From the NCBI GenBank assembly GCA_038087875.1, contig CM075989.1:6822001-6886000 (forward strand): a stretch of 64,000 nucleotides of DNA, in the 5' to 3' direction. This stretch comes from Malacoraja senta. Its lineage: Eukaryota. Below the pieces are notes generated by a model. It did no database searches and was not told the origin of the DNA. It worked only from the letters and a program-made list of their open reading frames with translations. Shown one piece after another: positions 1-64,000 of this stretch. Every line of letters starts with the position of its first letter. Position 1 is the first letter of the stretch. A program made the translations under genes and the position numbers.

Positions 1-160
1 CTCTGTCTCTCTCTCTGTCTCTCTCTCTGTCTCTGTCTCTCTCTCTCTCTGTCTCTGTCTCTCTCTCTGTCTCTGTCTCTCTCTCTCCCTCTCTCCCTCT
101 CTCCCTCTCTCTCTCTCTCTCTGCCGTCTGTCTCTCTGTCTCTCTCTCTGTGTCTCTCTC

Positions 161-207
<47 letters not shown>

Positions 208-253
208 GTCTCTGTCTCTCTCTCTGTCTCTGTCTCTCTCTCTCCCTCTCTCC

Positions 254-285
<32 letters not shown>

Positions 286-286
286 G

Positions 287-330
<44 letters not shown>
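1..330. repeat. (CT)n/(CTCTGT)n microsatellite
   Basis: Near-pure CT dinucleotide tract with interspersed GT. Confidence 0.98.
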
Positions 331-333
<3 letters not shown>

Positions 334-784
334 CTAGATACTGCCTGACCTGGTGAATATTTCCACCAGAGTGTTTCCTTTTTTCTTGTTCTTTTCAAGG
401 CAATGCTATTGCTGAGGCATGCCTCCCTCTTCCAAGTTTTTGAGCAGCTGGTCTACAAATAAAATGACCACCATAGCTTGGTATTAATCTGCTGGGACAG
501 GTCGTAACTAAACAAAGCCCAACTCACCAGCTGGAGACCCAACCCACGGGAGCCAAGAACGGTTTATATCATGAGTTGTTCTACTGGCACATCATCTGAA
601 ATGTAAGTTTGTAATTATGACTAGATTAAACGACTTTATTGACAAATAATTAGGTACTTTTTTCACCATGCTGGTTCTTCACCCGTTTACAATGTGAAGC
701 GTGAGTCCAGTTAGTTTTTTTCTGCAGTATTTGTTACCAGGAGAACCTGACGTGGCCCTTATTCCTCCAAGCTCCTCTTATTTG

Positions 785-1203
785 TATATAAAGCCCTTAA
801 CGGGCTTGCCCCCCCGATATCAAAAATCTTCTAACCCACCATTCTACCTCCAGGTCCCTCAGGTCGGCCGACTTGGGGCTACTGACTATCCCGCGGTCTA
901 GGTTTAAGCTCAGGGGCGACCGCGCTTTTGCGGTTGCAGCACCTAAACTGTGGAACCGAATCCCTCTCCTCATCAGAACTGCCCCCTCCATCGACTCCTT
1001 TAAATCGAGGCTCAAAACCTATTTCTACTCCCTAGCGTTTTTGAGCCCTTTCAGGGGGCGCTGTAAACAGTTTCTGTATGTATTGTTAGGTCTGTGTACC
1101 GTTGTATGTATCACATTAGTATCTGCTCTGATGTGAAGCACTTTGGTCAACGTGAGTTGTTTTTAAATGTCATATACAAATAAAATTGACTGACTGACTG
1201 ACT
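785..1203 (+). mobile_element. L2-clade LINE 3' fragment
   Basis: Translates to PRSRFKLRGDRAFAVAAPKLWN...FKSRLKTYFYSLAF, a typical L2 ORF2 C-terminus. Followed by tgaagcactttgg...aataaa and a (TGAC)n tail. Confidence 0.85.
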
Positions 1204-1399
1204 TCCCATCTAGCAGCTAGGGCATGTTTCTGTTTATGTACTTTAACCATTACCCAATCCCCTGGACTGCTATAGTGACATGGCTCCAAGGCGACTTGCC
1301 CTTGTGCCTCCAGTATGTGTTCCCAATTTTCCATTTTGGGCCATCACAATTCTTTAACAATATTCTACCCACTATGTCTCCCACTCCTTGCAAAGTAGC

Positions 1400-1723
1400 T
1401 TTCTCTCGACCCCCACACACCCCCCCCTCCCCCCTCCCATCCTAGTGATGTTTTCATTACTTTTCCCATGATTACCTTGTATGGGCTTAGGCCTGTTGAA
1501 GGGTCAGTAGTCATTCTCATATTCATTAATACAGAGGGTGGTGCATCAGGCCATTTCAGTCTGGTTTTGTGGTAATCTTCTTCCAAATTGTACTTGATCA
1601 TCCCATTATCTCTTTCCGTCATGTCTGGTGATTGTGGGTGATACGAGCAATGTAGTTCCTGTTTAACTCCCAGTGCCATGCAAACGTCTTGTGTTTTGCC
1701 TCTAAAATGCGATCCACAGTCAC
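1400..1723 (-). pseudogene. Endogenous retrovirus integrase relic, C-terminal part
   Basis: DCGSHF...LHCSYHPQSPDMTERDNGMIK...WPDAPPSVLMNMRMT...TGLSPYKVIMGK matches the retroviral integrase core (YHPQSSG.VER.N). Confidence 0.8.
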
Positions 1724-3530
1724 AATAGACAATAGACATTAGGTGCAGGAGTAGGCCAGTCGGCCCTTCACTGTGATCATGGCTGATCATCCACATTCAG
1801 TACCCGTTCCTGCCTTCTCACCATATTCCCAGACTCCACTATCTTTAAGAGCTCTATCTAACTCTCTCTTGAAAGCATCCAGAGAATTGGCCTCCACTGC
1901 CTTCTGAGGCAGAGAATTCCACAGATTCACAACTCTCTGGGTAAAAAAAGTTTTTCCTCATCTCCATTCTAAATGGCCAACCCCTTATTCTTAAACTGTG
2001 GCCCCTGGTTCTGGACTCCCCCAACATCAGGAACATATTTCCTTCCTCTAGTTTGTCCAATCCCTTAATAATCTTATATGCTTCAATAGGATACCCTCTC
2101 ATCCTTCTAAATTCCAGAGTATACAAGCCCAGCCGCCCCATTCTATCAACATATGACAGTCCCGCCATCCCAGGAATTAACCTCGTGAACCTACGCTGCA
2201 TTTCCTCAATAGCAAGAATGTCCTTCCACAAATTCGGAGACCAAAACTGCACACAATACTCCAAGTGTAGTCTCACTAGGGCCCTGTACAACTGCAGAAG
2301 GACCTCTTTGCTCCTATACTCAACTCGTCTTGTTATGAAGGCCAACATGCCATTCGCTTTCTTCACTGCCTACTGTACCTGCATGCTTACTTTTAGTGAC
2401 CAATGACCAAGGACCCCCAGATCCCGTTGTACTTCCTCTTTTCCCAACTTGACACCATTCAGATAATAATCTGCCTTCCTGTTTTTGCCACCAAATTAGA
2501 TAACCTCACATTTATCCACATTCACTGCATCTGCCATGCATCTGCCCACTCACCCAACCTGTCCAAGTCACCCTGCATTCTCATAGCATCCTCCTCACAG
2601 TTCACACTGCCGCCCAGCTTTGTGTCATCTGCAAATTTGCTGATGTTACTTTGAATCCCTTCATCTAAATCATTGATGTATATTGTATATAGCTGCGGTC
2701 CCAACACCGAGTCTTGCGGTACCCCACTAGTCACTGCCTGCCATTCTGAAAGGGACCCGTTAATCCCTACTCCCGTTGTTTCCTGTCTGCCAACCAATTT
2801 TCTATCCATGTCAGCACTCTACCCCCAATACCATGTGCTCTAATTTTCCCCACATATCTCCTTTGTGGGACCTTATCAAATGCTTTCTGAAAGTCCAGGT
2901 ACACTACATCCACTGGCTCTCCCTTGTCCATTTTCCTAGTTACATCCTCAAAGAATTCCAGAAGATTAGTCAAGCATGACTTCCCCTTTGTAAATCCATG
3001 CTGACTCGGACCGATCCTGTTCCTGGTTTCCGAATGTGCCGCCATTTGATCTTTTATAATTGACTTCAGCATCTTCCCCACCAGCGATGTCAAACTGGTC
3101 TATAATTCCCTGTTTTCTCTCCCCCTCCTTTCTTAAAAAGTGGGTTAAAATTAGATACCCTCCAATCCACAGGAACTGGTCCTGAATCTATAGAACATTG
3201 GAAAATGATCACCAATGCGTCCATGAATTTCTAGAGCCACTTCCTTAAGTACCCTGGGATGCAGACCATCAGGCCCTGGGGATTTATCAGTCTTCAGTCC
3301 CATCAGTCTACCCAACACCATTTCCTGCCTAATGTGAATTTCCTTCAGTTCCTCCATCACCCTAGATCCTCTGGCCACTAGTACATCAGGGTAATTGTTT
3401 GTGTTTTCCTTAGTGAAGACGGATACAAAGTACCTGTTCAACTCGTCTGCCATTTCCTTGTTCCCCATAATAAATTCACCTGTTTCGGTCTTCAAGGGTC
3501 CAACTTTGGTCTTAACTCATTTTTTGCTCT
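1724..3530 (-). mobile_element. 5'-truncated CR1 LINE (RT region and 3' end) inserted in the ERV integrase
   Basis: Motifs YLDFQKAFDKVP, GVPQDSVLGP, KFADDTKL and LEYCVQFWSP in frameshifted ORFs; (TCTATTG)n tail; TCAC at both junctions (1720-1723, 3531-3534). Confidence 0.93.
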
Positions 3531-4200
3531 TCACTGTGCAAGTATCCTGGTGAACCATATCTACAAATTGTTTCCATTCTTAAGTTTTGCTAGTAGCGAA
3601 AGCTTCCACCCATTTAGAGAAGGTATCTATAATAACTAATATATATTCCTTCCCTGCTTCATTAGGTAACTGTATTAAACCTATCTGCAGTTGTTCACAA
3701 GGTTCATTGCCTCTCTTCACATGAGTCTGGCAAATTTGTGCTTTTTCCCTACCTTGTGCTACTGACAAACCGCACATCCTACGCAGTGTCTTGCTGTTGT
3801 GGAAGAAAATCTCAGCGCATCCCAGAATTTATATATTAATTCAATCATCCCTCCCCATCCTCTTGCTCACGTGACTTTGTCTGTGAACAACAGCCACTAA
3901 ATAGGGGAGCATCTGTTTGGGGGCAACAGCCAAATCTGTTCAGAATTCGCAGATGCCCCTAAGTGGCGCCATCTCTGTGGTGCCATTTTTGGGACAGTTT
4001 CTTGGGAGTCGCTTAATAGATCCGTTGGGATTCCAAGATAAATCACAAGATAAGGGGAAGAGTGGAGCACACGGGGCAACCCACAGTGCCTCCTTGTGGC
4101 CCAATCAGCCATATCATTTCCTTTTGAGACCAGACCTGTATGGGCGGCACACTTTATCACAGCTCATCCTTGAGCTCGGAGAAGGACATCAACAAAAAGG
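3531..4200 (-). pseudogene. ERV pol relic: RNase H C-terminus and integrase N-terminal half
   Basis: IKCAAHT...GNDMADWA (RNase H end); LQIGLIQLP...YILVIIDTFSKWVEAF; RYGSPGYLHSD continues into 1723 once the CR1 is removed. Confidence 0.78.
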
Positions 4201-4811
4201 CCATTACATGTGTGGGCTCCTGCAGAGGTAATTTATTTCTTTGGCTCCATGCCACAATTCTAGCTGTACTAACATGGCGTGGGAATGTCTTTAATCAGTG
4301 GGTAAATCAGTACTAAACAGGATCTTTTTTATTTTGAAACTGGGACAAGAAGCTTGTCAAATCTATCTGTATATTTTGATCTGCAGCCTGGACACATTCT
4401 CCCATTTAACACACTGCTGTGATTTACAGTTCCCAATCAGGCAGTCCTTATACTTTGTGCAATGAATTGTTTAACGTACTGGGTTCTCAATCTCCAGCGT
4501 TCCCTGGGAACCATGAGCCCCTTGCCCACTAATAAATCCAAAAAAGGAGACCATGGCAACTGAACAAATGTCCTTCACGGTCTCTTCCAGAGATCGATAC
4601 TTGTTTGCTTTTCGATGAATGCCGCCCCGAGTGGTCCAGAGTTATCATTGAACCGGACGTCCATGACAGCGTCAGCTCCATCTCTCATGCTGACGATGTC
4701 CCATATCCAGATGCCCTCAGTCCCGTTCAGGAATTGTTGCTTGTGGAACTCCCTGGCCCCCATGGCTCTGGGGATCACCTGGATACAACACCCCAATACC
4801 TTCAAGGTTCC

Positions 4812-5160
4812 AAGGTTAGTTTAGTGTCACATGTACCAATTAAGGTACAGTGAAATTTGTATTACCATACAGCCATATTTTAAAAAATGCAACAAGGCAC
4901 ACAACTATGTAAAAGTTAACATGACCATCCACCACAACGGATTCCCCACGTTCCTCACTGTGATGGAAAGCAATAAAGTCCAATCTTCTTACTCTTTATT
5001 CTCCCGCAGTCGGGGCAGTCGAGCCATCCGCAGTCGGGGCGATCGAAGCTCTCGCAGCTGGCGGTCGGAGCCCCCGCGTCGGGGCGATCGAAGCTCCTGT
5101 GGCTCGGAATTCCGCGATGTTAAAGTCCGCAGGCTCCCGCGGTTGGAGCCCCAAAGTCGA
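4812..5160 (-). mobile_element. GC-rich non-autonomous retroposon, 5'-truncated copy with Rex1-like tail
   Basis: Shares the 3' hairpin (4928-4967) and tail layout with the copies at 8.2, 40.6 and 58.4 kb. Confidence 0.65.
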
Positions 5161-5161
5161 T

Positions 5162-5800
5162 CCAGTTGTTTTTGTGCTTCGACTTGGAATACAGATTTCC
5201 GGTCCAGTTTCAGTAAGCGGAAACAATTTTTGCCCATCAACGTTGGCCTATTGACATAACTTGCGACAACTATTGGCAACTTCAAAGTCTTGCCTTTGTG
5301 TTGTATATCACAAACTATCTCTCCACATGTCTCCAACACTTCTCCAGAGTACGCTTTCAGCTGAACGTTTGTTTCTGTGATTTGCTTATTGCTAAACTTG
5401 GATTCATCGGTGTCTTTGCTTATAATTGTGCAATCAGCAGCGGTATCAATACACATTGTTATGCATTGATTGTTCACTTTGACCTTTGTCTGAAAGTCTT
5501 CCTTTCCAGACCCACCGTTCATAGTATAGATGCCGTACAGTCCAAGTTCTTAGAATCCTTGAACTGACAGTCATTTGCTTTGTGTTGACCATTGCATCGA
5601 TAGCACATATCTGCGGTTTCCCCAGAACTTTGCTGTGAAGGCCTATTCCCTGTTTTGTCACGCTTGTGTTTTGGAACTGTTTTTGACTGTTGGCTGTGCC
5701 AGGATGTGTTGGTCGAAACTCATGTGGACTTTGACATGCCATCTCCATGGTCAACGCCGTTTTGCATGCCAAAACAAAGGTAAGGGCTGGTGTGTTCAGT
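5162..5800 (-). pseudogene. Decayed Gypsy gag-protease fragment
   Basis: Zinc-knuckle remnant CYRCNGQHKANDCQFK; aspartic-protease motif MCIDTAADCTIIS; LKAYSGE. Confidence 0.8.
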
Positions 5801-5809
5801 AATTTTATA

Positions 5810-6419
5810 GTACTTAGCCCAAAATAAAAGAGTTATTAGTGTTTAAAAAATGTTGAGATTCTCTCTCCTGTCAATCATGCCATGAAGGCCACGCCCCTTC
5901 TGGTGGGCGGGGGGGAGGGACTATAAAACCCAGAAGTGTGGTCGTGGCTCAGTCTCTGCAAGATGGAGGAGGGAGAGGTCACGACTCGCTGTCTTTAGTG
6001 GCCTTGCACCCTGCTTGAAATGGTATGAAACTGCACTTGAATTTGGTGGCCTTGCACCCTGCTTGAAGTGGTAAGAAACTGCACTTGAATTTGGTGGCCT
6101 TACACCCTGCTTGAAATGGAATTTCAAGGAATAGCCGTGAGTCAACTGCCAGCCCACCAGCCGTGAGTGAGTGAGCTGCCAGCACAACAGGCTTGAGTAA
6201 CTGAGCCGCCAGCCCAAGAATCCCTTCGGCCCACAATGTCCATACTAGCTCTCTGGAAACCAGTCCCTTCAGCCCACAACACCCATACTAGTGCTCCTGA
6301 AAGCCCCCCCCCTGCCCCCGACTGGCCACCAATATTGGAATTGGTGGAGAGATGAAATATTGTGTTGGGAGACCAACCCTCCCATGTGATGCTGGGACCC
6401 AACGGGTCCCACAGTCTAG
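5810..6419 (+). mobile_element. Non-autonomous Helitron-like element; 3' end defined, 5' end uncertain
   Basis: GGGACCC-AAC-GGGTCCC hairpin (6394-6410), then CTAG (6416-6419) followed by T; internal 48-bp tandem repeat. Confidence 0.55.
5998..6118. repeat. 48-bp tandem repeat, about 2.5 copies
   Basis: Unit gtggccttgcaccctgcttgaaatggtatgaaactgcacttgaatttg starts at 5998, 6046 and 6094. Confidence 0.92.
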
Positions 6420-6924
6420 TATATGTTGTAAATAACTGGGGTCCCAGCACCAAGCCTTGCAGCAGCCAACTAGTCACTGCCTGCCATTCTGAAAAGGACA
6501 TGTTAATTCCTACTCTTTGCTTCCTGTCTGCCAACCAGTTCTCTATCCATGTCAATACCCCCAATACCATGTGCTCTAATTTTGCACACTAATCTCTTGT
6601 GTGGGAACTTGTCAAAGGTTTTTTGAAAGTCCAGATACACCACATGCACTGGCTCTCCCTTATCCATTCTACTTGTTACATCCTCAAAAAGTTCCAGAAG
6701 ATTAGTCAAGCATGAGTTCTCCTTCATAAATCCATGCCGACTTTGGCCGATCCTGTCACTGCTATAACATCTATAATAATCAACTCAAGCATCTTCCCCA
6801 CTACCGATATAAGGCTGACTATTCTATAATTCCCCGTTTTCTCTCTCCCTCCTTTCATATTGGCTACCCTCCAGTCCACAGGAACTGATCCAAAGTCGAG
6901 ACAACATTGGAAAATGATTACCAC
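6420..6924 (-). mobile_element. CR1 RT fragment
   Basis: SCLTNLLELFEDVT...VYLDFQKTFDK; WIENWLADRKQRV. Confidence 0.88.
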
Positions 6925-6927
6925 TAA

Positions 6928-7192
6928 TGGGCCTGCCCCACTTACGTGACTTTTTCGGTGACTGCCGGCACCCGGCAAAGGTCGTTACAGGTCGCCGAAA
7001 ATGTTCAACATGTTGAAAATCCAGCGGTCACCAGAACAAGGTACGACTCTTTGGGCGATAATTCACGACCATACAGGCTTCACCCCGCGACATGTCACCA
7101 GGGGGTCGCCTGTATGGTCGTGAGTAGTCTCCTCAAATGTTGAACATTTCTGTTGACCTGCAACGACCTATGACAGGTGCCGGACAGGCCCA
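6928..7192. mobile_element. PIF/Harbinger-type MITE
   Basis: Termini TGGGCCTGCCCCAC...GGACAGGCCCA with TAA on both sides (6925-6927, 7193-7195). Confidence 0.78.
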
Positions 7193-7282
7193 TAATAACT
7201 CTTTTTTTTTTTTGCATTGTTAAAACTCCTGTTGGGATTTTGTGAACACTTCTTTCCTCTGCTCCTTCAGGTTTGCCACAGA

Positions 7283-7530
7283 ACATAAAACATGGAACAG
7301 TGCAGCAGAGGAACAGGCCCTTCAGCCCACAATGTCCGAGCCGAACTTAATGCCAAGTTAAACTAATCTCCTCTGACTGCACATGATCCCTATCCATCCA
7401 TTCTCTGTGTATCCATGTGCCTCGTAAACACCAGTATTGTATCTGCCTCCACCACCCCTGACAGCACATTCCAGACACCCACCATCCTGTGTGTAAAATA
7501 AAAACTTGAGCCGCAAGTCTCCTTTTAAAC
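7283..7530 (-). mobile_element. CR1 3' end fragment
   Basis: Reverse complement of the CR1 3' UTR (gggctgaagggcctgtt, cacacaggatggtg). Confidence 0.7.
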
Positions 7531-8183
7531 TGTTCTGACCCGGACGATGAAATAATTCAGGCAATGGATTTGTCCTGGAAATTTTCTTTATTTTTTAATT
7601 TTTGGGGGAGTTGGATGGTGTTTCTAGACCTGGCTTGCATCCCATCTAGTGTGCCAGTAGTCAACAAATCAGGTTGCAACATGAACGTGCGTTTATGTGG
7701 CGCCTATTGTGATGAGAATGGTAATGAGTAGTGCCTTGTCATCTATGGGCAGGTCGGGAGATGCTGGCGGTTTCAAGCTTTTCCCATCGGTTCAGTTTTG
7801 CCCCACGTTGGCGGTCTTGGGCTTGTTGTGCCAGATCAGTCTCCTGCACTCCGTCTGGGTGTGCAGCCCCTCATCGTCTGTGGACTAGTGAGGGGACGCT
7901 GACGGCATTGGGTTTGTCCCGACGGCTCAGTCTTACCCAGAGTCTGCAAATGGAACCACAGCTGGTAGGGAGGCGCCTGCGTTCCCTTGGGCAGGCTGGA
8001 ACTGCCTTGGGTTTGAGGGGCAAGGTTGATGAGGTAGAGGCGAGTTCAATAATTCCCAGTTAACCTAATCCTGGCTGTCCCCTCAGCTCAGTCCTGAATG
8101 CCCTCTAAGGTGCTGGTGGTTTCCAGTAGGCAGGCTGTCTGTGGTGCTTGTTAGCTCCTCCTGGCCTGTCTGCTGTTAGCGGG

Positions 8184-8922
8184 AATCAGAATCAGAATCA
8201 CACTTTATTCACCAAGTATGTTTTGCAACATACGAGGAATTTCATTGGCCAGGTCAGTCATACAATTAAAAGCAACAGATCACTCAAAAACACATTTTAA
8301 CATGAACATCCACCACAGTGACTCCTCCACATTCCTCACTGTGATGGAAGGCGAAATAAAGTTCAAGTCCTTCCCTTAGTTCTTCTCGGTCGTGGGTCTT
8401 GAGCCCCCGTTGACGGGACGATCTTGACTCCCGTAGCCGGCGGCGTTTGGGCCCTCCGCGTCGAGGCGATCAGCTCCCGCATCGGGGGGAAGTCAGCTCC
8501 CCTGCGCCGGCCGATCGAACCTCGTGTCGGGGCTGGTCGAACCTTCCGCGATGTTGGAGCTTCCCGACCAGCCTCTCCCGAGACTTCGAGCTCTTGATGG
8601 TAAGTCTGCAGGCCACGGTGGGAGCGATCTCAGGCAAGGGACCAGCTCGGATGTTAAGTCCACGCCCCGCGGTGGGGCTCACGACAGTTCGAGGAGGCCT
8701 CCAGCTCCAGCGATGGTAGGTCGCAGAGCGCCCGGAGAATGTGATCCGAAAATCAATCACATTTCCGGGAAGGTAAAAACCTGAAAAAAAGGTTTCCCCC
8801 CTCCCCCACATGAAACAAACAGAAGAATATTAAAACAGAAACTTTTAACAAACTAAAAAATAACAAAAAGAGTGAAAAGATGAACAGACTGCCAGCAGGG
8901 CAGCCATCTCCCCAGCGCCCCC
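8184..8922 (-). mobile_element. GC-rich non-autonomous retroposon with Rex1/Babar-like tail
   Basis: 5' ggggcgctgggagatggctgccctgctggcagtc, T-rich and G-run spacer, GC-rich body, hairpin 8309-8348, aataaa and (GATTCT)n tail. Confidence 0.7.
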
Positions 8923-9601
8923 CGGTGGTCTTGATCGGAGAGGCATTTAGAGAGCATGCGTCATCCCAAGTTGTAAATGAACCCCCGGGACAGCCCTTAA
9001 AAGCAGCATTCAAGGAAATTGTTGAAAATAAATTGCTGAAGGTTGAGGGAGGAGATGCGCGGGCCAAGTTTTTGTTAAACGGGGTGGGGGGGGGGGGGGT
9101 GGGGTGGATAGAGGCATATGATGTTTAAGAGGGTTATGGAGAGGCACATGGCAGGGGATGGAGGGATATGGATTACATACAGGCAGATAAGAGTTGACCT
9201 TGTTGTCCTGTTGGCACAGACATTGTGGGCCAAAGGGCCCGTTCCTGTGCTGTATATGCAATGTTCTATGTAGCCTTTGATCCTAACAGATGAGTGAGAT
9301 ATATATTTTATCAGTGAACAAAAGGGGCTATCCCTGTGGTAACCATTGTCATACAGTGCAGCTTCCCTGTAGACCATGAAGGAATGGTGTGAGGCTTGCT
9401 TGCACAATTTGGTATACATTGCTTACAATATCCCTTACAACATTGATCAGTGTCACAATTCATCATAAGGCACGGTGCCATGTACTGTCCATGTTAAAAC
9501 TCCTTTCATTCACTAAGTGGAGATCTTTGTTTGAAGCAGAGGGCAGTAAGTGCTCCTCTCCTCTCAGGGTACCGCATGTCTGTTGGCAATTGTTCAGCAC
9601 T

Positions 9602-9801
9602 NNNNNNNNNNNNNNNNNNNNNNNNNNNNNNNNNNNNNNNNNNNNNNNNNNNNNNNNNNNNNNNNNNNNNNNNNNNNNNNNNNNNNNNNNNNNNNNNNNN
9701 NNNNNNNNNNNNNNNNNNNNNNNNNNNNNNNNNNNNNNNNNNNNNNNNNNNNNNNNNNNNNNNNNNNNNNNNNNNNNNNNNNNNNNNNNNNNNNNNNNNN
9801 N
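9602..9801. other. Assembly gap (200 N)
   Basis: Run of exactly 200 Ns. Confidence 1.
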
Positions 9802-10039
9802 ATAACCCGAGGGAATAAAGTAATAGCGTGTATGGCTGGCGTCAATATTTAATTTATGATCTGGATAATGGTGTATTTTTCTCTGCCTGACGTGGTTGTT
9901 TCTCAGTCTATATATAAATAATGTCAATTATATTGCTGCATCTTCTATATATCGCAGTTTCAATGGAACATCAAACCTCAGCCAAAACAAATCCCATTCC
10001 CCTAACAAAGACAAGACAAGACAAGAGGCAAGAAACAAG

Positions 10040-10250
10040 AGACATTATTTGTCACATATACCAATTGGTACAGTGAAATGTGTGGTCACCATACAGCCAT
10101 ACGAATAAAGTAAAGAGCACAGAACACGATAGTCTTTAACATAGACATCCCCACACAGCGGAATCAACGTTTCCCACTGTGAGGGAAGGCACCAAAGTTC
10201 AGTCATCCTCCTCTGTTGTCCTCTGTTGTTCACCCGTGGTCGGGTGGCTC
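10040..10250 (-). mobile_element. 3' fragment of the GC-rich retroposon family
   Basis: gaggacaacagaggaggatgactga is shared with 28573-28597; family hairpin and Rex1-like tail present. Confidence 0.6.
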
Positions 10251-10563
10251 CCCGTGAGTGTGAATATCTCCATTCCCCACTTCGGTCAACCATAACCTCC
10301 CACTCAAGATGACTAACTTGGATCTTGAGCTCCTCCCGCAATGAGTCGTTGGGGGTACACAAAAATGCTGGAGAAACTCAGCGGGTGCAGCAGCATCTAT
10401 GGAGCGAAGGAAATAGGTAAAGTTTCGGGCCGAAACCCTTCTTCAGACTGATAGGGGGTGGGGAGAAGAAAGGAAAAAAGGAAAAAGGCGGAGGAGGAGC
10501 CCGAGGGCTGGGGGAGGGGAGGAGACAACCAGATGGCTGATGAAGGGGAGGGGACAGCAAGGG

Positions 10564-11100
10564 CTAGCAGAATTGGGAGAATTCAATGTTCAAGCCCCCA
10601 GGATGTAGACTACCCAAGTGGAATATGAGGTGCATTTCCTCCAATTTACGGTGTTGCTCGCTGTGGCCATGGAGGAGACCCAGGACAGAGAGGTCAGATA
10701 CGGAATGGGAGGGGGAGTTGAAGTGCTGAGCCACCGGGAGTTCAGGTTGGTTATTGCGGACCGACCGGAGGTGTTCGGCGAAACGATCGCCAAGCCTCCG
10801 CTTGGTCTCACCGATGTAGATCAGCTGGCATCTAGAGCAGCGAATGCAATACATGAGGTTGGAGGAGATGCAGGTGAACCTCTGTCGCACCTGGAACGAC
10901 TGCTTCGGTCCTTGAATGGAGTAGAGGGGGGAGGTGAAGGGACAAGTGTTGCATCTCTTGCGGTTGCAAGGGAAAGTACCAGGGGAGGGGGTGGTATGGG
11001 AGGGAAGGGAAGAATTGACAAGGGAGTTACGGAGGGAGCGGTCTTTGCGGAAGGCAGACATGGGGGGAAGATGGGAAGATGTGGCGAGTGGTGGGGTCAC
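10564..11100 (-). pseudogene. Penelope GIY-YIG endonuclease domain (no complete RT)
   Basis: FTCISSNLMYCIRCSRCQLIYIGETKRRLGDRFAEH...VAQHFN...PGGLN, preceded by a C-x4-C-x2-C linker. Confidence 0.9.
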
Positions 11101-11344
11101 GTTGGAGGTGGCGAAACTGACGGAGGATCACTTGTTGTATGTGACGGCTGGTGGGGTGAAAGGTGAGGACTAGGGTGACTCTGCCCTTGTTGTGAGTGGG
11201 GGGATGGGGAGACAGAGCAGTGTTGCGGGGTATGGCAGAGACCCTGGTGCGAGCCTCATCTATGGTGGAAGAGGGGAACCCAGCCCTCGGGCTCCTCCTC
11301 CGCCTTTTTCCTTTTTTCCTTTCTTCTCCCCACCCCCTATCAGT

Positions 11345-11373
11345 CTGAAGAAGGGTTTCGGCCCGAAACGTTA
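11345..11373 (+). ncRNA. Minimal hammerhead-ribozyme-like motif in the Penelope pseudo-LTR
   Basis: CTGAAGA-A-GGGT[TTCG]GCCC-GAAA-CG-TT: catalytic core, stem II and palindromic stem III; stem I is weak. Confidence 0.6.
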
Positions 11374-12039
11374 CCTATTTCCTTCGCTCCATAGATGCTG
11401 CTGCACCCGCTGAGTTTCTCCAGCATTTTTGTGTACCTTCGATTTTCCAGCATCTGCAGTTCCTTCTTTAACACATGAGTCGTTGGGGAATGGGTTGAAC
11501 CTTTCAAGGTAGATCTGCCCTCCGTACAATACAAGATCAGGTCAGAAACCAGGTATGTCTCTAGAGTGACTCACCTCCTGTCATCCTAAGGACTGCCCAC
11601 AAGCTACGAGACCCAAGTCAGGTCATGTAGTCATGGTCCGGAGGACGGTGAGGTCCAAGTACAATGATAATCACGCATGCAGCAGCATCTCAGGCATGTG
11701 GACTCAGACAAATACACACACAAAAAAACTGTACGGAAATTACACACATTTTTGCAAGACAGATAAAACAAAAAAATACTGCAAATAAAGACATCCATGC
11801 AGAATATATGATTAGAAAAATAAGTCCATGCTAGCACAGGAGGTGCTCTGTAGTGTTCTTTTGTTGAGGTGGGATTAGGGCTGTGTAGCTTGGTTAAAGA
11901 ATGAATGAATCAATGAATGGATACTTTATTCTTACATGTGACAAGTCACTGTGAAATTCTTCACTTGTAGAGAAGATTACCCCTTGTATGTTATCAAAGA
12001 TGGCACAGTGGTGTAAGCTGGTAGAGCCACTGCCTCACA

Positions 12040-12225
12040 TCACCAGAGACGTGGTCACAGGGAGAACTTGCAAACAGGCTGATAGTTGTAGGAAAGTTGC
12101 TGTTCTTGATCTTGCTGGTGGTGCAACCTCAGGCTTCTGTACCTCCTGCCCGATGGTGGCAGTGAGAAGAGGGCAGGGCCCAGATGGTGGTGGATCCCTG
12201 ATGATAGATGCCGCTTTAATGGAGG
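12040..12225 (-). mobile_element. Rex1/Babar-like LINE 3' coding fragment
   Basis: ASIIRDP...P..RRYRSL-type C-terminal signature, decayed. Confidence 0.55.
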
Positions 12226-12229
12226 TGCA

Positions 12230-12990
12230 TGATGGAATACTCCCCACGTTCCTCGAGTGCAGCTTCAGTCACACTCAAGCAGCTGAACGCCATCCAAGGC
12301 AAAGCGGCCCACTTGCTCCTCATTAATCACCCTAGATATTTATTCCATCTAATAACAATTTGTGTACCAATAGACAATAGACAATAGACAATAGGTGCAG
12401 GAGTAGGCCATTTGGCCCTTCGAGCCAGCACCGCCATTCAATGTGATCTGGGCTGATCATCCCCAATCAGTACCCCGTTCCCACCTTCTCCCCATATCCC
12501 CTGACTCCGCTATTTTTAAGAGCCCTATCTAGCTCTCTCTTGAAAGCATCCAGCGAACCATTTGGGATTTGAGAACCAAATACCATTGGTATTCAGTCTA
12601 ATCCCAATGTGTACCTCCGACAAATGCATTGCGATTGCTCTCTTGGGCTAGTCTGAGAGTTTAAGTTTACTTTGTCACATGTACCGAAGTACAGTGAAAA
12701 ACTTTTGCTAAACGCGTGCTAACCAGCCAGCGGAAAGACACAACATGATCACGCCCAACTTTGCAGATTCCACCAGCAAGAGGGGACAAGAGCAGCAGGT
12801 GCATGAGACCAGCAGGCAGGCAGGTCTCCACCAAACCACATATTATCCTGACTTAGAAACATATCAGCATTCTTTCATTGTTATTGGGTCTAAATTCTGG
12901 AACACACTAGTCACAATAAGAAGTCGAAGAAGGCAACTCACCTCTGCCTTTAACAGGGCAATTGGAAATGGGCAGCAGATTTTGTCACCC
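12230..12990 (+). mobile_element. Old CR1-group LINE 3' relic interrupted by younger inserts, including a CR1 tail at 12368-12555 (minus)
   Basis: MEYSP...TLKQLNAIQGKAAHL remnant and 3' UTR-like cctgacttagaaacatatc...agggcaattggaaatgggca. Confidence 0.5.
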
Positions 12991-13734
12991 TTTGCAATGA
13001 CCAGATAGTAATACAACATGGAAACAGACCCTTCGGTCCAACTCATCCATGCCGACCAAGATGCCCCATCTAACCAATCTGAATTGCCTGCATTAGATAT
13101 CCCTCTAAACCTTTCTTATCCATGTAGTTGTCCAAGTGTGTTTTAAATGTTATTGTACCTGCCAGTGAGAAAATGAACAGAGGGTATAGTCATTCGTTAT
13201 GGTGCGACTTCGCTGATAGATTCTGCCTGAATGGAAAAAGTACTTGAAAGATCCTTATCTATGCAATCAAGCTGATGTACTAATTGCCACTAGAAGAAGT
13301 AAATCTCAAATTTTAAACATGTTCAGATGATTACATGAACATTAAACCAGGCTTAAAAAAGGCAAGTGTGCATTTGTGAAAAGGATAATGGTTTCTCTTT
13401 GACTGATTGACTTCAATCCATTCCACCTTCAGGCTGAGAAAAGATGGAATCAATTGTAAAGGTGGGGAACCCACTGTGGAACTAAGAGCATATTGCAATA
13501 CTTCACCAAGATTTCTGCCAGATCTTGCACTCGAACAGTAACAGGAATGAGAACTGGGACAGCAAAAGGCTTCTGACTTGTGAAAGATGTCTGGAAGTGA
13601 ATCTTTGCTTGTTTGCTCTGAAACAACATGAACGGCACTGTATTCCACAACAGGCTGTACTCTTGTTGAGTTGCTAATGCGGAGACGGAAGAATTATTGG
13701 AGAAAATATAACCGCTGAATGACTTGAAAGGTAC

Positions 13735-14280
13735 AGGATGGAAACAGCCCTTTGACCCACTGTCCACGCAGTTCATCGATCACCCATTCACACTATTTCT
13801 ATGCTATTCCACTCTTGCATCGACTCCCTACACATCAGGGGCAATTTAAGGGCCTGTCCCACTTGGGCATCAATTGCGCAGATGGCACGCGAAGATTTTG
13901 TACATCCCAAAACCATGGGGCGCTGCGTGCGACCGCGCATCACTGCCTACGTCACCATGCACCATGCGCACGTAATGCACACCATTCGCGCATCACATGC
14001 GCATCATGATGCGCTCGTCGTGCGTTGTGACGCGTAAGTGATGTTGCGTAAATGATGCGCAAATGACGCCCAAGTGGGACAGGCCCTTTACAGAGGCCAA
14101 TTAACCTACAAACCGGCACGTCTTTGGGATGTGGGAGGAACCAGAGCAACCAGGAGAAACCCACGTGGTCACAGGGAGACCATGCAAACTCTACACAGAG
14201 AGCACCCAAGATCAGGTTTGAACCCGGGTCTCCGGTGATGTGAGGCAGTGGTTCTGCCATCTAAACACCACTGTGCCACC
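13735..14280 (-). mobile_element. HE1-like tRNA/V-SINE interrupted by a Harbinger MITE
   Basis: Reverse complement of ggtggcacagtgg...gacccgggttc...; ggggcaattta|cagaggcc rejoins across the MITE. Confidence 0.8.
13849..14087. mobile_element. PIF/Harbinger MITE (239 bp)
   Basis: TIR AGGGCCTGTCCCACTTGGGC / GCCCAAGTGGGACAGGCCCT; TTA TSD at 13846-13848 and 14088-14090. Confidence 0.92.
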
Positions 14281-14876
14281 TTCAAAAACATAGAATGAGT
14301 AATCCATGATCCTGAAGAGAGATACTTTTCTTTCATGTCCACAGTGTTAGAGTTTGCCTCGAAATGTCATTTAGAGATTGAGAATGATAAATCTGCCGTG
14401 GGAGATTCGGAGTAATCACACTAGTTGCTTCTTTGTACAAATCCCTTCAAATCCGAGCACATGCCTGAAAGAGCTGACGCTGCCTATCCTCGGAGACTGC
14501 TTTGGAAAGCTAAGTAAGCTTCAAAATCCATCACTCTTAAATGTTTGGTTAAAAGCCAGATACATTAAGCTCACAGGTTATGAGAGTTGTACTGCGTCTC
14601 CACCCTCCATTAATCACAGATATTGATTTGAAATTAGATTACCTGGAAGGGCAGGCCATTCGGTCCAACTTGTCTGGGCTGGACTTCACACCTCCTGCCT
14701 TCTCACTCGCCCAGTAACATCTCATTTCTTTCTCCTCCTTCACATAATTAGCTTTCCCTTTCGTATGTCAATCCTCTTCACTTCAACTCTGTTAGTGAGC
14801 TACACAATCTGACGTTATTTTGGATTCAGATATTTCTCCTTAATTCCTCATTGAATTTATCGGGCACTTTTGTGGT

Positions 14877-15180
14877 GGGCGGCACGATGGTGCGGCGGTA
14901 GAGTTGCTGCCTTACAGCGCCAGAGACCCGTGTTCGATCCTGACTGTGGGTGCTGTCAGTATGAAGTTTGTACAGTCTCCCCATGACCTATATGGGTTCT
15001 CACAAGATGCTCCAGTTTACTCCAACACTCCAAAGATGTACAGGTTTGTAGGTTAATTGGCTTCTGTACATTGTAAATTGTCCCTAGTTTGTAGGAAAGA
15101 GCTAGTGTGCGGGGATCGCTGGTCGGCGCTGACTATGTGGGCTGAAGGGCCTGTTTCCGCGATGTATCTCTAAACTAAAC
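14877..15180 (+). mobile_element. HE1-like tRNA-derived V-SINE
   Basis: A box (tggtgcggcggt), B box (gttcgatcc), V-domain-like core, CR1-like tail gtgggctgaagggcctgtttcc...(TAAAC)n. Confidence 0.88.
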
Positions 15181-15207
15181 ATCCTGACATTTATCTAATC
15201 ATACCTT

Positions 15208-15625
15208 CAGGTCAGGTCGGGGGGAGTTCCCCCCGCCACGGGTACCATGTAATCCCGGGCTACCTGCTCCATGGTCGGACAGTCGGCGACTAAACGGTCT
15301 CCCCCACCTGGTTTGCCAGGTGAGGAGGGTTCAGTGGACCCCCAGCAGGACCAAAAACAAGACCTGTCAATGGGCGGATGAGCTTCTAGCGAGCCAATGG
15401 CAATCCACACTTCAGTAGAAGTTACGATCACTGTCGTACATGTAATTGTAAGGAACGACGATAAAGCACACACACCAAAAATCCTGTACTTCCAGCAGCG
15501 GAAATCCGCAAGAACTGGAGGACAGAGATGTGTGGTGCGTCCGTCATAGTTCCCGTCGGAAACTAGCACCACTGCGTTGCTGATGTTTTCAACGATGATG
15601 AATGAATGAATGAATGAATGAATGA
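15208..15625 (+). mobile_element. Short non-autonomous retroposon, probably RTE-related
   Basis: 7-bp TSD ATACCTT (15201-15207, 15626-15632), (TGAA)n tail, no tRNA head; family assignment is by resemblance only. Confidence 0.6.
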
Positions 15626-18189
15626 ATACCTTTGTAGAATTTTACAGGCTTCTTTAACGTCGCTCCCTTCACCTTATATCCAGGGCAAGATGCTCGTTCA
15701 GTTAAAGAAATTAGTAATTTTATATAACTAGAAGTTAGAATGTATGTGACCTGCAAGAAATTTCTGTATTCAGAATGAAAATTAAGGTGAAAAGGAGCGT
15801 GCAACTGAAATTGGTGGAAATGACTCAGTAAAAGCTGTAAGTAGAATATCTTGTAAAGAAGGAATAGGTTACATTTCTCTTTTGGTGTTAAAATCCTGCC
15901 TTGGGTTGTAATGGTTGACACACCTTTGCTAAATCATTGTCTTGGTTTTATTCCTTATAATCAATTACCCTGCATGTTCCTTCTTAAATATTTTGTCTAC
16001 TACCCTCCATGTATACTTTCCTCTGGATATAGTCAGAGTTTTCCCACCTCACAGCTGAATATACCGTTAATATATTTCTAGTCTGTACATTCAAAATGGC
16101 CTTTGGCAGATGGTTTCCGCAGTTGATCAGGTAGGCTTCAAAATGAATCCCTTGTGCATGGTGCAATGTGTGTTATATATTTGCATCAGCACATTTCCCT
16201 CTGCCTCTGAAATTCATCCCATTGAAGTCATCCCCGGCATTGTTGCTTGGAGATTAATCCCTAGGCACTAATTCCAGGTGGATTTCAGAAATGCCTCATT
16301 CTTGCCTCAGAGACTGCCCAATCCCAACGATTGAGGTTGTAGGAACAGGGCACAAAGTGCTGGAGCAACTCAGTGGATCAGGCAGCACCTCTGGAGAAGA
16401 TGGATGGATAATGTTTCTGGATGGGACCATTCTTCGGAAGAATGGATCATTCAGGCCCTCAGACTATTCTGCCATTCAGTAGGTCTCGTCCTTATCTGGG
16501 TTGCCTTAAGTCCTCATCCCTTAAACTCCCAGTTTAGCTAAGCACCCTCAATCTCAGTCCTCCAAGCTCCAATTATCTTGACGTCCATGGCTTTTGGGAG
16601 GTATTGAGGTACTCCAATTGGAGCAAGGGTTTAGCCTGTGGCCAAAATTACGTGGGACCAATGCATTTACTCACTGAGACATCGAAACGATTTTTCATCA
16701 AGTTTAAATGGATTGCCATTAAATGGCTCGGCCCAAGTTTTTTTTTACAATCTCAGTACTCTCCGTTTCGGTAATACTTTACTCAGGTAAAACACTTGGA
16801 CCACAGCTGCCAACAGAATCACTCTCTCCAGCTTCCACATTCAATCAGTTTATTGCAGCACATTGACCTTAATCTTGAACCTTGCTGGTTAGTAGTTTAG
16901 TTTCTACAGCTGCATGCTTGGCGTGAACCATTAGAAGAAAAAAACAATTCCTGGGCAGAGCTGGAGAGCTGAGAGCAGCACAATGCTCCATTACTCATCT
17001 CTGTAATCCGCACAGAGCTAATGTCTGAGCCGAGACGATTAACCCAAGGTTTCTTGCTGATCCGAGTTTTCCTCCTGCCTGTGGTTCAAAATTCCATTGG
17101 TCTACAGGTGGAAAATGCGCAATGACTATTTGATTAAGTCTCTGGAGTGCAAATGACACTGGCAGGATGCCACACCTCAAGTGGCATGGAAGTCAATGGA
17201 ACTGAGGGTGTGGTGCAGCATACAACACGCTGCCATAATGATACTGTTGTGAAATTCCATATCTTCATACACTTCTTCCCAAAATAATCTGAGTTGGTTG
17301 TGTTGGCACAATTGTCATTTAAAAAAAAAGTATACAGGAAGTTATGCTATAAAACGTGTCTCCATAACATGAATTGGATATAATGTGAGTGAAAAATTTG
17401 GGAACATTATTTGAAATATACAGGCTGATTTGATCAGGAATGAAAGATCCACTTAAAAATTAATTTGGAAATTGACAAACAGAAAAAAAAGCTGCCTTGG
17501 ATTTAAACTGTTTCAGGAAAAACTTTCCTTGTAACCTCTCCACAGTTATCAGATAACACATGCTGTTTTAACCATGGGTGGCCATGGAAATTGGCAAGCG
17601 ATCAGTTCTATTGACACTTGTGCAATGATGCTCTATTAAACAATGGAACATACAGCCATTATTATTTTCAACTTGCAGTGACGAAAATAAATTTATTGCT
17701 ACTGAAAAAAATCAATATTTTTGAAAATCCTATAGGAAAGATAACGTTGTTATCGCAAGTCTGAAACTCGCTAGCCCCCAACCCCATTTCCCCCATTCGC
17801 ACAATTGATTTTATAACGTGATGTTCTATAACATGAGGAATGCACCAACCATGTTCTATTAGAACCACCTGCCGGTGACCAGAAGAGTATGGACTGTGAA
17901 AGTGTGTATTGTGGAGTCAGGGAAGCCACCAGTTCAGCAATGACTACACAGGCGCTCGTAGTAGGGGGGACTCGTGCAATAAGCTTTATTTCCAATGTTG
18001 AACAATAGTATCTATAAGGTCCAAGTCCACTTGGGGGTGTGGTACCTTGTTGTCTGAGAGGAGGTGCCGGCAACTTAGATTCATCCTCGCAGCTTTCCCC
18101 CAGCCTCTAGAGGAAGGACTGGCAGTCTCAGGTTTGTCCAGGTGTGCTCAGTCTTCTGAGCCTGGACAAACAGAAGCACAGGTAGCATG

Positions 18190-18313
18190 GTGTGTGTGTC
18201 TCTCTCTCTCTCTACCTCTCTCTCTCTCTCTCCCCCTCTCTCCCTCTCTCTCCCTCTCTCTCCCCTCTCTCTCCCTCTCTCTCTCTCTCTCTATCTCTCT
18301 CCCCCTCTCTCCC

Positions 18314-18347
<34 letters not shown>

Positions 18348-18800
18348 CCTCTCTACCCCTCTCTCCCTCTCTCCCCCTCCCCCTCCCTCTCCCCCTCTCT
18401 CTCCTGCCCACTCTCCCTCTCTCCCTCTCTCCCCCTCTCCCTCTCTCCCCCTCTCCCTCTCCCTCTCTCCCTCTCCCCCTCTCTCCCACCCTCTCTCCCT
18501 CTCTTCCTCTCTCCCTCTCTCCCGCCCTCGCTCCCTCTCTCCCTCTCTCCCTCTCTCCCCCTCTCCCCCTCTCCCCCTCTCCCTCTCTCCCTCTCTCCCT
18601 CTCTCCCTCTCTCCCTCGCTCCCTCTCTCCCTCTCTCCCTCCCCCTCCCTCTCCCCCTCTCTCCCGCCCTCTCTCCCTCTCTCCCCCTCTCCCCCTCTCC
18701 CTCTCCCTCTCTCCCTCTCTCCCTCCCCACCTCTCCCCCCCCTCTCTCTCTCCTGCTCTCTCTCTCCCCCCCTCTCTCTCCCCTCCTTTCCCCCTCTCTC
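18190..18800. repeat. (CT/CCCT)n polypyrimidine low-complexity tract
   Basis: About 600 bp almost entirely C/T. Confidence 0.98.
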
Positions 18801-19589
18801 ATTCCTGGCTGGAACTAGGCTTTATGGGGCAGGACTGATGAGATCCAAGAACCATTAAAGTGGCCTCAGTTTCCTCTAGGGAGCCGGTGTTTTCCCAGTA
18901 GTCAAGGCTTTGTTTGTGGTGCTGATGCTAGACTTCCTCTGGCCAGTCTGTGGATGATGGGGATCGGAGAGCAGGTATTAATTTTAGGGAATCAAAATGT
19001 TTAACTTTGTGCAGTGTGATGCAGGATACAAGACTACTTTACCCCACTAACAACAATATAATGTAATGACAAATCAGACTGTGTTTGAATTATTGGGCAG
19101 CCTTACTAGACCCAGCTTATCCTTCTCAATCACGCACCACTCTCGGCACTTGGATGTACTTAGTTAGCAAGCATTGCCTTCTAGTACCCTCTCTGTGTTA
19201 CCACTGATCATTCCACAAGTGGTGAAAAGAACTACAGCCCACTCCCACATCAGACAAATAATACATTTCAATGCCACCCACAGTTAAAGTAGTTGTATTT
19301 TTAAGAGACAATATTGTGCCTGATTACTGCAGAGAGGTTACAAATATTTATTTTTCCTGCTGTGCTATTTAAATCCAAGCCAGCTTTTTTTCTTCTCATA
19401 ATTTTCAAAAGCAACTTTAAACTAGTTCTTTAGTTCCTTATCAAAATTACATTATAATCAACGGAGCTATTCAGTAGAAAAATCACTTCATAATTTTAAA
19501 GAGATTAATTAAATTAAAAAATAATTAAATGGATGTAAAAACCTTTAGGTTATAGAGATTAATTAAAATCTTGAGTGAATGTTAACCAC

Positions 19590-19830
19590 AGAGCTGCTGC
19601 CTCACTGCACTAGAAACCCAGTTCGATCCTCACCTCAGGCACTGTCTGGATGGAGTTTGCACGTCCTACTTCGCATCCCAAAGCTTTATGAGTTTGTAAG
19701 TTAATAGGTCGCTGCTTTAAAAAAAATGTGCTGATGTGTAGAGAGTGGATGAGAAAGTGGGATAACAGAGGTAGTATGAACAGGTGATCGATGGTCAGCA
19801 TGGGCTATAGGGCTGCCACACTATCTTTCA
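19590..19830 (+). mobile_element. Degenerate HE1-like SINE
   Basis: agagctgctgcctcac...cccagttcgatcct...tggagtttgcacgt. Confidence 0.65.
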
Positions 19831-20061
19831 ACCCAATCGATTGCATCCGATTTAACTCCTTTGCCTATTCTCAAAATAATTGTTCAATGAGATATTTTGA
19901 ATCTTTCTGAGATAGCAGGGTTCAATGTTTCATATAACTGTGTAGCAATCCTTCAGTGTTGCCCTTGAAAGTCAGACGTTTAACCATCATATGTACCAAT
20001 GATAGATCAAGGAAGATCTTTCTTGCAGCAGCATGTGGTCTATAAGCACCACATACACACA

Positions 20062-21082
20062 GATAATATATCGTGGCGTCAGGGATGATGCTGCTTCACC
20101 CACTATTCCCAGTCGGGTGAACTCACAAGATATATATTATTTACAGTGGTAAGAAAGTCCAGTATTGCATGGGGTGCTGTCCCTCACCATCAGAACGCAT
20201 GTGCGATAATGATAACTGGTGATCCCTGGGTTTTCCTGGCAGCTCAGCCCTGGTCTGCAAAGAGGAGGAGGCATGGTGATCTCCAGCTTCTTTCTGCAGT
20301 TCGCCCTTGCCTTGAGAAGAAGCGCTGACGGCACATGTTTCTTCCTGCTGGCTCAGCTTTGGGGTTGAAGAGGCGACACTGGTGGTCTCTGGATTATCCT
20401 GGCGGCCAGCCTTCGCCCCTGTGTGGACGCAGTCCCTTGTTGTCTGTGGGCTGGAAGACGTACTGGCATCTTGGGCTTGCCTTGGCCACTCGGTCTTTAC
20501 CCCAGGAGAGACGCTGGATGTGGAGGGTTTCTTCCCGGCAACCCAGTCTTGACCACACTGTGGTGCTAGTGGTCTCAGGTTTGTCCCAGTGGATCCGTCT
20601 TCCTCAAACATGTGACGGGAACACAGCTAATGGACAAGCAGCCCACTTTGTCTCATTTCCTCACTCTTCTTTCATCCTCTTTCTCTCCAGCTCCTTCTTC
20701 TCTCTCCCTTCTCTCCAGCTTTGTCTACTCTCTCCCTTCCTTCCTGCTTCTTCTCTCTCCCTTCTCTCCTGCCTCTTCTTATCTCTCCCTTCTGTCCTGC
20801 CTCTTCTTATCTCTCCCTTCTGTCCTGCCTCTTCTTCTCTCTCCCTTCTCTCCAGCTTTTTCTACTCTCCCCAGCTTCTTCTCCCCAGCTTCTTCTCTCC
20901 CGTCTCCCCTCTAGAGAGAATGCCTGGGTTTTATAGGGAGCAGGATGACAAGGTTCAAGTGGCCAACCAATATCAGCTAATTGGACCTATCTGTTACCAA
21001 TGGTTCTGGGGATTGGCCTTTCCTGGCCTGTCAGCCACTGACAGGGACCAGGGCAGCAGCCAAGGTGGAGCGCGTAGTCACA
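20062..21082 (-). mobile_element. Putative solo LTR with internal CT-rich tandem tract
   Basis: Minus strand starts TGTGAC; CCAAT boxes and CCTATAAAA near 20930; ends near GCCACGA; no TSD seen. Confidence 0.35.
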
Positions 21083-21164
21083 GTCTAGCACAGAAAAAAT
21101 CAAAGCTGTAAACACACTACGTGCAAAATAACCTGAAGTCCCTCTGTCCAACCGAGGATGGTCA

Positions 21165-21449
21165 TAGACGTTCAAAGTTGAGGTGAGTGTTCAATAGCCT
21201 GATGGTTGCTGGGAAGAAGCTGTTCTTGAAGTTTTAGGACTGCTCTACCTTGCTTGCAATGGTAGTCATGAAGGAAAGTGCAATCAGGGCGATGTGGATC
21301 TTAAATGATATTGTCTACCTTTTTGAGGCAGCACCTTTGGTGGTGGAGAGGTCAGTACCTGTGATTGATCAGGCAGTGTGTACCACTCTCTGTATTCTCC
21401 TTCATTCCTGGGCATTTTGAGTTCTTGAACCAGGCTGTGATGCAACCAG
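21165..21449 (-). mobile_element. Rex1/Babar-like LINE 3' fragment
   Basis: gcctgatggttgctgggaagaagctgttcttgaa...ctttttgaggcagc, also present at 31215-31370. Confidence 0.6.
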
Positions 21450-22250
21450 TTAATAATAATAATAATAATAGATTTTATTTATATGGCGCTTTTCAGGACT
21501 CAAAGTCGCTTTACAATTGAGAGTCAGGAATAAACAAAACAAAATAGAGCAGTAAGACAGAGGGGAGGGGAACATGGGACTAAGGGTATGCAGAGGTGAA
21601 GAGATGGGTCTTGAGGCGGGACTGGAAGATGGTGAGGGACTCAGAATTTTGGACCAGTTGTGGGAGGGAATTCCAGAGCCTGGGAGCTGCCCTGGAGAAG
21701 GCTCTGCCTCCAAAAGTGCAGAGGTTTGATTTCGGAGTGGAGAGGCGACCAGCTGATGTGGATATGAGGGACCGTGAGGGTTGGTAGGGGGAGAGGAGGT
21801 CAATGAGATAAGGGGGGGCCAGGTTGTTGAGGGCTTTGTAGGTGAGGACCAGGATTTTGTAGGTGATCCGGTGGGAAATGGGAAGCCAGTGAAGTTCTTT
21901 GAGAACTGGGGTGATGTGGTGCCAGGATTTGGTGTGGGTAATGAGTCGAGTGGCTGCATTTTGGACCAGTTGGAGTCGTTTGATGCGGCTGGAATTGATT
22001 CCGAAAAGAAGAGAGTTACAGTAGTCCAGTCGGGAGGAGATGAAGGCATGGATGAGTCTTTCAGCAGCGGGGGGTGTGAGACGATCTGATTTTTGCAATG
22101 TTGCGGAGGTGAAAAAATGATGTTTTGACAACATGGCGGATGTGAGGCTCAAGGGAGAGGGTTGAGTCAAAGATCACGCCAAGGTTGCGTGCCTGAGGAG
22201 ATGGGGAGACAGTGATGCCGTCGATAGTGAGAGTGGGGTTGTTAATTTCA
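21450..22250 (-). mobile_element. 5'-truncated L2 LINE
   Basis: AERLIHAFISSRLDYCNSL...LQLVQNAATRL...HITPVLKELHWLP...AAPRLWNSLP; aataaa and (TAT)n tail. Confidence 0.92.
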
Positions 22251-22548
22251 GTGTGTGTTGATTTAGTGAGTGTTAATATGCTCTCTATTGTACACCTGTT
22301 GAGTTCAAGTCGCTGGAGTGAAGTTTAGATCCACAACCCTTTGTCTTGGGGAAATAGCTATCAACAAAATGGCAGCTGGTAATCAAATTGTCAAGGTTGG
22401 AGAAAATAATCAGCAATCAATAGTCATTTTAGTCTCCTGAATTGTGCGGAAAATACAGATTAACTCAATCTCCTGACATCCTGAATGGCCTGTGCACTCT
22501 CTCCCCAGCCATTCACCATTTTAACTACATTGCACATGGGGTCATGGA

Positions 22549-22758
22549 TGTAGAGCCGTGCATGTTCCTTTAACATGGTGACCTCACTTCTACTAACCAC
22601 TCCCCATTAGCTTCAGTATAAATGTAACCTTCCCACCCCTAGCTCGCTCTCTAGCTCCGGTAACGGACCACGGACAGCTAGGGCAATATGTGTGTATACG
22701 AATACAATGTATGCAATAAACTAGAGTGAAGACACCCTGTGTTTGGACAGTCTTTACA
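22549..22758 (+). repeat. 5' LTR
   Basis: tgtagagcc...tctttaca; contains TATAAA and AATAAA. Confidence 0.98.
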
Positions 22759-22772
22759 TGGTTGTCAGAAGT
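22759..22772 (+). promoter_or_regulatory. Primer-binding site (tRNA-Leu-like)
   Basis: TGGTTGTCAGAAGT directly after the LTR; one T more than the usual TGGTGTCAGAAGT. Confidence 0.75.
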
Positions 22773-22850
22773 TAACCCTGCGTCTCCTGTTCATCGGGTT
22801 TGTTTTCTTTTCTCCAAGTGTTTATTTTCCTTTCCAACTATTTAAGTACT

Positions 22851-25800
22851 ATGGCCACCTCGTGTCGAAAGCCTGACATTCTGGTGTTTGACTCGGACAT
22901 CGTCCACCGGTGGACTATTTTCCGGCGCGACTTCCAGCACTATGTCGCCATCGCTCATCCTAATATTACCCCTGCGATTACAGCACATCTGCTCCTCAAC
23001 CTGGCTGGCCCGGAGGCCATGGAACGTTCTGAATCTTTTGAGTACGCCGCTGGTGAGAATGCAGAGGACCCCGTGTGTCTCATCAATAAATTTGCCGCGC
23101 TGTGTGACATTCCCACCAACTCCGTTCTAGAGCGGTTCAAGTTTTTCAGCAGGCGCCAGAAACCCGGGGAGCACATCGATACCTTCGTGGCATCGCTGCG
23201 TCACCTGGCCCGGCGTTGCCACCTGGAGACGTTGACCGCCGATCAGTTGATCAGAGATGTCCTAGTTCACGGTCTACAGGACGTGAAGCTACGGGCTGAG
23301 CTTCTGAGAAAGCCGGACCTCACTTTAAACGACGCTTTGCATGCCTCTCGCATGTCTGCTGCTGTCGACGCCGTATCTCCCCCTGAAGCTGAGGACATTA
23401 ACTATGCCGGTGCTGCTGGACGTCCGCGGCGCGATGGCCCGCCACGCCAGCGTAGCACCCCTGCGCCTGCAAGGGCCAGCCCTCGCCGATGCCCAAACTG
23501 CAACTTTGTCAATCATCAATTTGATGTTTGCCCTGCTCTGGGCAAGATCTGTAATTTATGTAAGAAGCTTAATCACTTCTCCGCAGCGTGCCGTTCCAGG
23601 GGCCAGCCTGTCCCTGCTCCGAGAAAGAGTCTACACAGCCTGACTGCTACTGACATTGTTTATGACTCCGAATACCTTCCAGTCGAACTCCCTGATTCTG
23701 ATAACAGCTCCTCCCATGATGAATCGCTTGTTTTTTCAGTCCTGGGTGCACATGCTGTGATAGCTGATCCATCAGTTCGAGTTACTGTGAATGGGATGAC
23801 CTTCTCTGCTAAGGTAGATACGGGGGCGTTTACGAATATTATGTCGTTAAGTCTTTTTCAACAGATAAGAGCTGGTGAGAACATTACCGCTGATCACTCC
23901 CGCCTCCGTGCATATGGGGGGAGCATGCTATTCCCAGTCGGCAAGGCCACCCTTATCTGCTCAGTTCTGAAGGCCTCTCGGCCCCTCTCTTTCCTCCTGC
24001 TGGAATCTGAGAATGTTACTCTGTTGGGCGCCCGTGCGTGCCAGGACCTCGGTTTGGTGTCCTTCCACCACGACATCCACCCGGTGCAGACCCCCATGGA
24101 TCCCATGTGCGAGTACCCCGACCGTTTTGACGAAGTATTGGGCAAACTACCTTGCAAGTACGAAATCGAGGTGGACCCGGAGGTCCATCCGATAGTCCGC
24201 CCTCCTCACCGCGTCTCCTTTGCTATGAAGGACAAGGTGGAGTCCACTCTACGCCAGATGGTGGCCATGGGCATCATCAAGGAAGTGAGCGATGCTACCC
24301 GGTGGGTCTCCACCATGGTCGTTGCTGCTAAGAAGGACAAGAGTGAGATTCGGATCTGTATCAACCCCAAGGACCTAAACCTTGCCATCAAGCGCCCGCA
24401 CTACCCCATGCGAACGGTGGAGGATGTCGCTGCAAAGGTTGGCCCGGCCACTGTATTCTCTGTCCTCGATGCCAAGAACTCTTTCTGGCAGATTCCGCTG
24501 GATGAACGTTCATCTTTACTGACCACGTTTGGTACACCTTTCGGCAGGTTCCGTTTCCTCCGCATGCCTTTCGGGATCAATTCTGCCAGCGAGGTTTTCC
24601 AGCGCACCATGGAGCAGCTATTTGCAGGTCTGCCGTGTGCTATCATCGTTGATGACATCTTGGTGTACGGGAGGGACGTCGCTGAGCACGACCTCCACCT
24701 CCGTCTGGTCCTGGATCGGGCTCGGGAAATCAACCTCAAACTGAACCCCAAGAAGTGCCGTTTCCGCGTCCCAGAGGTCACCTACGTGGGCCACGTTTTT
24801 ACGGCCGAGGGTCTGAAACCAGACCCACAGAAGACAGCTGCGGTCTCAGAGATGCCAGCTCCGGTCGACGTGCCAAGCCTGCAACGCTTCTTGGGCATGA
24901 TGAACTATCTGGGGAAATTTATTCCCGACCTCAGCGAGCTGAGTGCGCCCCTGAGGGAACTGACCAAGGTGGACACTGCCTGGGTTTGGTACCCGCTACA
25001 TCAGGCAGCCTTCGATGACTTGAAATCCCGGCTGGTTCGCGCCCCCACTCTGAAGTTCTTCGACTTAAAGCGCCCTATCGTCATTACCTGCGATGCATCA
25101 AGTTTCGGTCTCGGTGCCGCCTGCCTGCAGATCCACGACCGCCTGCAGCTACCTGTCTCCTACGCCTCCCGCACCATGACCCCAACCGAGCAACGCTACG
25201 CTCAGATCGAGAAAGAGCTCCTTGCCGTGGTGTTTGCCTGCTCGAAGTTCAGGGACTACATTATAGGTAACACCTTCACTATCGAAACCGACCACCAGCC
25301 GCTGGTCACGATCTTAAACAAACCGATCCACGTTGCCTCTTCCCGTTTGCAGCGCATGATGCTGCAACTCCAACGCTTCACGTTTCAAATCGTGTACCGC
25401 AAGGGCAAGGACATGTTTGTGGCCGACACGCTGTCGCGCGCACCGCTGGCTTCTACAGCCCGCCACCCGTACGAGTCATCCGACCTGATGGTGCTAAACG
25501 TCAACTTCATGCCCTCCCAGCAGTTGCAGTCCCTGATTCACCACACCGCCAATGATCCTGCCCTGCAACAGCTTATAGACGTCATCCGTCGCGGCTGGCC
25601 TGACCGTCGCTCACCCCTGCCGGCTGGTGCTGCCCCCTACTTCCTAGTCCGGGACGAACTTGTGCTGCAGGGAGGCGTGGTGGTGAAGGGCCACAAGGTT
25701 GTGGTGCCTGCCGCTCTGCGGGACCACTATTTCCAAACTGCCCACAACGGCCATCCCGGTGCCGATGCCACCCTGTCCCAGGCCCAGAGCCAATTTTATT

Positions 25801-26969
25801 GGCCCAGCATGGCACAGGACATCCGGGAGAGGGTCTCTGCCTGCTCCACCTGCAATACCCTCTCTCCCCACCAGCAACGCCAGCCACTCCTGCAACAGCC
25901 TGCCCCCGCCCTGGCGTGGATGGCGGTCGCTACGGACATATTTGAGTGGCGTGGCAAACATTTCCTGGTCCTGGTCGACTCTTACTCCAGCTGGTTCGAG
26001 ATTAAGCGTCTGCACTCCCTCACTTCTGCTGCGGTCATCGGGACGTTGCAACCCCTCTTTGCAACCTTTGGCATTCCTGTGACTGTGCAGTCTGACAACG
26101 GGGGCCAGTTCACGAGTGCTGAGTTCCGCGCATTCGCCGCCGCCTACAACTTTCGCCACATCACCAGCAGCCCGGAGTACCCGCAGAGCAACGGCCTTGC
26201 TGAGCGCGCCGTCCGCAGTGCCAAGGAGCTGCTGGAACATTGCAGACTGTCGCATTCGGATTTTTATCTCGCTCTACTGAATCTCCGAAATATTAGTCGC
26301 GACCCTGCCATGGGCTCACCGGCTCAACGGCTCATGTCCCGCACCACTCGCCCTCCAATCCCTGTCTCCCAGCGGTCGCTACGGCCCGCAGTCCGCAGCC
26401 CTGCTGCTGTCCAGAAGCGTATTACCCAGAAACAGGTCGTCCAGAAGCGCTCCCACGACAAGTCATGCCGTCCCCTTCAGCCCCTCTTCGAGGGCCAGGT
26501 CGTCCGGATGCAGTCCCCCTCCGGACACCACCGCTTGGCTGTTGTCGTCGGCTTTGCCGACTCTCCGCGCTCTTACCTGGTTGACTACGAGGGCACAATC
26601 TACCGCCGGTCCCGCCAGCATTTGCTGCCGGTCAACGAGCCCGCTCCGCCTCCCGCAGCCCCTTTTGCTCCCCCGGTTGCCGCCTCGTTGCCTCCCGCTC
26701 TTCTGCCCTCGCAACCCTTGGCGCCCCGTTCTCCCGCTGCTCCTCCTGGCCCCCCCCATCAGCCATCTCCCGCTCGCGTGCCCGTTGCGGTGCCCTTGTC
26801 TCCTCCCCGGTCTCCTCGTTCTCCCCCTCCTGCTCACTCCCCTTTCGGTTCACCTGTCGCCGCTCCTGCCCCGGTGCCCACTCTACCTTCGAAGGGGGGG
26901 GGAGGCGGGCTGCATACCCGCTTCGGGCGTCTGGTCAAGCCGCCTGAACGTTACGGGGAGTTTGCTTGA
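22851..26969 (+). CDS. Gag-Pol polyprotein, 1372 aa (Gag with two CCHC knuckles, PR, RT, RNase H, IN)
   Basis: CPNC..H..C and CNLC..H..C knuckles; KVDTGA; LDAKNSFWQI, RMPFGI, IVDD; CDAS..GLGA, YAQIEKELLA, TDHQPL; HNGH..CSTC; DIF, SDNG, AERA; no stops. Confidence 0.96.
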   Translation: MATSCRKPDILVFDSDIVHRWTIFRRDFQHYVAIAHPNITPAITAHLLLNLAGPEAMERSESFEYAAGENAEDPVCLINKFAALCDIPTNSVLERFKFFSRRQKPGEHIDTFVASLRHLARRCHLETLTADQLIRDVLVHGLQDVKLRAELLRKPDLTLNDALHASRMSAAVDAVSPPEAEDINYAGAAGRPRRDGPPRQRSTPAPARASPRRCPNCNFVNHQFDVCPALGKICNLCKKLNHFSAACRSRGQPVPAPRKSLHSLTATDIVYDSEYLPVELPDSDNSSSHDESLVFSVLGAHAVIADPSVRVTVNGMTFSAKVDTGAFTNIMSLSLFQQIRAGENITADHSRLRAYGGSMLFPVGKATLICSVLKASRPLSFLLLESENVTLLGARACQDLGLVSFHHDIHPVQTPMDPMCEYPDRFDEVLGKLPCKYEIEVDPEVHPIVRPPHRVSFAMKDKVESTLRQMVAMGIIKEVSDATRWVSTMVVAAKKDKSEIRICINPKDLNLAIKRPHYPMRTVEDVAAKVGPATVFSVLDAKNSFWQIPLDERSSLLTTFGTPFGRFRFLRMPFGINSASEVFQRTMEQLFAGLPCAIIVDDILVYGRDVAEHDLHLRLVLDRAREINLKLNPKKCRFRVPEVTYVGHVFTAEGLKPDPQKTAAVSEMPAPVDVPSLQRFLGMMNYLGKFIPDLSELSAPLRELTKVDTAWVWYPLHQAAFDDLKSRLVRAPTLKFFDLKRPIVITCDASSFGLGAACLQIHDRLQLPVSYASRTMTPTEQRYAQIEKELLAVVFACSKFRDYIIGNTFTIETDHQPLVTILNKPIHVASSRLQRMMLQLQRFTFQIVYRKGKDMFVADTLSRAPLASTARHPYESSDLMVLNVNFMPSQQLQSLIHHTANDPALQQLIDVIRRGWPDRRSPLPAGAAPYFLVRDELVLQGGVVVKGHKVVVPAALRDHYFQTAHNGHPGADATLSQAQSQFYWPSMAQDIRERVSACSTCNTLSPHQQRQPLLQQPAPALAWMAVATDIFEWRGKHFLVLVDSYSSWFEIKRLHSLTSAAVIGTLQPLFATFGIPVTVQSDNGGQFTSAEFRAFAAAYNFRHITSSPEYPQSNGLAERAVRSAKELLEHCRLSHSDFYLALLNLRNISRDPAMGSPAQRLMSRTTRPPIPVSQRSLRPAVRSPAAVQKRITQKQVVQKRSHDKSCRPLQPLFEGQVVRMQSPSGHHRLAVVVGFADSPRSYLVDYEGTIYRRSRQHLLPVNEPAPPPAAPFAPPVAASLPPALLPSQPLAPRSPAAPPGPPHQPSPARVPVAVPLSPPRSPRSPPPAHSPFGSPVAAPAPVPTLPSKGGGGGLHTRFGRLVKPPERYGEFA

Positions 26970-27063
26970 ATGTTTTAAGTTTTTTCCTGACGATGTACGC
27001 GCGGGTTTGTGCCTAGCGTATGAGTCGTGGTCTCACTGTCATCATTGCTATGTTTCCCTTTTC

Positions 27064-27074
27064 AAGGGGAAGGA
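27064..27074 (+). promoter_or_regulatory. Polypurine tract
   Basis: AAGGGGAAGGA abutting the 3' LTR. Confidence 0.9.
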
Positions 27075-27284
27075 TGTAGAGCCGTGCATGTTCCTTTAAC
27101 ATGGTGACCTCACTTCTACTAACCACTCCCCATTAGCTTCAGTATAAATGTAACCTTCCCACCCCTAGCTCGCTCTCTAGCTCCGGTAACGGACCACGGA
27201 CAGCTAGGGCAATATGTGTGTATACGAATACAATGTATGCAATAAACTAGAGTGAAGACACCCTGTGTTTGGACAGTCTTTACA
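27075..27284 (+). repeat. 3' LTR
   Basis: Identical to the 5' LTR by eye. Confidence 0.98.
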
Positions 27285-27929
27285 ATGGATACTTTTTGTT
27301 TAATGGTAAAAGCTAAGTACGTTTTCAGAAACTTCTGACGTAAATTTCCATTGGACATTTTTTAATGGGTTCCTCATTCATTAATTCCTCTGTTCATGTT
27401 CCAGGAACAAAACTAGGCCATTTGGCCCATCATGTCTATTCCACCTTTCAATCATGGCTGATCTTTCGCTCTTAACGCCATTCTCCTGCATTCTCCCCAT
27501 AACCCCTGACACCCCGGCTAATGATTAGTGAGTTAAACTCTCCTTCAAGAGCTTGTAATCATTAAAAACATTTTGATCAAACTCCAAAAATCCATCTGAT
27601 GTGAATTTGTGTTATCATTTGCACCCACACCAAATATACACGTCATTGGTGTTATTACTGACTGTAGCATCAACATTGAGTGTTGCAGACTTCTGACTGC
27701 AGGCAAGGCCCTTCTGCAATGACTGGTGATGTAGTGTTCATACAATCATCCTTTCTTTATCTCGTACACTCCGTTGAGCTTGTTTCTTTAATATAGTAAT
27801 ACGTGGATTTGTATAAAGAAGGGTAAGACACCAATAAAAGCCCTGCCCCTCCATTTAACACAGGGATTTTTAGTCCAGTATGGCAAATGGCATTAGTACA
27901 AGTGATGGTTACACTGAAGGTTAGTACTA

Positions 27930-28597
27930 GGGACGCCGCATTGAAGGCAGCCTCTGCCTACAGTCTGTTTGTTTTTCTATCTTTTTTTTATTTTTAGTTA
28001 GTTTTAAAAGTATGTTCTTTAGTTTCTCTAACTTTTCTATGTGGGGGAGGGGGGTAGGGTAAGGGGGAAACCGTTTCCCAGTCACTTCCTGGTGAGGACG
28101 TGACTATTCTCTGAGTCGCGTCCTCGCCCCCCTCCTCGCGGCCTACCACCTGGATTGGAGCGGCCTTTCCTGCCGGGGACCGGACCAGAGCTCCAGCAGT
28201 GGCGGCGCAATGCTGGATTCACAGCGGAGCGGGCGATGCCTTACCTGGGATCGCCGTGGAGGCTCCGGAGCGCTGGGCCTGCTGCATCAACATCGGAGCT
28301 GCAGAGCTTCCAGCGCGGCCGGCGCTGTCTTCAACATTGCGGAGACCTGGGGCCATTTGCCGAGGGCCGCCAGCGTTGAATCTCCGCCCGGCGCGGTCTG
28401 TGGACTTCGGGAGCCGTGGACTCTGGTAGGAGGTGGCCGTTTCGGATGTCCAAGCTGCGGAGGATGCCCTCCAGTCCCGACGTCGGTCTTCCATCACCCC
28501 GGCGAGCGGGCTTGAACATCGGGCCGCCCATAATGGCGACAGCGGGGACTCGGGAGCCCCCCCGACCAAGGGAGGACAACAGAGGAGGATGACTGAG
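27930..28597 (+). mobile_element. GC-rich retroposon copy lacking its own 3' end, abutting an HE1 SINE tail (28598-28684)
   Basis: Body blocks cctcgcggcctacc, ggagcggcctttcctgccgggga and gagcgggcgatgccttacc are shared with 47947-48842. Confidence 0.72.
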
Positions 28598-28684
28598 TAG
28601 GATAGTGCCAGTGTACAGGGATCGCATGTCAGCGCGGACTCGGTGGGCTGAAGGGCCTGTTTCCACGCTATATCTCTAGACTAA

Positions 28685-31600
28685 AAGCCCTGTTACACTG
28701 TGTGAGTTGACCCACGAGGTACCCCAAGTGAAAGACTCGTGGTTGCATACGAGACTACAAGTTTATGATCCGGAGTTTAACCGAGTTCCCACGGGTATGT
28801 CTAAGTTTGCCGTTTACTTCTCATTTCTGCGATGTTCCAAGTTCGTCTCCCGAGTGTACCAAGTTCCTCTCCCGTTAATCTAGCAATGTTACAAAATTTT
28901 GAGATTTAAAAAATAAAGTCTGCAATTTATCCCATCAGATAAAGCATAAAAAGAAGTTTAATTTGACACTTAATTCACTTTCATATCTTCAGTATTAAAA
29001 AAGTTATGGCCATTATCATACTCAGAAATTAGCATCTAGTTCCCTATTGCTTTTCCATTGACTTAACACAAAAGCTGTGATCGAGGACAGTTAAAAGCCC
29101 ATAACTTTCTTAAAAATTATGGTAACTGAAAGAAATGTTCAGGTATTATAGATTGAAGCATTCTGAAACAAATATGAAACAATCTTACTTCGAAGACATG
29201 AAAGTAAAGCATATAATTAGTTAGTTACCTAATTGTAGCTAATTACAAAATTCAATTACTAGATCTAAACATGTATCAATTTCTTAAGAATAGATTAACA
29301 TTTTTAAATAGCCTAAGTGTCCAAATAACATTCACACAATAATTCACAATATAACATAATTTTTAAATCTAATTTTCATGAATTTACAGGCCAAATGGAA
29401 GGAATTAATGGGCATTTAATTCATCTTGCGAGTGAGGATTACTGGAACGCGATCTTTTGGAACGTTGATTTGCGGTGAATTTAACCCCGTATTGGCATGA
29501 AAAATACTGCCGTTAATTCGGGGAATAAAATCACCGTGTCGCATGAAAAAATGTGAATTAAAGGCTTCTTAAGAAGCACTTTTATACATTTAAAGAAAGC
29601 ACTTTCGTTTACCTGTCCATTGTGTGAAATCCGTCCCCGTTATCGGCGTTGACGCTTCAGGAGCTGCTTTTAAAATGACTGTAGCGCTGACATTGACGAT
29701 TTAATAAAAATAAAAAATTCACAAAACGCCGGTAGGAACGATTTTGTCAGCTAAGGTTTGTACTCCAACAAAATATTTCCAGGACAAGGGAGGAGAAACC
29801 GCGTTTTAACCCCGCCCCCCCCTTAAAGGCGCCAAAATCGCGCACACGGCCAGTGGCAGAATTACAGCGCGACTGAAGGTAAGTTTTGTAACATACCTAG
29901 TTAATCTTGAGGCAACAATGTATATCGACGTGTTTCTCAGCTGAATTAGTATATAGTGGAAATACTTTTATTTGTGCTTCATTTGTTGATTTGCATGTTT
30001 GAGAAGCCCTTTTTCAGACCACTGTGTTGTTTGCTGTGGTGCTCCTTTTCTCAATATGTGCAAAAAAGCGTTTTTAATATTGAACAAGATGAATAAAGAC
30101 TTTGTTTCACATTCACCGTGCTGTTTGTCTTATTTTCTGATCTACTGAGAGGGGACAATTTTAAACATTTAAAAAGCACAGGATATGAGGCAGCTGAGTC
30201 CTTAACTCTCACAAATGATTGTGAGAATCAAGATGTGAATATATTTTGCCTTCCTTTATTTTGTGTTTTATGATGAAAGGAATATTACATTCAAGTCATG
30301 AGACTTTGTAGTGATATTAAAATGAAGACTTCCAGACATCAATTTGATCTTGATAGCAAAGAACTCTCTTTTATTGTGCAATGAAGTATACAAACAGTGA
30401 GAATCAAATGGATCAGTAAAAAGTTTTTCAACACTTTAAGCTATTAGTAAAAGTGGGAGTATCCAAAAGATAACAAAATATGATCAAACAGGCAAAAAAC
30501 AACATATACAGATAAGAATGAACATCAGAGGGATAACGGAACTAATCTCCCAGGTCTGTCCCTTCATCAAATGGTGATTCTGCTCCACTAAGACGGCCGT
30601 CTCCATATTCAGATTGCAAAGCAGCTAACGCAGCAGGCTGCAGCTCTGTATAACTGAGTGGTGATGGGTGGTGTCTCTGAAAAATAAGTTTGAAGTACAT
30701 ATTTTTCAAAGTCTCTCATAGGAAACAATGAGCGTATAGAGCCCAGGGAGAGGGGGAGAAAGGGACGTACACTCACAGAGGCAGAGTCTCTCAGCCTGTG
30801 TGAGAGGGAGGGAGGGAGAGAGAGACACACACACAAGGTGGATGTGAAATCTCACCTACCTGTTTCAGTGACAGGCACCCGCAGCCAGTGAATGAAGACA
30901 CCCCCATCTGTCTCCCCCTCCTCTCCCTCCACTCTCCACCCTCTCTCCTCCACCCCACCCCCCTCACCCCCCCTCCCCCAATTTGGAAATGTCATCCCAT
31001 CACCCATTCCTTCTCTCCAGAGATGCTGCCTGCCCGCTGAGTTAGAGTTCCCACTTGCAGCAGCATAACAGGCCAGTAAACACAATACTCATAGATAATA
31101 TACTAAACAAACAAAATATATATTAAAAAATCCAGTATTATTGCAAAAATCCCAAAGTCCTTAGTGCAACCATGGCAGTTTGTAGTTCATAGTTTAGTTA
31201 GCATTTGCAGCGTTCAAGAGCCCGATGGTTGTTGGGAAGAAGCTGTTCTTGAACCTGGAGGTCATGGTTTTCAGATTCTTATACCTTCTGCTCAGCAGGA
31301 ATGAAATGAGAGCATGGCCAGGGTAGTGTGGGTCCATGACAATGCTGGCTGCCTTTTTGAGGCAGCACCTCATATAGAACCCTTTGATTCAGTAAAGTTC
31401 AGTAAAGAGATCGGGAATCTGGCATCATGGCTTGAGAATAAAACCCAGCCTTTAACATCCGCATAATGAAAGAGTTGGTGTTGTCCTACGGAACAGGGGT
31501 GCAGGAGAGGTGAACACAACCCTGTCTTCTTCAACAGCACTGGTAGAGATGGCTTCTGGACGTGACTGGCAAACCTCAGATTAGGCTGCCATGAAGTGTC

Positions 31601-32122
31601 ATAAAATGTTCTCACGCTCTTCCTCAATACTGGTTTGTCTTAAGGTTGTGAGCTCAGTCCCAAATACACAAAATCAATATTATAAACTTCAAGTAATTTT
31701 TTCTTTTCAACCCACTCTGTCACCTTATCAATAACTTTTACTTTGTTAAGCAGAATTTGTCTTTAAAAAGTCTAAGTAACTGATATTTCTGTCCCTGATT
31801 ATTGTTTCTAAAAAGAGTTCCCACGGTAGAATTACGAGTCACAAAGGTAAACGCACGGGCCACTACGTTCTTACAACGAGTTGAAATGTTTCACATTTTA
31901 ACCTCAAGAGTACATTTTACTCGTGGAAAAGTTCAAACATGTTTGAACTTTTTCAAGAGTTAACAAGTTTCACGGGTAACTGCCGTTAGCGCCACGAGTC
32001 GCTAAGTTGCGTCCACGAGTTCCGACATTCCCGCTACGTTAATTGTACGTGATTACCACGAGTTAAATTTGTTTTAAACTCGGGGTACCTCGTGGGTCAG
32101 CTCGCGCAGTGTAACAGGGGTT
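28685..32122. mobile_element. Non-autonomous PIF/Harbinger-like DNA transposon, 3.4 kb including nested inserts
   Basis: About 45-bp TIRs (aagccctgttacactg...acccacgaggtacccc / ggggtacctcgtgggtc...cagtgtaacaggggtt); TAA TSD at 28682-28684 and 32123-32125. Confidence 0.85.
28881..29899. mobile_element. Unclassified non-autonomous TIR element nested in the Harbinger
   Basis: Termini TAGCAATGTTACAAAA / TTTTGTAACATACCTA; 7-bp TSD GTTAATC (28874-28880, 29900-29906). Confidence 0.8.
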
Positions 32123-33109
32123 TAACCCTGTCATCGCCCCCTAGCAATATCTTTCTGCTTGGCAAATGAACACAATTTAAATGTGTATTGCTTTTGTAAA
32201 GAGCAGAAACTGCAGAAATAGTTATAACTAAGTTTACCCTTACAGAAAGGGAATGAATGGTGTTCTGAATTCTGCGCTTGTTAGCGTTGCTTCCAAGGGC
32301 TGGTCTAATTCAGTTTAGATTTCCCTTTTCACTTCTGCGCTGGGAATTGATAAGATCTGGTTGTGGTACTCAACTCCCCAATGATATTGCATCCCTTATG
32401 GCTCCTTCAGTTCTATGTCATGTTGATTCTCTTTCAGGCCACTTTGCCTCTGGGTCACGAGGCTGTAAGTCTGAGCTTGCGCTGCATTTTGAAAGTCTAA
32501 TCGAGATGGACACAGAGCCACAATGGAATGCCTGTGCGATGTTTAAATCCATCCTTTGGTCAAACTGAGTCCTCACCTGTCTCTTTAATTCAACCAATCA
32601 TTAAGGAACCCAGGGCGCAATTTAAAGAAATGCATGGAATATTTCAATTTTCATGGTCAAACAAGAGGTATTCACTTCTAACTTATGATGTTGTGAGTAG
32701 GATGACTGGTGCTGAAGGTACAGAAGCTTGAAAGTGTACACCACCAGTCTGATTTACTTCTATAATCAGGTCCTCCCAGCATTGTCTGATTTAGAACGAA
32801 GATAGACACAAAAAGCTGGAGTAACTCAGCGGGACAGGCAGAGGTTACCTCTAATTTACCTCTATTATGTTTGATTGACCTTTATTCCATTGTGGACATC
32901 GGACCTTGCCAATGGAACTGATGCGCTAAATTGCTGAGAACTATATTCTGCACTCTGTATCTTCCACTTTTGCTCTATCTATTGTACTTGTTTGAACTGA
33001 TTTGTAGCTATGTATGGGATATATGTTCTGTTTAGGTAGCACGTAAAACAGAGCTTTTCACTGTACATTTGACAATAATAAACCTAAACCTGATATTAAT
33101 TATTGCACT

Positions 33110-33440
33110 AAAATAGTCAAGAGACTGTGCATCTACCCGATCTATCCCTCTCATTTTATACACCTCTATAAGATCACCTCTCATCCTCCTGTGCTCCAAG
33201 GAATAGAGTCCCAGCCTACTCAACCTCCCCTTATAGCTCCGACCTCTGAGTCCTGGCAACATCCTCGTAAATCTTGACAACATCTTTCCTATAACTTAGT
33301 GCCCAGTACTGAATACAGTACTCTAAATGTGGACTCACCAACATCTTATACAACTCCAACATGACCTCCCAACTTCTATTCTCAATACTGTGACTGATGA
33401 AGGCCAGTGTGCCAAAACATGAAGGCCAATGTGCCAAAAT
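33110..33440 (-). mobile_element. CR1 ORF2 C-terminal fragment
   Basis: LELYKMLVSPHLEYCIQYW; RFTRMLPGL...RRMRGDLIEVYK. Confidence 0.85.
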
Positions 33441-33716
33441 GGGTTATGGTTTGGATAGGAACCATACATCTGCTGCTCTTGGTGGTAAATATCTTGGGCT
33501 TGGAGCACTGTGCCGGCGGTCCAGGTGATTAATATTCATGCATTTTGTGGATGGATCAGCTACAATGCATCTGAGACTAATGTGGAGTGGGCAAGGAGAT
33601 CCTTACTTGATTTTCTGCCTGGGAAAAGAAGGATTCAGAGCAGAAATGGAGAAAGTAGAAGACATATGGATGAGAGGCCTGTTAACTATTGTGGAGGAAA
33701 AGACTTCTTTAAGGGC

Positions 33717-34015
33717 GGGCGGCACGGTGGCGCAGCGGGAGAGTTGATGCCTTCCAGCCCCAGAGACACGGGTTTGATCCTGACCACTGATGCTGTCTGT
33801 ATGGAGTTTATACGTTCTCCCCGTGACCTGCGTGGGTTTTCTCCGGGTGCTCCAATTTTCTCCCACACTCCAAAGACATACAGGATTTGTAGTTTGGTAA
33901 AATTGTAAATTGCCCATCGTGTGTGTAGGATAGCGTTAGTGCACGGGGTGATCGCTGGTTAGTGTACGTGGACTGCTGGTCGGTGTGGACTTGGTGGGCC
34001 GAACATTGAAACTAA
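33717..34015 (+). mobile_element. HE1-like SINE
   Basis: ggcggcacggtggcgcagcgg head, V-domain-like core and tail. Confidence 0.85.
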
Positions 34016-34182
34016 AAGGAAAATATAAGGTTTCGCGAAAGTGCTGACGGAAGGAAGGTGCTTCATTAGAATGTGAACAACAGAGTTGGAGAGATTGGAT
34101 GAATGGAAGGGAGTCCTTGGAGAAAGAAGGGTGGGAAAAAGTATACTCAGCGTCGTTATAGAGTCTGTGGAAATCTTAGAGC

Positions 34183-34390
34183 GTGAGGCAGCATCTATGG
34201 AGAGAAGGAATGGGCGATGTTTCGGGTCGAGACCCTTCTTCAGACTGGTCCACTTCAGTCTGAAGAAGGGTTTCGACCCAAAACGTCGCCCATTCCTTCT
34301 CTCCATAGATGCTGCCTCACCCGCTGAGTTACTCCAGCATTTTGTGTCTACCTTCGATTTTACCAGCATCTGCAGTTCCTTCTTACACAT
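34183..34390. mobile_element. ORF-less Penelope terminus pair in inverted orientation
   Basis: 65-bp arms 34183-34247 and 34256-34320 with an 8-nt spacer; flanking GGAAATCTTA duplication (34169-34178, 34394-34403). Confidence 0.8.
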
Positions 34391-34605
34391 TGGGGAAATC
34401 TTATCCCCCACCTTCCCTGCAACTTAAAACATATCAGATTTCTGCCCCATCTCAGTTACGATGAAAGGTCCTGGAAGCTATTGATCTACCCAAGAGTTAG
34501 TCATAGTCACACAGCATAGAAACCAGTGCTTCGTACAATTCATCCATGCCAACCAAGATGCCACATCTAAATAGTCCCATTTGGCCCATAGCCCTGTAAG
34601 CCATT

Positions 34606-35423
34606 ATAATAATAATAAATTTATTTATATAGCACATTTTCCAATTGATTTGAATCAAAAGCCAAAGTGCTTTACAGTTAACTAACCATACAAATAATAA
34701 AAAGAGATAGAAAAAATAACAACATACTATAAGAGATTTTACACAAACACGAACATCCCCCCACAGTAGAATCTACACTCTCCACTGTGAGGGAAGGCAC
34801 CAAAATGTCCAGTCCTCCTCCTCCTCCTAGTCCACCCGAGGTCGGGGCCAGTTTGAGGCCACTGCAGCCAGTCGCCGCAACGGCAGCCCGATGTTGTTTG
34901 CCCACCCGCATCGGGTGGAAAACTCCTCAGCAGCTTGGAATTGTCTGGAGCGGCCGCTCCTTTCCCGGAGACTGCGACGCCCGTGGATTTCAGGCCGCGC
35001 CGGTTGGAGCCTCGACTCCGCGGTGTCTCCGATCCAGCGCTGCCCTCAAACCACAAACTGCAGACCGCAGACCGCGGCTGCTCGATGTTGGTGGTCGGCG
35101 GCCACAGCACTCCGGAGCGGCGACCCGGCAAGGCATCGCCCGCTCCCTGCTGATGTCCCAGCGCTGTGCCGCCGAAGCTGTGGTCCCCGGCAGGAAACGC
35201 CGTTCCAGCCCGATGGAAGGCCGCATGGGGAGACCGGAGACGCGATTTGGAGGAAAACCGCATCTCTGACCAGGTAGGACTGGGGTTAAAACAGTTCCCC
35301 CCCCCCCACATAGAAAGAATAGACTCCAAAAAATAAATGTTCAGACAATAAAAGAGTTAGAGGACGGACTGCAGGCAGGCGGCCATACAAACGGCGCCCA
35401 CTCCTGCACATCCGCCATCTTGG
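34606..35423 (-). mobile_element. GC-rich non-autonomous retroposon, full length, L2-like tail
   Basis: Starts CCAAGATGGCG; cctacctggtc motif; hairpin 34756-34794; tgtaaagcactttgg...gtgctatataaataaa and (TAT)n. Confidence 0.8.
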
Positions 35424-36689
35424 ATGCTTTGTTCAATGGTTCTTTATTATCACGTGTACCTAGGTACGGTAAAATTCTTTTTTATGCCTTCAGATCAGTA
35501 AGATTATTGCAATGTATAAATACAATCCCAGATTTACAGAATGCATAGAAGCAGCCCACTGAGTCCATATGCAAGAGTCGCCAGGTTTTGGCACCTTTAA
35601 AGTTTCGGCTGCAGCTGGCTAGAAAGGCCCGTCGCAGCCATCGCCATGATCCAAATCGTCCCACCAACCATCGCCCCTCTCCTCGCCCGTTCAGCTTCAG
35701 CCTTCGTGCCCCAGGGGCACCTCTCACAGCCAACCTTGAGAGCAAGGAAGGTAAGACCCACGGATCTTCTTACCGGCCCTCTGTCCAGCGTCCGTTCCTG
35801 TTTCCGGCCTCCTCCACCTTCCTCTCCGGTTCCCGGTCTTCGGCAAGCAAATAAGAGATGTGCCTTGGATGGGGCTCCCTCTCCAGGCGGGTTCCTGGTT
35901 ACGCCGCGAGCAAGCCAGGCCTGCTACGGGGTGTGGCAGCGGCCCGCGGCCCTTCAGCAGCCTCCCACCATCCAAAACCTTTCCTATCCATCAATGTTTG
36001 ACGGTTCACTCATCGAGGCAGGGGGAGATTATCCCATCGTGCTGCCAACTTGTCCCTTGTTGGTGGTGGAAATGCTTTGGTTGCCAATAAATGAGCCATT
36101 TACTGCCGAATACCCAGCCTGTGACAACTCCTCAATGGTCGATAACACAGAGACCTCTTGAAGCCTCCAGAAATTGTAGACATCAAATTATGACAAAGTA
36201 GAGAATATTAAATAGACCATGAATGGAGTAAGTGTGTATAGATTGCCGAGGCAAAATCAGTAGATATCTGAAATAAAAGGCAAAAATGCTGGAAATAATC
36301 AGCAGATTAGGTAATAAATTTAGAAAGTTGTAGATATTGGAGTCTAGAAAGCTGCAAAGGGCCCATATAGAAGATGGCGTAGTTCCTCAATCTTGTACAG
36401 AGCCTCATTAGGGGGTCACAGACTAATGGATGGGAGTGAGATGGAGTTGAAGAGGCAGATAATTGTAAGATCAGGTTCCCCCTTCTTCTGCGGACTGAAC
36501 ATAAATGTCCGTAAATGGAATGGAATGCTATTTATTGTCATTCAAACAACTAGGTTTGAACGAAATTTCATTTTCTACAGTTTTTTACATTACAACAACA
36601 AAAAACAAGACGCACACTTAACACAGTTTACATAAACATCCATCACAGTGAATCTCCAACACCTCCTCACTGTGATGGAAGGCAAAGTC

Positions 36690-36985
36690 TTCAATCTCCC
36701 AATCTAGTTTGGTTTCTCTAATGCAGAGGAGATGACGCAATGCACTAGATTGGACGAAGAGCGAGTGAGTCGTTACTTCACCTGTCCAGACATGTTTTGG
36801 CCCCTGGATGGTGGGCAGGGAAGAGTGGGAGTGTTGCACTGTCTGCGGTTGCAAGCGAAAGTGCTGTAAAGAGGGGGAGGAGGGTTAGTGGGGACGGACC
36901 AGAGGACCATGGCGCAGTAAAGGGTGGAATCCTGCATAATTTAGAAAGGTGTGTCTCATGGAAGATGTGTCTCACCTTCTGGAAA
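36690..36985 (-). mobile_element. Degenerate Penelope GIY-YIG-region fragment
   Basis: Similar to 10800-11110 (gtgttgcactgtctgcggttgcaag, acttcacctg). Confidence 0.55.
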
Positions 36986-37504
36986 TTGTGGAGATTTATA
37001 ACTCCGATTCTCTTCCCCCAAAGTGAGCCTAACTTGCTGAGTATTTTGTTTTAGATTTCCGACATCGGCATTTCTATTTTGATTTTCAAGCCCCATTATT
37101 GCTGTTCTACAAAGTCAAGTTAAGCTTCCTGAGATTTAGCGTCCAGAAATGAAAGCAGTAATTCAGATGGGGGCACAATAAAGTGCAGATGCTGGAATCC
37201 TGAACAAAACGCAGTGCTGTAGGAACTCGGTGGGCCAGGCAGCATCTGAGGAAGGAATGCATAGACAATGTTTTGGGTCGGGACCCTTCAGACTGATTGT
37301 GGGGGAGAAGGCTGTTGAAAAAAAGGACTGGTTGAGGATTAGCCATTTTTAAAAATATGGTCCCATCACTAATCCTGGGCGGAGCCTTTATTAAGAGGAC
37401 TACAGCAAATCGGCAACACCTTGTTAAAGGTATATTAAAATAAACGATAACCACTGCCTTGTTGCTAATGCATACCCTGGTAAATACATGTTAATTATAT
37501 TTAC

Positions 37505-37806
37505 AGGCAGCACAGTGGCAGCGGTAGAGTTGCTGCGTTACAGCACCAGAGATCCAGGTTCGATCATGACTACAGGAGCTATCTGCATGGAGTTTGTACG
37601 TTCTCCCTGTGACCGCATTGGTTTTCTCCGGGTGCTCCTGTTTCCTCGCACAATCGAAAGACCCACAGGTTTGTAGGTTCAGTGGCTTCTGTCATTTATA
37701 AATTGTCCCCTAGTGTGTAGGATAGTGCGAGTGTACTGGGTGATCGCTGGTTTACGCCGACTCGGTAGGCCGAGGGGCTGTTTCCTCTCTGTATCTCGAA
37801 ACTAAA
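37505..37806 (+). mobile_element. HE1-like SINE
   Basis: tRNA-like head with B box gttcgatc, V-domain-like core and tail. Confidence 0.82.
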
Positions 37807-38149
37807 GTACGAAAAGAATGACCGGGTCAAAATTCCACTGTCCTTGCTCATTGTTTTTGCTACATAGTTGTGAGTTGTATGATTTCAACAGAGGAACACT
37901 GGTTAGCAGTGCAGTGGAATAGTAAGATTAAACGAGAACTTACCTAAGTTTGAAGTTTGATCTTTATTTTATGAGGAGTTACGTAGGTGATTACGTGAAG
38001 AACCCCGCCAGTGCGCCTGCGCGTCAATCTTCAAAGCAGCGGTGTGAAATCACAAAAAACAACAACCGAAGTAATATAGTCTCATAATAAAACGAGTAAT
38101 ACAAGAACTTCCATCTGACCTTTATGATAGAGGGTAGGGTCGTGGTGGG

Positions 38150-38262
38150 CACGTAATCACCTACGTAACTCCTCATAAAATAAAGATCAAACTTCAAACT
38201 TAGGTAAGTTCTCATTTAATCTTACTATTTTACTTTGGAGTCACGTCAGTGACTACGTGAAG
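38150..38262. repeat. DIRS internal complementary region (ICR)
   Basis: 38150-38226 is the reverse complement of 37921-37997; 38227-38262 is the reverse complement of 43444-43479. Confidence 0.93.
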
Positions 38263-38431
38263 ATTTTAAAGCTTTGTGATTTCATGCCGTAGATCAATCC
38301 CGGCTTCTCACTGCATTGATTGACTCGGAACGAGAATAATCAATCATGCATTCATAATAACATTTGTACCACAAATGCAGTAATTCATTTCAATGATGAA
38401 ATTAATCAGATCTCCTTTAAACCAGAGGAAT

Positions 38432-39360
38432 TTACACAGAACTTAAAATAGTTTCTGTAAACAATCCCGCATTAACAATAGGCCGATGGTAAAAATGTTG
38501 AAACATCAACTCATTGGACCACCCGGCGGCTGCGAGGATATGGTCGACGGGGACGTCTTTTGCCCTGGCCGCCGACGTTTCTGCTGCCCTAGACGAGTGA
38601 GACGTAAAAACATAAGTGTTAATACCAGCAGCTGTTAAGACTTCTTTTATCCATCTGGAAATAGTCTGTATTGAAACTCTCTTGTGTGGTTTCTTGTGTG
38701 TGATCAACAACCTAGTTTCCGTATTTCTCAAATTCTTTGTGACCTCAATGTATTGTAACAAATATGTCTTAACACAGAGACAAGGATCATTTGGATATGC
38801 TGCTAGCATAATTTTAAATCCTGTCACACCTGGCCTAATTTGCTTTAGTAGGTCATAGATATAGAATGTAACCTTGTCTTCAGTTACTTCCATACTGTCT
38901 ATTTGTAATTTTCCAAGTGTTTGCACTCGTTGTGCTGTCACTCATGCCATAAGCATGAATACTTTCATACTGAGCTTGGCCAAAGGTAAAGACACACTTG
39001 GTGACCATTCACGAAGTAGTTTCAGTACCACACTTACATCCCAGATTGTCATGTACCTAGGTTTCGGTGGTTTGGAATTAAAGATTCCTTTCATTAGTCT
39101 GGAAACAATTGGGTGTGACCCAATTGGGTTTCTTTCTGAATCCAGAACCAAATATGAGGACAATGCACTTCTTGCTGAATTAATTGCACTACAACACAGA
39201 CCTTCATCATAATAAAGTTTTGACAGAAATTCTAAACATTTGAAATCTCTGCAGTACTTTATTGCACATTCTTTTGTACACAGAACTCTTCCCATTTCTT
39301 AATATAAGAAAGGTACTGTTTTTGAGTGCTCTTCCTCGAGGCTGCCGTAAGCATGTCCAC
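38432..39360 (-). pseudogene. DIRS tyrosine recombinase (disrupted)
   Basis: EFLSKLYYDEGL..SAINSARSALS; WDVSVVL; AQRVQTL (catalytic R); HSSRAA (HxxR); AAGWS; FQHFY (catalytic Y). Confidence 0.9.
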
Positions 39361-39474
39361 AGTACGCTCAGACAGTCCTCGCCCCAGAAAAGGCCTTCTT
39401 AAAACCTGCAAATCAACAAATCCAAACGATCATATAATGGATGTTGTTCCCCTGTTACAGGGTGCAGCAATAAA

Positions 39475-39790
39475 TTACTCTTTTTTGGGACTTTCATCAA
39501 CATTTGTGTTGTTTAATTCTAATATCAACGGATACCATGGCTGTGTAGGCCAATCTGGTACTACCAATACCCCTGAAGCAGCATCTTGCCTGATTTTAAG
39601 CAAACATTGGCTTATGAGGCAGAAATGTGGAAATATATATGAAAACATACCACCCCAATGTAGCGAGAAAGCATCAATCCCCACTGCTCCTGGATCTGGT
39701 TCCCATGAGACATATCTCGATAGCTGATGATTCAAGTCGATGTCGGCCATTCCAAATCTGATTACTATATCATTGAATACCTCTCGATTC
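39475..39790 (-). pseudogene. DIRS DNA N6-adenine methyltransferase-like domain
   Basis: IDL..HQLSRYVSW.PDPGAVGIDAFSLHW...YIFPHF...VVPDWPTQPWYP. Confidence 0.8.
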
Positions 39791-42110
39791 AACATCCATT
39801 CTTTATTATCATGGAACTTTCGTGACCTGGTGTCTGCTATCGTGTTCATTCTACCTGGTAGATAGATAGCTGAAATCCAAATGTTCTTTTCAATACACCA
39901 AGACCAAAGTTGATTAGCCATTTTGTCACATGACACCGACTTAATTCCACCCATATCATTAATATAGGCAACTGCTGTTGTGTTTATCAATTTGAACTTG
40001 AACATGCCTTTTAGTTGTGTTAGAACAATAAGCTTAGAGTCCATAGAAACATCCTAAAAGCTCCAAATAGTTAGTTCCCCATGTCTGCAGTAACAATGAC
40101 TCTTCCTGATTCCATCTGCCTCCGCAGCTAGATGTTAAGTCAGTTGCACCCCATCCTAGTGCACTGGCATCAGTTTGTAATATCATGGAAGGTTGTTCAA
40201 TCAGCACTTTGCCGGAACTGCTTGAGACATGTAGAATCCACCACTGCAGATCAGAAACAGCATTTGTTGTTAGTTGCATGGTTCTATCAAATGACCAGCA
40301 TGCATTCTCCGTGCCTGTTGTTTAACTCTCTGCAGCTGTTGATAATGTAATGGTCCATACTGGACTGCTGGGAATCTACTAATTTTCCCAGTACTCGAGC
40401 CACCTGTCTGATTAAGGTTTTTTGCTCGTTTAACAGATTACTGCAATCTTTAATCAACTCCACCCTTTTTTCACTGGGCAAAGTAATTTTCATTTGGGCT
40501 GAATCAATTGTGAACCCCAAATAATCAATCGAGGTACATGTTGTTAACCTTTAGAGATTTAGAGATTCCTTTATTTGTCATTCAGACCTTTCGGTCTGAA
40601 CGAATTTCGTTGCCTGCAGTCATACATATAATAATAAATAACAAAACACACAATAAACACAAATTAACATCCACCACAGTGAGTTCACCAGGCACCTCCT
40701 CACTGTGATGGAGGCAAAAGTCTTAAAGTCTCTGTCTCTTCCCTCTTTGTTCTTCCTCTGCGCTGAGGCGATCCAGGCTTCTGATGTTGTGACCCCGCCG
40801 GGTGATGGTAAGTCAGTCCCGCGGCTGAATCCGTGCTCCGCGACGGGCCGGTTCAAACTCCGCGGCCCGGGGTGGCCGAAGCTGCCGAAGCTGCCCCCTC
40901 CAGTCCAGCGGACGCAGCTGTAGTTGCGGGAGCTCCAGAAAAACAGATCACCCACCTGTGACCTGCGAGCTCCCGACGATGTCGTCCACCGGGCCCGCGG
41001 CCGAGCCTCCGGACTCAGGTCGCCACCAGTGTCCTCGGTCGCCACCGCCGGAACGCCACCGCAGCCCCGAAGCCGGCCAGCCCCACGCTGGTAAGTCCTG
41101 GCTCTGCCTCCGGAGCCTCGAGGTCGGTCGGCCGCAGTTGGAGTTGGAGGCCGGTAGCTCCGCCGTTAGGCCTCAGCGCAGACGGAGGCAGAGAAGGGGG
41201 ATACTACAAGAAAATGTCGCATTCCCCCCGAAGGAAGAGACAAAAATCATGTTTCACCCCCCACCCCACACATACACAACCCAATAAACTAAATTTTAAC
41301 TAAAACAGGACAAAAGAAAACAACAAAAAAAGTAAAAACAGACGGACTGCAGGCAAGCCGCTGCTGTTCAACAGCGCCGCCACTTCCGGAACCTTGATTT
41401 CTTTGGATGAATTTAGAAAACCCCAAACTTTCAAAAGTTGATTTCACAACTGCAACAGATGCTTCTGTTGACTGTTTTGTCCTTCCTATAATCAGGACAT
41501 CATCCAAGTATGCCATTAGTACATGCCCCTGGCTTCTCAGCAACCCCAGAATTGATTTTAACAATTTTGTGAATATTCTGGGAGCGGACGTTAACCCATT
41601 AGGCAGAGCTTTGAACTGCCCTAACTGGTTCATCCATGTAAATTTAAGATACTTCATGTCTTCCAAGTGAACAGACACTGAATAATATACATCTTTTAAA
41701 TCTATAGTTGCCATAAAACATGCTTCTGAGATAAGTTGTTTGGCAGTACAAATGTCTCCATTTTAAAATGTCTAACTTGAACACATGGATTCAGACTTGT
41801 CAAGTCTATAATAATCCTACATCCTCCATCCTTTTTTGATCGAGGGAATATATTTGACACAAATTGGTGAATTTGGTAGACTGATTCTTCAATAACACCT
41901 TTTATATATAGGGTTTGAAGCGCAGCTTGAACCTCCATCACTTCTTTTTGTGCAAAGTGGAGAGTTCTGCTAGGAACATGCTGGACAGGCAAATCATAAT
42001 TTGGATTGAATTCAATTCGAAATCCTTGTATATTATTCAGAATTACCACATCTGAAGTAATCTTCTTCCAATTGTTATAGAAGAGACGTAATCTGCCTCC
42101 AACTTTTGGA
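39790..42110 (-). pseudogene. DIRS RT/RNase H (frameshifted, interrupted at 40552-41389)
   Basis: VGGRL; IDLKDVYY; LPNGLTSAPRIFTK; AYLDD; YLGFTIDS; TDASALGWG; INTTAVAYIN; YLPGRMNTIAD. Confidence 0.9.
40552..41389 (-). mobile_element. GC-rich retroposon inserted in the DIRS RT; Rex1-like tail
   Basis: 6-bp TSD AACCTT (40546-40551, 41390-41395); removing it restores IHPKKSRLTTCTSIDYLGFTIDS; hairpin 40670-40712. Confidence 0.88.
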
Positions 42111-43270
42111 CTTAATCCGATTAGTATGTTCCCATGAGAACCAGGTCCACCTACCTCTTGAGTCATTTGAGTACTCTGAGATCCCTGGATTCTCCCGGAA
42201 GCACCCCCACTGGTTCTTGCTCCCGCTGCAGGCCGCCAGCTACGTCCCTGCGTTAATGAGCGACTTGGTCCTGGTCCAGGATCCGTATGACGTCTGAAAG
42301 GATACTTCCTCTTTACAGACTTTACAACCATTGATGTTTTCATCAATCCTGTTTTCGCTTCATCTTCCAACTCTTTAATACGTCTCCCGAGATCCTCTCC
42401 AAAGAGTAAGTTGGGTAATTGTATATTACTTGGTTTGCAGAGTGCTGCGAATTTCGGATTCATAGTAGGCCGTATAGCACCTTTCCTCAGACAATTGATC
42501 TCGAAGTGGGTGCTGCATAGCAACCCCAGTGCCTCCTGATGCAACTCTGTCATCTCTTGGCTTTTATCTGCTATTCTGGCAAAAGCAGTTATTCCAGAAC
42601 CCAGCAGCTTTAATATTCTCTGCAATTTCAATTCTTGAGTTCTCATACTCAACTCATATTTTCTTGCATTCTCATCCATCTCCTGCTGTTCCAGCTGATG
42701 GGAAACCAAGTAATTTATTAGGGAGGCCAATTCTTCTCCTAATGGCTCTCCTGACCCTGACGGGGCAGCGAATCGTACTGCCAGGGATGGAACATCTGGC
42801 AGCTGCCGTTCTTCGCCTTGCACAGCCTCACCATCAGAGTCGGGGTCTGAAATCTCATGACCCGTGGCACGCTCCTCATCCCTGAGGGTGCATTCTATCA
42901 GCCCTGTACCAGGAGCTGTTGAGCTGCTTCCAGCAGCTTGGATTTCAGTACACTCTTCACTGAGTGTGCTTCGCTCCAACAGCCTATGTAGCAGGCTTTC
43001 CATTTGGGCAATACGCTTAAAAGCAGTATCTAGCCCTGGAGCTTCTTCCATTTCCATTTCCTGGGACTCCTCCTCCGTGGCCCGTTTCGATTTGAACTTG
43101 GCCTTTCGCCCGACAGGCGTTGACTGCCCCAGGTCCACAGTCGCTATGCTCACCGCTGGCGACTGTACCGGGGTTAGAGGCGGTTGGTCGCTAACCGCAG
43201 ACTCCCGACTTTCCCGACTTTCTGTCGGCTGAGTCGCTCGCCTCTTCCCCCTGCCCATTTTTTCCATGGC
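42111..43270 (-). pseudogene. DIRS gag-like ORF1
   Basis: Long ORF upstream of pol; EINCLRKGAIRP...LLFGEDL resembles the DIRS gag C-terminus. Confidence 0.75.
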
Positions 43271-44029
43271 GTCTGTGGAAAAAATCCCCACAAACCCACA
43301 GTAAACGGACCTGAAAATACTGAAAAAAGTTTTTACTTACCTTGTAGTTAAAAAACTACAAATCCATTAGAGGAGCTCTGCTCCTCACGTCCGTTTGCGT
43401 CAAGGCGTCTGACGTAATGACGCACAGGCGCACTGGCGGGGTTCTTCACGTAGTCACTCACGTGACTCCGAAGTAAAATCCCTATTTCATTATAGATCAA
43501 TTGCAGTACCTTTACTACCTAATTGAAGCTGAGATCCGATATTTGGCTCAGTCTGACATAGCATAGGCTTCAGCATTTAGAAATAGTCAAAGGTGTTGCA
43601 GGCTATTCCGATCGGAATAACTTCTCACACATCCCATATCACTACATCCCACGACTTTCCCTCCCTCACAAGCTGGTCAACCTATTATGAATTCAAATCG
43701 TGGAAGAAACGAAGGCCTTGGATCACTCTGTCACTGACCCACTAATGAAGTTTGAAGTTTTGGTTCCCAGTGTCGGGGGGGGGGTGGCAGGGCATGTTCC
43801 ACCCCATTTAACTCCCATTACAATATAAAGGTCGCGCAATTGATTTTTATCCAAGATAAGTTATTTTGAAAGACGTCGTGCTGAGCTGAAATCATTTTGG
43901 CTTTTAATAAATGCATGCAGCAATTCATGAAGTTCACAACTGACAGATCACACGTTAATTCACTGCACAGAGGAGAGGGATTGTACAAAGAATCACGCTG
44001 AGCAAAAGAGTCTCAAGCAATGACAATGC

Positions 44030-44290
44030 CGTCAAGGCGATCACCCGAGAAGGCGCTGCCTCAAAAAGGGCAGCCATGACCCACACCACCCTGGCCACAT
44101 TCTTATTTCACATCTGCCATCCGGAAAACTGTAAAGTCCCGATTTGGGAATATTGATTGCTCTTTTTTGTTGATTGTATTATGTATTGAGTACTGTGTCT
44201 ACAAACCTGTGACACTGCTGCAAATAAGAATTTCATTGTTCCATTTGGATACCTATGATAGTAAAAAAAAAAAACAACTCTTGACTCTTA
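44030..44290 (+). mobile_element. Rex1/Babar-like LINE 3' fragment
   Basis: RRCLKK...DPHHPGHILISHLPSG; aagaatttcattgtt tail. Confidence 0.55.
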
Positions 44291-45269
44291 TTACATTGAC
44301 TGGAGTTTGTACCTTCTCCCTGTGACCACGTGGACCACATTCCAAAGACGTGCAGGGTTTTGTAGGTTAATTGGCTTCTGTAAGTTGTCCCTAGTGTCGG
44401 GTAGAATTACTGTAACGTTTTCCCCTCTGTGCAACGTTGCATAACTCTCTCCCTCTCTCAAACCCAAACAAATCAAACCCACCAAGATGCAGTGCAGAAC
44501 GCCACCGGAGACCCTTTTCCCCTGTGGCTATCAAACTGTACAACTCCTTCCCCCTTCTGCTGTGGGGTAGACTGACTCTCCTCCTCCCCGCCCCCCTTCC
44601 CCCTCCCTAATCCTTTCCACTCGTCGCTTTAATCTCATGTTTCATGTATCTTGTGTTTTATGACTGTTGGCAGATCAATCTCCCTCCTGGGATAAATACA
44701 TTTCTATCGTATCGTAAGCATCTCCGAGCCGCTCCTTCCTGCAACATTTTTGTGACATTCCATGTACTAAGAGGGGAAGTGTGTGCATGGCGGCATTATG
44801 GGGGGAAATCTATCTTTGGACAGATGCTCTATTGGGAAGCAGAGGTCGTGTCAATCGTTGCAAATCTTCCTGCGTTTTGGACAAGTGTTTAAATGCAGTG
44901 TGCAGAGAGCAAATGGCCCCATAGCAGAAGCGTCCACATCGCGGGGCTGGGAACTGGAGGTATCCCGAGCTAATTCTGCTACCACCATCATCTATTGCAA
45001 CAAGTGATGGCTTCCACTGATGTCGCCGGAAGCTTGCGTCCTTTTCAGGACGGACGATGACAGCGAGGCCAACATTTGTAACAAGATGGACACGAAAAGA
45101 AGTAGAGAGTAAATAGTCCAGGGATACTCGCTTTCCAAGTTTTATTGAATTCTGGAAGTTCATTTGTGTCAACGTTGCTATGGTAAAGATTGTCTTTGGT
45201 TTCTAGGCCAAACTAGCGCTGAATCAGCATTCTGTTCACATTGCTGAGCATTGTGGGTCTCTCCTCTGA

Positions 45270-45522
45270 TCATAGAGTCATACAGCAGGGAAACAGGCCC
45301 TTTAGCCCAACTCATCCTTTCTGTCCAAGATGCCCAGCTAATATAATCCAATCCCATTTGCTGCCATTTGATTCATATCCCACAAAACCTTTTCTATCCG
45401 TGTCTCTGTCCAAATGTCTTTTGAATGTTGTTAATTTTCCTGCCTCAACCACCTCCTCTGGCAGCTTGTCCCATATACACACACCACTCTGTGTTGCAAA
45501 AGTTGCGCCTCAGATTCCTATT
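45270..45522 (-). mobile_element. CR1 3' end fragment
   Basis: Reverse complement of the CR1 3' UTR. Confidence 0.7.
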
Positions 45523-45524
45523 AA

Positions 45525-46133
45525 TGGTGGCACAGTGGCGCAGCTGGTAGAACTACTGCCACACAGTGTCAGAGAGGGCAACTTGGTGGCACAGCGGTAG
45601 TATTTTTGCTCACAGCGTCAGAGACTCCGGTTCGATCCTGACTGCGGGTGCTGTCTGTACGGAGTTTTGTACGATTTCGCCGTGACCGGGTGGGTTTCCC
45701 CAGCTGCTCCAGTTTCCTCCCACACTCCATAAGATGTACGGGTTTGTAGGTAAAGATTGTAAATTTTCCCTAGTGTGTAGGATAGTGCTAGTGCATGGGG
45801 AATCGCTGGTCAGCATGGACTCGGTGGGTCGAAGGGCCTGTTTTTGCACTGTATCTCTAAACTAAACTAAACCCAGGTTCGATCTTGACCTCGGGCTGGA
45901 GTTTTCACATTCTTCCTGTGACCACGTGGGTTTCCTCCAGGTGTTCCAGTTTCTTCCCACATCCCAAAGATGTGTGGTTTGTAGCTTAATTGGCCTCTGT
46001 CTATTACCCCTTGTGCGTAAGGAGTGGATGAGAAAGTGGTATAACATAGAGCTAGTGTGGACGGGAGGTCAATGATTGGCGTGGACTCACTGGGCCAAAA
46101 GGCCTGCCTCCATGCTGTATCTCCAAACTAAAC
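45525..46133 (+). mobile_element. Tandem cluster of HE1-like SINEs
   Basis: Two heads (45525, 45585), tail at 45870, then a further copy ending 46133. Confidence 0.8.
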
Positions 46134-46366
46134 TTAATCTTCCCGTTTGAAGAAAGGTCACCTATCCATGTTCTCCAGGAATGCTGCCCGACTCGCTGAA
46201 TTACTCCAGCACTTTGCGTCCTTTTGTAAACCAAATCTTTCTCCTCTCACCTTCAACCTATACTCTCTGGTTCTTGATTCCCCAACTTTAGTGGAGGGGG
46301 GCAGGGGGGCAGGGGGGCAGAAAGAGAGTCTGTGCACATTCACCCTATCTATTCCCCTCATGATAT

Positions 46367-46687
46367 GGCGGTCACGGTGGCGCAGCGGTAGAGTTGCTGC
46401 CTTACAGCGAATGCAGCGCCAGAGATCCGGGTTCAATCCCGACTATGGGTGCTGTCTGTACGGAGTTTGCACGTTCTCCCCGTGACCTACGTGGGTTTTC
46501 TCCGAGATCTTCGGTTTCCTCCCACACTCCAAAGACGTACAGGTTTGTGGGTTAATTGGCTTGGTATAAGTGTAATTTGTCCCTAGTGTGTGTAGGATAG
46601 TGTTAATGTGCGGGGGATCGCTGGTCGGCGCAGACCCGGTGGGCCGAAGGGCCTGATTCCGCGCTGTATCTCTAAACAAAACTAAAA
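46367..46687 (+). mobile_element. HE1-like SINE (well preserved)
   Basis: ggcggtcacggtggcgcagcggtagag...gggttcaatcc...gtgggccgaagggcctg. Confidence 0.9.
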
Positions 46688-47109
46688 TGATACAACTTTC
46701 CTGCCTGTTCCTGTGCATATCTGCTCAATTCTGTTCCACATCTGCATCTAAATGTTACACTTTGCCTTCTTGACTAACTTGTCATCTCGAGATATCTCTG
46801 CTCTGCCCAACGTATTCCATGTGGTTACTTTGTGGGGAAGAAATATGCATTTTTATTTGATTTTGGATGATATAAACCATTCAATGTGAACAGACCCTGT
46901 GACAGGAGATTCCCCTTGAGTTCAACCATCCCATATAAATGCGCCAATGGTTTTGTTTATTACCAAGCTGCGGGAAGCCTCATTACCTGTACTTGTCCAT
47001 CTGCCTCTGTTCCTGTGTGAACTGACAGACCAAGCACTTTCCATGTGTCAGTAGAATTCATTCGAGCACTGGGCTGACAAAAGTTGGGAATTTGAGTATT
47101 AGTTCTTAG

Positions 47110-47556
47110 TTTTAGAGATAAGAGCATGGAAACTGGCCCTTCGGCCCACCGAGTCCGTGCCGACCAACGATCACCCGAACACTAGTTCTATCCTACACCC
47201 TAGGGAACCATTTACAGCTGCCAGTTAACCAACAAACCTGCACGTCTTTGGAGTGTGGGAGGAAACCAGAGCACCCGGAGAAAACCTACAGGGTCACAGG
47301 GAACATACAAACTCTGTACAGACAGCAACTAGGGGCTATAGGAATCAAGGGATATGGGGATAAGGCAGGCACGGGTTATTGATTGGGGACGATCAGCCAT
47401 GATCACAATGAATGGCGGTGCTGGCTCGAAGGGCCAAATGGCCTCCTCCTGCACCTCTTTTAAATAAAAAAATAGAATAAAACTGTAGTCACAATCGAAC
47501 CCGGGTCTCCGGCGATGTGTGTGAGGCAGCAACTCTAGCGTTGCACCACCCTGCCA
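47110..47556 (-). mobile_element. HE1-like SINE interrupted by a CR1 3' fragment (about 47330-47480, +)
   Basis: SINE halves flank a gggatatgggga...gaagggccaaatggcctcctcctgcacc block. Confidence 0.75.
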
Positions 47557-47946
47557 CCCAGTGCAAATGTCCTGTTTTTAATAACAATGGCCAAAACAAG
47601 AGCCACTCCAACGTGGGAGATTTTGGGACAGAAACATCATTTATCATCAACTCCACTGGGTCCGAAAGGCAATCAGCACCTTGGGGTGGAGTTGTACAAT
47701 TGGACCCCAGCATTAATATGGCAATTCTTCCAGAGGGGTGCTGGATGTTGTGGGGAGTTAATCGGCTGATAAAGATTTGCCCAAATGTCAGTTGGATTCA
47801 AGAGACAGCAGATACTGGAATCCTGAGCAAAAAACAAAGTGCTGGAGGCACTCAGCAGGTCAGGCAGCATCTCTGGAGAAAAAGGATTGGTGACGTTTCA
47901 GGTCGAGACCCTTCTTCTGACAAGGGCTGTACTAAACCCTGAGTCA

Positions 47947-48842
47947 CCAAGATGGTGTCACTGCAGGAGTGGGGCACCGTTGTGTATGGCAGCTCTCCCT
48001 GCAGTCCGTCCGTTCACCTTTTTTATTTTTATTTTTAGTCCTGTCAAAAAACAAATGTTAGTTGGAGGTCTTTTATGTGGTGGGAGGGGAAGGGGGAAAC
48101 TTTATTTCCTAGTCCCTACCTGGTCGGAGAGGCGGCTTCCCTCCGAGCTGTTTCTTCGCCCCTTCCTCGCGGCCTACCATCGAGACTGGAGCGGCGTTTC
48201 CTGTCGGGACCGGCCGGGACTACAGCTTCGGCGGCGGCACAGCCCTGGGACACCAACACGGAGCGGGCGATGCCTTACCGGGTCGCCGTGCGGTAAGCTT
48301 CGGAGTGCGGTGACCGCCGACTCCAACATCGAGGAGCTGTGGCTGCGGGCGGCGCTGGATTTAAAACACCGCGGAGCCTGGGATCCGAGATCGCCGGGCA
48401 CGGAGCTCCAGCCAACGCGGCCTGAGGACTACGGGTGCCGCGGTCTCCGGGGAGGAAGCGGCCGCTCCAGACATTTTCCAAGCTGCTGAGGAATGTTCAC
48501 CCGACGGCAGTTCCAGCTTCACGGCAAAGAGGGCCTGAAAACATCGGACTGGCTGTGGAGGCCACAAATAGGCCCCGACCTTGGGTGGTCACAGAGGAAG
48601 AGGACTTAACTTTTTGTTGCCTTTCCCCACAGTGGAAATTTTTGATTCTGTTGTGGGGGGGGACGTTCTTGTTGAATTCTATAATGTGTTATGTCATTTT
48701 TCTGATTTTTAATTTTTCTATGGATGTACGGAAACGTTATTATTTCTTTTATTATTTCTTTTATGTAAAGCACTTTGGTTTCAACGCGAGTTGATTTAAA
48801 CGTGCTATATAAATAAAACTTACTTACTTACTTACTTACTTA
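47947..48842 (+). mobile_element. GC-rich non-autonomous retroposon, full length (896 bp), L2-like tail
   Basis: 8-bp TSD CTGAGTCA (47939-47946, 48843-48850); starts CCAAGATGG; tail matches the L2 tail at 1130-1203; (TTAC)n. Confidence 0.9.
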
Positions 48843-49052
48843 CTGAGTCAGTGATATCTGACTGTGAGCTTTGCCAATCTGCAAAACTTCGGCCCTTTCA
48901 ATTTCATGCTGTTAACTGCAGTTGTTGGATTCATAGTCCCTGATACTGGGTTACATTTGCACCAAAGGCAGAATGTATCCAGTTAGATGGGCAAATGTGG
49001 CTCTGGGGAGTGAGGGCCCCTAACTGGCAGTGACTTGCGTTTGCTGGTAAAT

Positions 49053-49265
49053 TTAGGGACAATTTAAATTAATACCAAACCAATTAACCTACAAGCCTGT
49101 ACGTCTTTGGAGTGTGAGAAGAAACCGAAGATCTCGGAGAAAACCCACGCAGGTCACGAGGAGAACGTACAAAATCCATACAGACAGCACCCGTAGTCAG
49201 GATCGAACCCAGGTCTCTGGTGTCGTAAAGGAAGCAACTCTACCGCTGCGCCAACGTGCTGCCCA
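49053..49265 (-). mobile_element. HE1-like SINE fragment
   Basis: Reverse complement of head and core. Confidence 0.78.
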
Positions 49266-49569
49266 CGACAGACGTGGGAGTAATGCAGTTGCACATCGTG
49301 TAGTATCATCTTTGAGTAACTCTAAACCATCTGAGTATAAACTTCTCACCAGCAGAGGATGTCTCCTGTCGTTATTGATTATTCATGCAGTATGCCATCA
49401 TATTTTGCCACTAGGACTTTGAATAATATTTTCACATTCTTTCAGTAGAAACAAAAATAAATCATAAAGGAAACTGGCAAAAAAAAACAAAGAATAGACG
49501 AGGAGAATTTATTTCAAACCTTCACATTGCGATGGTGCCAAAGACGAAGAAAATAGAAATGGTTGGATC

Positions 49570-49905
49570 ATGTATAAAATCATGAGAGGAATAGATCGGG
49601 TAGAGTCTCTTGCCCAGAGTGGGGGAAATGAGAACCAGAGGTCATCGGTTTAAGGTGAAGGGGGAAAGATTTAATAGGAATATGAGGGGTAACTTTTTCA
49701 CACAAAGGGTGGTGGTTGTATGGAATGAGCTGCCGGAGGAGGTAGTTGAGGTAGGTACTATCGCAATGTTTAAGAGGCAATTAGACAGGTACATGGATAG
49801 AACAGGTTTAGAGGGATATGGGCTAAACACAGGCAAGTGGGACTAGTGTAGATGAGACATGTTGGTCGTTGTGGGCAAGTTGGGCCGAAGGACTGTATGA
49901 CTCTA
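49570..49905 (+). mobile_element. CR1 3' fragment
   Basis: MRTRGHRFKVKGERF...FFTQRVVVVWNELPEEVV. Confidence 0.88.
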
Positions 49906-50411
49906 TTCCCCGGTTAATCAAGTTTGAGAGTCACAAAGTAACAAGAAGGTGTTTTGTGCGTAATATATCCTTGTATCTATTCTTCACATTGCATTTTTTT
50001 GGAGAGAAAGTACTCTGCTTTAATCAGGACAAATTGCTGCAGTTTCACTCTTCTCTACGCTTTAAATAGACTCATTTTACTGAGTATATTGATTGTGTGT
50101 GTTCTTCAATAACTGGTGTGATGCGTGCGCTGTGTCTGATGGGCTGACGTATTGTCAATAAATATTCTTTCCTTATTTAATGCAGCTATAATTGTGCCTG
50201 AGTAGGTGATGGTCATGAATAATAACTCCCAAACAAAAATTAAATTGGATAATAGAATGGCTGTTTTAAAGATTCCCTGGATATGACAAGGGATTGGAAG
50301 TGTCTGGGCAGCTTTCCCAAGAACCCTGGCCAGTCCTGAAGGGCCGAATGGATTCCTGGTACATTATTGGATAATTGCATAAACTTCCGTCCTCTCTTCC
50401 AACATTCCTGG

Positions 50412-51124
50412 TTAGTTTAGAGATACAGCGTGGAAACAGGCCCTTCGGCCAACCGTGTCCGCACCGACCAGCGATTCCTGCACACTAACACTATCCTACA
50501 CACACTAGGGACAATTTACAGTTATACCGAAGCTAATTCATCTACAAACTTGTATGTCTTTGGAGTGTGGGAGGAAACTGAAGATCTGCAGTTTAGAAGG
50601 GTGAGAGGGAATCTTATAGAAACATATAAAATTCTTAAGGGATTGGACAGGCTAGATGCAGTAAAAAAATGTTCCCGTTGTTGGGGGAGTCCAGAACCAG
50701 GGGTCACAGTTTAAGAATAAGGGGTATGCCATTTAGGACTGAGATGAGGAAACCCAGAGAGTTGTGAGTCTGTGGAATTCTCGGCCACAGAAGTTAGTGG
50801 AGGCCAATTCACTGGATGTTTTCAAGAGAGAGTTTGATACAGCTCTTAGGGCTTATGGAATTAAGGGATATGGGGAGAAAGTGGGAACAGGGTACTGAAT
50901 TTGGATGATCAGCCATGTTCATATTGAATGGCGGTGCTGGCTCGAAGGGCCGAATGGCCTACTCCCGCACCTATTTTCTATGTTTCAATATTTCTATCTG
51001 GGAGAAAACCCACGCAGGTCACGGGGAGAACATACAAACTCCGTACAGACAGCACCCGTAGTCAGGATTGAACCCAGGTCTCTGGCGCTGTGGGCAGCAA
51101 CTCTACCGCTTTTCCACCCTGCCA
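50412..51124 (-). mobile_element. HE1-like SINE split by a CR1 3' fragment (about 50589-50995, +)
   Basis: gaagatctg|...|atctgggagaaaacc rejoin; CR1 RRVRGNLIETYKILKG and tttctatg tail. Confidence 0.85.
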
Positions 51125-52119
51125 CCTTCCTGTTCCTGAGAATATATGCCTAGTAAAAGAATTTGTGACGTGATTGTCTTAGTAAACTACTGAAGCTAAT
51201 ACTTTTTTTTCCAAGGACTCATATAATGGCATTAGTTCAACATTTTGACTCTCAGCTCCCAGTTAATTTATCGCAGTTGACTGGGTTTCTGCTATGAATA
51301 TATTTTTCTCTCCGCTTCTTTCCTTTCTGGAGATGAGCAGTGCAGAGTACAAAAGGCTCTTGGGGAATTGGACAGGAGATATGCTTACAGTGGTTCGTGC
51401 TTGAGATACAGGCTGCTGCAGATGCTGGAGTGCTCGTGCTTTGCATTGAGCTGATGGGACAAAATGCTAATTTATCTTTACTCAATTCAGTTGCAAAAGC
51501 CAAGAGTTACGACTAAGATAGACACAAACTGCTGGAGTAACTCATGCTGCATCTCTGGAGAAAAAGGGTAGGTGACGTTTCGGGTCAGGACCCTTCTTCA
51601 GACTGCACACCAAGAGTATAACCATTGGGAAAAGCTTGCACAGAACACAATGATTTAATTTCAAAAAACAAGAATTATTCATAAGAAATAATATCATACA
51701 AAACATAAGCTGCGCAAATACTCTTCAGCCATCCTCAGTGTCTATACATTCAAGAGTGTCATACTCAGTAGTGTTTGCACCCATCTTTAAACAAGACATC
51801 CCTACCACTCTTGTGCCCTCCCTGGGGTGATCTCCCTTCCCCTGTTTGAGGGATGTCCCCACCGGACTCTGCCCCTCAATGTCCAGCAGCGGAAGGATCA
51901 TTCACTGAGGGGGGGGGGGGGGGTCGAAGACCAAGCAGTCTTCGCTCCACAGATTTATTTTTTCCCGAAAATAAGCTATTATTCAGAATAAAACACACTG
52001 CTTTATTTAACTACCATATGTATTCTGGCAGCTTACTAAACACATCCTCTGGGTCTCACAGAACTGTGGTTGTGCTGAGTTAACGGATTTCATTCAGGGA
52101 GGTGTTCCTCAATGATTCA

Positions 52120-52375
52120 ACGGTGCTTTGTGGTCACATGTACCTAGGTGCAGTGCAATGCTTTGTTTTACGTACAACCCGGTTAAAACACGAGACAGAG
52201 CGCACCTGGGCAGCACACGAGTGTCGCCAGATGACTGGCATCGCCAAAGTTACAAATGTTCACCGAACAGTCCTATCTTCTGTCCACTGCCGCACGTGGC
52301 AGCAGGCGACCCCCTGCCAAGTCCCCCCTTGCTCTCGACGGCCCCCTTGCTCAGTCCCCTGTGGACTGAGTACAC
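52120..52375 (-). mobile_element. Second short retroposon family with Rex1-like tail
   Basis: Reverse complement resembles 53560-53890 (ccgggttgta.gtaaaac, cctaggtaca.gtgac); related sequence at 35430-35600. Confidence 0.55.
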
Positions 52376-53289
52376 AGTGGCTGATGAGAGATTGGTGCTG
52401 AGCGCATGTGTAGGTGATGCTAGATAGGAGGTATATTTGGTCTGGAGGAGCTGCACATTGCATATATATGGATAGTTTGAACAGGATTAAGCCTCCTATG
52501 GAACACATTAGTACAGCACAAGAACAGGCCTTTCGGCCCAAAATATCTGTGCTGAACATGATGTGAAGACCAACCCTACTCTGGCCACATATAATCCATA
52601 ATCCCTCTATTCCCTGCATATCCATATTCCCATCCAAAAGGTCAAATCTGCCTCCATCACCCCCACCACTCGTCTAACCCTGTACAAAAGAATATTTGCC
52701 CCAAACGTCTCCTTTTAAAGTTAAGATAGACACAAATTGCCATAGTAACTCAGCGGGACAGGCGGCACCTCTGGAGAGAAGGAATGGGTGATGTTTCAGG
52801 TCGAGACCCTTCTTCAGACTGATGTCAGGGGAGAGGGAGACACAAACTTTGTCCCTCTCACTCATAAGCTATTTAATTTATGTCAGGGTGGATTGACGTA
52901 CCGTGTGTGACAGTGTGGGCAAAGCCGTCAGTGATTTACACCTCACTCAGATCCTGTGGAACAGGTTCCGATTGTCTAATATAGTTTAATGAGCAAAGAA
53001 ATGAGCTAACGTGCACATAATGGTAGAAATGTTTGCAGTTGAAATAGTGAAACAGTGTGTGGTAAGCAGATGAACAAGTGGCTTCAGTGATATATAAGTA
53101 TGGTGATATGGTTAACTTAGAGTTTTCAAGCAATGAAAATCAAATATAACTGCAGATGCTTAACATAAAACCAAAACATGAAAGGTCTTCAATCAAAACC
53201 ATTTAATGTTTCTTTCCACAGATGCCGCCGAACCTGCTGAGTTTTTCCAGCATTTTCTGCTTTTATGTTCCAGACTAATGATTGAGATA

Positions 53290-53540
53290 TGAGTCACTGT
53301 GTAGCTGGGGATTTTTAATTCAGATAATTACTGTAAATGAATCTTGAATGGAAAACGAGTTTCAGTAATAGTGAGTACGAAGATACCAGAATGTCGTTTA
53401 AAAACCCATTTCGTTCACTAATGTTCTTCAGGGAAGGAAGTCTGCTGGTTTATTCTCTGTCTGGTTTGTATGTGGATCCTAACCCTCACCAATGTGGCTG
53501 ATGCTTAATTGCCTCCAAGTGGGACAGCAAAGCCATTCGG
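53290..53540 (+). mobile_element. Ancient SINE relic with Meta-domain-like core
   Basis: aaaaacccatttcgttcactaatgttcttcagggaaggaagtctgc...tctggtttgtatgtggatcc; assigned from recalled consensus. Confidence 0.45.
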
Positions 53541-53559
53541 TTTAAGGGCAAAACCGATC

Positions 53560-53890
53560 TATGCAAACCTCGCACCACCAAGAGCGGGAGGGGCGCCGCT
53601 GAGAGCACGGGGGGACCCGCGCTGCTGAGAACGAGGAGAGAGGGCCACAAAGAACCAAGGTGGGGGGGGGAGAGAGAGACCCGGCAGGGGGGCTGCCTGT
53701 GGCCACGTGCGGTGGCAGGCCTGGTTCGCCGCTGCAAGTAGATAAGACTGTTCAATGAATCTTTTGTAACTCAGTCGGCGCCAGGAGCGCGGCAACTCTT
53801 TGTGTACTGCCCAGGTGCGGTCTGCCGGATGATTTTACCGGGTTGTATGTAAAACGGAGTTTCCCTGTACCTAGGTACACGTGACAATAA
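53560..53890 (+). mobile_element. Second short retroposon family, plus-strand copy
   Basis: Ends tgtacctaggtacacgtgacaataa. Confidence 0.55.
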
Positions 53891-54279
53891 CCACGTTTCA
53901 TTGAGTTATCACCGTGCCAACATTTTGTCAATTCATAAATTAAACAAAAACCATGAGTGTTATTTTATTGGAAAAGGTTTATTAGAAAGATAAATGTCCT
54001 GTTGTATTTAACAGACTGCAGATTTTACCCTGAATCTGATATCTGCTCAGCATGGGTGGGGGGAAGGAGGGGGGAGGGGGTAGAATGATACTTGCAAGGT
54101 AGTGTCTGAGTTGCTTTGTGACTTTTCACAACATAGAAGGCCATTTGGTCCAATGTTCAGAGAATCCCATCCCCCTGTTGTTGCCAAGTAACCTGCACTC
54201 TCTCACATGCTCATCACCTCCAAACTAATCCTCCCGTTCTCAGCTTTCTCACTCCCCTGTCTCACTCTAACCTCCCCCC

Positions 54280-54945
54280 CCCCCTGAACGTACAGCCCTC
54301 CACTCACTCTGCAACAACCCAGACTGAAGCTTGGCGATTGCTTCGCCCAACACCTCCACTCGGTTCGCAATAACCAACCTGAACTCCCTGTGGCTCCGCA
54401 CTTCAACTCCCTCTCCCATTCCGAACAACCTTTCTGTCCTGGGCCTCCTCCATGGCCAGAGTGAGGCCCACCGTAAATTGGAGGAGCAGCACCTCATATT
54501 TCGCTTGGCCAGTCTGCACCCCAGCAGTATGAAGATTGACTTCTCCAATTTTAGGTAGCCCCTGCTTTCTCCTTCTTTCCCCTACCCTTCCCAGCTCTCC
54601 CACAGCCCACAGTCTCCGCCTCTTCCTTTGTTCTTCCCGCCTCCTCCAACCCCACATCAGTCTGAAGAAGGGTCTCGATCTGAAACATAGAAACATAGAA
54701 ACTAGGTGCAGGAGTAGGCCATTCGGCCCTTCGAGCCTGCACCGCCATTCAATATGATCATGGCTGATCATCCAACTCAGTATCCTGTACCTGCCTTCTC
54801 TCCATACCCCCTGATCCCTTTAGTCACAAGGGCCACATCTAACTCCCTCTTAAATATAGCCAATAATATAGCCAACGTCGCCTATTTCCTTCGCTCCATA
54901 GATGCTGCCTCACCCGCCGAGTTTCTCCAGCATTTATGTCTACCT
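54280..54945 (+). mobile_element. Penelope 3' fragment interrupted by a CR1 tail (about 54686-54872, -)
   Basis: LGDCFAQHLHSVRNNQPELPVAPHFN; EAHRKLEEQHLIFRL; pseudo-LTR with split hammerhead motif. Confidence 0.85.
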
Positions 54946-55099
54946 CCCGTTCTCAGCGGTGAGGTTGCAGTTTCACTCGCTGTGCCACTGTGCAGTCAGC
55001 TGGTGGAGTCCGTGCTCAAATTTCCAGAGGCAGGTGTTAAAGCAAAGACCAAGTTTCCTTTTCCAAATTTGAATTCACTGACGACGCTGCCAGAGCTGG

Positions 55100-55800
55100 A
55101 CAATTTACAGATAATGGAGTCAGAGTTTAGGAGTGAGATCTTGTTCTCAACCTTGTTCTCAACATCAGGAAGACCAAGGAGCAGATTATTGCCATAAGAA
55201 GAGGGTTAGGCTGAGAATCCATGAACCTGTTTTCATCAGGTTGGTGGTGCAGTCAACAACTTCACGTTGCTGGCCGTGCATATTTCTGAAGATCTGTCCT
55301 GGACCCAGCACATTGATGAACAAAACCCATCAATGCCTCTACCTCTTGAACACTGAGGAGATTCTGGGTGTTGGCGAATACTCTCTTTAACTTCTATAGG
55401 TATATGGTATTGAGGACATTGACTTGGCTGCCTCAGCCAAGGCACGAAACGTTACCTATTTCCTTCGCTCCATAGATGCTGCTGCACCCGCTGAGTTTCT
55501 CCAGCATTTTTGTGTACCATTCCCATTTCACTGCTGCCATCACGAAGAAGGTTTAGGAGTCTGAAAACTAACGTCCAGATCCAGATCCAGCTCCTTCTCA
55601 ACAGCAATCCAGCGACTGAACACTACAGACACCACTGAAACTACAAAGTGACTTGGTTGAACGAGGGACTTTGGTCTTTTATTTTGCATTAATGTTGGTT
55701 TTTAATTTTAGTTTTTTTGTTTGTTATCTTTGAGTCCTGTACTTACAGACCAGTTATGCCGATGCAAGTAAGAATGTTACTGTTCCATTTTCAGTACATA
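55100..55800 (+). mobile_element. Decayed Rex1/Babar LINE fragment containing a Penelope terminus insert (55446-55518)
   Basis: NIRKTKE; V.ISEDLSWTQHI; Rex1-like tail. Confidence 0.55.
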
Positions 55801-55801
55801 C

Positions 55802-56110
55802 GTGCACAGTGGCGTAACGATAGCGTTGTTGCCTTACAGCGCCAGAGACCCAGGTTTCATCCTGACTACCTGCTGTGTGTACAGAGCTTGTACGTTCTCC
55901 CCGCGACAGCGTGGGTTTTCTCCGGGTGCTCTGGTTTCCTCCCACACTCCAAAGACGTACAGGTTTGAAGATTAATTGGCTTCGGTAAAAATTGTAAATG
56001 TTGTCCCTAGTGTGTAGGATAGTGTACGCGGTGATCGCTGGTTAGCATAGACTCGGTGGGCCGAAGGGCCTGTTCCTGCACTGAATCTCTAAACTAAACG
56101 AAACTAAACT
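55802..56110 (+). mobile_element. HE1-like SINE
   Basis: Head, core and (TAAAC)n tail. Confidence 0.85.
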
Positions 56111-56117
56111 AAGACAA

Positions 56118-56211
56118 GTCTGAAGAAGGGTTTCGGCCCGAAACGTTACCTATTTCCTTCGCTCCATAGATGCTGCTGCACCCGCTGAGTTTCTCCAGCA
56201 TTTTTGTGTAC
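56118..56211 (+). mobile_element. 94-bp Penelope terminus insertion carrying the hammerhead-like motif
   Basis: Identical to 11343-11436; flanked by CTAAGACAA (56109-56117, 56212-56220). Confidence 0.85.
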
Positions 56212-56437
56212 CTAAGACAATTAAACACCTTGACCTCAGCAGGTCAGGCAGCATCTGTGCAGGGAATACTCGGGGACTGATTAAAGCTTCTGTGACGTCA
56301 AAACACCATGATGTGTAAAAGGTGCAATGGAAACCTGTCAGTGGGAGTCTAATTGCAACATGGAGCTGTTGCACAGCTTAGAAGCTAGCCCGAGGTGTCA
56401 ATTATACGGCCCTCAGCACCTAAATATAGATTTAAGC

Positions 56438-56440
<3 letters not shown>

Positions 56441-56477
<37 letters not shown>
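56441..56477. repeat. (AG)n microsatellite
   Basis: About 18 AG units. Confidence 0.95.
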
Positions 56478-56478
<1 letters not shown>

Positions 56479-57007
56479 CTCATTTGTAAAGATGGTCAAG
56501 TCAGAGACAGAGGACAGGTGGGCACATTAGTGGACAAGCACCAAGCGGTGCGCGATTTGTTCACCGCACCAGCTGCTGTTTGGATGCCGTCTGCCCGCTT
56601 GTCCGCTGCCTCCTGACGGACCAGAGCCAGGACCTGGGGCAGAGTTTTGAAAACACATTGGTCCTCCTGCAGTAAATGAGGAGCCAGTCAACCTTGTCAC
56701 ACTTTTCTCTGCTTGGCTACATTACCCACGTTGGGATGACTGCAATTTTTTTTTTCCAGGATGTCTGTTGCGTTTTTAGATTTGCGAGAGGCCAACGCTA
56801 AGCTGGAAGATTAAGAGTAAATCCTCAGATCAGCAGAAGATAATAGCAATCCGCCCAGCTGTCTTACAGGAACCGCTCCCATCAGCAATACACAACGTCC
56901 ATTGAAGCAAATCACCCACAAAGCAACCTCTAACGTGGCTTTTGAAATTGAGGCCTTGCGCTGAGAATGTGGTGCACTAGCAAACCTTATACTTTACGCC
57001 CGTCTAA

Positions 57008-57708
57008 AGGGCCGGTCCCACTTGGGCGTCATTTACGCGACAGGCCGGTAGTGACTGACGCGCGACGGTCGCGCGACTATCGCGCGCAAATCACGCGTCA
57101 TCAAGCGTCAGCACAGCCGGCCGGTGCGCGTGACGTCATTAGAATACCCTGCTTCCCTATTCTGCATCATGACCATCATGGAAGAGCTACAGATTTTATT
57201 GCTACAGCAACAACAGAGACGTCTGTTAGCAGCAGCCCTCATACTTACAGATCAGCCAGGCACGAGTACAACAAGAAAGGCCAGCAAGAAACCCAGGAAG
57301 AGGTCTGTGTGGACGAGGTTAGAGGTTACATGACGAGTAAAAGGCGGGCCGACTGCGTATGGGCGGCGCGCAGCGTCGCATGTTTACGGACGTTGACGCA
57401 CGGTGACGGAACCATGCGTCACCACACGATACACATGCGACGTCGGGACGTCAGCATGCATAGCCAATGCGTCAGCGTGCGTAGCCAATGCGTCAGCGTG
57501 CGTAAGCGATACGTCACGCAGGTGGCGCGCGAGGATTTTGGTACACTACGAAATCCTGGAGCGCCGCGCGATACCGCGCGCCACTACATGCAATTCCACG
57601 CCCTACCATGCGCTATGCGCGCGTCACCCACGCGCCCCCCACGCGTCGACCAATTTTCTACATGACGCATAAATGAGGCGCAAACGACGCCCAAGTGGGA
57701 CAGGCCCT
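57008..57708 (+). mobile_element. Internally deleted PIF/Harbinger element (701 bp)
   Basis: TIRs as in 13849-14087; TAA TSD at 57005-57007 and 57709-57711; short ORF ending RKRSVWTR. Confidence 0.9.
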
Positions 57709-57997
57709 TAAAAACTGATGAAGGGTCTCGACCTGAAACATCACCCATTCCTTCGCGCCAGAAATGCTGCCTGTCCTGCTGAGTTACTCCAGCATTTTGT
57801 GGCTATCTTCGGTGTAAATTAGCATCTGCAGTTCCTTTCTACACATTTATATTTTTATGTATTTGTGTGAAAACCTTTTCTCCTTTATTTAATAGTTTTT
57901 CAACGGGAAGGAATTGTGTGAATGCATTAAATATCAGTACATGAATAACTGACAGGGTGCGGCCTCAAACAATTGACATTAGAATTTAGATTTTGAG

Positions 57998-58256
57998 ACT
58001 TTCGAGATTACAGTACGGAAACAGGCCCTTCGGCCCACTGAGTCCACGCCGACCAGAGATCACCCCGTTAGGATTATCCTACACATTAGGGACAATTTAT
58101 AATTGTACCAAGGCCAATTAACTCACAAACCAGTACATATTTGGAGTATTGGATGAAACCGGAGCACCTGGAGAAAACCCACGCGGTCACAGGGGGAACA
58201 TACAAACTCCATACAGACAGGACCCGCAGTCAAGATTGAACCCGGGTCTCTGGCGC
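57998..58256 (-). mobile_element. HE1-like SINE
   Basis: Reverse complement of B box, core and tail. Confidence 0.8.
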
Positions 58257-58390
58257 AAAATCTACTCTAAATCAACTCTACACTTCAAAGTCAAATTTAT
58301 TCGTCACATGCACCAATGAAGGTGCAGTGAAATGAATTTGCCAGCAGCGATACACTTAAAAAAAGAACACACAATACATAATAGAATTTA

Positions 58391-59253
58391 GATAGATAGA
58401 TAGATAGATAAACATTTATTGTCACATACACCAATTGGTGCAGTGAAATTTGACTTGCCATGCAGCACACAAATAAAGATAACATCCAAGAATTTAACAA
58501 CAACATAAAAACATCCCCCCACAATGGTTCCCACTGTGGGGGAAGGCAGCAAAGTCAGTCCCATCCCCAGTTCACCCATAGTCGGGCCTATTGAGGCCTC
58601 TGCAGTCGCCGCTACGGCAGCCCGATGCTTCAGGCCCTCTCGCCGGATGATGGAGCTCTGGCGTCGGGTGAACACTCTCAGCGGCCTGGAGTGTGTGGAG
58701 TGGCCGCTACCTCCCAATAGACCACGGCTCCCGAAGTCCACGAGCCGCGCTGGTCGATGCTCCGGCTCTGGCGACCTCGTCGTGAGATCCCAGGCTTCAC
58801 GGTGTTTGAAGCTCAGCGCCGCCCGCGGCTGGAAGCTCCACATACCGCAGACCGCAGCTCCGCGATGTTGGAGCCGGCGGTCACACAACTCCGGAGCTTA
58901 CTGCACGGCGACCCGGGTAAGGCATCGCCCGCTCCGCGATGGTAGTTCAGCGCTGTGCCGCCGCTGAAGCTGAAGTCCTGGCCGGTCCCGGCAGGAAAAC
59001 GCCGCTCCAGTCTGCCCGTAGGCCGCGAGAAGGGGCGAAGATACGGCTCGGAGAAAAGCCGCATCTCCGACCAGGTAGGGACCGAGAAAATAGTTTCCCC
59101 TTCCCCCCCCCCCCAACCCCAACCCCCCACATAAAAAGACTAAAGACCTCCAAAAACAAACACTTTTAACTAAGTAAAAAATTTTTTAAAGGGTGAAAAA
59201 AACTAACAGCTGCTGGCAGGGCAGCCATACTCGACGGCGCCCCAGGTGGTATC
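58391..59253 (-). mobile_element. GC-rich retroposon with Rex1-like tail, nested in an older relative (58280-58390 plus 59261-59430)
   Basis: 7-bp TSD GAATTTA (58384-58390, 59254-59260); (TATC)n tail; body similar to 47947-48842. Confidence 0.85.
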
Positions 59254-60154
59254 GAATTTAACACAGACATCCACCACAGCTTTCTTCACTGAGGTGGAAG
59301 GCAACAAAGTTCCATTGTGTGATGTTTGGTGGACTGTGAGGGGTGGGAGGACCCGTTGCTCCTCCTGTGCAGCGACACCTGTTGCACGGGAGGAGCAACG
59401 GGTTGTCCCACCCCACACAGTCAAATATCAAGCATTGTCTCCTCTAATATGACAACCAGAACTGTTCACAATACTTCAAAAGTGGACCAACCAATGTTTG
59501 GTACAACTGCAGCACGACGTCCTAACTCAGTGCCTCAGACTATGGAGGCAAGCCTAAGAAATACCTTCTTCACTATTTTCTCCAACAGTGTACCAGTTTT
59601 CTGCAAGCTCTGGACTTGCTCTTCAAGGTTCAGTCCAGTTCAGTTCAGTTTGGCTTATTGTCACGTGAAAAGCTTTTGTCGCATGCTATCAAGTCAGCAG
59701 AAAGACAATACATGGTTACAATCGAGCCATTTGCAGTGTACAGATACATGGTCCTTCTGTACATTTACACTCCTAACGGTCCCTGGCATTGACCTAGCAG
59801 AACTTAACTTCTGCGTTACATACGCTTAAGATTTTTAGGTCTTCACTTGTTAAATCTGAAGTACACGTGAATCGTTTGAGGGATGAGCGGTGTATTTCAA
59901 GGAGGGAGATGGTTCACAGACAGTAACCCAGGGTTTGCATGTATGGAATTTTTCAACGTTCCCATTAGTTTCATGGAGAACTGACGATGAACTCCAGTGG
60001 TTTCACCCACCAGAACCACTGCACCTTGATGTTTTGCGACATTATAAAGTTCCCTTTTCTACACTTAGCATAGAGCAGCTAAACTAGGATGACTTTATGG
60101 AACCAAAGGAAGGAAGAGATCTAGTAAAAGATAGCTGACTTGGTGCTTTAAGTT

Positions 60155-60437
60155 ACAGTGGTGCAGCTGGTAGAGCTGCTGCCTCGCAGTGCCAGAGACC
60201 CAGGTTCGATCCTGACCTTGGGTGCTGTCTGTGTGCAGTTGGCTTGTTTCCCCTTGGACTGCATGGGTTTCCTCCGGGTGCTCTGGTTTCCTCCTTCATC
60301 CCAAAGATGTGTGGGGTTGGTGGTTAATTGCCCCTTTTGTGTGGGGGAAAGTGGAATGAGATGGAACTGGTGTGAACGTTCAATCAATGGTGGGCATGGA
60401 CTCGGTGGGCCAAAGGGCCCATTTCCATGCTGTATCA
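60155..60437 (+). mobile_element. HE1-like SINE
   Basis: A and B boxes, core and tail. Confidence 0.8.
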
Positions 60438-60440
60438 CTG

Positions 60441-60950
60441 CAGAGCTGCCAACTCTCACGCATTGAGCGTGAGACTCACGCATTTCGCCCAACTCTCACG
60501 CTCTCACGCTGATCAGAGAATTTCTCACGCTCTGTCGTGAGAAATTCTGTGATCAACGAGAATTTCAAAACAAATATCAGCTGCATGGGCCGCGGGTGTT
60601 GAAGAGCCGGGGCGGAGGGAGGGATGGAAGCAGAAGCAGCGTCGGGGGCAGATGCGGACAGGGAGCCGGGGCTGGCGAGTGTTTACCGGGCTGGCGAGTC
60701 ACTCTCTGCAGCTATGGCCATGGAACAGCCTCATTGCAAGAGTCCCAGGCCGTGGAAGGCGCCGGAAGTGTTGCGCCGTTGCTGTGAAAGTCTCTGTGCC
60801 AAATTCGCCCTGGTGACCGGCATGGACCAGGCTGTGGCTCGGTGCAAACTGGAGGACAACCAGTGTCTGCTGGAAGTAGGTACCAAGCACTGGGTAGAAG
60901 CGGTGGAAGATAGTGGCCTTCAAATGGGGGTGGTTGGAGAATGCATCCTG
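60441..60950 (+). mobile_element. Putative hAT-like transposon left end
   Basis: CAGAGCTGCCAACT terminus followed by repeated CTCACGC subterminal motifs; partner TIR not found in the window. Confidence 0.45.
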
Positions 60951-60954
60951 CTTG

Positions 60955-62997
60955 CCTGCTAGATTTTCACTAACTGTAACTACAGGAAAAAATGTTCCTG
61001 ATGTTGGGGGAGTTCAGAACCAGGGGTCACACAGTTTAAGAATATGGGACTATAAAGCACATAGAATACAAAAAACCCATCTGAATAAACCTAAAGTATT
61101 GGGGGGTCTAGCACTACCTAATTTTATGTATTATTATTGGTCAGTAAATATTAAAAACATGATTCAACTGATGGATAACTCCGCCCAGCAAGTAGACTGG
61201 ATTGTAATGGAGAAAGAGGATTGCTCCTCTAGAAACATTGGAGCGATCCTCCTCTCTCCAATGAAATTGAATAACATAAACTATAATAAGAACCCAATTA
61301 TTCATAGTACAATCCGTATTTGGAAACAAATAAAACAAAATTTAAAATTAAGAAACTTATCACTTTTATTACCTATAGTCAATAACCCTTCGTTTAGTCC
61401 TTCTATTATAGATAAAGCTTATACACAATGGGATAGACTAGGAATTAAAACGCTTGGTGACTTGTATGAAACTGGAAAATTACTTTCATTTCAACAATTA
61501 CAAATAAAATATAAACTCGGAAATAATCAATATTTTAAATACTTTCAAATATGCGACTATTTGAAAAAAATATACAAAAGATCATTATAATAACCCAGCA
61601 GACGTACTGGACGAGGCAATGCAGATAAAAGCGGAATCAGCAAACTTAATATCATATTTGTATAATATTATCTTAAATGCACAAATACCATCTACGGAGG
61701 GTATCAGAAGAGACTGGGAACAAGAGTTAGCTATTAAAATTTCAAAGGAAAGTTGGAATGAATACTTATTAAAAGTGCATAAATGCTCGATTAATGTAAG
61801 ACACACTTTAATACAATTTAAAATTTTACATAGATTATATTATTCGAAAACTAAAATTCATAAAATTTTCCCAAACGTATCATCTATTTGTGATAAATGT
61901 CAATCCCAAGAAGCAACTATAGCACACTCATTTGTCTTCTGTACAAAAATTCAAAAATTTTGGAATGAAATTTTTGAAATCTTTACAAAGTTATTTAAAA
62001 CAAGACTGATACCCAAAGCAGAATGGATTATCTTCGGAATAACGGAAGATGATCCAGAACTAAATGTGTTTCAAAAGAAATTAATGGACTATGGGTTAAT
62101 AACTGGAAAAAAGCTAATTCTAAAATTTTGGAAGAAGGCTCCAATACCAACTATAAATATGTGGATTTCAAATATGTTTGAAACATTACACCTTGAAGAG
62201 ATAAGACTCCTCCTAGCAGGTAAACCAGATCACTTCCACCTGACGTGGTCTGCATTTATAGAATTATTACAAACATAGGGTGCAAAAGTACTTTAAAAAA
62301 AATAAAAATTTGAGGTCAGGTAAGGGGGGGGTGATAGTTGAAGAGTTGGTATGTCCTATTTACGTGATGCTCAAAAAAAAAACATTTGTTTCTCTTTTTT
62401 TCTCTTTCTCTTTTCTTTTCTTAGGGCCTATTTCTTAACTCTTTTTCTTTTTGTTTTTAATTTCGCTCTTATAGGGTCTTCGTCCTTTTTTGTTGTTACA
62501 TTTTCTACACTTTTCTACACTTGCACTTTTTCCTTCACTTTCTTCTCTCTTTCAATCTTTTCTTTTTCTAGTGTAAAAAAATAAATAAAGGGAGTACATT
62601 AATTGTAAGAAGATATAAATGACGAGTATTAATGTATGTGGTTGTAATGTAATGTACTTCTAATAAATAAAAATAAAAAATAAAAAAATAAAAAAAAATA
62701 AAAAAAAAAAGAATAAGGGGTAGGCCATTTAGTACTGAGATGAGGATAAACTTTCTTCACCCAGAGAGTTGTGAATCTGTGGAATTATCTGCCACAGAAG
62801 GCAGTGAAGGCCAATTCACTGGATGTTTTCAAGAGAGAGTTACATTTAGCTCTTGGGGCTAGCAAAATGAAGGGATATGGGGAAAAAACAGGAAAGAGGT
62901 ACTGATTTTAGATGAACACCCATGATCATATTGAATGGCAGTGCTGTCCAGAAGGGCCGAATGGCCTATTCCTGCACCTATTTTCTATGTTTCTATG
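60955..62997 (+). mobile_element. CR1 3' fragment (60955-61044 plus 62716-62997) split by an L1
   Basis: cacagtttaagaata|aggggtaggcc rejoins and matches the other CR1 copies; (TTTCTATG)n tail. Confidence 0.88.
61045..62708 (+). mobile_element. 5'-truncated L1-clade LINE: ORF2 C-terminus 61045-62278 with one frameshift, 3' UTR and poly(A)
   Basis: GGLALPNFMYYYW; QFKILHRLY; CDKC-x8-H-x4-C; AATAAA and A-rich tail; TSD AAGAATA (61038-61044, 62709-62715). Confidence 0.93.
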
Positions 62998-63084
62998 CTT
63001 GAGTATATGGCAATAAAACTCGACCACTTGATGTTGAAGCATTCATGCATGGTGGAGGTATAATGTAGTCATAGATTGATAAAG

Positions 63085-63295
63085 TGTGTAAACAGGCCCT
63101 TCGGCCCAACTTGGCCACACCCACCAACATGTCCCAGCTACACTACCTGGGAGGGTCCATATCCCTCCAAACCTGTCCTATCCATGTATCAGTCTAACTG
63201 TTTCTTAAATGTTGGGATAGTCCCTGCCTCAACTACCTCCTCTGGCAGCTTGTTCCATACACCCACCACCCTTTGTGTGGATAACATTACCCCTT
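63085..63295 (-). mobile_element. CR1 3' fragment
   Basis: Reverse complement resembles 49690-49890. Confidence 0.8.
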
Positions 63296-63396
63296 AAAAA
63301 GTTACCTTAAAAATATTTCAAACAAAAAACATTGAAATCATACTTCCACAATGCACTGAAACATGATTTTATTACATCAAATTTCAAAAAGTCCCT

Positions 63397-63460
63397 ACCC
63401 TCCTCCCACACCGTCCTCCCACACCCTCCTCCCACACCCTCCTCCCACACCCTCCCCCAC
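63397..63460. repeat. 13-bp minisatellite (CCCTCCTCCCACA), about 5 copies, inside a probable hAT-like end terminating at 63552
   Basis: Direct tandem units; the nearby minus strand starts CAGGGGCCGCGGAGCG. Confidence 0.7.
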
Positions 63461-64000
63461 TCAGTCGCTCCACTCCCTCGCCAGGTACCCCAAGGCCAGT
63501 GATCAGTGATCGCTCAGCCCCCCCACTTTAAAAAAACGCTCCGCGGCCCCTGGTTCAGACGGAGATGTGAATTTCGAATTCAGATGTATGCGGGGGACTG
63601 AAGCCCGTTGTCCGTAATGTCTGGATCCCAATGCTCAGCGCTTCGTGTTTCGGAGTTGGCTAATGTTATTGATTTGTAATTAGCCTGATTTGTAATTAGT
63701 TGACAAAACCTTAATTTATTAATCTGGAATATCCAGGGGGATGGGATAAGTGTAATATTAAAATGACATGCAAGGTGTCAGGCTGTCTGTCACAACATAC
63801 AGCCCCGATAACCCATTATTTCCTTCAGTTAAATATTGGGAAGGTAGCACTATTGTCATTTGCCACTCAACTATTATGTTTGTTTACCTCACTGACTATT
63901 TCTAAACCCCCTCCCCCCAAATTCCTTTGACAGGTTGAATAAAAATGTCCCCGATCTAATTGTTTTATTAAATGAACACGTAGATGAACATCCTCAAGTA

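What the first reader, a model, noticed from the sequence alone, without database searches (positions are those of the whole stretch)
47947..48842. Non-coding GC-rich retroposon family with one body plan and swappable LINE tails (L2-like or Rex1/Babar-like)
Seen: at least 9 related copies or fragments (4812-5160, 8184-8922, 10040-10250, 27930-28597, 34606-35423, 36520-36690, 40552-41389, 47947-48842, 58391-59253). The longer copies share a 5' ggcgcc...atggc...cctgcagtccgtc motif (CCAAGATGG start in two), a T-rich then G-run spacer, a GC/CpG-rich body and a 3' hairpin. They have no tRNA A/B boxes and no convincing ORF. Three copies have TSDs (CTGAGTCA, AACCTT, GAATTTA). Copies 47947 and 34606 end in tgtaaagcactttgg...gtgctatataaataaa, like the true L2 tail at 1130-1203. 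Copy 58391 has a closely similar body but ends in aatttcactg...gtgacaataaa, a Rex1-like tail, and the more divergent 8184 and 40552 copies also have Rex1-like tails. Established: SINEs borrow the 3' end of a partner LINE. Inference: this is a possibly Pol II-driven parasite that has switched partner LINEs by tail exchange.
Basis: partly seen in the sequence, partly recalled or inferred. Interest (0 to 1): 0.72.

Follow-up and report, generated by a model that had tools for sequence, protein, structure and literature searches.

The report
Non-coding retroposon that switched LINE partner
This is an abundant, protein-less jumping DNA element in a skate- or ray-like genome that borrows both of its ends from larger self-copying elements and appears to have changed from one kind of helper to a very different one, a new variant of a known parasitic strategy.

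Summary
The family is real: six copies with a 5' head plus four 3' fragments cover about 9% of the window, and thousands of contigs from three coded organisms match the focal copy. It is not a SINE: there is no small-RNA head, and T-runs near the 5' end would stop Pol III. The head is LINE-derived. Published Rex1 and single-ORF L2 consensuses begin with the same AAGATGGCG (YY1) motif, and the focal head translates like that L2 N-terminus (rank 1 of 98,078 windows, motif chosen after the fact). A ~500-bp CpG-rich body and a covarying hairpin of unknown origin follow. There are two unrelated tail classes, one tied to an L2 ORF end and one to Rex1-type ORF ends. The two L2-tailed copies form one clade (95/95) nested among Rex1-type-tailed copies under a midpoint root, so one Rex1-to-L2 switch suffices; repeated swapping is not shown. 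It works like a Pol II bipartite or hybrid SIDE (Drosophila R2/R1, Persaeus). I found no description in nine literature searches; Repbase and Dfam could not be searched. Transcription and trans-mobilisation are inferred. New variant of a known kind.

The parts
47939..47946 (+). 5' target-site duplication CTGAGTCA
47947..47957 (+). 5' terminus with YY1-type motif
   Evidence: loose ends before 47960 end in CAAGATGGCGG in 31 and 35 contigs of two runs; YY1 role in L1 from PMC5381506
47971..48073 (+). LINE-type head and T-rich tract; translates like the N-terminus of the single-ORF L2 clade
   Evidence: by-eye match to published Rex1 and L2 5' ends
48074..48098 (+). ATGTGG plus G-run spacer, present in all six headed copies
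48105..48595 (+). GC/CpG-rich non-coding body of unknown origin (GC 0.64, CpG o/e 1.03; window 0.47 and 0.57)
48621..48662 (+). Conserved internal hairpin, 13-bp consensus stem
48763..48817 (+). L2-type 3' tail with stem-loop
48818..48842 (+). (ACTT)n terminal repeat
   Evidence: same end in 41 and 69 contigs
48843..48850 (+). 3' target-site duplication CTGAGTCA
34606..35423 (-). Full-length copy, core body, L2-type tail of another L2 variant, YY1 start
58391..59253 (-). Full-length copy, core body, Rex1-type tail A, TSD GAATTTA, nested in an older family fragment
58290..58383 (-). Tail half of the older fragment split by copy 58391
59261..59312 (-). Hairpin half of the older fragment split by copy 58391
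27926..28594 (+). Core-body copy, 3' end lost at another repeat; tail unknown
8184..8928 (-). Divergent full-length member, tail type C (Rex1 label recalled, not tested)
40552..41389 (-). Divergent full-length member, starts with CCGGAAGTG (ETS-like, label recalled), tail type B, TSD AACCTT, interrupts a DIRS-like RT frame
4812..5160 (-). 5'-truncated member, body related to 8184, tail A
10040..10250 (-). 5'-truncated member, core-type hairpin, tail A
36520..36700 (-). 5'-truncated member, hairpin plus tail B
769..1203 (+). 3' fragment of an autonomous-type L2 (ORF end, UTR, tail): reference for the L2 tail
44051..44272 (+). Degenerate Rex1-type ORF end followed by a tail-A-like 3' end: in-window reference for tail A

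Best explanation
A high-copy, non-autonomous non-LTR retroposon family of a batoid-like genome. It is built from the 5' terminus of a CR1-group LINE (Rex1 or single-ORF L2 type), a ~500-bp CpG-rich non-coding body with a conserved RNA hairpin, and a LINE 3' tail. Inferred mechanism: Pol II starts at the internal YY1- or ETS-type head; the ORF-less RNA is bound at its 3' stem-loop by the protein of the LINE whose tail it carries; it is inserted by target-primed reverse transcription. Older lineages carry Rex1-type tails. One lineage replaced this with an L2 tail, by template switch or recombination, and so moved to an L2 helper. Shown: anatomy, TSDs, defined ends, two tail classes and their LINE sources, nesting of the L2-tailed pair. 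Inferred: promoter, trans-mobilisation, direction and mechanism of the switch.
For: TSDs in 3 of 9 copies, microsatellite ends and 5'-truncated copies. Many independent copies begin at CAAGATGGCGG (31 and 35 contigs). T-runs follow the head directly, which excludes Pol III by established knowledge. 18 of the first 20 of 55 AAGATGGCG hits in a published CR1-group library sit at the 5' extremity of Rex1 (17) or L2 (1) consensuses. The head of 47947 ranks 1 of 98,078 and 1 of 49,826 six-frame windows against L2 N-termini. The L2 tail matches the tail of an L2 ORF fragment (z about 15). Tail A follows a Rex1-type ORF end in L002 (z 9.4-10.5 to 58391 and its host fragment, 1.0 or less to L2 tails) and in the window at 44051 (z 3.7-6.1 to the four A tails, 0 or less to the four L2 tails). 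Tree: L2-tailed pair 95/95, sister to 58391. Hairpin: 96.5% of cells paired, 7 double-change cells, 0 of 500 shuffles as high.
Against: Only two L2-tailed copies; the direction rests on a midpoint root and on two long-branch members whose bodies barely align. In the short 3'-module tree the L2 pair has only 60/70 support. Four-taxon sites are mixed, 19/13/3, so gene conversion or homoplasy is present. The motif was chosen after seeing the resemblance; the other five heads rank 63-1208 on the short profile and 6-678 on the long one. L002's pattern was designed from tail A, so its tail score is partly circular; the upstream ORF end is the independent part, and it is weak (tblastn E 0.001). Tails B and C are not tied to any ORF. 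Only 2 of 13 hairpin pairs covary on both sides, and that count is matched by 453 of 500 shuffles. No promoter, expression or mobilisation data.
Confidence: 0.7

Rival explanations
1. Cassette model: the body and hairpin form a module that has been fitted between the two termini of different LINEs, so L2-tailed copies also carry an L2 head and Rex1-tailed copies a Rex1 head. Both ends, or equivalently the middle, were exchanged.
For: Heads cluster with tail class: 47947-34606 z 16-17 and 58391-8184 z 11-12, higher than any cross pair. The 47947 head translates like the N-terminus of the very L2 clade that supplies its tail. By eye the 58391 head reads like published Rex1 starts.
Against: Two copies per class. 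The L2 pair are sisters anyway, so their head likeness is expected. Rex1 and L2 heads resemble each other. The 34606 head ranks only 111 and 154. 47947-58391 heads also score z 8.5-10.8.
Confidence: 0.3
2. The Rex1-tailed ancestor is a plain internal-deletion derivative (SIDE) of one Rex1 family with a long GC-rich 5' region and the hairpin in its UTR. Only the L2-tailed sub-branch is a hybrid.
For: Some published ray Rex1 consensuses have long GC-rich 5' regions (LeuEri_Rex1-7 and -15, HypSab_Rex1-6). Rays have among the highest Rex1 coverage (PMC13343379).
Against: Six body, head and hairpin motifs found 0 matches in the first 400 nt of about 1,000 CR1-group consensuses (exact match, so weak). 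None of 5 Rex1-type and 2 L2 3' UTRs in the window holds the hairpin (best z 2.5). The same hairpin carries at least three non-L2 tail types.
Confidence: 0.25
3. A degenerate ORF-bearing non-autonomous LINE (HAL1 or HeT-A type) in which the body encodes a small protein.
For: ATG frames of 83-190 aa exist in five of six copies.
Against: They lie in different frames; 32 of 122 indels among the four core bodies are multiples of three; no Pfam match above cutoff; no homologue among 3,895 candidates of 301-2,000 aa (weak, near-length proteins not searched). Long frames are expected at 65% GC.
Confidence: 0.05

Closest known systems
R2/R1 hybrid SIDEs of Drosophila (Eickbush and Eickbush 2012, PMC3414825; abstract read)
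   Same: Non-autonomous, ORF-less, 5' part from one LINE and 3' end from another clade, mobilised by the tail donor.
   Different: Those use an R2 ribozyme and rDNA co-transcription, are site-specific and rare. This family has a YY1/ETS-type head, a long unique body, dispersed insertion and high copy number in a vertebrate.
Bipartite non-autonomous LINEs / SIDEs from RTE, Ingi, Vingi, R2 (Kojima 2018, PMC5786205) and Persaeus from CR1-Zenon (Wang 2019, PMC6740152)
   Same: LINE 5' terminus plus LINE 3' terminus, no ORF, presumed Pol II.
   Different: Those papers list no Rex1 or L2 source. Here about 550 bp of body and hairpin with no traced LINE origin lie between the ends, and tails come from two clades.
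SINE superfamilies with a conserved middle and exchanged tails (CORE-, V-, Deu-SINEs; Kojima 2018; Ohshima 2013, PMC3747384, which lists HE1/HER1 in sharks and rays and SINE2-5_NV/Rex1-24_NV)
   Same: Conserved central module, tail borrowed from the partner LINE and replaced over time.
   Different: Those have tRNA or 5S heads and Pol III transcription; this family has neither and is about 850-900 bp.
Autonomous Rex1 and single-ORF L2 of rays (Stuart et al. 2026, PMC13343379)
   Same: 5' AAGATGGCG start followed by a GC-rich segment and a T-rich tract; matching 3' tails.
   Different: They encode an APE-RT ORF of about 1,100 aa; this family encodes nothing.

Membership tests
SINE (Pol III) | tRNA, 5S or 7SL head with A/B boxes | tested here: not met
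   ARAGORN 0 genes; no Rfam hit in any copy; recalled A/B patterns absent in 7 of 7 copies
SINE (Pol III) | No internal T-runs that end Pol III transcription | tested here: not met
   Runs of 5-7 T within about 100 nt of the 5' end in the six headed copies
SINE (Pol III) | 3' tail shared with a partner LINE | tested here: met
Bipartite non-autonomous LINE (SIDE) | 5' end derived from a LINE 5' terminus | tested here: met
   for the focal copy; by-eye match to published 5' ends; weaker for the other five heads
Bipartite non-autonomous LINE (SIDE) | 3' end derived from a LINE 3' terminus | tested here: met
   L2 tail and tail A; tails B and C not tied to an ORF
Bipartite non-autonomous LINE (SIDE) | No coding capacity | tested here: met
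Bipartite non-autonomous LINE (SIDE) | Whole element traceable to one parent LINE by internal deletion | tested here: inconclusive
   Body and hairpin not found in 400-nt LINE heads or in 7 local 3' UTRs; full-length parents could not be searched
Bipartite non-autonomous LINE (SIDE) | TPRT hallmarks (TSD, repeat end, 5' truncation) | tested here: met
Bipartite non-autonomous LINE (SIDE) | Pol II transcription and mobilisation in trans | not testable with these tools
   needs 5' mapping and a retrotransposition assay
Hybrid SIDE (R2/R1 type) | Head and tail from different LINE clades | tested here: inconclusive
   Tail clade changes within the family, but the heads of L2-tailed copies look L2-like
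Hybrid SIDE (R2/R1 type) | 5' self-cleaving ribozyme | tested here: not met
   no Rfam match in any copy
CORE/V/Deu-SINE superfamilies | Body homologous to a described conserved domain | not testable with these tools
   no repeat library on hand
ORF1-bearing non-autonomous LINE (HAL1, HeT-A) | Conserved ORF | tested here: not met
   frames differ between copies; 32 of 122 indels in frame

The most novel reading that the evidence does not exclude
A Pol II counterpart of the CORE- and V-SINE superfamilies: an old non-coding module (G-run, CpG-rich body, conserved hairpin) that persists across batoids by being refitted repeatedly with the promoter head and the RT-binding tail of whichever Rex1 or L2 family is active, with the hairpin carrying a function of its own in the RNA.
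Probability: 0.3. Interest if true: 0.68.

Novelty: new variant of a known kind. Interest (0 to 1): 0.5.

Why it matters
It would add Rex1 and L2 to the short list of LINE clades that spawn ORF-less Pol II parasites, and give a high-copy vertebrate case of a helper switch across deeply split LINE clades. Near-identical bodies with either tail are a natural swap experiment for 3'-end recognition by Rex1 versus L2 proteins. In practice such copies are likely to be counted as Rex1 or L2 through their ends, which may inflate the high Rex1 share reported for rays (inference).

Tried and rejected
No genome is held for the window, so no genome-wide copy set. A body pattern found 0 matches in metagenome and viral contigs. 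The tail-A pattern found 0 in viral and prokaryote contigs and 3 in metagenomes, of which 1 (L002) has an ORF end upstream. Three look-ups of earlier scan findings returned nothing. No RNA holder listed; the one run guessed as RNA was flagged as probably DNA. The loose ends and joints displayed (24 of 1,570 loose ends, 15 of 77 joints) showed no tail switch; the rest were not shown. A word-based protein search with the L002 fragment scored nothing and Pfam found nothing in its three frames. Rejected: '47947 is closest to 58391, so the trees are incongruent', which raw identity suggests but the tree and AU test do not support. A recurring short motif in the bodies exceeded all 300 shuffles in only 1 of 7 copies (8184), so a subunit structure is not claimed. 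LTR or DNA-transposon origin was rejected on the repeat ends and 5' truncation. The supplement of PMC13343379 is cut at 400 characters per sequence, so published 3' ends could not be seen, and the 5' comparison is by eye only.

Full report
Setting. The window is repeat-rich vertebrate DNA. Its L2 fragment at 801-1040 has as best hit a Leucoraja erinacea protein at 83% identity, so a skate- or ray-like host is likely. No genome is held.

Observation. Self-BLAST and alignment recover the nine listed copies. Six carry a head, T-rich tract and G-run; nine hairpins were found, one belonging to an older fragment split by copy 58391. The 11 segments total 5,716 bp, 8.9% of the window. TSDs are confirmed for 47947, 58391 and 40552, 3 of 9. 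Four copies share a clearly homologous body (pairwise 76-83% identity; z 37-114). The bodies of 8184, 40552 and 4812 match these only weakly (z 1-10), although 8184 and 4812 match each other (z 16-19). Bodies are 61-68% GC with CpG o/e 0.88-1.03, against 0.47 and 0.57 for the window.

Distribution. Fourteen of 23 listed runs, from 8 coded organisms and 8 studies, hold half or more of the sampled words of the focal copy. In three DNA runs 6,092, 8,599 and 7,763 contigs were laid on it at 80% likeness or more. Loose ends before 47960 end in CAAGATGGCGG after mixed flanks (31 and 35 contigs), and loose ends after 48818 continue the terminal repeat into mixed flanks (41 and 69 contigs). The element is therefore a discrete, amplified unit with fixed ends.

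Not a SINE, not coding. There is no tRNA, Rfam family or A/B box in the copies. T-runs follow the head, which by established knowledge would end Pol III transcription. ATG frames exist but differ between copies; 32 of 122 indels are in frame; nothing passes a Pfam cutoff; a search of longer proteins gave no homologue.

The head is LINE-derived. CAAGATGGC is the YY1 site that begins most mammalian L1s and is described as critical for initiation (PMC5381506, passages). In the supplement of PMC13343379 (first 400 nt of about 1,000 CR1-group consensuses; parts 1, 15 and 18 of 58 read, four searches), AAGATGGCG occurs 55 times. Of the first 20 shown, 18 are at the 5' extremity, 17 Rex1 and 1 L2. 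Among 22 little-skate entries read, 2 of 5 L2 and 5 of 17 Rex1 start with it exactly. They continue with a GC-rich segment and a T-rich tract, as our heads do (by eye). Four full-length relatives of the window's L2 fragment begin MAPV followed by a hydrophobic stretch. A profile from three of them ranks the 47947 head first among 98,078 six-residue and 49,826 23-residue windows. The motif was chosen after seeing the likeness, and the other five heads rank lower (63-1208 and 6-678). Copy 40552 starts instead with CCGGAAGTG, an ETS-like motif (label recalled).

Tails. Two classes do not align with each other (z 3.2 or less). The tail of 47947 matches the tail behind the L2 ORF at 769-1046 (z about 15); 34606 has another L2 variant (z about 5 to that tail, about 10 to 47947). 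Tail A (58391, its host fragment, 4812, 10040) was tested against ORF ends. Locus L002 carries it about 170 nt behind a degenerate ORF end whose relatives P0063 and P0064 bear PF09004. P0065, 95% identical to P0064 over the shared end, matches by eye the translated start of published HypSab_Rex1-9, which ties this ORF type to the Rex1 label. In the window, weak Rex1-type ORF ends occur at 31388, 44051, 44494, 21416 and 12219; the one at 44051 is followed by a tail scoring z 3.7-6.1 to A tails and 0 or less to L2 tails. Tail B (40552, 36520) folds with A in a stem with 4 of 10 pairs changed on both sides. Tail C (8184) is unlinked; its Rex1 label is recalled only.

Hairpin. A 13-bp stem is kept in 9 of 9 copies: 96.5% of cells paired, covariation above all 500 shuffles and all slid controls, but only 2 pairs change on both sides and relatedness can inflate these scores. 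It is absent from 7 local Rex1-type and L2 3' UTRs (best z 2.5), so it seems to belong to the family and not to the tail donors.

History. By raw identity 47947 is nearest 58391 (384/460 against 337/411 for 34606). But four-taxon sites favour the L2 pair 19/13/3, and the tail-free tree of six copies gives the L2 pair 95/95, sister to 58391 at 92/93, and rejects 47947+58391 at p-AU 0.037. With a midpoint root the L2 tail is derived and one switch suffices. Bodies 77-83% alike carry tails of clades that PMC13343379 places in separate deep lineages, so an exchange is needed whichever way the tree is rooted. Heads also group by tail class, which keeps the cassette rival open.

Mechanism. Most likely (0.7): Pol II transcription from the LINE-type head, recognition of the 3' stem-loop by the tail-matched LINE protein, TPRT insertion, and a Rex1-to-L2 change of helper in one lineage. 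Anatomy and tail sources are shown; promoter, mobilisation and direction are inferred.

What is known. Kojima 2018 (PMC5786205, parts 1-3 of 5 and passages) lists ORF-less bipartite LINEs only from RTE, Ingi, Vingi and R2, calls them very likely Pol II, and documents tail exchange in SINEs. Wang 2019 adds CR1-Zenon and calls SIDEs rare (PMC6740152, abstract and Introduction). Eickbush 2012 describes R2/R1 hybrids (PMC3414825, abstract). Ohshima 2013 lists a Rex1-partnered tRNA SINE in sea anemone (PMC3747384, passages). Kojima 2020 adds RTE cases in hagfish (PMC7245038, passages). Nine searches (one was about the ribozyme noted in passing) showed no description of this family. The library lacks most subscription journals, and Repbase and Dfam were not searchable, so unannotated consensus entries may well exist.

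Verdict. Real. It works like a hybrid SIDE; membership of the SIDE class is not settled because the middle is untraced. New variant of a known kind, interest 0.5.

Noticed in passing
window 44904-44980 (+): Rfam CPEB3_ribozyme hit, 38.9 bits against a gathering score of 35. By eye it keeps the HDV-type pairings, with a changed P1 and a different P4. The family is described as mammalian; PMC8256844 (passages) lists HDV-like ribozymes in lamprey and lancelet but no cartilaginous fish. Single hit in the window, outside the repeats seen; host gene not identified. It could be a CPEB3 orthologue far older than mammals, or element-borne.
   Followed up: partly
window 22546-27284 (+): Full-length Gypsy-like LTR retrotransposon (label from reading the ORF) with 213-bp LTRs that are 100% identical and one 1,397-aa ORF: a very young insertion.
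   Followed up: no
window about 37918-43479 (-): DIRS-like element in pieces (gag-, RT- and tyrosine-recombinase-like frames, labels from reading; short terminal repeats), interrupted by copy 40552.
   Followed up: no
window 35443-35477 (-), 53849-53890 (+), 12671-12710 (-), 33056-33090 (+), 11941-11975 (-): Further isolated tail-A-like 3' ends. One lies directly upstream of the 5' end of copy 34606; the one at 33056 follows a faint Rex1-type ORF end near 32720.
   Followed up: partly
window 31047-31388 (-), 55521-55803 (+), 21060-21416 (-), 44494-44715 (+), 12121-12219 (-): Degenerate Rex1-type ORF ends and UTRs, some truncated by later insertions; the 44494 copy ends in yet another tail type.
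   Followed up: partly
PMC13343379 supplement; P0008, P0013, P0028, P0037: Rex1 and one single-ORF L2 clade share a 5' design in which the start codon seems to lie inside the YY1 motif and the T-rich tract codes for a hydrophobic N-terminal stretch. A shared 5' module across two LINE clades may itself be worth study.
   Followed up: partly
window 60898-62278 (+), 10564-11127 (-), 1854-3516 (-), 1173-1796 (-), 4989-5549 (-): Fragments of an L1/Tx1-like ORF2 (zf-RVT), a Penelope-like GIY-YIG, CR1-like RT, an integrase C-terminus with a weak retroviral-type hit, and an LTR-element protease interrupted by copy 4812.
   Followed up: no
window 9602-9801: 200-base assembly gap of N.
   Followed up: no
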